The notes beneath the pieces were generated by a model, which did no database searches, had not been told where the DNA came from, and saw only the letters and a program-made list of their open reading frames with translations. From an uncultured Deferribacteres bacterium (GTDB lineage: Bacteria > Zhuqueibacterota > Zhuqueibacteria > Zhuqueibacterales > Geothermadaptataceae), in the NCBI GenBank assembly GCA_964014485.1, contig CAXHAT010000048.1, positions 1 to 43,256 of the forward strand: DNA of 43,256 nucleotides. Direction: 5' to 3'. The position numbers and the translations under genes are program-made. Of this stretch, positions 1 to 43,256 are shown one piece after another (the first letter of the stretch is position 1; each line of letters begins with the position of its first letter).

Positions 1-2
1 TG

Positions 3-299
3 AGATACTTCAACCCGGTCGCCGTGCGCAAGTCGCTGGCGAAGTATGAGAAATACAGCTTGATCGATCCCGACACCGGCGAGTGCGAAACCATCACGCA
101 AGAACAGGCGCTTTCACTGGTCGCTCGCGCTGTGACCATCCAGTCGCCCAGTCAAATCGGCAAAGACAGGGGCGAACTGCTCAAGTTCAACTTTCAAAAT
201 GCAACGGCATTACTCGCCAAAGCACAGGAGAGCGTCGCCGCTAAACCATCGAAAGGCCATGATGCACGAGACCATAAAAACTACGATCCAAAACTTTGA
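3..299 (+). CDS. C-terminal fragment of a gene running in from the left edge; probably the Mu-like DDE transposase (by position only)
   Basis: Frame is open from nt 3 (RYFNPVAVRKSLAKYEK...) to TGA at 297-299 and overlaps the ATPase start. No catalytic motif is visible in this fragment. Confidence 0.45.
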   Translation, partial: RYFNPVAVRKSLAKYEKYSLIDPDTGECETITQEQALSLVARAVTIQSPSQIGKDRGELLKFNFQNATALLAKAQESVAAKPSKGHDARDHKNYDPKL

Positions 300-1398
300 A
301 TTATCCCAACGTCAATTGGCCGTCGCTTCCGGCGTGTCGAAATCGACGTTCCACCGCGCCATGCAGGGCAACTGGCCCAAAGACAGCGTTCTCGTCCGTT
401 TCCTACCCGCGCTCCAGCGCGCTTTGCTGCGTTCCGGCGTGCCTGCGAATGTTGTAAGTGACTGTTTTGCAGGCGCGCCTAACCTGAAGCCCGATGAAAT
501 CATTCTACAAGGAGGCCGCACCGTGCTTAACCAAAACATCCTCGACTTTTTCGGTCTTGACAAAGACCCGTTTTTCAACGAACTCTCCAGCGCCGCCGAC
601 GTGTACATGTCGCCGAATCATCGCATTGTTTACACTCAAATGCTTGACGCGGCTGAGAAACAGAAGTTCGTCGGCGTGGTCGCCGAAGTCGGAGCCGGAA
701 AAACCGTACTTAAAAAGATGCTCACGTCGGAATTGCCGGAAAGGGGCGCGTTTGTCGTCTCAGAGCCAATGACGGCGGAGAAGCAAAAATGCACGCCCGG
801 CATTATCGCCGACTCCATTTTGCGCGACGTGATTTATGGAACCGGCTCGCTCTCGCGCCAACGCAAGCTTGAAACGCCCTGCGGCCTTGAGGCTAAGTAC
901 CGTCTACTCCACCAAACGCTTGTCCAGGAGCGCAAGAAAGGCGTGCGCGTCTTGCTCGTCATCGATGAAGCGCACGATTTAGGCAACAATGCGCTCAAAT
1001 GTCTCAAACGCTTACACGAAATGGAAGACGGTTTCACCAAGTGCCTCGGCATTCTGCTGCTTGGTCAAACCGAACTGGAAGGTAATTTGCGCAACTTCGA
1101 CGTTCGCGAAGTCAGCGCGCGCATTCAGCTTGTTCGCTTGCGCCCGATCAAGACGCTCGTGAAGGAATATCTGGCGCTCAAGCTCGATCTCGCGGGCGGC
1201 GATCTTTCGTCTCTATTCGTTCCGGGCGCAATAGAAACTTTTGCGACCTACCTTTCAGCGTCCACGCCGCTTGAAATCAATTGTCTCGCCGCCGCCAGCC
1301 TGCAAACCGCGCACAATCAAGGCTCAACGTCCGTGACTCCCGACATCATTGAACTTGCATTCAAGGATATTGAACGCCGTGTCCACGAAGACTTCTAA
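259..1398 (+). CDS. Transposition AAA+ ATPase (MuB/ExeA-like) with N-terminal XRE-type HTH
   Basis: HTH 'LSQRQLAVASGVSKSTFHR'; Walker A 'AEVGAGKT'; Walker B 'LLVIDEAH'; ExeA-type 'ILLLGQTEL' and arginine-finger region 'EVSARI'. GAAAGG RBS at 251-256 favours ATG 259/262 over 199. Confidence 0.85.
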   Translation: MMHETIKTTIQNFELSQRQLAVASGVSKSTFHRAMQGNWPKDSVLVRFLPALQRALLRSGVPANVVSDCFAGAPNLKPDEIILQGGRTVLNQNILDFFGLDKDPFFNELSSAADVYMSPNHRIVYTQMLDAAEKQKFVGVVAEVGAGKTVLKKMLTSELPERGAFVVSEPMTAEKQKCTPGIIADSILRDVIYGTGSLSRQRKLETPCGLEAKYRLLHQTLVQERKKGVRVLLVIDEAHDLGNNALKCLKRLHEMEDGFTKCLGILLLGQTELEGNLRNFDVREVSARIQLVRLRPIKTLVKEYLALKLDLAGGDLSSLFVPGAIETFATYLSASTPLEINCLAAASLQTAHNQGSTSVTPDIIELAFKDIERRVHEDF

Positions 1399-2035
1399 AA
1401 CCGTCGATCTTGCCAAGCCGGTTCCGGCTATTATCACGCGATTCTACAACGAAAGGCGTTGGCCGGAACTGATCTGGATGATTCGCGAAAATTGGAATTA
1501 TGACGCTTGGCAAGCGCTCAGGAAAAACGAGAAGGCCGTCGAGCGCGTTAAAAAGGTTTTCAGCGAAACGTTTGGCCGTCCGGCGTTTTCGTCCCTCAAC
1601 AACCGCTCGTACTGGATGAAGCAGATCGCCAAGTATGTGGATCGATTGGGCGTGGCTTCGCTCATTGACGACATGCGTGAAGCGAAAAAGAAGAATCCGA
1701 ATATCCAGTCGATTCTATACTTCATTTACAGCGCCGATCATGTTTGCCGCTGGGAGATGCTGCTTTTGAAGCGACTGGAGGCGAAGTATCAGCAGGAGAA
1801 GAAGGAAGAAAACGACACTTACGCTGCGATTGCGCGCGTGCTCGGCGAAGCGGTTGTTAAAAAGGTCGATGAAGCCGTTGCGCCGGAATGGGTTGTCACA
1901 CTGCGCGCCCGGCGCAAGGCGCTCAAGGTTGAGTTAAAAAAGCATAAAACGCATCAGCCGCAATATAAGGAGTTCTTGGCTCAAATCCTGCGCATCGAGC
2001 AGTCGTTGGCGTTTCACGGTTTTGACCTGGAGTAA
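1370..2035 (+). CDS. Hypothetical phage protein (helical, basic)
   Basis: Long ORF coupled to both neighbours; AAGGA precedes TTG at 1370 (ORF track start 1349). No motif recognised. Confidence 0.65.
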   Translation: MNAVSTKTSKTVDLAKPVPAIITRFYNERRWPELIWMIRENWNYDAWQALRKNEKAVERVKKVFSETFGRPAFSSLNNRSYWMKQIAKYVDRLGVASLIDDMREAKKKNPNIQSILYFIYSADHVCRWEMLLLKRLEAKYQQEKKEENDTYAAIARVLGEAVVKKVDEAVAPEWVVTLRARRKALKVELKKHKTHQPQYKEFLAQILRIEQSLAFHGFDLE

Positions 2036-2039
2036 CGTT

Positions 2040-2441
2040 ATGGCAAAAGGCAGATTCGCAAAGCTGTTCGGCGTAGCCAGAGAGTACGGTCTTGAGCTTG
2101 ACGATCTGCGCGAATTGGCGCGACAGTTGACCGGCGAGCCGTCGCTCAAGAGCTTGTCGCCTCGGCAGGAAAAACAAATGTTCGCGATGCTGGCGCAGCA
2201 AAACAAGGGTTTGCGCAAGTACGTCGAGCATCATTTCAAGGATGCGCCGATTTACGGCAATCAGCGCGCTTTTCTGATCGATCTGATCGTGGACGTTTTC
2301 AAGGGCAATATGAAAAACTTTCGCGGCTGGCTCAAGCGCTATCATGGCATCGATCATGAATCGAAGCTTGACGGCGACAACGCGGTCGGCGTGATCAATG
2401 CGCTGAACATCATGCGCGAGCGTAATTACAGTATCAAATGA
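2040..2441 (+). CDS. gemA: GemA/Mu gp16-like regulatory protein (DUF1018)
   Basis: Matches the GemA pattern: 'AKLFGVAREYGLELDDLRELARQLTGEPSLKSLS' and C-terminal 'FRGWLKRYHGIDHESKLDGDNAVGVINALNIMRER'. GGAG RBS at 2029-2032. Confidence 0.75.
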   Translation: MAKGRFAKLFGVAREYGLELDDLRELARQLTGEPSLKSLSPRQEKQMFAMLAQQNKGLRKYVEHHFKDAPIYGNQRAFLIDLIVDVFKGNMKNFRGWLKRYHGIDHESKLDGDNAVGVINALNIMRERNYSIK

Positions 2442-2941
2442 CTTCACAGCTTGACATTTTCGGTTTTAATCGCCCGACGAAGCGCTCGAAAGCCGGGCGG
2501 CTCATCGATGCGCGTCACGCGAAAAGCGTGGTTGGCGAGCGGCGCTACTCCCCGAAGGAAGTGGCGAACGTCCTCGGCTGCTCCGTCGCGCTCGTCAGCC
2601 AGCTTTGCTTGCGCCGCCGCAAAACCCGCGACGACAAGATCGATCCGCGCCACTTCGACGACGTTCGCGCCGAGCGCAAATACAGCGGTGTGGAGTTGGC
2701 CCGCAAATTCAGTTGCAGCTATCAGACGATTTACAAGCTCCGGCAATTGGGCTGCCTGGAGTCTTCCCCGCTTCTCACTTCTTACAGAATCCCCGGTTGG
2801 AGCGTCCGCGATTTCATCGCCGAAAACGCTTCGCCGTCATCCACGGATCACAAACTGCAATTCGTCTCGATCTTTACGTTGATCCGCATCCCCGGCTGGA
2901 GTTTAATCGATTACATCGAAAACAACTGCTCCGAAATTTAA
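2438..2941 (+). CDS. Double helix-turn-helix (HTH_17/excisionase-like) DNA-binding protein with nested domain architecture
   Basis: Two HTH halves ('RRYSPKEVANVLGCSVALVSQL', 'RKYSGVELARKFSCSYQTIYKL') followed by two wing halves ('YRIPGWSVRDFIAEN', 'IRIPGWSLIDYIENN'). ATGA overlap with gemA. Confidence 0.8.
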   Translation: MTSQLDIFGFNRPTKRSKAGRLIDARHAKSVVGERRYSPKEVANVLGCSVALVSQLCLRRRKTRDDKIDPRHFDDVRAERKYSGVELARKFSCSYQTIYKLRQLGCLESSPLLTSYRIPGWSVRDFIAENASPSSTDHKLQFVSIFTLIRIPGWSLIDYIENNCSEI

Positions 2942-2956
2942 CCCGCCAAGAATCAA

Positions 2957-2992
2957 TGTTCATTATATGAACAAATCGTTCATACAGTGAAC
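2957..2992. promoter_or_regulatory. Tandem palindromic operator-like sites GTTCA-N5-TGAAC x2 (20-bp period)
   Basis: GTTCAttataTGAAC at 2958-2972 (extends to TGTTCA..TGAACA, 2957-2973) and GTTCAtacagTGAAC at 2978-2992. Confidence 0.6.
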
Positions 2993-3097
2993 TTTCCGTT
3001 TCGCTCGATCCCCAAAATAGTACAGTTTAATTCGTTAATTCTTGGAATTAGTGTAATCCGTCCCCCATATTAGCGTGATCGTTTTTACGGAGCGCGA

Positions 3098-3169
3098 ATG
3101 GATGAAATTGCGCGGAATATTTTGGCGATACTTTACGAGAGACCGATTCAAACGTCGGGCGGGAAGTAG
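3098..3169 (+). pseudogene. 23-aa ORF stub (MDEIARNILAILYERPIQTSGGK), possibly the truncated next phage gene
   Basis: GGAG RBS at 3089-3092, ATG at 3098, stop TAG at 3167-3169 immediately before the MITE inverted repeat. Confidence 0.3.
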
Positions 3170-3171
3170 GC

Positions 3172-3287
3172 GGCTGTCCCAAAACACAATGTTTTTATGG
3201 CGTCACTCAGCATGTCGTAGGGGTTCAAAATCTTGACCCCCTACATGTGGTATGTCCCTCATTAGGAAACCATTCTTTGGGACAGCC
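3172..3287. mobile_element. 116-bp MITE-like element with 12-bp perfect terminal inverted repeats and an internal GTAG-type REP hairpin
   Basis: GGCTGTCCCAAA (3172-3183) / TTTGGGACAGCC (3276-3287); internal GTAGGGGTTCAA-aatc-TTGACCCCCTAC (3217-3244, one mismatch). Confidence 0.6.
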
Positions 3288-3303
3288 TCTATGTTTTGCG
3301 GAG

Positions 3304-4227
3304 TTAATTCAGAATGTATTTGGAAGGGTCGATAGGCTGGTCGTTGAGCCAGATTTCGTAGTGCAAGTGCGGGCCTGTGGAGCGGCCGGTATTGCCGACT
3401 TCGCCGATTTTCTGAAATCGTTCCACTTTTTGCCCCGGCTTAACGGTGATGTTGCTTAAATGCCCAAAGCGCGTGCGCAAACCGCGACCGTGATCAAGAA
3501 TGATCATCTTGCCCAGCGTCTCGCCTTCGTTATATTTTGAGCGCGTTATCACGACGATGCCGGCGGAAGGCGCTTGAACCGCCTCACCAATTTCCGCCAC
3601 GAAATCAATGCCGTTGTGGTGCTTTTTCTTTTGGATGAACGGGTCTTGCCGATAGCCGAAGGCGCTGGTCATTACCGCGTTTTCAATCGGGGCGACCGAG
3701 GGCGTATGCTTTCTCAGTTTATGATCTCCCGCCAGTCTTGCTTCGATTTCCGCCAGGCTTTCGATCAGCAGTTGCATCTTTTGCTCGAATTTCTGCAACT
3801 GCATCTCCGTCTCTACCGCATTTTTCGCTGTTTCAGGCTCGATTGCCGAAGAAGCGAGGTTAAGCTCGCCGTCTGATCCGCCCTTGCCCATGCCCCAGGT
3901 TTCTTCATCAAGCTTGGGAAGCTCGGTATAAATTCTCAAGACGTCGTCACGACTTTTCATGTAGTCGAGCTGCGACTCAATTTTGGCGGTAGTGCCCGTG
4001 AAGTCGCTCAAAACTTCTTCGAGCGCTTCGTTTTCGCTTTCAAGCTGGGAAATGCGCTCGGATTGTTCCTTTTTGAAAAGGAGCTTTGAGACGCCGCCTA
4101 TCACGCCGCCGCACAAAACCAACGCGAACAAGGTTAGAAAGGAGAGTTTGAACCAGCTTAATTGGAAGCGTCGCTCTCGTTCCTGGCGCGGATTGAAAAA
4201 GACGACTCCGATTTTTTCGTTTCTCAT
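3304..4227 (-). CDS. M23 family metallopeptidase (murein hydrolase) with N-terminal TM and coiled coil
   Basis: HxxxD 'HNGIDF', 'TRFGHLS', HxH 'STGPHLHYEI'; N-terminal hydrophobic helix and coiled coil. GGGGA RBS before ATG 4227. Confidence 0.92.
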   Translation of the reverse strand: MRNEKIGVVFFNPRQERERRFQLSWFKLSFLTLFALVLCGGVIGGVSKLLFKKEQSERISQLESENEALEEVLSDFTGTTAKIESQLDYMKSRDDVLRIYTELPKLDEETWGMGKGGSDGELNLASSAIEPETAKNAVETEMQLQKFEQKMQLLIESLAEIEARLAGDHKLRKHTPSVAPIENAVMTSAFGYRQDPFIQKKKHHNGIDFVAEIGEAVQAPSAGIVVITRSKYNEGETLGKMIILDHGRGLRTRFGHLSNITVKPGQKVERFQKIGEVGNTGRSTGPHLHYEIWLNDQPIDPSKYILN

Positions 4228-4429
4228 AGCGTTCCCCGTATTAATCAAAAACAAGAAGTGACGTCAGGCGTCAAAAAGAATCGAATACTTTACTACGTAT
4301 ATAGCGCAAACTTCAACGAAACTGCAGAAAAAAACATAAGCGCCGAGGCGATATTTTCGATTGCGGCGATCACAAACCGAAAAATTGCCGTGGCGCTTAC
4401 TTCTTTTTGACCAGAAAATTTTACAATCA

Positions 4430-4465
4430 ACCCGCACTTTGTGCAACAGACGAAAAAGTGCGGGT
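4430..4465 (-). terminator. Probable terminator hairpin downstream of the 1981-aa gene
   Basis: ACCCGCACTTT (4430-4440) / AAAGTGCGGGT (4455-4465), 11-bp perfect stem 18 nt after the stop codon; the U-tract is poor. Confidence 0.5.
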
Positions 4466-4482
4466 GCGCATTAGGAGAAAAC

Positions 4483-7400
4483 TTATTTTGCTAAAATAAG
4501 TTTCCTGGTTAAGGCAATCCCGCCAGAAGAAAGTCGGTAGAGATAAATGCCGGTGGCGACGCGCCGACCGTAGTCGTCCGTGGCGTTCCAGATAACTTTG
4601 CGCCTTCCCGCAGCCACGGTTTGGTCGTCGATCAATCTGCTGATGATTTGGCCGTTGGTGTTGTAAATATATAGCCGTACCGGCTCATCCCAGCCGCTCG
4701 GGACGTCGAAGGAAATCGTCGTTTCCGGATTGAACGGATTGGGATAGTTTTGTTCAAGAACGAAAGTTTCAGGCAGCGCTGGATCCGAAGTGATCGATTC
4801 ATCAGCTTCAATGCTTGTCGGCAGGTCTGAATAAACCGCGCCGGTTAATGGGAAGTTGACGATCAACAAATCGGCGTAGCTGCCGGGAGGCCCTTCGCAT
4901 TTCAAATCCACGTGATTTTGCCCTTCGACAAGATATTCACCCCAATGAATCAACTTGCCGCCATAGAGCGGGATGTAGTAATTTTCACCGGGTGTGTCAT
5001 CGCCGGCTTTCGTGGCGTCAAGCACGATTGTGCGACCGTTCAAATCCATCGTGATCTTGTGCAGGCCGTTGTTTTCGACCCGCAGGTACACGTCGTACTC
5101 AGGAAACTCGAGTTCGACCTCGCATTGGTCATCCGGGGAAAGCTTTACGCCGACCGGATCGCAGATGACAGTGCAGCCTGCGCCGTTTGTGATGAGCAAA
5201 TCTAGCGCGGTGCCGCCTTGCCGCCCCGTCCTTTTGCTCACAAATCTGACCTCGCGATCACCCGGCTCCCAAGGCTCGAAAACAAGATTTCGGTTTTTGA
5301 GCTGGATGATTTCAATGTCGAAAATCCCGCTTTCATCATCCCAAAATCTGCCTTTGACAGTCGCGCTGTCGTCGGAATGCTGCGAAAAATCGAGTTCGCA
5401 GAGCACCGGCGTAGGATCGGAGCGAACAACGATTGTGTCCGAAGCCGTGGACGTTCTGCCAAGCGCGTCAGTCACGACGCATTCAGCGATAATTTGATTG
5501 CTTTGCGGCTCCGGCAGAAGATTTCTCACGACAACCTGTATCGTGTCTCCTGAGGCCGCTAGTGTATCACCGTTCAAGACAAGTTGCGAAATGATTGGTT
5601 CAACGGCGGTTGGGTCGACAGAGCTTATCAGGGAGACCAATACCGTGTCGCTGCAGACAAACATGCTGTCGAGGGGAGAAATGATTTCAACGGCGCATTC
5701 AAAATCATCCGGGCGGTTGACAGTGACGCTTTGCGTACAACTCGTTGAGTCGCCAGTCGCGTCAATAATTGTACAATTCGCTTGAATGGGATTGTCGCCG
5801 GAATTGAGTTTGACTTTGGCCGAAAAAACGCCGTTCGCGCCCGGAGTCGCGGGGACGCCGTTAATATCGCAGGTGAAAGCATAGGGCGCTTTCCCTCCGA
5901 AAACATCGACTTGTGCAGTGACCAGAACCGAATCTTCAATGACGCCTGCGCCGTCCTGCGGGCTGGTGATAGTGAGGTTGCAGGATAGCGCGTCAATACG
6001 CTGGACGGTGATTGAATCAACGCAGACGGTCTCACAGCCAATCGCGTCGCTGAAGGTTCCGGAAACCTTGATTTTGTTAAAGCCGAGATCAAGCGCGACA
6101 GGTGCGCGAAATACGCCGTCCGCGCCTCGGTTTGCCGTAACGCCGTTGATCGTTATGAGGGAATCATACGGCGCGACCCCTTCCGATAGGGCGGCGGTGA
6201 CTTCTACAACCAATTCCGATGCTAAAACGCAAAGGCTGTCTTCCGGCGTAATAATCGTCAATTCGCACTGCGGTTCCAGGACTCGAAAAACCGTCAATGT
6301 GTCGGTGCAAATTGCTGTGTCTCCCAGCGAATCAATAAACAGACCGCTGACAATGAATGAGTTTTTGCCAAGAGAAAGCGGAAGCCGTTCCGAGTACCGA
6401 CCGTCGGAGTCAAGCGCTATTGGGACGTCGTTGATGGTCAAAGTCGAGTCAATCGGCGTTATCCCGGAAGAAATTTCGACGCTCCCGCTCACGTCTATTG
6501 AATCCGCTTTTGTGATCAAACTATCTTGCGGCTGATCAATTGTGATGAAACAAATAATGCCGTCTTTTACTATCTGGACGGATGTGCTGCATAGAGCAGT
6601 TTGCTGGTTCGCGTCTTCGAACTCTCCGCGAGCGATCACATCGTTCAGACCGTCTTGCAAAGGAATCACAACGCGAAAAACGCCGTCGGCATGGCGCGTG
6701 GGGACAAGGCCGTTGATCGTTACTGTGGAATCAAAAGGTGCAACGCCGCCAATGATTTTTGCACTGACTTCAACGAAGGCCGAATCTGCGTCGAATCGCT
6801 GACCGTCCGCAGGGCTCAAAATCGTTAATTCGCAATCGATTTTGGGCGCGCAATAAACGTCAACCGCCGTTTCACAGGAAGTGCTTTGGCCGGAAGCGTC
6901 TTCAAAAACGCCAGTTGCAGTGATTGTGTTGTTTTCATCTTGCAACGTAACTTGTGCGACGTAAAGCCCGCGTGCGGCGTCGAAAACAGCGTCAAAGGTT
7001 CCTGTCGGCGTGGTGATTTGGACAACGCCGGTCGTCGGCTGCGAACCGCCGGTCACCTCTGCGCGAACGAGTACTTCGGTTGTTTTACCGGTAATCGTAT
7101 TACCCGCCGTCGGACTTTCGATAACCAGCGCACAATTGAGCGTATCGACGCGAAAAACATGGATCGTATCGGCGCAACTTGTTTGCTGATTTTTGCTGTC
7201 GGTGAAAGCGCCCTCGGCTATAATTTCATTCCAGCCAAAATCCAACGAGACGGTTTGTGAGAAAACGCCGCTCTCAGCTCTCGTCGCAGTGTCGCCGTTG
7301 ATAACGACAAGAGAATCATACGGAGCCACGCCGCCGGTCAGCGTCGCGCTGGCTTCAATGCTGATTTCGTTGGCAAAAATGCTCAGACTGTCTTTCGGCG

Positions 7401-10400
7401 AATCAATCGAAATAACGCATTCGAGCGGATCCGGGCGATAGATATTGATGGTTTTTTGACATGTCGTCGTTTGGCCGAGCGCATCTGTGAATTCGCAGAA
7501 GATTTCGATGGGGTTGTCGCCAAAGTCGAGCATGAGAGGTATTTGGAGCATCCCGTCGTCGCCAACTTCCACCGGCTGGCCGTTAACTGTGCATGAGTCA
7601 GCGTAAGGCGCAAGCCCCCCGGAAATGCTCACAGAGCCAAAAACTTCAGTCATCGGCGCTGAGACTGTGTCTTCGTCGGCGTGACTGGTGACGGTGATTT
7701 CACAAATTGGTTGAGAAGGATGAAAAATGGAGACTGTTTGAGAGCAAGTGGTCGTTTGCCCAAAGCTGTCTTCAAGTTCGCAAACGACGACAATCTCGGT
7801 TGTTGCATCGTCGAGGAGCGAGATGACCGTGGAAAGAGTGAATGGATCGCCGCCGGACGTTTCAATCGTGTCGCCGTTGACGGTGCAAAAATTGACTTTA
7901 TAAGGCGCAACGCCGCCGACCGGGATAATTTCAGCCTGAACAACGGTTGTATCTGAAAATACGGTGTCCTGAGCAGCGTGCGAAGTAATATTGATATTGC
8001 AGCCGAAATCTTCAGCACGGCAAACGCGCAAAGTTGCGCTGCATGATGTGGTCGTACCAAAATCATCGGTAAAATTGCAGGTCACGATGATTTCGTTCCA
8101 ACCGGTTTGTAACGGCATGTCGAGTTCAAAAGCGCCGTTTGTAAGCGCCAGGGCAATTGTGTCGCCGGTCGTGAGATTAACGGCAAAACACGCGTCTCTG
8201 ACGTTTAAGCCGCCGGAAAAAGTCACCGTCCCGGCAATCGTGATCAGAGAGTCGAGCGTTTTTATGCTGTCTGTCGGGGAAGTGATTGTGAGCGAATCGC
8301 ATTCAATGGGCTTTACTCGCGTGATTGAAACGGAATCTGCACAGACAATTGACTGAACGCCGTTTGATTGATCTTTTAAAGTGTAGCGGCATTCGACAAG
8401 AATTTTGTTCTGTCCGATTTCAAGCGCATACGGGATGGTCAGCGTGTCTTTTGCGGCAAAGTCGCCGGTTATGGGAACGCCGTTGATGGTGCAAACGCGT
8501 TCAAAATTGTCCAACTCGAGACCGTCAAATTGAATAGCGGTCACAACGTCGATCGTTTCGCTGAGAGTAAAAGCTCCGTCCGTCGGGGCCAGGATTTCGA
8601 CTGTACACTCGGGGATATCGATCCTTTTGATTGTTTCGTTCCCAGAGAGATCATAAACGCGAACGCTCACGTAGCCAGACGTGTCGGCGTCGACAAGCCG
8701 GCCTGCAAACGCGACGGTTGTGTCTCCAGGCGTGAAATCCGCGACTTGCAGTGTAGCGTTGAACGTGGAACCCGGCGTTTCAATAATTTCAAATCTCCAA
8801 ATCCCGGAATCTTCGTCAAGCCTGCCGTCACCGTCGAGGTCTTCCGCCGGTTGGAAGACGCCGTCGCCGTTCAAATCTTCCGTCGGGCGGTTATCCCAGA
8901 ACACGCCTAAAACTGCGTCCATGGAATCCGGATTAAAGAAGCATCGGATTTCCGGCGCTTCCGTGTCTTGGTGCTGGTTGATAAAATCCAGCTTTCCGCC
9001 GGCGGGAAGGAAGTATGAGTTGTCATTGCTGTATCCCCAGGCAAATGCGAGGTGGGGCATAGTTGTTTCAGTAAGATAAGTGCTTTGAAGGATCGTGCGG
9101 TTCGTTCCCAAATATTCTGTATCGCCAACTTTGAAAAAAGTTTTGACATCCGCGGACTCGCCTGATTCAAGGTTGGTCAGATTAACGCTTCCCAGATCGT
9201 TCTCATGAACGAACAAAGTGATGCGATTGGTCGGCAAGTTTGCAATTGGAGCTTTGGGCGTTGCGAAACGGAATGTGTTCTGAAATTGCTCTGTTGGCGG
9301 CAAGTTAATCATCGAAGGGTCGCCGCTGTCATCGCCGGAAAGGAGCGGACTTTTTATGAATTGGTTGACAAAAACGGGCTTGTCAGCGGTGAGGTAATGA
9401 AATTCAAGCGAATCGAAATCGTTGGTCCGCATCGTGTCTAACTGGATGAAAGTCATTTCATCGATGGTTCCGAGAGAAGTCTGACCGTCAAGGGTAATCG
9501 TTGTTTGCGGCTGAGACGGTAAAACACGAAAAATAGAGCCGGAGAGCCGTTCTTTGAAATCAGGGAGAAGTATTCGCTTACCCCACGTCTGGACCGGTTG
9601 GGCAAATTCAACGAGGTGATCGCAATCGCCTTCGTCTACAGGCACCTGCGCACAGGCGTTGCCGTTAATCACGCTGATTGGGTAATTGGCTCGAACGATG
9701 GTTCCGGTTAAATCGTTTGGCGGATCGCTTTCAAGACTCATTCCCAGGAAGCTTTCGCCTGCATCAAGTCGAACCTGGAAGGTGTCGCCAGGCGCGACGG
9801 CGATGTTTTCAAGCAGAGCTGACGGGGTGATTTTTACTATCGTGCTGTCGTATGGTGCAGTAACGGCGAAAAGCGCTTTGTCATCCACGCCGGGCTCACG
9901 GCTGGGACGAAAGGTTGAGACAACATAATATTTATTCAGCGCGCTTACAGGCAAAGCCAAAGCGGCGCCCGTGGAAGCGGCGGAGTAATTCACGATAGCG
10001 CAGCTAAAATCTGCATTTGCCGATACGCGCACGCTATTTTGGTCGCCCCCTTGTAGCGCGCTGTTCGGCCAATTGTTGAAATCGCTGACGTCTCGCAAAA
10101 TTTCGTATGCTTCCGCTTCGTTCGGAGAAACGAGAATTCTGTCTCGTACCATGCCGACAGGGTATTCGATCGTAATTTCGGTTTCTTGCTCTACGGTCAA
10201 GTAGAGATGCATCAGGTTGTTTTCGGAGCCTGAGTGGTTCGGCAAGAAAGCAAACACGAATTCCTTCCCATGATGCGTCAGATTTTCGTTTGCTTTTACA
10301 TTGCCGGCAAGGAAAAACAAGACGCCGGTGATAACAAGCAAGCTTCGAAATATCTGTTTTCGGCAAGCGAGAGCGTTAAAGGAAGGGAAAAAAAAGTAAG

Positions 10401-10428
10401 GCGGTAAAAAATTCAATATAGTCCTCAT
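4483..10428 (-). CDS. Large secreted surface protein: signal peptide, IgGFc-binding N-terminal domain, Ca-binding DxDxDG loops, 11 Cys-paired Ig-like repeats, FlgD-Ig/T9SS type-A C-terminal sorting domain
   Basis: IgGFc_binding motifs 'GKEFVFAFLPN', 'CDHLVEFAQPVQTWG', 'GDPSMINLPPTEQF'; 'EDLNGDG..EDLDGDG'; repeats 'C.L.I.SP.DG...INGV.A...G.F...L..G.N.I.....D..G....C'; C-terminus 'LEQNYPNPFNPETTISF...WNATDDYGRRVATGIYLYRL...RKLILAK'. Confidence 0.88.
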   Translation of the reverse strand: MRTILNFLPPYFFFPSFNALACRKQIFRSLLVITGVLFFLAGNVKANENLTHHGKEFVFAFLPNHSGSENNLMHLYLTVEQETEITIEYPVGMVRDRILVSPNEAEAYEILRDVSDFNNWPNSALQGGDQNSVRVSANADFSCAIVNYSAASTGAALALPVSALNKYYVVSTFRPSREPGVDDKALFAVTAPYDSTIVKITPSALLENIAVAPGDTFQVRLDAGESFLGMSLESDPPNDLTGTIVRANYPISVINGNACAQVPVDEGDCDHLVEFAQPVQTWGKRILLPDFKERLSGSIFRVLPSQPQTTITLDGQTSLGTIDEMTFIQLDTMRTNDFDSLEFHYLTADKPVFVNQFIKSPLLSGDDSGDPSMINLPPTEQFQNTFRFATPKAPIANLPTNRITLFVHENDLGSVNLTNLESGESADVKTFFKVGDTEYLGTNRTILQSTYLTETTMPHLAFAWGYSNDNSYFLPAGGKLDFINQHQDTEAPEIRCFFNPDSMDAVLGVFWDNRPTEDLNGDGVFQPAEDLDGDGRLDEDSGIWRFEIIETPGSTFNATLQVADFTPGDTTVAFAGRLVDADTSGYVSVRVYDLSGNETIKRIDIPECTVEILAPTDGAFTLSETIDVVTAIQFDGLELDNFERVCTINGVPITGDFAAKDTLTIPYALEIGQNKILVECRYTLKDQSNGVQSIVCADSVSITRVKPIECDSLTITSPTDSIKTLDSLITIAGTVTFSGGLNVRDACFAVNLTTGDTIALALTNGAFELDMPLQTGWNEIIVTCNFTDDFGTTTSCSATLRVCRAEDFGCNINITSHAAQDTVFSDTTVVQAEIIPVGGVAPYKVNFCTVNGDTIETSGGDPFTLSTVISLLDDATTEIVVVCELEDSFGQTTTCSQTVSIFHPSQPICEITVTSHADEDTVSAPMTEVFGSVSISGGLAPYADSCTVNGQPVEVGDDGMLQIPLMLDFGDNPIEIFCEFTDALGQTTTCQKTINIYRPDPLECVISIDSPKDSLSIFANEISIEASATLTGGVAPYDSLVVINGDTATRAESGVFSQTVSLDFGWNEIIAEGAFTDSKNQQTSCADTIHVFRVDTLNCALVIESPTAGNTITGKTTEVLVRAEVTGGSQPTTGVVQITTPTGTFDAVFDAARGLYVAQVTLQDENNTITATGVFEDASGQSTSCETAVDVYCAPKIDCELTILSPADGQRFDADSAFVEVSAKIIGGVAPFDSTVTINGLVPTRHADGVFRVVIPLQDGLNDVIARGEFEDANQQTALCSTSVQIVKDGIICFITIDQPQDSLITKADSIDVSGSVEISSGITPIDSTLTINDVPIALDSDGRYSERLPLSLGKNSFIVSGLFIDSLGDTAICTDTLTVFRVLEPQCELTIITPEDSLCVLASELVVEVTAALSEGVAPYDSLITINGVTANRGADGVFRAPVALDLGFNKIKVSGTFSDAIGCETVCVDSITVQRIDALSCNLTITSPQDGAGVIEDSVLVTAQVDVFGGKAPYAFTCDINGVPATPGANGVFSAKVKLNSGDNPIQANCTIIDATGDSTSCTQSVTVNRPDDFECAVEIISPLDSMFVCSDTVLVSLISSVDPTAVEPIISQLVLNGDTLAASGDTIQVVVRNLLPEPQSNQIIAECVVTDALGRTSTASDTIVVRSDPTPVLCELDFSQHSDDSATVKGRFWDDESGIFDIEIIQLKNRNLVFEPWEPGDREVRFVSKRTGRQGGTALDLLITNGAGCTVICDPVGVKLSPDDQCEVELEFPEYDVYLRVENNGLHKITMDLNGRTIVLDATKAGDDTPGENYYIPLYGGKLIHWGEYLVEGQNHVDLKCEGPPGSYADLLIVNFPLTGAVYSDLPTSIEADESITSDPALPETFVLEQNYPNPFNPETTISFDVPSGWDEPVRLYIYNTNGQIISRLIDDQTVAAGRRKVIWNATDDYGRRVATGIYLYRLSSGGIALTRKLILAK

Positions 10429-11679
10429 AACTTCCCCTTTCTGCTGTTGTCGCCCGGGCGGTTTCCAATTCGAGCGGATTTTTCCCTGGATATTACCCTG
10501 GGCTAGATTGGAAACGCAGACGTCTTATCTGAGACTTGAATTAAGCCGTTCCTTCCTGGAATGCTTAAAGAAAAAAAGCGCCCCATCGTCAATGAATCAG
10601 GCGTGACTTCATATCAACTTTCGTCCGTAAACGGATTTTTGATATGGTTTGTCAGAATTTTTGGCGGGTTAATTATTAGCGTTTTTGCCAGGACGGGGAG
10701 TTTTTGCGAGCTGCCGTTGCAATCGGCCCAACAGTTACATCAGTAGAAACAGAAACCGGTCTAATCCATCATGCGCAAGCCGTCTTCTGAAATCATTGTC
10801 TGATAATGACAATTATATAATCAAGGCGTCGTAATTAGTCAATAACTAATTTGCATGAATGCGCAACCATCAAGAAGGGCGCCAATGATTATATTTGCCG
10901 TTCTTCGATAAAGGCGTTTTATTGCAAAATCGGGACAGATGCGAAGAAAAAGTATCTACGATAGGTAAAATTCGCCACACATGTAGACTCTATTCCATAT
11001 CGGCTCTAAGAAACCGATTTCGCCATTGCTTAACGATGATTCGTGATTCATTGCAGGCCAGCCAGGTCTGAAAAGACGCGGTATGCATATTGCAATATTG
11101 AAAACTTGTGCAGTAGTAATCGAAACGAGTCTGTGAACTCAACTCGAGGAAGCTCAAAATCAAATGTTCTCCTAAAAAGCGGTTGTAATTTTGACATTGT
11201 GAGATGTAGAAAGTACTTGATTAGAAAATAAATTATAGTTATTGAAGATTCATCTTCATGACAAAAGTTTAACACAGTGCTGATCTCACATAACGACGTT
11301 CGTGTACCGAACATTTGAACTTCAACTTGAGTCCGTCATCTTTTCGGTCACAGATTATGCGCATTTAAAGTTAATCGAATAACCTTCGGATCTATCTTGA
11401 ATGTGTTCAAGTCTGTTTCAAAATAATCGCTGGGGAACGCCTTCTTCTCGCACCGCATCTTTTTTTGCTTTCTTACTCACACCTGCTTGAGAAACAAACG
11501 TTCGACTTTCTTCACAAACGACCAAAATGATATCCGAAATCGGCGTTGGTTCTCACCTGTAACAGTGGTTATGCTTTGGGGCTGTACGATTTTCTCTGGT
11601 TTTATGCTGTGATAGACGACTTATGACGCGTCTGTGTGCATTATTACAAGAGTTATCAAATATTTTCCAGGACGTTTTG

Positions 11680-14223
11680 ATGATATTATTTAAGAAAATA
11701 AGAGCCGCCGCAAACCTGCTTGTTTTCCTATCACTTATACTGTTTTTTGAAGCCTGCACCGGCCCGGTATGGCACCGCGCGGATATTGCGATGCGCAGAG
11801 ACGGGCCCGAAGCTGCTGAACAGGTTTTACAAGCCCGTATTCGAAAAAATCCGAAAGATGCTGAAGCTTATTATCGATTGGCGCAAGTTCGCGCTAAATT
11901 GGCGCAGGATCACGCAGAAGCAAAAAGATGGCGCGAATCCGGGGAAAAGTGGACGCAAGCCGCCGAAGCCTTTACGAAAAGTGAAGAATTGAATAACCGC
12001 CTCCGCAGCATTGTTATCCAAAGGAAAGATTTTTATTGGAAACAAAATATGCGTCTCGGCCTCGCCGAACTCAAAAAGTCTCAGTTTGAGCAGGCGGCGG
12101 AGTTCTTCAACATCGCGACGATCATATCACCGACCGAGGCGCTTGGTTACAGGCTATCTGGAGAAGCGTTCTGGGGGTTGGCCGATTCGCTTGAAAGTCG
12201 AAGACGATTTTTTACCAAGCTAAATGACCCGTCTCGAGCTGCGATTTTGGGTGAGAAAGCGCAGGCGGCTTTGCAAAACTCGAGAATTGCGTTTCAAAAC
12301 GTATTGCAACACGATTACAAAGATCATCGAGCGCGTCGATTCCTGATAAAAATTTATTTTGACACGGGTGCGTTTCATGAAGCGATAAAAGAAGCTGATA
12401 CGATGCTTCGCCTTAAGCCAAACGATAAAGAAGCCATGCGAATCCGCGCCTATTCTTTTGATAAGCTGGATCGTAGAGAAGAAGCGACAAAAGCTTACCG
12501 AGCGCTTGTTGAGAAAGAGCCTCTATCCGAAGATCTCGAATCTTTCGCGGCGTTTAATTATCGTCATGGAGCATACAACAACTCAGTTTTACTTTCCCAA
12601 AAGTCCATCCAGGCCGGCGGGGAGAGGGCGACCAACATGGAAGCCATTGCTCAATCTCGCCTTATGCAGCAAAATTTCCCGCAACTGTTTAGTACAGCGA
12701 ATGCAATTATTGCCGACGACCAATGGAATGTCAACGCTTTGATGTTAAGACAAGCTTCCGAACTTTCATTGGGTCAACTGGACGCAGCGAATAAAACCGC
12801 TTACGAATATATGAAAGCCGTCGCGCAAGCCCGTTTGATGGCGAAAAAATACCCCGCGCTTCTGCAATCCGCAGATGACCTTTTGAAAGCGGACAGCTCA
12901 AACGTACACCATTTACGATTGCGTTACATTGCGCTCGATTCGTTAGGCTATGAAGAAGCATTTAAAGCCAGGCTGCGCTTCCTGTACGCTTACACCGATT
13001 CTTTGCGAGGGGAAAAAGATTTCTTGGGCATGGTCGAAACAACCAATGTTGTTTTGGGGCTTGACAGTACAAATCGAACCGCGGCGAATATGCAGATTAT
13101 GGCATACGATTCATTGGCGTTGCCGCAAAAAGCTGATCAAGCTCAAATCAATTTGTGGCTCGCTATTGCTGGAAAAGCCTTTAGTGAGAAAAGATTTCAA
13201 CAAACACTGACGCGGTTGGACAGCGTTCTTAATCTGGATCAACTAGATCATCGTGCCCTCAAGATGCGCTACGTTTCTTACGATTCACTCAATTTGCCTC
13301 AAAAGGCGCGCGAAGCGGAAGTCATTTATATTAACGCGCTGGCCGGAGAAGACTTCACTAGAAAAGACTATCAGGAGCATCTGCGTATAGCTGACGAATT
13401 GCTCAAGATTAACAATATCAATAGAGACGCCGTCGAATTGAAAATCAATGCGCTGCTGGGCTTAAATAGAAAAGAAGAAGCAATTCAAACAAGAATTCGT
13501 TTTCTGTTTTCATATGCCGCTTCGCTCAAAGCTGTCGAATCTTATTCGGAAGTACTGCAAACGGCAAATCAAATTCTCGAAATAGAAAAACAAAACCTGC
13601 GCGCTTTAAAACTCAGAATGGATGCTTACGATTTGCTGAGTCAGAATACTGCTGCGAGATCAGCGGAAATAGAGTTTCGCCTCGCGTTGTCAGATTCTCT
13701 GAAGAAAGCAAGTGATTACAAGGGCGTGCTTGCTGAAGCCGATAACATCATTGCGATCAACCCGGTTCATTTGCAGGCGCTCGAAATGCGATTCAACGCT
13801 TTAACCGCGCTTGAATTGCCGGAAGAATCGAAAAAAGCGGAATTGAAATACCTCACCCAAGTTTCTGAAAAATATGAGAAGGAACAAAAAAACCGCGAGC
13901 TGATCAAAACGACCACGCGCATTTTGGAGATTGACCGAACAAACAAACAAGCGGCTGACAGAAAGATCGCAGCCCACCAATCTCTTGGCCAATCCAGGCT
14001 GGCGGAAGAAACGAAGTTCGAATACTGGTATGCTATGGCGCAATCGTATTTCGATCTGGAAAATTATGATCAGGTTCACAAATACGTTGATGAGATTCTA
14101 AGCGTGAATCCGGAACACCTTCCGGCTTTGAAAATGAAGCGCGCAGCTTTTCATTCAAGAGGGTTTATTGACGAAGCGTTGGCAATTCTTAAGAAAATTG
14201 AAATGTTGAGTGGGGAGAAATGA
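11680..14223 (+). CDS. Large TPR protein, probable lipoprotein, with nine tandem ~58-aa TPR-variant repeats
   Basis: AGGA RBS then ATG 11680; hydrophobic leader ending 'LFFEAC' (possible lipobox); classical TPRs ('NPKDAEAYYRLAQV', 'KPNDKEAMRIRAYSFDKL'); 58-aa repeats from nt 12643. Confidence 0.85.
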   Translation: MILFKKIRAAANLLVFLSLILFFEACTGPVWHRADIAMRRDGPEAAEQVLQARIRKNPKDAEAYYRLAQVRAKLAQDHAEAKRWRESGEKWTQAAEAFTKSEELNNRLRSIVIQRKDFYWKQNMRLGLAELKKSQFEQAAEFFNIATIISPTEALGYRLSGEAFWGLADSLESRRRFFTKLNDPSRAAILGEKAQAALQNSRIAFQNVLQHDYKDHRARRFLIKIYFDTGAFHEAIKEADTMLRLKPNDKEAMRIRAYSFDKLDRREEATKAYRALVEKEPLSEDLESFAAFNYRHGAYNNSVLLSQKSIQAGGERATNMEAIAQSRLMQQNFPQLFSTANAIIADDQWNVNALMLRQASELSLGQLDAANKTAYEYMKAVAQARLMAKKYPALLQSADDLLKADSSNVHHLRLRYIALDSLGYEEAFKARLRFLYAYTDSLRGEKDFLGMVETTNVVLGLDSTNRTAANMQIMAYDSLALPQKADQAQINLWLAIAGKAFSEKRFQQTLTRLDSVLNLDQLDHRALKMRYVSYDSLNLPQKAREAEVIYINALAGEDFTRKDYQEHLRIADELLKINNINRDAVELKINALLGLNRKEEAIQTRIRFLFSYAASLKAVESYSEVLQTANQILEIEKQNLRALKLRMDAYDLLSQNTAARSAEIEFRLALSDSLKKASDYKGVLAEADNIIAINPVHLQALEMRFNALTALELPEESKKAELKYLTQVSEKYEKEQKNRELIKTTTRILEIDRTNKQAADRKIAAHQSLGQSRLAEETKFEYWYAMAQSYFDLENYDQVHKYVDEILSVNPEHLPALKMKRAAFHSRGFIDEALAILKKIEMLSGEK

Positions 14224-17200
14224 AAACAGAAAGGCAAAAACAAACAATTTTTCAGCAGAGTGCTTTGAAAAACGCCGCCTTCATTCTTGGCTTTCTACTT
14301 CTAATTGTGGCGGGCAAGGCGTATGGGCAGGGTTTGTCTCCGGATCAAACCATTCCAGTGCAGAATTCCGTATTGGCGCTTCCAGACGCTCCGATAGAGT
14401 TGACTTATCCAGAGGAAATTGACGCCGCCTCATTGCAAAACGAATTGTTTACGATTTACGGAGAGCACAACGGTTATTATTCAATCGGCTCGGTTCAGTT
14501 GTTGAATGAACAAAAAACGATTTCTATCACGGCGACCCCGAATTTTTTAGAAGGCGAAAATATCGTTTTCATGATGCGTGACGGCGTTAAAACTGATGGC
14601 GGCCAGAGCGTAACGCCGTTTCGATTGGAATTTCGAGTAAGCAATCGTGCTGGGATTATTCACGACGAGTTTTTTCCTGTTGATGTTGATTTGATTAGTG
14701 GCGAAAGCAGACCTGTACGCCTCACGGCGGGTCGATTTGACGAAGACGAATATATCGATCTTGCAGTGATCAGCCATGCTTCTAACCAAGTAACGGTCTT
14801 GCGGAATGACCGCGGATTGAGTTTCACGGAAATGTGGGCGGGCACTATCGCGAAACCGGCGGAAACGCCAATTAAGAATCTAGGCCCGTCTGATGTTGCC
14901 AGCGGCGATTTCAATGATGACGGTTTGGTCGATATTATCGTTTCTTTTACTGGAAGCGGTCGCGTTTATATTTTGTATAAAACGGGACCGGCGAGCTTTG
15001 AGCCTTACCTCGTCAAGGATGCTGTAGATGGCTTGGGAAATCAACCAAGCGCTATTACTGTTGGGCACTTTGACAACAATGACAGATTGGATTTCGCCGT
15101 AGCCTTTGAGTCTGGAAATCCTACGAAGCTCTTCAAGAATATTGGCAATGACCAAGTTGACGGGAGAGCAAGGTTTCGGTCTTCTAGGAGTGAAGATTTA
15201 CACGCCGCCAATGAAACCAAGCTAGTTGATTTGGTTCACGGTGATTTTGAAGGTGACGGCGACGTTGATTTTGCTGCCATTTTTCAAGGTTCCAGATCGC
15301 TGATTTATTGGATTAACGAGGGCTCTGGAGGTTTCGGTGAAGGTCAACGAATCGCCTTGGAAGCTCTACCCATAAGCGTTCGTTTGCAGAATGTAAAAGG
15401 CGCCTTGGGAAACGACGGCGCTTCCGCTTTTAAAGAAATTGCCGTTTTGACGAGCACAATGCCTTCATTAGCGAAAAGTGCCGCAGTTCAGGTGTTAGAC
15501 TCCGGTCGTCTGGAAGTTTTTGAATTTGAGAAGGGACCAATACTCGGTGAATTCTCGCTCGTTAAGCAAACGCCATTTTCTTTTTTACCAGCGGCGTTTT
15601 CTCCGATCAGCATAGACGGCGATCCGAACCTTGAGTTCGCTGCACGTGATAACAGCATGGATTTTATCGTTGTAGGCAGAATTGAAGAAGAAGACACCTC
15701 CGGAGAAAGACTCGACTACGTCCTTTTTGATGAAAACGCGCCTCGTACTCTGGAATCAGATGCGTTAAACGGAGCAAAAGACGTCATCACCGCTGATTTT
15801 AATCGGGACGGCGTCGACGACATTGTTTACGCAAGCGAACTTCTGCCTAAGCTGCGCTATTTGCGCTCACGCTGTGCGGCCCCCAAACAATTTTTCGTCG
15901 ATTTCGGAGACGTTTTTGTTGGAAACGATTCCATTATTGTAAAACCGATTCAATTGGAAAATTCCATTCCGGTACGTGTCAAAATTGTCTGGAATGACAA
16001 AGAACATTATCGAATAACGCCGGAAGAGTTCGATCTGCCGCCAAATGGCGTACAAAATCTGACGATTCAATTCTCTCCTACAGACACGGTTGCCTACCCG
16101 TTAATAGCCGAGATTCAAACTGACCTGCCCGATGCAGCGGAATGCGCAACTGAGCTTTCGCTCAATGGGCGCGGAATAAGAGTCGTGTTTAACTTAAACT
16201 CCGAGGCGTGCCAATTCCCGGTCACGCCGCCCAATTCAGTCTCAAATTGCCCGATTTTAGTAACGAATGACGGTAACGCAGATTTGATCTTGAACGGCTT
16301 TAGGTTATTGAGCGGTTTAAGTGAGTTTAAATTGCCCGACCTCAGCGGAGATTTTATTGTACCTGCAAATTCAAGCCGTGAGATTATTGCCGTTTTCTGT
16401 CCGGACGAAATTGGCGTGTTTGAGGACACTCTCGTCATCAATAGTAACGACCCGGACGCTCCGCAACGACGGGTCATACTTCGCGGTGAAAGCACCACAA
16501 ATTTTCCTGTATTTTGCGATACGACAAGCGTTACAGCGACAGAAGATGAAGAGTTCTGCCTTTTGATAAAGCAAGGCGCATGCTCGACAAGTGTAGGCGA
16601 CGAAGCAGTTTGTCAAATCCGTGTTTTTGAAGACCCGGATAACGAAGCTCTCAAATTCAGATTTGTGGACGTTCCTTCCTGGATCACGGAAATTGATACG
16701 ATCAACTATACAGCTAAAGGAACGCCGGGTGAAGGCGACCTCGATACAACAATTAAAGTGGTGGCTTATAAACAGTTCGTCGAAGTCACTCGGGAAATCG
16801 CTATCAAAGTCGAGCCTGTGAATGACCCGCCAGTTATTGAGAATTTGCCCGAGACTGTCACCATAGACGAAAATGATTTTCTCGAATTCACGGTGATTGC
16901 GTCCGACCCTGAAGATTCTTTGCTGACCATTTTTGCAGAGTTTCCTTCAGACATTTGCGGGGAATCTGATTTTGTTCAAGATTCGGAAACTACCGGGATT
17001 TTTAGCTGGATCCCAGGATTTGGCTGTGCGCATACTCACGTGATCCAGTTTTTCGCCCGCGAGAAACATAAGCACGATCAACCGCCGCCGTTGACAAGCG
17101 CGCCAGGAGTTCTCACAATCGAAGTGGGCAGATTGATTCCTGACTTGGTCGCAGAAAATTTGAGTTTGTCGTTTATGGGAAAATCGGTGGCTCCAAATGA

Positions 17201-17771
17201 GGTTTTCGTTGGCCAGGATATCGATATGGTCGTCGAGTACAGCGTGCAAGGAACGCCAATTCTCGAGGGTGAATCATTTGTTGTTCGACTGACTGTGGAC
17301 GGAGAGACTTTCAATTTCACAGAATCGAACGGCGTCCGTCTCAACGAGCAAGCGATGACCATGGCTTTTACCCACAAATTTACTCAGGAAGGGATGTTCA
17401 CCGCTCACATCCAGGTTGACGTCGATGATGCAATTGAAGAGGATAACGATGAAAACAATATTTTAGAAGTTCCGATTACCGTTTCTCCAGGCAAAGTCGT
17501 CGTAAAACGGAATCCGTTCACGCCCAACAATGACGGCGTCAACGATGAAGTGATTTTCAGCCTGGAAGAGTTGAGCGTTTCAAGCGGCGAGTTGATGATT
17601 TTCAGTTTAAGCGGGCGATTAGTTTACAAAAAGCGGTTTGACTCCCAGATCGATGTCACCTGGAACGGCCGCGATGCGAACGGCACAGATCAATTGCCCG
17701 GCGTTTACATTTTTGTTCTGAATGGGAATAACAAAAGATTGGACGAAGGCTATGTTACACTTGCGCGTTAG
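14220..17771 (+). CDS. Secreted adhesin-like protein: Big_5-like Ig, FG-GAP/VCBS propeller, two ASH/choice-of-anchor-D Ig domains, cadherin-like domains, CARDB, T9SS type-B (gliding motility-associated) CTD
   Basis: Signal peptide ending 'AYG-Q'; 'GDFNDDGLVDIIV', 'GDFEGDGDVDFA', 'ADFNRDGVDDIV'; 'VDFGDVFVG', 'TNDGNADL..INSNDPD'; 'VNDPPVI'; 'PDLVAENL..VDVDDAIEEDNDENN'; C-terminus 'NPFTPNNDGVND..IFSLSGRLVY..WNGRD..PGVYIFVL..GYVTLAR'. ATGA overlap with the upstream gene. Confidence 0.88.
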   Translation: MKTERQKQTIFQQSALKNAAFILGFLLLIVAGKAYGQGLSPDQTIPVQNSVLALPDAPIELTYPEEIDAASLQNELFTIYGEHNGYYSIGSVQLLNEQKTISITATPNFLEGENIVFMMRDGVKTDGGQSVTPFRLEFRVSNRAGIIHDEFFPVDVDLISGESRPVRLTAGRFDEDEYIDLAVISHASNQVTVLRNDRGLSFTEMWAGTIAKPAETPIKNLGPSDVASGDFNDDGLVDIIVSFTGSGRVYILYKTGPASFEPYLVKDAVDGLGNQPSAITVGHFDNNDRLDFAVAFESGNPTKLFKNIGNDQVDGRARFRSSRSEDLHAANETKLVDLVHGDFEGDGDVDFAAIFQGSRSLIYWINEGSGGFGEGQRIALEALPISVRLQNVKGALGNDGASAFKEIAVLTSTMPSLAKSAAVQVLDSGRLEVFEFEKGPILGEFSLVKQTPFSFLPAAFSPISIDGDPNLEFAARDNSMDFIVVGRIEEEDTSGERLDYVLFDENAPRTLESDALNGAKDVITADFNRDGVDDIVYASELLPKLRYLRSRCAAPKQFFVDFGDVFVGNDSIIVKPIQLENSIPVRVKIVWNDKEHYRITPEEFDLPPNGVQNLTIQFSPTDTVAYPLIAEIQTDLPDAAECATELSLNGRGIRVVFNLNSEACQFPVTPPNSVSNCPILVTNDGNADLILNGFRLLSGLSEFKLPDLSGDFIVPANSSREIIAVFCPDEIGVFEDTLVINSNDPDAPQRRVILRGESTTNFPVFCDTTSVTATEDEEFCLLIKQGACSTSVGDEAVCQIRVFEDPDNEALKFRFVDVPSWITEIDTINYTAKGTPGEGDLDTTIKVVAYKQFVEVTREIAIKVEPVNDPPVIENLPETVTIDENDFLEFTVIASDPEDSLLTIFAEFPSDICGESDFVQDSETTGIFSWIPGFGCAHTHVIQFFAREKHKHDQPPPLTSAPGVLTIEVGRLIPDLVAENLSLSFMGKSVAPNEVFVGQDIDMVVEYSVQGTPILEGESFVVRLTVDGETFNFTESNGVRLNEQAMTMAFTHKFTQEGMFTAHIQVDVDDAIEEDNDENNILEVPITVSPGKVVVKRNPFTPNNDGVNDEVIFSLEELSVSSGELMIFSLSGRLVYKKRFDSQIDVTWNGRDANGTDQLPGVYIFVLNGNNKRLDEGYVTLAR

Positions 17772-19635
17772 ACGAGTATCGGCGTTCACGCTGTTTTGCT
17801 TGATAGGCATGGCTGGCTTTGGGCAAGCGCAGGTCGGTTCAAATTATTTTGAAGCCGGGCCTACCAATATTTATGATTGGCGATCTTCATTGGTCAATCC
17901 GTCGATCAGTGCATTGCAGACAGGAGCTTTGGAAGTTGGATATAAAGCATTTCAAGTCGGATTTGGCAATGGCGGCGACGGCGCCTTACGGGCCGGATAC
18001 GCCATTCTCAACATGCCCCGGCGCCTGCCGAACAACATCGGTTTTGGACTGCAAAGCCAAACATTCCAGTCGATGATGTATAACGAAACGGAACTTCGAG
18101 TCCTGCTTAATCGCAGCATGTCGTCGATGTTTTCGATAGGTGCGAGCTTTGGCTTTTTCAATGTTTCATTCGATCAGGAACATTTTCAGGACGTCCAGCC
18201 TAACGATCCCGTTTTTGCCAATGGTTATTCATTTTGGCGCCCGGACGTCAATCTTGGCGTCACTTTTACGCCGAACAATACGCTGATCATTGGGCTGGGC
18301 GTCGAACATGTCAACAGCCCGAGCGTGGCTTTGGCGCAACCTGCAATTAATTTAAAACCTGCTATTACTTTCGGAATAAGCTACTCGTTCGGCTCGGCCA
18401 CGATTCAAACGAGCAGCAAGAAAGACCAAACGAGCTTCACGCCGCGTTCGACGATCCAATTCAATGATGAACGGCTTGGCTTTGTTCAGGGAAGCGTTGA
18501 CAAGAACGCTATCCGTCTGCTTTCCCACTTAAACGTCTCGGGTCCGTTTGCAGTCGGATACGGCGTAAATTACCCGATTGGGGAATTAGCGGGAACCAGC
18601 GTTGGAAATCACGAAGTTGCGATGATTTATGAATTTGACAAAATAGTTCGAGGCGGTAAGCTGGGAGGCCTTCCTGATGATTGGCAGGCAAATGTTCCTG
18701 AAATGCCTCGCATTCGAATCGCTCCCCAATTTATGGTTTTGGCCGATGAGCAAACCGTCAGCATCGCATCGAATTACATAACCAGGCATATCGAAGATTT
18801 GGACAGCGCTGCATTAAGCAAGTTGACAAAATTTGACTTGGGCCTGAGTGACGATTCTTTGACGACAGAATCCCCGTTCCTCGACGGGCAGCTTGCTCTT
18901 TCTGAAGCCGATACTATGAACGGCTATTTTGACCGGACGGATAGGATTCCGCCTGGAATCAGCCTTGCCGACACGGCTGCGACTCAAAAAGGCGGGTTTC
19001 AGACAGAGATGTTTTACCTGAGCTTTCTTGATTCATTAGGTCGTACGCTAAAATCCGACGGCAGGAAAAAAGCTATAATCGTTACGCCCGACCAACAGTT
19101 GAATCGCGCCCAGCACATTCGAAACTATATGACGCTGCACAACAACGTGCCCGAGCATCAGTTTCAAATAAAGAAGCTGGAGGAAGGGAAGCAGACGAAA
19201 TCAGACATAACCATCCAGGTTTGGAAAGATTTTGATATTCCAAAACATGACACAATTCGCGTCGCGTCTCCAGGGTCGGTGGAATTGACCGTCTTTCCGA
19301 TAGATTCTAGTATGTATGATAGAACCTGGACTTTCGTCGTCGAAGATTCCAGCGGAAAACGCGTCTACATGCGAGAAGGCAAGGGGGACGAGAAGCAAAC
19401 CTTTGTTTGGGATTGGACTGATATGAACAAGAACGATCCTGATCCGTCCCAAAATATTATTTCTCACGGATTTTATCGCTACTATGTGGAGTGGCTTGAA
19501 GATGAAGAACGATTCCGCTCCGCCAAACAAGTTTTTTACGCACGCGAGATTAGGAGCAAGATTGAAATTGGCATTTCAAAAAATTACCCCGGGAAAATTG
19601 AAAGAAAGGAAGAAAAACGGCAACGCGGTAATTGA
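17752..19635 (+). CDS. PorP/SprF-family outer-membrane beta-barrel with a ~330-aa C-terminal extension
   Basis: Signal peptide ending 'GQA-Q'; PorP-like 'SLVNPS', 'NDPVF', 'IGLGVEHVNSP', barrel end 'GNHEVAMIYEF'. It directly follows a type-B CTD gene, which is the established PorP/SprF synteny. Confidence 0.75.
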   Translation: MLHLRVRRVSAFTLFCLIGMAGFGQAQVGSNYFEAGPTNIYDWRSSLVNPSISALQTGALEVGYKAFQVGFGNGGDGALRAGYAILNMPRRLPNNIGFGLQSQTFQSMMYNETELRVLLNRSMSSMFSIGASFGFFNVSFDQEHFQDVQPNDPVFANGYSFWRPDVNLGVTFTPNNTLIIGLGVEHVNSPSVALAQPAINLKPAITFGISYSFGSATIQTSSKKDQTSFTPRSTIQFNDERLGFVQGSVDKNAIRLLSHLNVSGPFAVGYGVNYPIGELAGTSVGNHEVAMIYEFDKIVRGGKLGGLPDDWQANVPEMPRIRIAPQFMVLADEQTVSIASNYITRHIEDLDSAALSKLTKFDLGLSDDSLTTESPFLDGQLALSEADTMNGYFDRTDRIPPGISLADTAATQKGGFQTEMFYLSFLDSLGRTLKSDGRKKAIIVTPDQQLNRAQHIRNYMTLHNNVPEHQFQIKKLEEGKQTKSDITIQVWKDFDIPKHDTIRVASPGSVELTVFPIDSSMYDRTWTFVVEDSSGKRVYMREGKGDEKQTFVWDWTDMNKNDPDPSQNIISHGFYRYYVEWLEDEERFRSAKQVFYAREIRSKIEIGISKNYPGKIERKEEKRQRGN

Positions 19636-19676
19636 GCGATTTTAAGGATTTTGATTAACTGAAGAAAGGTGAGACA

Positions 19677-21347
19677 GTGAATTTCGGAATAAGTAAAAGA
19701 ACGCTTTGGGGGTTACTAGTCACGCTGTGTTTTCTAATAGTAGTTGACTTTGGATTAGCGAACCCGCTGCAAGAAACGCAATCCGAAAATCCGACAGCGA
19801 CGCAACAAGATTCAACCGGACAAACAACGCCCGTCTCGGAGCTGGATGCTGTTGCCGCTAAACAACAAGAGGTTACAACACAGGCTGAAACGTTCATTGG
19901 CCTCATCACCCTTGGCGGAATCATTGCGTATGTTATCGTAGGCGTATTCATTGTGGGCGTCGTTTTTCTTTTCTGGAACGCCATCGAATTGTTCCTGGAC
20001 TATAGAAACTCAAAAGAACTGATGACGCTTAAGTTTAGCGAAATTAGCTTGGATCAGCTTAAAAATTCGTTGGAGAACCGTCAAGAATCACACTTGCGCG
20101 GGCTTTTACAGCATATCATCCTCTTTTATGAAGCGGGCGACAGCGCAACAGAAATTCATGAAGAGCTGGTGGGGCACATCAATGTTAAAACTGAAAGCTA
20201 CGAAACATACCGTAACTGGCTGGGATTTCTTGCAGATGCAGCCGGCGGCCTGGGTTTGCTAGGAACGGTCTGGGGAATTTTTCGGACTTTCTTCGGCGGC
20301 GCGCTTGATCCTGATAAAATTTTGAACGGCATGGGCATCGCCTTGATTACTACGCTGGTCGGAGTTGGCGTTAGCTTGATTATCAATTTTGGGGGCACGA
20401 AACTCTTTGGCACTTTTAATAAGCGAATGAAAGATATTGCCGAGAAAGCCGATGAGCTTCGTCTCCACTTACTTGGCCTCGATTCGCAGAAAGCGCACAA
20501 AAGAATATCGAAAAGCAGCCATTTTGTGCCTGGCGGGGAGAATACAACCGTAGCGGCGACCAACGGCAATGCCCCTGAAGTCGATTTCGGAGAATTCTTG
20601 CAAGACCTAAAAACGACCATTGCAGATTCAATTGGAACGCGCACGGTTGAAAACGTAAGCACAAAAACGAAACGCAGTACAGCCGTAGATGTTGTTCGCG
20701 ATGCTCCTGGTTTTGTTTTTGAAATCGACGACTCCTTGCCTGCGACGATCTCCTCCGGAGCTACGCTGCAAAAGGCGCTGAAGCTTACTTTGCTCGACCA
20801 GGCGGGATTGCCAATCCAGAAAGCCAAAGTCTTTTTTAGTGCTGAGGGCGCGGTGCACTTCGACAATAAGAAAAACAAAATCGACCGGCCTACGGATAAA
20901 AAAGGTGAGATCGCCGTCAATATTCACGCTGAAGAAAAAACCGGACACGGTGAAATTCGATTCTGGCTCGAAAACTACATGGATGACGCCGAGATTGTCG
21001 AATTCAATGTTACAGCCAGCGTGCCGGAGAAAATTGCTATCGACGGCGGAGACGATCAAATCGGATTTGTTGGGCAGGCGCTGTCTCAGCCTCTGCAAGT
21101 GGTTGTGCGAGATCGGTTTGACAACTTGGTGGAAAATGCTGAAATAGCCTTCGATGCGGTTGACGGCGACGGCGTGATTAACGGGCTTCAAAAACAATGT
21201 ATTATTCGCACCGATAAAAACGGATATGCGGAAGCCACCTACACTTTAGGCAGAAAAACGCATTTTCACACAATCAATGCGAAAATAAAAAACGGCAAGG
21301 GCGATTCTGTGGTTTTCCATGTTTTAGGAAAAGCGAAAAATGCTTAA
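19677..21347 (+). CDS. MotA/TolQ/ExbB proton-channel protein fused to two C-terminal Big_1 (invasin/intimin-type) Ig-like domains
   Basis: Signal peptide plus 3 TMs; 'LGLLGTVWGI' and 'GMGIALITTLVG' channel motifs; tail 'GGDDQIGFVGQALSQPLQVVVRDRFDNLVENAEIAF..TDKNGYAEATYTLG'. GAAAGGTG RBS, GTG start. Confidence 0.88.
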   Translation: MNFGISKRTLWGLLVTLCFLIVVDFGLANPLQETQSENPTATQQDSTGQTTPVSELDAVAAKQQEVTTQAETFIGLITLGGIIAYVIVGVFIVGVVFLFWNAIELFLDYRNSKELMTLKFSEISLDQLKNSLENRQESHLRGLLQHIILFYEAGDSATEIHEELVGHINVKTESYETYRNWLGFLADAAGGLGLLGTVWGIFRTFFGGALDPDKILNGMGIALITTLVGVGVSLIINFGGTKLFGTFNKRMKDIAEKADELRLHLLGLDSQKAHKRISKSSHFVPGGENTTVAATNGNAPEVDFGEFLQDLKTTIADSIGTRTVENVSTKTKRSTAVDVVRDAPGFVFEIDDSLPATISSGATLQKALKLTLLDQAGLPIQKAKVFFSAEGAVHFDNKKNKIDRPTDKKGEIAVNIHAEEKTGHGEIRFWLENYMDDAEIVEFNVTASVPEKIAIDGGDDQIGFVGQALSQPLQVVVRDRFDNLVENAEIAFDAVDGDGVINGLQKQCIIRTDKNGYAEATYTLGRKTHFHTINAKIKNGKGDSVVFHVLGKAKNA

Positions 21348-21771
21348 GAGGAAGCGGCGCAGAAAATACGCCAGCGGCCTGATGGTGCGCTTGATAGACA
21401 TCGTGTTCATTCTTCTGTTTGGCTTCGTCGCCATCTCGGAAGTTGACAGGATGAGCAAGGTTAAATTGGCAAAAAGCGATTCAGTTTCAAAAAATCGTCC
21501 TGAACAAAAAACGGTCATCTATATTAGCATTCCAGCCGACGGCGTTTACTGGGTTGAGAATGAAACGAGACGCCTAGACACGATTCAAGAAGTTGAGCGG
21601 TATATTCTGCAAAAACGCGATCAATATGCAGAGAAAAACATTGATCTGGACGTTCGAATTCGAGCGAGTCACAACTCTGCAGTCAAGTATGCTTTTCCGG
21701 TCGTCAGGCGCTGCCAGAATATGAATGTTCATGTTGAAATGGACGTTATTCGGCAAGAAAGCAGTACATAA
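21340..21771 (+). CDS. ExbD/TolR family protein 1
   Basis: Basic N-terminus, TM 'LIDIVFILLFGF' with the conserved Asp, periplasmic domain 'VRIRASHNSAVKYAFPVV'. Confidence 0.85.
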   Translation: MLKRKRRRKYASGLMVRLIDIVFILLFGFVAISEVDRMSKVKLAKSDSVSKNRPEQKTVIYISIPADGVYWVENETRRLDTIQEVERYILQKRDQYAEKNIDLDVRIRASHNSAVKYAFPVVRRCQNMNVHVEMDVIRQESST

Positions 21772-21789
21772 AACCAAGGAATTTGTGTT

Positions 21790-22212
21790 GTGAAAGGCGG
21801 CATGATCATTCGGTTAATTGATATTGTCTTGATAATCTTGTTTGGTTTTATTGGCATCAGCGACATACAAATCAAACGACAAATCAAATTAGCCGGCAAA
21901 CCTTTAGAACAGCCAGAATCGGACGAAGAGCCCAAAGAAACAGTCCAATTGTTTGTTCTTATTCACTCCAAAGATCGCTTCGAACTTAAGGTCGATGAAA
22001 CGATTTTTCTGGAAGTCAATAACATAAAAAGTCTGCGTAGAGCGCTCCTTGACCAGCGTCGTGAAGCTTTCAACGCGGGCAAAAATTTTCTTGTTATCAT
22101 TGATCCTTTGGAAGAATCAACCATTCAGCTCATGGTCGATGTTTACGATCTCTGTGAAAAAGAAAAAATAAATAAAAGCATAGACTTTCAGCTTTCCGAG
22201 AGTTCCTCATGA
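21790..22212 (+). CDS. ExbD/TolR family protein 2
   Basis: TM 'LIDIVLIILFGF' with the conserved Asp; 'LVIIDPLEESTIQLMVDVYDLC' matches the ExbD periplasmic beta-alpha element. Confidence 0.85.
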   Translation: MKGGMIIRLIDIVLIILFGFIGISDIQIKRQIKLAGKPLEQPESDEEPKETVQLFVLIHSKDRFELKVDETIFLEVNNIKSLRRALLDQRREAFNAGKNFLVIIDPLEESTIQLMVDVYDLCEKEKINKSIDFQLSESSS

Positions 22213-23267
22213 CCCAGGATCAAAAGCAAAAAATCTCAACCGCTGTTTTATCGGCGATTTTTCTACTTTTGGTATTCCTGCTCATGGCGGTTTCCAAAGT
22301 GCCGAAGAATGACGTCAGCGAAGTGATCGCAAAAATCGATGTAGACATGCTGGCGAAGTTTGAGCCGAAAAAGATCGAATTTAAGAAGCCAGAACCTGAA
22401 AAAGAAGAACCTGAAGAAATCGAGAAAGAGCCTGAGCCTGAAGAAACCACGGAAGAAGTCCCCGAAGAAGTTGACGTTCAACCTGACCAGACGGTTGAAA
22501 GGGTTGAATTGAATTTGGATGTTTTCAAGCAGCTAAACGCAGGAGAAGTTCAGGCTCCAACGAAAACGATTGAAGCGCCTGGACGCGCAACACCGGAATT
22601 GCCGTCGGTAGACATAAATAAGCGCAAAGCGACGGTGAAAGTGGCAGGCCCTACTTTGGTTGATGATCAATCGACGCTAACCTCTTTCAGCAGAAAAAAC
22701 AATGCGGCGAATTTGGACATCGAGGCGGGAACGGTCAAGGATGCAGCGCCTGGGCAAACATCTTACGGAACCGATGGAGGAGCCGACGATCAAGGCAGGC
22801 AGACGCTTGGGACGAGTACTGGCCCTCAGATTACAATGGTTAGCAAAGCCGCCTTGAGAAGAGGGAAGGTTGAGCTTATTAACCTGAACGCCCTCATAAA
22901 GTGGATGAAGGAAAACCCGGCTGACTTTGACCGTGTAATCAAAAATTTTGTTGAGTATAAAACGGGGGCTTTGACTTCTCGCGCAACCTTCAAAATCAAA
23001 GGCCAAAGCTTTGAGCTTTACATTATGTGTTTCGAAGCGACGTCTGAAGTCAGGATTGCGCTTATCGAAGGCAATCAAGTGATCAGGCTGATCGATCAAG
23101 GATTTACCGGTGAGAATGAGCAGTTTGTCATCGGCAGCGTTTTGCGGGCTGGAAAGAAAATACTCGGATTCAATACATCGCAAAAACCAATTGGGGATGA
23201 GCAAAGTTCAAACTTTAACCAAATTGTAGTCTCGTGGTGGGAGAGTGTCAAAGATGAAGTTTTATAG
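22209..23267 (+). CDS. TonB/TolA-like single-pass protein with Pro/Glu/Lys-rich linker and unrecognised C-terminal domain
   Basis: N-terminal TM, 'KKPEPEKEEPEEIEKEPEPEE' linker, long low-complexity segment, globular ~130-aa C-domain; ATGA-coupled to exbD2. Confidence 0.7.
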   Translation: MTQDQKQKISTAVLSAIFLLLVFLLMAVSKVPKNDVSEVIAKIDVDMLAKFEPKKIEFKKPEPEKEEPEEIEKEPEPEETTEEVPEEVDVQPDQTVERVELNLDVFKQLNAGEVQAPTKTIEAPGRATPELPSVDINKRKATVKVAGPTLVDDQSTLTSFSRKNNAANLDIEAGTVKDAAPGQTSYGTDGGADDQGRQTLGTSTGPQITMVSKAALRRGKVELINLNALIKWMKENPADFDRVIKNFVEYKTGALTSRATFKIKGQSFELYIMCFEATSEVRIALIEGNQVIRLIDQGFTGENEQFVIGSVLRAGKKILGFNTSQKPIGDEQSSNFNQIVVSWWESVKDEVL

Positions 23268-24783
23268 GCTGAAATTAATTTTAACCGCGGGGACAATTTA
23301 CTGCGCAATGTTTGCTTTTCAAGGCTGCGCAACAAAAATTAAAACAGTGTACGTGCCTGCCGGTGTGGATTCGACGATTTCGCAAATGGCTGACTCAATA
23401 GCGCACACACTTTTTGTTGAATATGAAAAACAAGAACGCGCGCAGCGAATGTCTGACTCCGCCCAGGCTCTGTTCATCGTCGCCGACGATCTTTGGGAGT
23501 TGTTAAAAAAAGATTCCGGTCGAACCGGAAGCGTCAATTCAGCGGATTCGATTGAAGCCATCCGCAAAAGCAACGTGGCGGCTCAAAACATATTGAGTTC
23601 CGCCAACCTGCAAAATGACAATTCGATTCCTGAGGAATCCAAACGCGAACAAATCTATACTCACCTTGACAACGCACGCGCTTTGCTCGAAGAAGCGATC
23701 AAGCTGAACCCGTTTGATACGCAGGCCCGCGATTACCTTGCTCTAACGTACAGCACTCTTGCACAAAGATTTGAAGAAGATCAATATTGGGGCCTTACCG
23801 CTGAAGTTCTGACGCTTTTGTTGAGAATGGACCAAAGCCAGCATATTCTTTACTCTCGCCTGGCCAGATGTTATACCGAAGTTGACCGATGGGATAAAGC
23901 GCTGGAAAATTATAAAAATGCGGAAGAAGTTCTTGTTGAATCCGCGGTTTTTGAAGTGCCGAAAGATCAGCCGCTGAACCAGCAAACAGAGGCGGCGGCG
24001 CTGGATTCGAACAGCCTTTACATTTATGTGCTCAACCAAGCCATTTCACATATGCGCCTTTTTGAGGAAGAACCGACGTTTGTTCAATTGGATCGCGCAA
24101 AAGTCTTGGCTAGAACGGAAGAACAGCAAGAAAATGTAAAGACGTTTTATGATGCAGGCATGTGGGACGGCAGGAACCTCGTTGCGACGGACAAGCGAGA
24201 CACTTTGAGCGCCTATCTTGGACGCAAAGATTATAATGCGGCGGCAAAACTTTGTGAAGAGCTTTTGCCCAATTTGCGCACGCCCAAAGCGACGCAGGAA
24301 ATCAAGTGGCAGTTAGCAACTTTGGAATATATTGAATTAGATAAAAAAGACGCCGGGTTGACCAGAATGAAGCAAGTCGTCGATTTCTATGCCAACGACA
24401 GTTTGGGAATGGCGCTGGCGGAAACAGACACGATGTATCAATACTATCTTGATCGTTACGGCGTCATGTGCTTCAATAGCGGCCAAACTGCGGAAGAAAT
24501 AGGACGCGACCAGGTTGGAGCGCTAAAATATTACGAACAGTCCGCAAGTATTCCTTGGCAAAGCCAGGGAAAAGCGTACCTGGCCGTTGCTTCAATCGCC
24601 CAAAATGATCCCGAGAAATCTGTCAATGCGGCGAAAAAAGCGCTGGAACTGCAACGCCAGCTTGATCCGGAAGAAATATGTCAATCGCTGCAGTTGGTCG
24701 TGGCCGGCTACAGAAAAAGGCGCATGACTGATGAAGCACGGCCCTTTTTTCTAAAATATCGCGAATGTGAGGCTACAAACTAA
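23254..24783 (+). CDS. TPR lipoprotein
   Basis: Lipobox 'FQGC' after a hydrophobic leader; TPRs 'LEEAIKLNPFDTQARDYLALTY', 'LYSRLARCYTEVDRWDKALENYKNA'. Overlaps the upstream stop. Confidence 0.85.
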   Translation: MKFYRLKLILTAGTIYCAMFAFQGCATKIKTVYVPAGVDSTISQMADSIAHTLFVEYEKQERAQRMSDSAQALFIVADDLWELLKKDSGRTGSVNSADSIEAIRKSNVAAQNILSSANLQNDNSIPEESKREQIYTHLDNARALLEEAIKLNPFDTQARDYLALTYSTLAQRFEEDQYWGLTAEVLTLLLRMDQSQHILYSRLARCYTEVDRWDKALENYKNAEEVLVESAVFEVPKDQPLNQQTEAAALDSNSLYIYVLNQAISHMRLFEEEPTFVQLDRAKVLARTEEQQENVKTFYDAGMWDGRNLVATDKRDTLSAYLGRKDYNAAAKLCEELLPNLRTPKATQEIKWQLATLEYIELDKKDAGLTRMKQVVDFYANDSLGMALAETDTMYQYYLDRYGVMCFNSGQTAEEIGRDQVGALKYYEQSASIPWQSQGKAYLAVASIAQNDPEKSVNAAKKALELQRQLDPEEICQSLQLVVAGYRKRRMTDEARPFFLKYRECEATN

Positions 24784-25613
24784 TGAAACGTCTTTTCAAT
24801 CGTTCATCTATTCTCGTAATCGTTTTAAGTATAACCGTGAACGCTTTGGTGTATGCTGCGTTCTCTCCGCCTAAACAGGCCGTCCAAAACGAACAGCCAG
24901 TGATCCAGCCGGTCATGGTGCAAACGGTGATGATCGTTGATGACGCCTTAATCGCCGACATGCTCGTTTCGAGCTTAATTCCCGAGAATCCGGCAACCGT
25001 CGATTCGATCCAGGTCATCGATGCGACAAGTAATGGTTTTGGGGAAAACGACATGATTATTTTGCATCCGCAGCAAATCTCTTACACGTTTAATGCGCAA
25101 GGCCAGGTTCGGGAATTGATGAAAAATTGGAAAACTCAGACAGGCCGACAGCTTGATTATGTTGACCTTACTCCTGACAGGTTAGATTCCATAAAACTGG
25201 ATGATGTTACTGAACAAGCCGCGAAGAACATGTTAAGCGGCATCTTACGCACGATTGAGCACAACTCAGACGCATCGGAAATGAAAGTATATCTGGAGCG
25301 TGAAAAAGGCGGGAAATTGTTTTTTCGCGTCTGGGGATATGATGAGGATAATGCAAACTCATTGAAACCAGGAGACCCTCGCGAATTATTTGGGTCGGGG
25401 TTGCCAACGCAGAATTATGATGTTTTCCGCGTTCACAGGCAAGACCTTGATACGCTGATCAACAACACCGCGACGATGTACGACCAAATCTATATTTACC
25501 GCTTTGAGACCGACACGGTTTTCGTTTCGCCTGGGGATGATCAAATCAGGACTTTGTACGAAAAAGCAAAACTCCCTGGGCTGACTCGTCCAAGCTTGAA
25601 AGAAAAGAAATAG
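24783..25613 (+). CDS. Membrane-anchored hypothetical protein with a TonB-like N-terminal anchor
   Basis: TAATG coupling; N-terminal 'VLSITVNALVYAAF..QPVMVQTV'. The rest is unrecognised. Confidence 0.7.
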   Translation: MKRLFNRSSILVIVLSITVNALVYAAFSPPKQAVQNEQPVIQPVMVQTVMIVDDALIADMLVSSLIPENPATVDSIQVIDATSNGFGENDMIILHPQQISYTFNAQGQVRELMKNWKTQTGRQLDYVDLTPDRLDSIKLDDVTEQAAKNMLSGILRTIEHNSDASEMKVYLEREKGGKLFFRVWGYDEDNANSLKPGDPRELFGSGLPTQNYDVFRVHRQDLDTLINNTATMYDQIYIYRFETDTVFVSPGDDQIRTLYEKAKLPGLTRPSLKEKK

Positions 25614-25637
25614 ACGGAAGATTTAAAAGAAGAGCAA

Positions 25638-26900
25638 TTATTCTCTCCAAGCTTGCAAAAGCAAACATGTGTTTAACCCGCCCGAGCCAAAGTTGCCTTT
25701 GGCCATAATTCCCACTTTTTCATTGCTCTTGGTCTTACGTACGATCCGATTTTCGACCGGCTTCAAAGCCTCGTCAAGACGCTCGCAATTTTTTGAAGGG
25801 TGTAGGAATTCGTGGTGAATTTGTAAAACCGAGGCCGCCGATTCCATGCCGCCCGCTGCTCCAAGACCGTGACCAATGAGAGATTTTGTTGCGTTAATGA
25901 AGGGCATGTTGTCGTCGTTTACGCCGAGCGCTCGCCGCCAGGCAAATATCTCCTGAACGTCTTCCGGGGCGCCAATGAGATTTCCATTTATTGCATCCAC
26001 CTGCCCGCCTGAAATTTTTGCGTCATCCAATGCAAGTTTGATGCAGTGTGCTATGCTTTCTACTTCCAGCGTTTGCGACTGACGATGATTCGCTCTGCCG
26101 CCGGCGCTGTGCGCTACGCCGATGATTTCAGCGTAAATTCGAGCCCCTCTCTCCCGCGCAATTTTTTCGTCTTCAAGTACTAAAATACCGGCTCCGGCAG
26201 CCGGCACAAACCCGGTTGCATCGGCGCTCATGGGACGGGAAGCTTGGTCCGGCGTATCGTTGTGTCTGCGGTTTAACATACCCTTTGCGTCAAAACCAGC
26301 CCACGTATAAATCGAAACGCCTTCTATTCCACCTGCAAGCATGCGATTCGCATAACCGTGTCGAATCCATCGTGCGGCTTCAGCGATGGCTGCCGTTCCG
26401 GTATTTGCTACGCCGCAATTGGTAGAAACACGATTCCCCAGCCCAAGTAAATAGGCGGCCCGCACGGCAACGCCGTTCGGAATAATCCGTTCAATCGTGT
26501 TTCTGTCCAAACGCCGGACGCGCTTGGCGTTGGTCAGCGGAACAACTTCTCGGGCTACCGTATCTAGACCGCCAAAGCCGGTGCCAAGAATTGCGCCTGA
26601 ATTCCACAAAATCTGCTCGTTTGTTTCATCGGGAATTTCCAGGCCGGCGTCGCGCCAAGCGGCGAGAACCGCTGTTTCACCGAATTGCATGAACGTGTTA
26701 TTCGATTCTTGCGGTCTGTGAGAAGGCTGATCATCCGAGTATTCGGGGATTCCGGCAACGCGGCAGCCGAATTTGTGTTCTGCGAGTTTCGGAACATACC
26801 GAAGCCCTGACTTTCCTGACTTCAATGCGTCAAGAAATGAAGATTTGTCCGGCGCATTCGGGGCTACAACCCCCAAGCCGGTTACAACAACTCTGTTCAT
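25638..26900 (-). CDS. FabF-like beta-ketoacyl-ACP synthase homologue with degenerate active site
   Basis: 'RVVVTGLGVVAPN', 'ASRPMSADATGFVPAAGAGILVLE', 'ATKSLIGHGLGAAGGME'; the catalytic Cys position reads 'NCGVANTG' and the first His position reads 'INGNLIG'. Confidence 0.88.
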   Translation of the reverse strand: MNRVVVTGLGVVAPNAPDKSSFLDALKSGKSGLRYVPKLAEHKFGCRVAGIPEYSDDQPSHRPQESNNTFMQFGETAVLAAWRDAGLEIPDETNEQILWNSGAILGTGFGGLDTVAREVVPLTNAKRVRRLDRNTIERIIPNGVAVRAAYLLGLGNRVSTNCGVANTGTAAIAEAARWIRHGYANRMLAGGIEGVSIYTWAGFDAKGMLNRRHNDTPDQASRPMSADATGFVPAAGAGILVLEDEKIARERGARIYAEIIGVAHSAGGRANHRQSQTLEVESIAHCIKLALDDAKISGGQVDAINGNLIGAPEDVQEIFAWRRALGVNDDNMPFINATKSLIGHGLGAAGGMESAASVLQIHHEFLHPSKNCERLDEALKPVENRIVRKTKSNEKVGIMAKGNFGSGGLNTCLLLQAWRE

Positions 26901-26970
26901 CTCTAAATAACTTTCCGCTCATACGTGCCGAATCAATGCTTGCGAAAATGCCAGCTGGACAACCGACATA

Positions 26971-27008
26971 AAAAAAGCGGATGGGATTAAAATCCGCAGT
27001 CCGCTTTT
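26971..27008 (-). terminator. Intrinsic terminator downstream of tpx
   Basis: AAAAGCGGA..GGATT/AATCC..TCCGCTTTT bulged hairpin with an A-run on the left (U-tract on the minus strand), about 25 nt after the tpx stop. Confidence 0.65.
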
Positions 27009-27033
27009 CAACCATAAACTTAAGCGCCCCGTG

Positions 27034-27552
27034 CTAAATAATCTCTTTCAGCGCAGCCAACGCCTTGTCATAATCTGGATGTTGGGCAATTTCCGGCACA
27101 TACTCAACGTATCGGATCGTCCCGCTCGCATCTACAATAAAAATAGAGCGTTGCAAAAGCCGCAGCTCTTTGACGGCGCAACCGTAGGCTTGGCCAAAGC
27201 TCAAATCCCGATGATCAGAATAGGTGGTAACGTGCTCAATTCCAGCAGCTCCGCACCAACGGGTCTGCGCAAAAGGCAAATCTGCGCTAATAGTCGCGAC
27301 ATGGGCTTTGTCGCCCCAGTTTCCAGCCTCTTCGTTGAATCGGCGCGTCTGGGCATCGCAAATCCCCGTATCGAGAGACGGAACTACGCTAAGAACGGTA
27401 ACCTTTCCTTGCAGAACGTCGGCTGCATTCTTTGTTGTAAGATTGTTTGCTACGACCGTAAATTCCGGCGCTTGATCACCCGCTTGTAGTGCATCCCCGA
27501 GGGAGGTCATTGGGTTGCCTTTGAAAGTAACGGCGCCATGTCTTTCCTGCAT
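27034..27552 (-). CDS. tpx: Thiol peroxidase (atypical 2-Cys peroxiredoxin)
   Basis: 'VTFKGNP', 'VVPSLDTGICDAQTRRFN', 'ISADLPFAQTRWCGAAG', 'HPDYD'. Confidence 0.95.
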   Translation of the reverse strand: MQERHGAVTFKGNPMTSLGDALQAGDQAPEFTVVANNLTTKNAADVLQGKVTVLSVVPSLDTGICDAQTRRFNEEAGNWGDKAHVATISADLPFAQTRWCGAAGIEHVTTYSDHRDLSFGQAYGCAVKELRLLQRSIFIVDASGTIRYVEYVPEIAQHPDYDKALAALKEII

Positions 27553-27668
27553 TTGGCAGCTCCTGCTTTTGAAATAAAAGTGAAAAATGGATTTTGAGAA
27601 ATTGTTTTTAAATCAGGCGTTGAAACGAGTGCCAATATAGATGATTTTGCAAAACTTGCAATAATTTC

Positions 27669-28502
27669 TTACCACGCAATAAATTGCGTGCGTCTGGATG
27701 GCTGGCATCTGGGGCAAAAAAAGGCGTCATAGCCGCGCACGCCGGCTTTGCGAATCTTTTCCCCGCAACTGGGGCAGGGCTGACCGCCGCGATTTCTTAC
27801 ACGCACATGCTCGCGGTGCTTGGCGTCAAGCGCTGGAGCCGCATTTTTGACCGATTCGATTCCCCAAGACATGACCTTAATTATTGAAGCATACAATCGT
27901 TTTTTTTCTTCAAGAGAGAGTTGAGAGCAAAGCGTTTTGGGATGCAATCCCGCTTCGAACATCGTCTCATCGGCGTAAGCGTTCCCGATAGCGCTGATAA
28001 TTTCCTGTTCCATGATAAAAACGCGGACTTGTTTTCGGCTTTTATTGATTTTCGAAATGAAGTATTTTTCAGTGAATTCGGGCGAGAAGACGTCCGGGCC
28101 TTGCGTCTCGAAACGGGGGATTTGAGCGGTCTCGCCTTCCCGTAAAATATAAACTTTCCCCATTTGTTTGTTGTCGCGAAAGATCAACGCCGCGCCGTTC
28201 GTGAAATCAACTCGAAAACAATCGCTCTTCGTTTTACGCGGCTTCTTCGCGTCAAAATAAACCCTTCCGGCGAGCATGGGGTGGTATACAATTTTCAGGT
28301 CGCCGGACAGCGTGAAATCGAGAAAGGGCCCGTGCCGGTTGAGTTTTTCGATATGAAGCCCGAAGAGCGTTTCAGGCTTAAAGTCAGGCAGCAGAATTCG
28401 AAAAACAATTGGGTTTAGAATCTCAGCTTTTTGAATGGAAAGCCCTTCAACCTGTGGCGCGAGATTTTCTACGATATACTCGAGGTCAGGCAGTTCCGGC
28501 AT
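27669..28502 (-). CDS. Fpg/Nei family DNA glycosylase/AP lyase
   Basis: N-terminal 'MPELP', H2TH 'IGNAYADE', C-terminal zinc finger 'CPSCG..FCPRCQ'. Confidence 0.93.
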   Translation of the reverse strand: MPELPDLEYIVENLAPQVEGLSIQKAEILNPIVFRILLPDFKPETLFGLHIEKLNRHGPFLDFTLSGDLKIVYHPMLAGRVYFDAKKPRKTKSDCFRVDFTNGAALIFRDNKQMGKVYILREGETAQIPRFETQGPDVFSPEFTEKYFISKINKSRKQVRVFIMEQEIISAIGNAYADETMFEAGLHPKTLCSQLSLEEKKRLYASIIKVMSWGIESVKNAAPALDAKHREHVRVRNRGGQPCPSCGEKIRKAGVRGYDAFFCPRCQPSRRTQFIAW

Positions 28503-28514
28503 GACAAAGCAGGT

Positions 28515-29324
28515 CTAATTTTGCAGAGAATCGCTCTTGAGCGTGTGGGACGACAAAGCGTTTCTGGCATGATCAGCAATTGCGCCTTCCTTGTCGGCTG
28601 CAATCGCCTTTTCCCAATACTCGCGCGCAGATTCATTGTTGTTCAGCATATGCTGCGTATAGCCGAAATAGAACAAGGCGTAGGCATTGTCCGGGTCTTT
28701 ATCAAGAATTTTGGTCAACTCTTCCTGCGAGGCAAAATAGTTCTTTTCCCCAAAATATGCGCTCGCCACTCGCAGTCTGATATCCGTTCGCTCAGGATAA
28801 AGTGCAAGAAATTGCTGATAATAATCGCGCATTTCCGGGGTTTTGTTCGCAACTTCGTACATTTGCCCCAAAAACAGCATCGCGGAAGTATCGGCGGGAT
28901 CAGTCGTCAACGCCGTTTTCAGGCTGTCGATCAGATGACGGACGCGCTCCATTTGCGCCATATCCATTGCCGGTTGAGCTTCGACGCCGTTCGCAGCCGG
29001 AGCATTCGTTCTATTCACGGGGTTGAGGGATTCAAAAGAAAGGAGCCAAAAAATACCGGCCAAAAACGGCAGGAAAACCAGTGCAATAATAAAGAACTTT
29101 AAGTTTGGTTTTGATGATCCCTCAGGCCCGGCGCTTTTCGCACCCTGTGCGCCAGGTTGTTTCGCACCGCAGCTATGGCAGAACTGTGCATTCGGCTTTA
29201 GCTCGGAACCGCATTTTTTACATCCTCCCGTGCTGGAAGACGCCGATTCTGTATCGGCTCCACAATTTGAACAAAATTTTGCCTGATTAGGCAGTTTTTC
29301 CCCGCAACTATCGCAGACTTTCAT
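28515..29324 (-). CDS. Double zinc-ribbon + TM + periplasmic TPR protein
   Basis: Four CxxC pairs ('CDSCG..FCSNCG', 'CKKCG..FCHSCG'), a TM helix, then TPRs ('DPDNAYALFYFG'). Confidence 0.85.
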   Translation of the reverse strand: MKVCDSCGEKLPNQAKFCSNCGADTESASSSTGGCKKCGSELKPNAQFCHSCGAKQPGAQGAKSAGPEGSSKPNLKFFIIALVFLPFLAGIFWLLSFESLNPVNRTNAPAANGVEAQPAMDMAQMERVRHLIDSLKTALTTDPADTSAMLFLGQMYEVANKTPEMRDYYQQFLALYPERTDIRLRVASAYFGEKNYFASQEELTKILDKDPDNAYALFYFGYTQHMLNNNESAREYWEKAIAADKEGAIADHARNALSSHTLKSDSLQN

Positions 29325-30225
29325 TGTTTTTCTTATTCTTCCCGTAATATTTTAAGATGTGTAAAAGCTTTTTGATAAACGTAACATTCTCTAAATCAGC
29401 GCGAGCGTGATACGCCAAAACCAGATTGTGTAACATGCGTTGAAGCGTCTCCCGCCGACTGATGGAATAAATATTAGTGTGACGAATATGCGCCCCCAAA
29501 CCGTGCAAAAACATCAAGCATTTTTCGAGCGTCATCATTCGCCCGCGATCGAACGTGTTAATGAAAATCGGTTCTTCGTCTGTTTCATAGACGCACATGT
29601 AGTGGATCGGCGTATTGACGCCGCGAACCGGTAATTTCAAACGTTTTGCAACTGAAAGATAAATGATCGAAAGCGTAATCGGAATTCCTGCGCGCGTTTC
29701 CAAGACCTTGTTAATAAAAGAATTATTGGGTTTGTGGTAATCCTCAACGTTACCGTGAAAACCTTCGCGTCGATAAATAACGCTGTTCAACGCTTTGATT
29801 TTATCGCGCACCGACGATTCCTCATCAATTCTAGCTCCCGCCAACTCAGCGAGCCAATCCAATTCACCGGAAATCGATTTCTTTTCTAAATTCGGAAAAG
29901 CCGTTTTAGCGATTAAATAAGCGCCGTCTTCAAGATCAATGTCCGCATCATCCCAAAGCGCCAAAACCCGAAACTCGTCGATGAGGCTTTTGCGGTGCAT
30001 TTTTTTTAACAGCCTTGCAGACCGCATCCTTGTCGTGCCGTCCAAATCGGAATTGACAGCATTCTCAAGGTATGGAACGGCGTCATTGCCGCACGAAAAA
30101 ATTTGGCTCCAGGCAATTTTTCGAACTGACCTGTCATCATCGCCAAGCAAAGTAATCAGCGACTGAACTTTCGTTTCGAACTGGCGATTTGAAGGCGTTT
30201 GTTTCACGTTGCGCTCATTTTTCAT
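29308..30225 (-). CDS. SirB1-like / transglutaminase-like (Transglut_core2) protein with N-terminal HEAT-like region
   Basis: 'GFHGNVEDYHKPNNSFINKVLETRAGIPITLSIIY..LPVRGVNTPIH', 'LQRMLHNL'. Start taken at ATG 30225 (ORF track 30306). Confidence 0.85.
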   Translation of the reverse strand: MKNERNVKQTPSNRQFETKVQSLITLLGDDDRSVRKIAWSQIFSCGNDAVPYLENAVNSDLDGTTRMRSARLLKKMHRKSLIDEFRVLALWDDADIDLEDGAYLIAKTAFPNLEKKSISGELDWLAELAGARIDEESSVRDKIKALNSVIYRREGFHGNVEDYHKPNNSFINKVLETRAGIPITLSIIYLSVAKRLKLPVRGVNTPIHYMCVYETDEEPIFINTFDRGRMMTLEKCLMFLHGLGAHIRHTNIYSISRRETLQRMLHNLVLAYHARADLENVTFIKKLLHILKYYGKNKKNNESLR

Positions 30226-30289
30226 GCGAATTCCAATGGTTGAAGAAAAGCGGGAAAATCGGCATTCGCACCTGGATTCGCAAGACAAT

Positions 30290-31153
30290 TCAAGCCAAAG
30301 AATCACTTTCCTTCAATAGAGCCGCCTGCCAAAATTTCTGTTTATCGCGATATTTCTTTGCCTCCAAATTTTTATGATTTTTCTCAAAACCGATTGCAAG
30401 AATGCCGCAGCGCCGGACAACCCATTCCAAAGTTGCAAGCCGGTAATCCGCAGGCAAGTTTCGATCCAGCATTTTTTCCAATGCGCTAACGCGGTATTCA
30501 TCAATGCCCCATTGAGACGAAAGCTGATCTTCGTGGCCGCCGTACTTGTAGATCAGCGGCTCGTCTAAAAAACCGATCTCATGCTCGGCACTGATTCTGA
30601 GCCATAAATCATAGTCTTCCGCGGCCAAAAGCGCCTCGTCAAAGCCGCCGATTTCGTTCCAGAGTTTTTTCGAGAGAAGAATGGACGACGGACTGATGAT
30701 GCAGAGGGGGAGGCATTCGAGGTAGATGCGCCCGCCGTACTTGCCATGCTTTTTTTTCTGGTTGACGCGCTTACCGTTTCGTATCCAAATTTCGTTCGTG
30801 TAAACGGCTTGTAGTTTTGCATTGGCTTGAAGAAAGGCGACTTGCCGTTCCAGCTTTTGCGGCGCCCAATGATCGTCTGAATCCAAAAAGGCAAGCCAGT
30901 TGCCGCGAGATTTGGATACGCCGAAGTTTCTTGCGGCTGAAACGCCTCGGTTTTCCTGCTTAAAATATTGCACGCCTGAGTATTCGGCGACAAGGCCGGC
31001 CGTCCCGTCAGTCGAGCCGTCGTCAACCACGATGATTTCTAGGGCGGGGCGGGTTTGTGAGAAGATCGATTGGAGCGCCTTGTCCAGCCAGGCTGCGCGG
31101 TTGTGTGTTGGAATAATAGCGGAAATTTTGAAGTCGTTCGTCTCTCGCGGCAT
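30290..31153 (-). CDS. Glycosyltransferase family 2
   Basis: 'IIPTHNR', 'IIVVDDGSTDGT', 'GVSAARNFG', 'AFLDSDD', 'EDYDLWLR'. Confidence 0.95.
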   Translation of the reverse strand: MPRETNDFKISAIIPTHNRAAWLDKALQSIFSQTRPALEIIVVDDGSTDGTAGLVAEYSGVQYFKQENRGVSAARNFGVSKSRGNWLAFLDSDDHWAPQKLERQVAFLQANAKLQAVYTNEIWIRNGKRVNQKKKHGKYGGRIYLECLPLCIISPSSILLSKKLWNEIGGFDEALLAAEDYDLWLRISAEHEIGFLDEPLIYKYGGHEDQLSSQWGIDEYRVSALEKMLDRNLPADYRLATLEWVVRRCGILAIGFEKNHKNLEAKKYRDKQKFWQAALLKESDSLA

Positions 31154-31247
31154 GTCGAAAAAAAAGCGCTTGAATAAATGGGCGAATTTCGTTTGTATGA
31201 CACTTTAGCATTTCCAACGAATTTTTCAACGAAAATGCGAGGCGAGC

Positions 31248-31655
31248 ATGATCTGCCATAAATGCAAGAAGGAAGTCACATTCACGGGGAGAAAGGTTCT
31301 GCGAGAATCGCTCTGCAACCATTGCGAGAGTTACTTGCGCTGTTGCTGCAACTGCTTTTTTTATGATGAATTTGCGTACAACAAATGCCGCGAACCTGCG
31401 GCTGAGCGCGTGCGGGACAAGGAGCGGGTGAATTTCTGCGAATTTTTTCAGCCGAACGGCGCCAAGCCAAAAGCCAACACGCGCGCCGACGAGGCCCGAG
31501 AAAAGCTGAAGGAACTTTTCTCAGATAAAATGGAATCTGAAGACGCTTCGAAACACACCTGGACGCCTTTTGACGATAATCGTCGTGCTGAAGAAGCGAG
31601 AAAAAAACTAAATGAATTGTTTAAGAAGAAGGATGGGGGAGAAGACCAAGATTAA
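31248..31655 (+). CDS. Cys-rich (probable zinc-binding) conserved hypothetical protein
   Basis: 'CHKC..CNHC..CCCNCFFYD..C.EP..ERVRDKERVNFCEFF'; duplicated tail 'RA(D/E)EAR(E/K)KL(K/N)ELF'. GAGG RBS. Confidence 0.75.
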   Translation: MICHKCKKEVTFTGRKVLRESLCNHCESYLRCCCNCFFYDEFAYNKCREPAAERVRDKERVNFCEFFQPNGAKPKANTRADEAREKLKELFSDKMESEDASKHTWTPFDDNRRAEEARKKLNELFKKKDGGEDQD

Positions 31656-31661
31656 ACGATT

Positions 31662-31689
31662 GTAGAGACGCGATGCATCGCGTCTCTAC
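31662..31689. repeat. GTAG-type REP-like perfect 28-bp palindrome between convergent genes
   Basis: GTAGAGACGCGATG|CATCGCGTCTCTAC. Confidence 0.85.
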
Positions 31690-31695
31690 TTGTGC

Positions 31696-32625
31696 TCATG
31701 TCAATTCTTGTTTAAAATCTCTGATTCGCTCCCAGACGCTCTCGGAAATGGGGAAGTCATGATGGATTGACCACGGCGCAGCGCCGAGAAAGCCTATCCG
31801 AAAGCACTCTTCGACATACAAATCAAAATCGTCGGATTTAAATTCGCCCAGCAAAATCGGCTTTTCGAGCTGAGCCAAGCCTCGAAGACTCTGGCGATTG
31901 CCGCGCGCCCAGGGGCTGCCGTGATTGTGCGTGTAATGATGGATTTCAATAAAATCGAGATGGTCGACGCCGATTTGGTTTTTTCGCGCCCAATGCCCGC
32001 CGCGCCAACCTGTCGAGCATGTAAAAGGCGTTTTTGGAGAAACCGCCTTGACCAATTCGCGAAAAGCGGAAATTGTCTTTTCCAAAGTTTCGACCGATTG
32101 ACCGCGCTCAATATGCAGATAATCGATTTCGTTGTGCAGATCAATCGCCCACAAAACCTGCTGCATTTCCGCAATGAATGATTCAACAACCGGGCGGAAA
32201 GGCTCGGCTTTGAGGAAGTCTCTCAAAAAGGGTTGCGCCTCTTCGTTTTTGAATTCAAAAAGAACCGCTTCGAGTTTCAATTCGTGCTTTTGAAAAAGCT
32301 CCCGCAGTTTTCGAAGACTTTCAAGCGCAATCGCTGAAATCTGCCATGCGCCGTCGATTTTTTCAAGCCCGTCCAGATTTTCGAAAATAAAAGAACGCAC
32401 AACCTGAACGTTGTGAGCCTTGCACTTTTTCAGGTCGCGGTCGATTTCATCCCACGAAATGTCTTGCTCCCAGCCTTTCAGGTGCTTGCCTTCTCCATGA
32501 CCGTACTTGCCAAACCAGCCGAAGTTGACCATGTTTTGCCAGTTTGGATTGGGTGCGTCGGGTTCATTTCTCCGCCGGAAAAAGAACTGGAACAAGAAAG
32601 ATCTTAGCCAATTAAAAACACTCAT
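31696..32625 (-). CDS. Clan GH-A (GH5/GH2-like) TIM-barrel glycoside hydrolase
   Basis: 'VVRSFIF', acid/base 'IDLHNEID', 'DFIEIHHY', nucleophile 'KPILLGEF', 'GAAPWS'. Start uncertain (32700, 32625 or later). Confidence 0.75.
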   Translation of the reverse strand: MSVFNWLRSFLFQFFFRRRNEPDAPNPNWQNMVNFGWFGKYGHGEGKHLKGWEQDISWDEIDRDLKKCKAHNVQVVRSFIFENLDGLEKIDGAWQISAIALESLRKLRELFQKHELKLEAVLFEFKNEEAQPFLRDFLKAEPFRPVVESFIAEMQQVLWAIDLHNEIDYLHIERGQSVETLEKTISAFRELVKAVSPKTPFTCSTGWRGGHWARKNQIGVDHLDFIEIHHYTHNHGSPWARGNRQSLRGLAQLEKPILLGEFKSDDFDLYVEECFRIGFLGAAPWSIHHDFPISESVWERIRDFKQELT

Positions 32626-32758
32626 GGACTGTACAAAATGGAGTTGCAGTTTCGAGTTTAGCGAAGGTAAACGTCGATTTGTTGTAAGGGCGAAATGCAT
32701 TGTACAACATTGCGAGGTTTCTATTTTCTAAAAACTGACAAAACGGAGGAGCCTTGCT

Positions 32759-34237
32759 GTGAAGATTTTTGCAATCTCTCCACATATTTTTTCGCCGGTC
32801 ATTGTTTTTTTTCTGTTCCAGTTTGTTCCAAATCAAGGCCCGGCTTTGCTCAATGCGGCTGAAGCAGGCGCGGCCAAATTGGACGTCAAAAAATGCGCCC
32901 ACCCCCAAACGACGGGTGCGGTGGACTGCGGAACGTATACTGTTTTTGAAAACAGGGCCAAAAAACAAGGCCGCGAAATCGCCTTGAATATCACAATTTT
33001 GCGAGCGCTTGGCGCCAATCCCGAGCCGGACGCGGTTTTTGTGCTTGCCGGCGGTCCCGGGGCGGGAGCCACTATGTCGGCGCGCCGCTACAATGAGCAT
33101 CCGCTTCGTGAAAAGCGGGACATTGTTCTGGTTGATCAACGCGGAACCGGAAAATCGAATCCGCTGCACTGCGAACTACCTGCAAGCGATGAGAATATTC
33201 AGGGCTACCTTGAAAATGTGTTTGAGCTTGAAACATTTATTGAATGCCGCGAAGCTTTGGCTGAGAAAGCGGATTTGACCCAGTACACAACCCCGATAGC
33301 CGTGGATGATTTCGACGAAGTGCGCGCCGCGTTGGGTTATGAAAAAGTCAATCTGATTGGCGGCTCGTACGGTACGCGCGCCGCGCTCGTTTATATGAGA
33401 CGGCACGGCGAGCATGTTCGCACGGCGATTTTAAACGGCGTGGCTGCCGTCCAAAATAAAAATCCGCTTTATCATGCGCGCGATGCGCAACTGGCGCTTG
33501 AAGAAATCTTCGAAGATTGTCAAAACGACCAATCCTGTCAGGCTGCATTTCCGAATTTGAAGGAAGAATTTGAAGCAGTGCTTGCTCGACTTGCGGAACG
33601 TCCCGCCCGCGTTAAAGTCACGCATCCGGCCACGGGCGAAGAGGTTGAAGTTTTGCTTTCCAGAGACGCTTTTGCGGAAGCGCTGCGGGTGATGATGTAC
33701 AGCACCAGCGCTTCACGCACCGTCCCGCTGTTGATTCGTCAAGCTTACGAAGGCGATTATTCTCCATTTGCCACCTCGGGCGTGCGACGCAATCGCGGGA
33801 TACGCGGTTTTTTGGCGATGGGCTTGCTGCTCTCCGTCGTCTGCGCCTCGGATATGCCCAGAATCAGTGAAGAAGAAATTGTGACGTATACGAACGGCAC
33901 ATTTCTTGGCGACGGACGGGTGAGAAGCCAAAAAGCGGTGTGCGAAATTTGGCCCAGCGGCGAAGTGGCGGAAGATTTCGGCGAGCCCGTGAACGCTGAC
34001 AACCCGACGCTTCTGCTCTCCGGCGTTTTTGACCCTGTAACGCAGCCGGAATGGGGGGAAATCACCGCGAAGCATTTGCCCAACAGTCTGCACTTAACCG
34101 CGCCTGCGGCTCACGGCGTCGGCGGATCGTGTATTCAGGAAATTATTATCAAATTTGTGGAAAGCGGATCGCTGACGGGGCTGAAAACGGATTGCGTCGA
34201 TTTGATGAAGGCGCCGCCTTTTCGCTTGCCGGAATAA
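32759..34237 (+). CDS. Secreted alpha/beta hydrolase, TAP-like (tripeptidyl aminopeptidase-like) peptidase
   Basis: 'LAGGPG', 'DQRGTGKS', nucleophile 'GGSYGT', 'DPVT', 'AHG'. GGAGGAG RBS before GTG. Confidence 0.9.
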   Translation: MKIFAISPHIFSPVIVFFLFQFVPNQGPALLNAAEAGAAKLDVKKCAHPQTTGAVDCGTYTVFENRAKKQGREIALNITILRALGANPEPDAVFVLAGGPGAGATMSARRYNEHPLREKRDIVLVDQRGTGKSNPLHCELPASDENIQGYLENVFELETFIECREALAEKADLTQYTTPIAVDDFDEVRAALGYEKVNLIGGSYGTRAALVYMRRHGEHVRTAILNGVAAVQNKNPLYHARDAQLALEEIFEDCQNDQSCQAAFPNLKEEFEAVLARLAERPARVKVTHPATGEEVEVLLSRDAFAEALRVMMYSTSASRTVPLLIRQAYEGDYSPFATSGVRRNRGIRGFLAMGLLLSVVCASDMPRISEEEIVTYTNGTFLGDGRVRSQKAVCEIWPSGEVAEDFGEPVNADNPTLLLSGVFDPVTQPEWGEITAKHLPNSLHLTAPAAHGVGGSCIQEIIIKFVESGSLTGLKTDCVDLMKAPPFRLPE

Positions 34238-34261
34238 ATTGGGTTTTCAGGAGACTGATTT

Positions 34262-34492
34262 ATGAAACCATGCCCGGAGTGTCGTTCTGAAAGAGTTTAC
34301 CGCTACAAAGAGCCAATCAAGGCCGAGGGCGGCTATGGCCCGGATTTGTTGCCCAAATTAGGGGCGCATTTGTTTTCGTCCGCGCGGTTTTTGCCTGTGG
34401 TCTGCATCGATTGCGGTTATGTAAGATTTTACGCCGCTAAGGAAGCGCTGGCTAAACTTGAAACATCGGAACACTGGCAAAGAATCAATTAA
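34262..34492 (+). CDS. Small zinc-ribbon protein
   Basis: 'CPEC' ... 'VCIDCGYVRFYA'; AGGAG RBS. Confidence 0.75.
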   Translation: MKPCPECRSERVYRYKEPIKAEGGYGPDLLPKLGAHLFSSARFLPVVCIDCGYVRFYAAKEALAKLETSEHWQRIN

Positions 34493-34549
34493 TGCTCAAA
34501 TATAGATAACGCCGCCGTCACTTAATTTGGAGTCTCATCTCGAACGCTT

Positions 34550-37324
34550 ATGAAAAAGTTCTCAATTGTTGTTTTGCTGGCTGTAGTTGCATTTTCGTTC
34601 ATTTTCCGAGGAAATGATTTTCGTCCTGACGAAAAGTTTCAAAGTGTTGTCCCTGCGTCTTCAGGGACGAAGGATGATCCGCAAGCGCGACTGCGTTTCG
34701 ATCATGAGCGCTTTAAAGACCCGGTTTCGCAAAAGATTCCTGATAATATCAGAAGACAAGAGCTTCGTTTCGCTCGCAAGCTGTTGGCAAAGCAGCACGC
34801 TACGGGGCAAGCGCAAACGCAAGGATTATTGGCTTGGAGCCAAAGAGGCCCTTACAATATTGGCGGGCGTACGCGGGCGCTCGCTATTGACGTCAACGAC
34901 GAAAATGTGATCCTCGCAGGCGGCGTTGCGGGCGGCGTTTGGCGATCAACCGACGGCGGCAGTTCTTGGCTTCGAACTTCGGATTTCAATGATTTCCCCG
35001 GCGTTACCAGCATTGTGCAAGACAAGCGACCAGGCAGAACAAACATTTGGTACTACGGCACCGGGGAATTTAGAGGCAGCACGCAATTTGACTCCGCGCC
35101 CTTAACCGGCGACGGCGTTTATAAATCCATTGACGGCGGGCAATCCTGGAGTCCGCTGCTATCGACAATTTCCGATACGCCGCAATCCGTGGATCAGCCG
35201 TTTGATTATATCTGGAATGTGGCGACAGACGCCTCGAATGAAACGCAAGATGAAGTTTACGTTGCGGGCATCGGTTCGATTCAGCGCTCGACGGACGGCG
35301 GCGAATCGTGGAGTCTGACTTTGGGAAGCGCCAGCACGCGATTTGGCCCGGCTTTTACGGAAATTGAAGTGACCAGCGCAGGCGTTGCCTATGCCGCACT
35401 CGCCAGCGTGGGCCGCGATTTGAGTGTACCCTACGACAGCTCCGGCATTTTTCGATCCGAGAACGGCGTGGATTGGACAAACATAACGCCCGACGGATGG
35501 CCGTCGACGACGTGGCGCACGGTGGTTGGAGCAGCGCCTTCCAATGAGAGAATAGTTTATTTCCTTTCGCACACGCCTTTCGACGGCGACTTGAGACACC
35601 AACTCTGGAAATACACTTACGTTTCCGGCGACGGCTCCGGCAGTGGAGGGAGATGGGACGACCTCACGGCAAATTTGCCGGCCTTTGGCGGAGAAATTGG
35701 TGATTTTAGCTCGCAATCGTCATACGATATGACGATTGCAATTAAACCTGACGATGCAACTATGGTCTTTGTTGGCGGCGTGAATCTGTATCGTTCGTCT
35801 TCCGGCTTTTCAACGACCGCAAGTACGCGCTGGATCGGCGGCTACGTTTCGGCAAATAGTTTTGTTCAATACGCGGGACACCACCCCGACCAGCACAATC
35901 TGGCGTTTTCGCCCGCCAATCCGAACGTTCTTTTTTCCAGTCATGACGGCGGCGTGAGCATGACAAGAAACGGCGCCGAAACGCGTCCGCTCTGGCGAGA
36001 TTTAAGCAACGGATACTTCACGACGCAATTTTATGCAGCCGCGCTTGATCAAACGCCGGGCAGTGACTTCATCGTTGGAGGGATGCAGGACAATGGCACG
36101 TGGGGCGTGAACGTCAATGACGGTACTGCTAATTGGCGGGAATATTCCAGCGGCGACGGCGGATTCTGCGCAATAACGGACTCTGGCACAGTTGCGATCA
36201 CTTCATCGCAAAACGGGCGTGTCTTTCGTTACAACCTCGACGCGCCAGGCGGTCGCACCGGTCGGTGGACGCGCGTTGATCCTGAAGGCGCCAGCGGTTA
36301 TTTGTTTATTAGCCCGTTTATTGTCGATCCGAACGATGAGGATTTGATGTACTTGCCTGCCGGAGTTGTGATGTGGCGGAACAGCGGATTATCGGAGATT
36401 CCTGCGTTTTCCAATAACCCGGCGACTGTCAATTGGGAGCAACTAACAAAATCCCGCGTCACAAGCGGCAGAATTTCCACTTTGGCGGCTTCGACGCAAC
36501 CGGCGAATATTTTGTACTTTGCCACTTCAAGTGGAAGGCTCTACAAAATGCTGGACGCTCACGAAGGACAGCCCGAACGCGTTGATTTAACTGATTTTTC
36601 CGTTTTCCCGAGGAATTCAAACATCAATTCGATAGCAGTCGATCCTGAGAACGGCGACCGTGTGTTGGTCGCGTTTTCAAATTATCGCGTGAAGAGTATT
36701 TTTTACAGCGAAGACGGCGGCGAAAGCTGGGCGGACGTCAGCGGCAATCTTGAGGAAGAGCCGAGCGGCCAGGGCGCCGGGCCTTCCGTCCGTTCCGTTG
36801 CGATTCTGCCGGGTGTGAAAAAAATGTTTTTTGCGGGAACAAGTACGGGGCTTTACAGCACGCAAGCTCTCGACGGCGAATCAACGATTTGGACGCAGGA
36901 AGGCCCTGAATCCATTGGCAACGCCATTGTAGAAATGGTCGTCACGCGACCTGCCGACGGCGAAGTTCTGGTCGCGACGCACGGCAACGGCGTCTTTACC
37001 ACAAACTTAATCACTAGCGTTTCCGCAGAAGTCGCCGAACCCCCAAGAGATTTTTCTCTCCTGCAAAATTATCCCAATCCGTTTAATCCGGAAACGATCA
37101 TTCCGTTTAGCCTGCCTGTGGCCGCGCATGTCAAAATTTCCGTTTACGATATTGCGGGCAGATTAGTGCGGACGTTAGCGGACGGCGTTGTGCAGGCCGG
37201 GAGGCATGAACGCATGTGGGACGGGCGCAATGAAAGTGGAGAAGCAGCGGCCAGCGGCGCTTATTTTGTCCGTTTAATCGCTGAAAAGAATGTCAGCACG
37301 AGAAAGATTTTACTCGTTCGATAA
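34550..37324 (+). CDS. Secreted BNR/Asp-box (VPS10/GH74-like) beta-propeller protein with FlgD-Ig/T9SS type-A CTD
   Basis: 'RGPYNIGGRTRALAID', repeated 'S.DGG.SW' Asp-boxes, 'HPDQH', 'GGMQDNGT', 'VATHGNG'; CTD 'LLQNYPNPFNPETII..WDGRNESG..SGAYFVRL..RKILLVR'. Confidence 0.9.
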   Translation: MKKFSIVVLLAVVAFSFIFRGNDFRPDEKFQSVVPASSGTKDDPQARLRFDHERFKDPVSQKIPDNIRRQELRFARKLLAKQHATGQAQTQGLLAWSQRGPYNIGGRTRALAIDVNDENVILAGGVAGGVWRSTDGGSSWLRTSDFNDFPGVTSIVQDKRPGRTNIWYYGTGEFRGSTQFDSAPLTGDGVYKSIDGGQSWSPLLSTISDTPQSVDQPFDYIWNVATDASNETQDEVYVAGIGSIQRSTDGGESWSLTLGSASTRFGPAFTEIEVTSAGVAYAALASVGRDLSVPYDSSGIFRSENGVDWTNITPDGWPSTTWRTVVGAAPSNERIVYFLSHTPFDGDLRHQLWKYTYVSGDGSGSGGRWDDLTANLPAFGGEIGDFSSQSSYDMTIAIKPDDATMVFVGGVNLYRSSSGFSTTASTRWIGGYVSANSFVQYAGHHPDQHNLAFSPANPNVLFSSHDGGVSMTRNGAETRPLWRDLSNGYFTTQFYAAALDQTPGSDFIVGGMQDNGTWGVNVNDGTANWREYSSGDGGFCAITDSGTVAITSSQNGRVFRYNLDAPGGRTGRWTRVDPEGASGYLFISPFIVDPNDEDLMYLPAGVVMWRNSGLSEIPAFSNNPATVNWEQLTKSRVTSGRISTLAASTQPANILYFATSSGRLYKMLDAHEGQPERVDLTDFSVFPRNSNINSIAVDPENGDRVLVAFSNYRVKSIFYSEDGGESWADVSGNLEEEPSGQGAGPSVRSVAILPGVKKMFFAGTSTGLYSTQALDGESTIWTQEGPESIGNAIVEMVVTRPADGEVLVATHGNGVFTTNLITSVSAEVAEPPRDFSLLQNYPNPFNPETIIPFSLPVAAHVKISVYDIAGRLVRTLADGVVQAGRHERMWDGRNESGEAAASGAYFVRLIAEKNVSTRKILLVR

Positions 37325-37374
37325 AATAATTTTGAGAATCATGGCTTATGAAATCTGCTGATCCGGTAAACGGG

Positions 37375-37403
37375 TTGACATTCTTTGCCCAATCCAATAT
37401 TTT
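37375..37403 (+). promoter_or_regulatory. Putative sigma70-type promoter for the Uma2 gene
   Basis: TTGACA (37375-37380), 17-nt spacer, TATTTT (37398-37403), 40 nt upstream of ATG 37443. Confidence 0.5.
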
Positions 37404-37442
37404 AGGCGGAGATCAGAGCAAATACTTTTTAGAGGCGAAATA

Positions 37443-38093
37443 ATGGCTGAAACACTTGAATTACTTGAACAAGAGCAGACAATCGCGGAAGATTTGCCGT
37501 TCGATCAGCGCTCCGATGTGACGGTCGAAGAATTGGCAAACGTCTCAACGCCTTACCCCGCCGAGCTTTATGATGGGAGGATTGTTTACAAAATGCCGAA
37601 CTATGAACATGCTGTTCTACAAGCGGAATTGATTGGCGAGCTGAAAATTTACTTAAAGAAAAATCCGATTGGTCAAGTTCTCGGCGAAGCAAATTTCAAG
37701 CTCTGGCCTGACCGCGAGCACGAATCCCGCATCCCCGATCTCGCATTTATTAAAAAAGAAAACGCTCCGGAAAATCCCCGTTCTTTTCCGCAAGGCGCGC
37801 CCGATCTCGCCGTCGAAATCATTTCACCGAACGATAATTTCCTGAAAGTCATGACCAAAGTTGACGAATACCTGGCGCAAGGCGCTCAGGCCGTTTGGCT
37901 GGTGATGGCTGAAAAGCGCGAAGTCCTGGTTTGTTCTCCGGGCGGACGCTTTACTTCCGTTCGCGATACGCTCGTCGCGCCGGGGATTCTTCCAGAATTT
38001 GAACTGCCGCTGAACAATATTTTTGGAGAGCCGTCTGAACCGACGCAGACTGATGAGCGGCAGGACGAAAAACAATCGGTGAAAGCAAAATAA
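37443..38093 (+). CDS. Uma2 (DUF820) family PD-(D/E)XK endonuclease
   Basis: 'ELYDGRIV', 'RIPDLAFI', 'GAPDLAVEIISP', 'KVDEYLAQGAQAVWLV', 'LPEFELPLNNIF'. Confidence 0.92.
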   Translation: MAETLELLEQEQTIAEDLPFDQRSDVTVEELANVSTPYPAELYDGRIVYKMPNYEHAVLQAELIGELKIYLKKNPIGQVLGEANFKLWPDREHESRIPDLAFIKKENAPENPRSFPQGAPDLAVEIISPNDNFLKVMTKVDEYLAQGAQAVWLVMAEKREVLVCSPGGRFTSVRDTLVAPGILPEFELPLNNIFGEPSEPTQTDERQDEKQSVKAK

Positions 38094-38168
38094 AATCGCC
38101 GTCGGCGCAGTTGTTTAAATCCACAAAGTTCCTCAAACACTCCATTTTTACCTCAAAAACGCAATTCG

Positions 38169-40703
38169 ATGAAAACCAACGGTAATTGGATTTTTAAAAT
38201 GGCTTGGCGGGACAGCCGCTTTCAACGGAAGAAGCTGTTCTTTTTTATGTCGTCCATCATTCTTGGCACGGCGGCGTTGGTTGCGATCAGCTCGCTTGGG
38301 GAAAATTTACAACAGGCTATCGATTCGCAGTCGCGCACGCTCTTGGGAGCTGATCTCTCGATCAGAAGCCAACGCGAATTTCCGCCGGAAGTGGAAGCGT
38401 TGTTTGATTCTCTTGGCGGCGAGCAATCTCGGCAGACGAGCTTTACCTCGATGGCTTTTTTCCCGAAAAATAACAGCACGCGCTTGTCGTCTATACGCGC
38501 GCTTGGCGGCGATTTTCCTTACTACGGCGAGTTGGTTACCACGCCCCCGGAAGCGAGCGAGACCTTCCGTACGCAGCAGCAAGCGCTCGTCGACGCCGGG
38601 CTGATGATTCAATTTGGGCTGGAAGTCGGCGATTCGGTGAAAATCGGGACGGTCAATTTCGGTATCGCCGGTCGATTGGAAAAAATTCCCGGAGAAGCCA
38701 TTGCGAATTCGCTTGTCGGACCTCGCATCTATTTTCCAATCCGCTACCTCGATGAAACCGATCTTATCCAGCCCGGGAGTCTTGCGACGCACTATCGTTT
38801 ATTCAAATTTGCTGCGCCCGTGAATCCCGATTCACTTCGGGAACGGATGACGCCGTACAGAAACAAGTACGGCATAACCTACGAAACGGTGGAACGCAGG
38901 CGCGCCAGGTTGGGACGTGCGATGGAAAACTTGTATCGTTTTCTCAATCTTGTCGGATTCATCGCGCTGTTACTCGGAAGCATTGGCGTTGCCAGCGCGA
39001 TTCACGTCTACATCAAACAAAAACTGAGCACGATTGCGATTCTGCACTGCATTGGTGCGGAAACCCGAAAAACATTCCTGATTTACTCGCTGCAAGCTTG
39101 CGGCATGGGATTTCTCGGCGCTTCACTGGGGGCCGCGCTAGGACTCTTAATTCAGCTGGCGCTGCCAGAAATTCTCGGCGATTTTATCCCTGTTGAGGTC
39201 GAATTATCCATCTCGTGGACGGCTGTTGTGAAAGGATTGACCATCGCCGTAAGCATTGCATTTTTATTCGCGGCGCTTCCTTTACTTTCCGTCAGAAAAA
39301 TTTCTCCGCTTTTGGCGATTCGTTCGAGCGTTGATGAAACGGCGACAACCAAAGACCCGCTGCGTTGGGTCGCCTATTTTTTTATTCTTGCTGCAATCAC
39401 AGTTTTTTCAATCACACAAACCCCGCGTTTGGGAAATGCGCTCGGCTTTGTTGGCGCTTTGATCGCCGCTTTCGGGCTGCTCGCCGGAACCGCTAAATTA
39501 ATCGTCTTTTTAATTAAGCGCTTTTTCCCGTCTAATTGGCGCTACACGTCTCGGCAGGGGCTGGCCAACCTCTATCGGCCAGGTAATCAAACTTTAATTA
39601 TGATGGTCTCGCTTGGCCTCGGCGTCTTCCTGATCACGACGCTTTATTTGACGCAAAACGTCTTGCTGCACCAAGTCTCGCTAAGCAGCATTGGCAATCA
39701 ACCCAACATGGTGTTTTTTGACGTACAGTCTGATCAGAAGGAGGGGGTGAAGGACATTCTTAAGTCGCACAGCCTGCCGATCTTACAGCAAGTTCCGATC
39801 GTTACAATGCGGTTAGCGGAAGTGAACGGGCGAACGACTGAAGAAATTCTCGCTGACAGCAACCGTACAATCCGGCGCTGGGTATTGCGGCGTGAATATC
39901 GGTGCAGCTATCGCGATAGTTTGAGCGATACGGAAACGGTTGTAGCAGGCGCTTTTTATCGAGATAACAATTCGAACGGGGACTCCATTTTTGTTTCCCT
40001 CGAAGACGGGATCGCCGAAGATTTAGAAGTTGGGATCGGCGATCCGCTCAAATTTAATGTTCAGGGTATTCCGATTCAAACATATGTCGGCAGTATTCGA
40101 ACTGTTGATTGGCAGCGCGTGCAGCCTAATTTTTTTGTGCTTTTCCCGTCCAAAGTGTTGGAGAGTGCGCCGCAATTTCACGTGTTGGTGACTCGTGTAA
40201 ATTCGCGTGAGACCTCGGCTGCTGTACAGCGGGAAGCCGTGGCGAAATATCCGAATGTTTCGGCAATCGATCTGACATTGATTCTCGACACCGTCGATGC
40301 GATTCTCAATAAAGTCGCTTTTGTCATCCGATTCATGGCGTTGTTCAGTATTTTGACCGGAATAACCGTGCTTATTGGCGCGGTCTTGACCAGCCGGTTT
40401 CAGCGGATTCGAGAAAGCGTTCTGCTGCGAACTTTGGGCGCCGACAAGCGCCAAGTCACGCGCATCATGATTTTGGAATATGCATTTCTGGGTGGAATTG
40501 CGGCGCTAACGGGGCTGCTGCTTTCAATTGCAGGCAGTTGGGGACTGGCATTTTTCGTTTTCGAAGTCAACTACATACCAGTGTTATGGCCGTTGGTGAT
40601 TGTTTTTGCGCTGGTTATCGGATTGACCGTTTTACTAGGGATGATGAACAGCCGCGGCGTTGTAAACCGTCCGCCGTTGGAGATTTTACGGAGTGAAGTG
40701 TAA
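38169..40703 (+). CDS. YbbP-like ABC transporter permease (two FtsX domains)
   Basis: 'MAWRDSR', 'LLGADL', 'FPYYG', 'PNMVFFDVQSDQ', 'IRTVDWQRVQPNFFVLF', 'LLRTLGA', C-terminal 'PPLEILRSE'. Confidence 0.92.
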   Translation: MKTNGNWIFKMAWRDSRFQRKKLFFFMSSIILGTAALVAISSLGENLQQAIDSQSRTLLGADLSIRSQREFPPEVEALFDSLGGEQSRQTSFTSMAFFPKNNSTRLSSIRALGGDFPYYGELVTTPPEASETFRTQQQALVDAGLMIQFGLEVGDSVKIGTVNFGIAGRLEKIPGEAIANSLVGPRIYFPIRYLDETDLIQPGSLATHYRLFKFAAPVNPDSLRERMTPYRNKYGITYETVERRRARLGRAMENLYRFLNLVGFIALLLGSIGVASAIHVYIKQKLSTIAILHCIGAETRKTFLIYSLQACGMGFLGASLGAALGLLIQLALPEILGDFIPVEVELSISWTAVVKGLTIAVSIAFLFAALPLLSVRKISPLLAIRSSVDETATTKDPLRWVAYFFILAAITVFSITQTPRLGNALGFVGALIAAFGLLAGTAKLIVFLIKRFFPSNWRYTSRQGLANLYRPGNQTLIMMVSLGLGVFLITTLYLTQNVLLHQVSLSSIGNQPNMVFFDVQSDQKEGVKDILKSHSLPILQQVPIVTMRLAEVNGRTTEEILADSNRTIRRWVLRREYRCSYRDSLSDTETVVAGAFYRDNNSNGDSIFVSLEDGIAEDLEVGIGDPLKFNVQGIPIQTYVGSIRTVDWQRVQPNFFVLFPSKVLESAPQFHVLVTRVNSRETSAAVQREAVAKYPNVSAIDLTLILDTVDAILNKVAFVIRFMALFSILTGITVLIGAVLTSRFQRIRESVLLRTLGADKRQVTRIMILEYAFLGGIAALTGLLLSIAGSWGLAFFVFEVNYIPVLWPLVIVFALVIGLTVLLGMMNSRGVVNRPPLEILRSEV

Positions 40704-40859
40704 GCGGGCCCCTGTCTGAAGCGCGTACGTCTCCGTTATAGACTTAAAAGTCTAAAATTTGAAAAATTGTTGCGCGTTTCTACTGTCCGTCCCTGTCGTT
40801 TTATTTTATGGAAAATGAAAAACTGGCAGGTTTAATATGCGGCGGATGCGAATTCGCGA

Positions 40860-41123
40860 CTATGCGCCCTCTCCGGTGATACGCTTATACTCTTCGAGAA
40901 TCTCGTTCTCAAGCTTGTCACGAAAAGAAGCGTTGATTGGATGCGCAATATCTCTGTGTTCGCCGTTTCCCAAACGACGACTCGGCATACTGACAAAGAA
41001 TGCGTCGGGACCTTTGATGATTTTCATACCACGCACAACGAAGCAATTGTCGAATGTGACGTTAACAAATGCTTTGAGCTTGTCTTCGTCGCGCGGAGTG
41101 ATGGTGATTTCGGTAATTTCCAT
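40860..41123 (-). CDS. spoVG: SpoVG family nucleic-acid-binding protein
   Basis: 'MEITEITI..KLKAFVNVTFDNCFVVRGMKII.G..FVSMPSR..GEHRDIAHPIN..R..ILEEY'; AGGAG RBS. Confidence 0.93.
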   Translation of the reverse strand: MEITEITITPRDEDKLKAFVNVTFDNCFVVRGMKIIKGPDAFFVSMPSRRLGNGEHRDIAHPINASFRDKLENEILEEYKRITGEGA

Positions 41124-41285
41124 CCTTTTGCAATTCTCCTTCTAAAAACGTACCGTCCAAGGTCTAATGTGGCGGCTATCTTAATGAAAAAAAATTGATT
41201 TAGCAACGCCTATATCACAAATATTTGCGACTTTATAAGGTTTTTTTACGCATTTTCGCAAATTGTTATTTCACGTCAGTAATTG

Positions 41286-43010
41286 CTAATGCGATTCCCG
41301 TTTTACTTCCCCGCCTGATTTTCCCGCCAGGAAATCGAAGTCTGCACCCAAATGCGACTGCTCAACATGCTTAATATAAAGATGCGCATAGCCGCGATCA
41401 TATTCGTGCGGCGGCTGTTGCCAGTTCTTTCGGCGAGCATCGAGGGTTTCTTCAGGAACATCGAGATGTAGCTTTTTGTTGGCTACATCGACCTCGATGT
41501 AATCGCCGTTTTCCACCAGCGCCAGCGTTCCGCCAATCCACGATTCCGGCGAGATATGCAGAAAAACAGTGCCGAAAGCCGTGCCGCTCATCCTGCCGTC
41601 GGAGATTCTGACGATGTCTGTCACGCCTTTCTCCAGCAGTTTTTTTGGCAAAGCCATATTTCCAACTTCGGGCATGCCTGGGTAGCCTTTCGGGCCAACA
41701 TATTTTAAAACAAGCACGGAATTTTCGTCAACTTCCAGCTCAGGATCGTCGATACGTTCGTGATAGTCTTCGATGCTTTCAAAAACAACCGCTTTGCCTC
41801 GGTGCTTCAGTAGATGCGGAGAAGCGGCGGACGGCTTGATTACAGCGCCGTCTTCACAAAGATTGCCTTTTACAACAGTAATGCCTGCATGAGGTTGTAC
41901 GGGTTGAGACAGGGTTGCGATAACGTCTTCGTTGTAACACTCGGCGTCTTGCACGTTTTCACCAATCGTTTTGCCGTTCACGGTCAACGCGGCGCTGTGT
42001 AGTTCCTTTCGCAATGTTTTGATCACCACCGGCAATCCCCCTGCGTAATAAAAATCCTCCATCAAATACTCGCCCGACGGCATGAGATTGACTAACAACG
42101 GGATTTGGCTGCCAAGTCTGTCAAAATCATCCAGAGATAATTCCACGCCGATGCGCCGTGCAATGGCCATGAGGTGAACAACAAAATTACTTGAGCCGCC
42201 GACTGCGGCGTTGAGCATAATGGCGTTTTCAAAGGCTTCTCGCTGAAGAATTTTTGACATGACCAGATTTTCGCCGACCATCTCAACGATGCGATTGCCC
42301 GACTCATGCGCCAAAACTTTTCGGCGGGAATCCGCAGCGGGTATTGCGGCGTTTCCCGGCAGCGCAAGTCCGAGCGCTTCAACCATGCACGCCATCGTGG
42401 AAGCCGTCCCCATCGTCATGCAATGGCCGCGACTGCGCGACATGCAAGATTCCGCGAAAGCAAATTCATGCTCAGTCATTTTGCCCGAACGCAGATCGTC
42501 GCTGAATTTCCAGACATGGGTTCCTGAACCGATGTTCTCGCCGCGATACTTGCCGTTAAGCATTGGCCCGCCTGAGACGACAATGGTTGGCAAATCGACG
42601 CTGCACGCGCCCATGATCGTCGAAGGCGTCGTCTTGTCGCAGCCACAGAGGAGCACAACGCCGTCAATTGGATTAGCGCGGATCGATTCTTCAACGTCCA
42701 TGCTGACGAGGTTACGATAAAGCATCGCGGTTGGGCGAATCAGCGTTTCTCCAAGCGACATGACTGGAAATTCCAGCGGAAAGCCGCCGGCCTCCCAAAC
42801 GCCGCGTTTTACTGACTCCGCCAACTCCCGAAAATGCGCGTTGCACGGCGTCAATTCCGACCATGTATTGCAAATGCCGATCACCGGCTTGCCTTGAAAT
42901 TCAAAATCCGGAAAACCCTGGTTTTTCATCCAACTGCGGTAGATAAAACCGTCTTTTCCTTCTTTGCCAAACCAATCACGGCTTCTGAGTTTTTTCGGTT
43001 TTTCAGGCAT
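41286..43010 (-). CDS. IlvD/Edd family dehydratase, most like sugar-acid (L-arabinonate-type) dehydratases
   Basis: 'LRSRDWF', 'GICNTWSELTPCNAHF', 'RPTAMLYRNL', 'GCDKTTP', 'GHCMTMGTASTM', 'GPKGYPGMPE', 'SDGRMSGT'. Confidence 0.93.
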   Translation of the reverse strand: MPEKPKKLRSRDWFGKEGKDGFIYRSWMKNQGFPDFEFQGKPVIGICNTWSELTPCNAHFRELAESVKRGVWEAGGFPLEFPVMSLGETLIRPTAMLYRNLVSMDVEESIRANPIDGVVLLCGCDKTTPSTIMGACSVDLPTIVVSGGPMLNGKYRGENIGSGTHVWKFSDDLRSGKMTEHEFAFAESCMSRSRGHCMTMGTASTMACMVEALGLALPGNAAIPAADSRRKVLAHESGNRIVEMVGENLVMSKILQREAFENAIMLNAAVGGSSNFVVHLMAIARRIGVELSLDDFDRLGSQIPLLVNLMPSGEYLMEDFYYAGGLPVVIKTLRKELHSAALTVNGKTIGENVQDAECYNEDVIATLSQPVQPHAGITVVKGNLCEDGAVIKPSAASPHLLKHRGKAVVFESIEDYHERIDDPELEVDENSVLVLKYVGPKGYPGMPEVGNMALPKKLLEKGVTDIVRISDGRMSGTAFGTVFLHISPESWIGGTLALVENGDYIEVDVANKKLHLDVPEETLDARRKNWQQPPHEYDRGYAHLYIKHVEQSHLGADFDFLAGKSGGEVKRESH

Positions 43011-43217
43011 TGGCTTTTCCTTTGGAATGGAAGTTTCGTTTTTAGAAAGAAGATTTCGGTCGGTGTGTCAGGCGGGGTAAAATTGTATTCAACTTTTGGA
43101 CGAAATATAAATTTCTGAAGACATTTTGGGAGCGAATTCTCACGCTCCCAAAGCTGATAACTCATGTTACGCACTCTCGGAAATTTCCCAATTAGCACCG
43201 AAGAAACGTCACTTTTG

Positions 43218-43245
43218 CGTCATTCCCGCGCAGGCGGGAATCCAG
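43218..43245. repeat. CGTC-type REP-like hairpin (dRS3/RPE-like core)
   Basis: CGTC-ATTCCCGC-gcag-GCGGGAAT-CCAG; ATTCCC-N8-GGGAAT core. Confidence 0.75.
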
Positions 43246-43256
43246 TCAATCGCGCA

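Follow-up and report, generated by a model that had tools for sequence, protein, structure and literature searches.

Can a bacterium power a surface adhesin with a motor of its own? The outer membrane has no energy source of its own, and only a few systems are known to supply it with mechanical work, namely Ton, Tol, the flagellar stator, GldLM, and Agl-Glt. The question is raised by a gene array in the window, by which we mean the whole 43,256-nucleotide stretch of DNA analyzed here, from an uncultured sediment bacterium whose genome is 97% complete. The array places an adhesin-like protein with a type 9 secretion system (T9SS) sorting tail and a PorP/SprF-like barrel beside proton-channel subunits of the ExbB/ExbD families. 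The reading that we favor, to which we assign a probability of about 0.65 from sequence comparisons, is that these genes would encode a dedicated motor, driven by the proton motive force (PMF), that acts on its own PorP-adhesin pair.

Gene organization of the locus

A first-pass annotation made from the DNA letters had described a tightly packed array of nine genes. Re-calling the open reading frames recovered all nine on the + strand between 11680 and 25613, with 4-nt ATGA overlaps at 14220 and 22209, a 1-nt TAATG overlap at 24783, further overlaps at 17752, 21340, and 23254, and two gaps of 41 and 18 nt, all as first described. Profile searches with Pfam and NCBIfam models were carried out for all nine proteins and gave families for seven, with none for g7 and g9. 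The features are as follows, with alternative starts for g1, g3, and g8 at 11623, 17722, and 23245, respectively.

10429..11679, + strand: long non-coding leader and putative promoter region, 5' of g1
11680..14223, + strand: g1, TPR lipoprotein, 847 aa (TPR_14, TPR_2, TPR_16; lipobox FFEAC)
14220..17771, + strand: g2, adhesin-like cargo, 1183 aa (signal peptide, FG-GAP repeats, Ig-like and cadherin-like domains, type-B T9SS C-terminal domain, CTD)
17752..19635, + strand: g3, PorP/SprF-like 14-strand outer-membrane barrel with a C-terminal extension, 627 aa (PorP_SprF; AF2 model)
19677..21347, + strand: g4, ExbB/TolQ/MotA-family proton-channel subunit with a C-terminal extension of ~315 aa, 556 aa (MotA_ExbB, Big_1, hydrophobic segments)
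21340..21771, + strand: g5, ExbD/TolR-like subunit 1, 143 aa (ExbD, 42.9 bits against a cut-off of 25.4)
21790..22212, + strand: g6, ExbD/TolR-like subunit 2, 140 aa (ExbD, 27.7 bits against a cut-off of 25.4)
22209..23267, + strand: g7, membrane-anchored candidate force transducer, 352 aa (N-terminal transmembrane (TM) helix, linker, C-terminal domain at residues ~205-352)
23254..24783, + strand: g8, TPR lipoprotein, 509 aa (TPR_2, TPR_1; lipobox FQGC)
24783..25613, + strand: g9, probably secreted protein of an unnamed family, 276 aa (no known family)

The only open reading frame of at least 80 aa in the leader lies on the minus strand, and its GC content is 0.43 as compared to ~0.51 upstream. 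The leader contains no strict sigma-54 site, and its sigma-70-like sites do not exceed the shuffled expectation. Starting g1 at the alternative ATG (11623) would lengthen the protein to 866 aa. The first-pass annotation counted g1 among the TPR proteins of the machine; its TPR repeats are borne out, but not its place in the conserved core, as it has no counterpart in the two paralogous loci of the genome (contigs C16 and C3). The gene is an accessory of modules arranged like that in the window (type I), and weak g1 matches lie upstream of type I loci. The conserved module is thus g2-g9, and g1 is outside the conserved core.

Conservation of the module

The genome carries three diverged copies of the module, in the window (C48), at C16:18277-28160, and at C3:38027-49917, which share 20-39% identity and have three gene orders. 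Relatives of g7 were found at 72 loci from 60 assemblies, and many of these loci share the same or related assemblies, so that the counts are not independent. Thirty-five loci were evaluable, having at least 8 kb upstream and at least 7 kb downstream of g7, and carry the labels Calditrichota, KSB1/Zhuqueibacterota, Rhodothermales/Balneolales, and Gemmatimonadota. All eight families (g2-g9) occur on one strand in 30 of the 35, again in three gene orders. Both g8 and g9 follow g7 at 49/50 loci with at least 3.5 kb downstream, and ExbB with both ExbD genes precedes it at 53/58. In a quick tree of g8, gene order follows phylogeny (SH-aLRT 100 for the type III clade and 99 for type II), and each of the genome's own paralogues pairs with its counterpart in a single related assembly.

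The proposal that the array is no chance adjacency is upheld by the recurrence of the same eight families in the three own loci and in 30/35 elsewhere. Likewise, the adhesin/PorP half is linked to the motor half in the three own paralogues and in loci labeled Calditrichota, KSB1/Zhuqueibacterota, and Rhodothermales/Balneolales. Two variants depart from this arrangement. At Gemmatimonadota loci (L069, which is evaluable, and L057, L075, and L080, which are partly so), an ExbB-ExbD-ExbD-g7-g8-g9 core stands without PorP or type-B cargo in the available flanks, and the core may therefore work independently of PorP. At loci L032-L034, the order is cargo-PorP-g7-g8-g9, with the motor missing between them.

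The adhesin and its carrier

The cargo g2 contains the Pfam domains FG-GAP_3, ASH, CARDB, and Cadherin_4, and ends in a CHU_C domain (39.9 bits against a cut-off of 27; residues 1097-1181), which identifies a type-B sorting domain. The corresponding NCBIfam model, TIGR04131, gave 19.9, under its cut-off of 35. A CTD is retained in the cargo genes of the C16 and C3 loci.

Directly 3' of the cargo gene lies g3, whose PorP_SprF match (40.9 bits against a cut-off of 22.3) covers just the first ~300 of 627 residues; TIGR03519 scored 38.1, under its cut-off of 90.55. The AF2 model contains a 14-strand barrel at residues 59-294 (pLDDT >90), an alpha/beta domain at 416-476, and a beta-sandwich at 499-609. 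Foldseek matched the fold to OmpG, FadL, and PorV (8gl6_F, TMt 0.54). The ~330-aa C-terminal extension is presumably periplasmic. A long extension is present in 46/46 module homologues of g3, which range from 559 to 660 aa. PorP_SprF genes follow the module closely: 3/4 of those in the genome sit inside module copies, and the family is also present in 53/56 g7-carrying genomes of the phylum.

This arrangement recalls the SprB-SprF pairs of the Bacteroidota T9SS, in which a PorP_SprF-family 14-strand barrel gene likewise directly follows a CHU_C/type-B cargo gene. The carriers differ, however. In the excerpted text of PMC12635249, one or more cysteines in the short C-terminal tail of SprF form a disulfide link to GldK. 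The module carrier, at ~600 aa, has a folded extension of ~330 aa (46/46) in place of such a tail. As g3 is free of cysteines apart from its signal peptide, disulfide coupling of the SprF type cannot apply to it. Further departures are that GldK, GldN, GldL, and GldM went undetected and that the operon also contains genes for an ExbBD-type motor.

Type 9 secretion in the genome and phylum

As in the SprB-SprF systems, the genome encodes an SprA translocon (693 bits), PorU (825 bits), and a PorV-like barrel (247.9 bits against a cut-off of 250), together with ~48 further type-A CTD tails. The first-pass suggestion that this lineage may lack GldLM agrees with our searches. GldL had no match in the 97% complete genome and exceeded the cut-off in 0/151 genomes of the phylum, whereas the same model, as a positive control, found GldL in 19/81 genomes of another phylum. 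GldM (TIGR03517, PF12081) and GldN gave no match in the genome, using models that lack a positive control. For GldK, likewise without a positive control, the genome yielded FGE-domain matches only (none above 78 bits, where the cut-off is 350) and no true GldK.

These findings raise the possibility that the module is the lineage's general T9SS energizer, replacing GldLM/PorLM and GldKN for all CTD cargo that passes through SprA. The presence of SprA, PorU, and a PorV-like barrel, the ~48 type-A tails, and the missing Gld motor (GldL in 0/151 genomes versus 19/81 in the control, GldM and GldN not found, GldK below cut-off) are what such a substitute would account for. Against it, SprA is present in 151/151 phylum genomes but g7 in 56/151, which leaves 95 genomes with the translocon and without the module, although the A2 profile used for g7 might overlook very divergent forms. 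Because of this mismatch, the module is not a general T9SS motor, and the broader claim of a phylum-wide GldLM substitute does not stand. In addition, a genome may hold as many as three copies, each paired with a cargo and a PorP carrier of its own, which fits cargo-specific units better than one central motor. We consider the general role unlikely and retain the dedicated PMF-driven motor as the preferred reading.

The motor subunits

The channel subunit g4 matches MotA_ExbB at 49.3 bits (cut-off 22.9) and the Ig-like Big_1 at 41.4 bits; among its homologues, MotA_ExbB is over the Pfam cut-off in 54/54 and Big_1 is present in 31/54. All NCBIfam equivalogs tested (ExbB, TolQ, MotA, and PomA) scored far under their cut-offs, which places g4 at the family level only. 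By standard ExbB topology, the Ig-bearing C-terminus would be cytoplasmic, a position that the proposed mechanism leaves unexplained. An essential, protonatable aspartate lies in the TM segment of the ExbD/TolR family. This residue is kept in both small subunits, as D20 in 66/67 orthologues of g5 and D11 in 69/69 of g6, and the two form separate orthologue groups in every locus.

The idea that the array is not an ordinary Ton system gains from the presence of canonical Ton genes elsewhere in the genome, where six ExbB genes and 12 TonB_C matches occur and three ExbB genes lie within 2 kb of a TonB_C match. The module's ExbB copies are divergent, scoring 51-60 bits as compared to ~100 for the canonical copies. 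Domain searches found no TonB-dependent receptor, TolB, or Pal in the module, in agreement with the first-pass annotation, and no OmpA-like protein.

The candidate transducer and its partners

The AF2 model of g7 consists of a helix at residues 3-28, a linker with pLDDT <65, and a C-terminal domain with pLDDT >90. The linker is ~175 aa long (family median 190 aa), disordered, and rich in E, K, P, and T. The g7 family comprises 249 representative clusters at E<=0.001, and g7 matches no Pfam or NCBIfam family. Foldseek found no PDB match to the C-terminal domain at E<=0.001 and thus no clear known fold; the best VIA-align match (Z 6.1) is to an unrelated protein, a kind of matching that a distant fold relation could escape.

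The first-pass annotation called g7 TonB-like. Its layout of TM helix, linker, and globular domain fits that name, but its identity as TonB was rejected. TonB_C (PF03544) was found at E<=0.1 in 0/72 family members, while the same model found the 12 matches elsewhere in the genome. Nor is there a conserved TM histidine, as no column in the first 40 alignment positions holds more than 7/72. The only resemblance to TonB by sequence is a weak one (E 0.04) in the compositionally biased linker. For TonB and TolA, contact with the motor is reported in the excerpt of PMC12204202 to use a TM histidine. Since g7 lacks both TonB_C and a conserved TM histidine, we presume that it couples to the motor solely on the basis of gene order.

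The gene order exbB-exbD-exbD-tonB is typical of Ton operons in the FCB group. The order of motor, anchor, and TPR genes in the module resembles it, and the g3 barrel fold matches FadL/TodX-type transporters, so one could picture Ton-like import in which the adhesin captures a substrate, g3 is the energized channel through which it passes, and g7 takes the role of TonB. A precedent would be Fibrobacter succinogenes, whose ExbB/ExbD/ExbD/TonB cluster is up on cellulose, with cellodextrin import proposed (PMC6851124, in excerpt). We regard this as very unlikely, given that TonB_C is found in none of the 72 g7 relatives, that the module has no TonB-dependent receptor, that the sequence of g3 places it in PorP_SprF, the family whose members carry type-B cargo, and that the cargo always has a T9SS sorting tail; moreover, the 72 loci include none from Fibrobacterota. 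More broadly, the module shares with Ton systems, including the FCB-type exbB-exbD-exbD-tonB(-TPR) arrangement, the MotA/ExbB channel, two ExbD/TolR subunits with the TM aspartate, a TM-linker-globular protein, and a TPR protein. It differs in lacking TonB_C and a TonB-dependent receptor and in its divergent ExbB, which is Ig-extended in 31/54.

The TPR lipoprotein g8 is the best conserved protein of the module, with paralogues 29-30% identical over their full length. For g9, 0/37 family members have a Pfam match, and g9 itself has no NCBIfam family or PDB sequence match. It had been taken for a second anchored protein, which was not borne out: both paralogues, in C16 and C3, bear ordinary signal peptides ending in SAQ, and g9 is therefore more likely to be secreted and periplasmic than anchored. 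By sequence it is probably a secreted, periplasmic protein. An orphan copy of g9 is present in C84.

The Tol cluster includes a TPR protein, CpoB, to which g8 may be compared; g7 is built like TolA, with a TM helix, a long linker, and a C-terminal domain. Together with the six-gene Gemmatimonadota core that lacks PorP and cargo, these parallels would suit a Tol-Pal-like role in envelope maintenance or outer-membrane tethering, with adhesin and PorP as mere travelers. However, three diverged copies and a patchy presence (56/151) do not suit a housekeeping system, the cargo and PorP remain linked to the core across three independent gene orders and under several phylum labels, and the module has no TolB, Pal, or OmpA-like protein. 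We give this explanation very little credence.

Proposed mechanism and comparison with known systems

In the favored reading, the steps beyond the parts list are what we infer. Genes g2-g9 would specify a self-contained envelope machine dedicated to one surface adhesin, to which g1 would be an accessory found only in this gene order. In the inner membrane, ExbB and a heterodimer of the two ExbD subunits would assemble into a proton motor of the 5:2 type. The TM helix of g7 would anchor beside the motor, with the flexible linker and C-terminal domain crossing the periplasm, and g7 would act together with the always-adjacent lipoprotein g8 and the secreted g9. Their target would be the long periplasmic extension of g3. 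The adhesin g2 would cross the outer membrane through the SprA translocon and then be held by g3. Motor work could then pull the loaded carrier from the translocon, releasing or displaying the adhesin, or could move or tension the adhesin on the surface. Within this reading, release or display is a tentative assignment that falls short of even odds, and movement or actuation is a rather doubtful one. As background, excerpts of PMC12635249 describe the energy-requiring type 9 step as the ejection of carrier-substrate complexes from the translocon and SprF as tying SprB to a moving periplasmic track.

The module may also be compared to the GldLM/PorLM motor, with its GldKN(J) track or ring, of the Bacteroidota T9SS and gliding apparatus. 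As proposed for the module, that motor sits in the inner membrane, is driven by protons, spans the periplasm with one of its parts, and acts on PorP/SprF-type carriers and cargo release (PMC12635249 and PMC8986121, both in excerpt). The protein families are unrelated, however, the module has no track protein, and each of its cargo genes comes with a motor of its own, where the Gld system has a single one for the whole cell.

Agl-Glt combines one TolQ-like and two TolR-like proteins with periplasm-spanning anchored proteins, TPR proteins, outer-membrane barrels, and a surface adhesin, and two of its proteins, GltG and GltJ, are said to have a TonB_C domain. The module follows the same logic as this focal-adhesion gliding machine of Myxococcus xanthus (PMC11761067, in excerpt), a likeness of composition only. 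It differs in that its adhesin has a T9SS sorting tail and a PorP carrier, in that g7 lacks TonB_C, and in having no cytoplasmic partners of the AglZ/MglA type.

Within the literature searched, we found no published description of the module and no described system that it matches. A bolder possibility, which we think doubtful, is a third independent proton-driven machinery for surface adhesins besides the GldLM track of Bacteroidota and Agl-Glt of myxobacteria, in which an ExbBD-type 5:2 motor and a new transducer class (g7/g8/g9) would pull directly on a PorP-type carrier to move, tension, or eject a T9SS adhesin. If true, the system would be modular, each adhesin having its own motor and a cell as many as three of them, and KSB1, Calditrichota, and Balneolales could possess an unrecognized form of surface motility or force-dependent adhesion. 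On the favored reading, the module would add a case in which a Ton-type motor serves a T9SS carrier-adhesin pair instead of a transporter, by way of an unnamed transducer family that lacks a clear fold match. Whole FCB-group phyla have SprA and many CTD cargo proteins and no GldLM, and the module is a concrete candidate energizer of the type-B branch at least. Among cultured isolates, a Rhodohalobacter (L045) and a member of the Balneolaceae (L059) carry the module, and genetics is therefore feasible.

Gene content and surroundings of the module

The ORF listing of the window contains nine + strand ORFs, from 11623 to 25613. The gene junctions given in the first-pass annotation match this listing exactly, with a 4-nt ATGA overlap at each of 14220 and 22209, an overlap of a single nucleotide at 24783, further overlaps at 17752, 21340, and 23254, and two intergenic spacers, one of 41 nt (19636-19676) and one of 18 nt (21772-21789). 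Lipoboxes are visible in the translations of g1 and g8, and g5, g6, and g7 each begin with a single N-terminal TM helix. We refer to g2-g9 as the module and regard g1 as accessory.

Features of the window (domains of g1-g9 from Pfam and NCBIfam)
4483-10428, - strand: 1981-aa type-A CTD protein with IgGFc_binding, seven Glucodextran_B repeats, and Por_Secre_tail
11680-25613, + strand: nine-gene block, in the order
g1: lipoprotein, TPR
g2: adhesin cargo, FG-GAP_3, ASH/Ig, Cadherin_4, CARDB, and C-terminal CHU_C (type-B)
g3: barrel, PorP_SprF confined to the first ~300 residues
g4: MotA_ExbB plus Big_1
g5 and g6: ExbD
g7: TM-linker protein, no family matched in Pfam or NCBIfam
g8: lipoprotein, TPR
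g9: secreted protein, no family matched in Pfam or NCBIfam

The 1981-aa type-A protein is divergent from the module across a 1.25-kb stretch that holds no convincing ORF, and a convergent fabF-like gene lies downstream. The GC content of the module block is ~5 points below that of its flanks; positions 10001-26000, which span the module and its leader, have values of 0.43-0.475, compared with 0.51-0.54 in most of the remaining window. A strict sigma-54 pattern gave 0 matches in the window scan, a loose one gave fewer matches than in shuffled sequence and none on the + strand upstream of g1, and sigma-70 and terminator counts did not exceed shuffled expectation. A search for RNA runs that contain the locus gave none.

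Three copies of the module in one genome

The nine window proteins were searched by tblastn against their own genome, an assembly of 8.4 Mb and 97% completeness in which the window is contig C48, and the resulting loci were confirmed by ORF calling and phmmer. Two further module loci were found, the proteins of which are 20-39% identical to those of the window.

Further module loci in the same genome
C16:18277-28160: ExbB(Ig), ExbD, ExbD, g7, g8, g9, type-B cargo, long PorP
C3:38027-49917: long PorP, ExbB, type-B cargo, 942-aa type-A CTD protein, ExbD, ExbD, g7, g8, g9

A scan of all ORFs with profiles built from the three copies gave exactly three full sets, and neither the C16 nor the C3 locus contains a counterpart of g1. 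The cargo proteins of the three copies are wholly different outside the sorting tail. That of the window is an FG-GAP/Ig adhesin, those of C16 and C3 look cohesin-like by eye, and the extra 942-aa type-A protein of C3 looks vWA/dockerin-like on the same basis.

Conservation of the module across genomes

A word-index search with g7 matched only g7 itself. A profile of its C-terminal domain searched against 1.84 billion representatives gave 249 matches at E<=0.001, of which 196 reach E<=1e-10; almost all are proteins of 300-370 aa that carry the domain C-terminally. From a search with a 16-row g7 alignment, 72 related loci in 60 assemblies were collected, carrying the labels Calditrichota/Calditrichia, KSB1/Zhuqueibacterota, Rhodothermales, Balneolales, Gemmatimonadota, or unclassified. 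Among the Balneolales loci are L045, from a cultured Rhodohalobacter sp., and L059, from a Balneolaceae isolate. No Fibrobacterota locus is among the 72, which gives no support to Fibrobacter FSU_2400-2403 as a homologue. Loci L065 and L066 are an identical 29,941-base contig present in two assemblies, labelled KSB1 and Phycisphaerae, and the labels of several other loci ("Cytophagia", "Bacteroidetes", or "Deferribacteres") contradict the loci closest to them in the g8 tree.

Synteny was counted with our own profiles, using only matches of at least 40 bits. All eight families lie on one strand in 30 of the 35 loci with at least 8 kb upstream and at least 7 kb downstream of g7. The adhesin/PorP half and the ExbBD half, which the first-pass annotation had assigned to one machine, are therefore linked. 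Where at least 3.5 kb of flank was available, g8 and g9 follow g7 in 49/50 loci and ExbB with both ExbD genes precedes it in 53/58. These counts rule out chance adjacency of the module genes.

The five incomplete loci among the 35
L034: cargo-PorP-g7-g8-g9, without motor
L036: without cargo call
L050: divergent
L069 (Gemmatimonadota): without PorP or cargo
L084: g9 non-adjacent

Three recurrent gene orders were seen: type I resembles the window, type II the C16 locus, and type III the C3 locus. In a quick IQ-TREE analysis of g8, type II forms one clade (SH-aLRT 99), as does type III (SH-aLRT 100; 17 rows of type III, with 2 more whose flanks were too short for typing), and each of the three copies in the window's genome adjoins the matching locus of one related assembly. 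These gene-order clades and this pairing indicate that each set of module genes has evolved as a unit and that the duplications are old. The module is a conserved, multi-copy eight-gene unit.

In L032, L033, and L034, the order is g1-cargo-PorP-g7-g8-g9, with no ExbB or ExbD genes between. The same assemblies also have complete modules elsewhere (L074/L086, L085, and L070/L084), so that sharing of motors is conceivable.

The motor proteins

The MotA_ExbB cut-off was exceeded by all 54 ExbB homologues tested. C-terminal Big_1 Ig-like domains are present in 31 of the 54, and the short forms are mostly from type III loci. ExbD1 and ExbD2 form separate orthologue groups at every locus. An Asp in the TM helix of ExbD, TolR, and MotB is the proton-binding residue; because this residue is kept in both groups (66/67 ExbD1 and 69/69 ExbD2), both ExbD proteins appear functional. 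The module motor has intact catalytic residues.

ExbB usually consists of a signal/TM segment followed by three TM helices, with the C-terminus inside. By this topology, the C-terminal ~315 aa of g4 (window 20400-21347), which carry the Big_1 domain, would be cytoplasmic, an unexpected location for an Ig domain of the invasin type.

Six canonical ExbB genes in the window's genome score ~100 bits, whereas the module copies score 51-60 bits. TonB_C matches number 12, and three ExbB genes lie <2 kb from one of them, so that, judged from gene content, ordinary Ton systems exist beside the modules. A role of the module itself in Ton-like import, or in Tol-like envelope maintenance, is possible, but either would fit poorly with the conserved linkage of cargo and carrier.

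The candidate transducer g7 and the secreted protein g9

An AlphaFold2 model of g7 from a 72-row alignment has a TM helix (3-28), a low-confidence linker to ~205, and a C-terminal domain with pLDDT >90, in which an antiparallel sheet of six strands is predicted together with two short helices and a long helix at the C-terminus. Foldseek returned no PDB match to this fold at E<=0.001, and the best Z of an exhaustive VIA-align search, 6.1, falls inside the tool's stated noise band. The first-pass annotation had called g7 TonB-like. Its build of anchor, linker, and domain bears this out; its family does not, since TonB_C was matched by 0/72 members at E<=0.1 and no conserved His was found in the TM helix. 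In a search of PDB sequences with a g7 profile, the biased linker was the only part to match TonB (E 0.04). We conclude that g7 is an anchor-linker-domain protein of a new family. For g9, Pfam matched 0/37 members and a profile search of PDB sequences was also empty; ESM Atlas gave no usable match to either g9 or the g7 C-terminal domain.

The PorP carrier g3

The model of g3 contains a 14-stranded barrel (59-294), followed by a hairpin, a disordered stretch, an alpha/beta domain (416-476), and a beta-sandwich (499-609). Structural matches to the barrel include OmpG, FadL/TodX, and the T9SS carrier PorV (8gl6_F). The lengths of the 46 module PorP homologues all lie within 559-660 aa, and g3 has no cysteine outside the signal peptide. 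In the module, a specialised PorP carrier accompanies the T9SS type-B cargo. A predicted complex of the g3 extension (320-627) with the g7 C-terminal domain (200-352), run without controls, scored 0.00, a value that weighs neither way.

T9SS components in the genome and phylum

The window's genome encodes SprA (693 bits), PorU (825 bits), and a PorV-like barrel that, at 247.9 bits, falls just short of its cut-off (250). Approximately 48 further matches to the CTD part of the PorU model alone indicate many type-A cargo proteins. Searches for GldL, GldM (two models), and GldN gave no match in this genome, those for GldM and GldN having no positive control, and GldK gave only FGE-domain matches far under the cut-off. 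The GldL model exceeded its cut-off in 19/81 genomes of another phylum, the one to which the Rhodohalobacter genome belongs. The own-phylum sample (n = 151) includes the window's genome as well as G149 and G092, two genomes flagged as unpublished and both positive for g7, SprA, and PorP.

Occurrence among 151 own-phylum genomes
SprA: 151/151, 147 over cut-off
GldL: 1/151 weak, 0/151 over cut-off
g7: 56/151
PorP_SprF: 81/151

The suspicion that this lineage may lack GldLM is thereby strengthened, and GldM was also not over the cut-off in any of five module-carrying genomes. The lineage has the translocon but not the known T9SS motor. Among the 81 genomes of the other phylum, g7 is present in two (G001 and G191), both without GldL.

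This gap could be filled if the module were a general T9SS motor. That reading is weakened by the 95 own-phylum genomes that have SprA and lack g7, and by a layout of one motor per cargo. Within the phylum, g7 occurs in 9/9 other genomes of the window's family and in 14/14 and 14/18 of the next two families, and it was found in none of the sampled genomes of several others. PorP is present in 53/56 g7-positive genomes (exceptions G051, G094, and G025; lists compared by hand). PorP occurs without g7 in another 28 genomes; among the matches listed for them, many ORFs are of ordinary size (~310-380 aa) and some are ~440-870 aa.

A proposed dedicated machine for a carrier-adhesin pair

We favor a dedicated machine that acts on its own carrier-adhesin pair, and put its probability at roughly two in three. 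The motor would act on the carrier's periplasmic extension by way of g7, g8, and g9. Its output could be release of the loaded carrier from SprA, or the adhesin could be moved or tensioned; both are plausible and inseparable here. In Flavobacterium, release of the loaded carrier from SprA is the energy-requiring step, according to the Discussion of PMC12635249. Movement or tensioning would recall the way SprB runs on its track, or the focal-adhesion system of myxobacteria. The dedicated machine leaves unexplained the Ig domains of g4, the PorP-less Gemmatimonadota core, and the motor-less L032-L034.

Both kinds of component, 5:2 motors and T9SS carriers, are known; what is new is how they are combined, and the transducer. 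The gene set is undescribed in the full-text literature searched, including passages of PMC6851124, PMC12204202, PMC12635249, PMC11285876, PMC11683472, PMC9143113, and PMC5317091, with subscription journals and supplements outside the scope of the search. In the passages covered of a 2025 survey of periplasmic force transducers (PMC12204202), the vWA type is described and the g7 family is not. On this subject, the passage covered of the Caldithrix abyssi genome paper reports only that gliding machinery of the Bacteroidetes type was not found.

Variant and orphan genes

Three Gemmatimonadota loci, with PorP and type-B cargo absent nearby, encode g9 proteins of ~750-820 aa. By eye, these consist of the g9 domain followed by DxDxSGxID-like repeats that resemble EF-hand/dockerin calcium loops. 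Several genes in the window's genome lie apart from the three modules. The C185, C84, and C17 genes may be parts of a fourth unit left unassembled, and the Big_1-like repeats of the giant C287 ORF resemble the Ig part of g4.

Variant g9 genes and genes outside the modules
L057:5004-7244, L069:11639-14104, and L080:5590-7827: long Gemmatimonadota g9
C185:6004-8421 (-): fourth PorP_SprF gene, 805-aa ORF, outside any module
C84:29916-30758 (+): orphan g9 paralogue
C17:3-1064 (+): strong type-B CTD at the contig edge
C287:68-7471 (-): giant ORF of ~2460 aa with Big_1-like repeats
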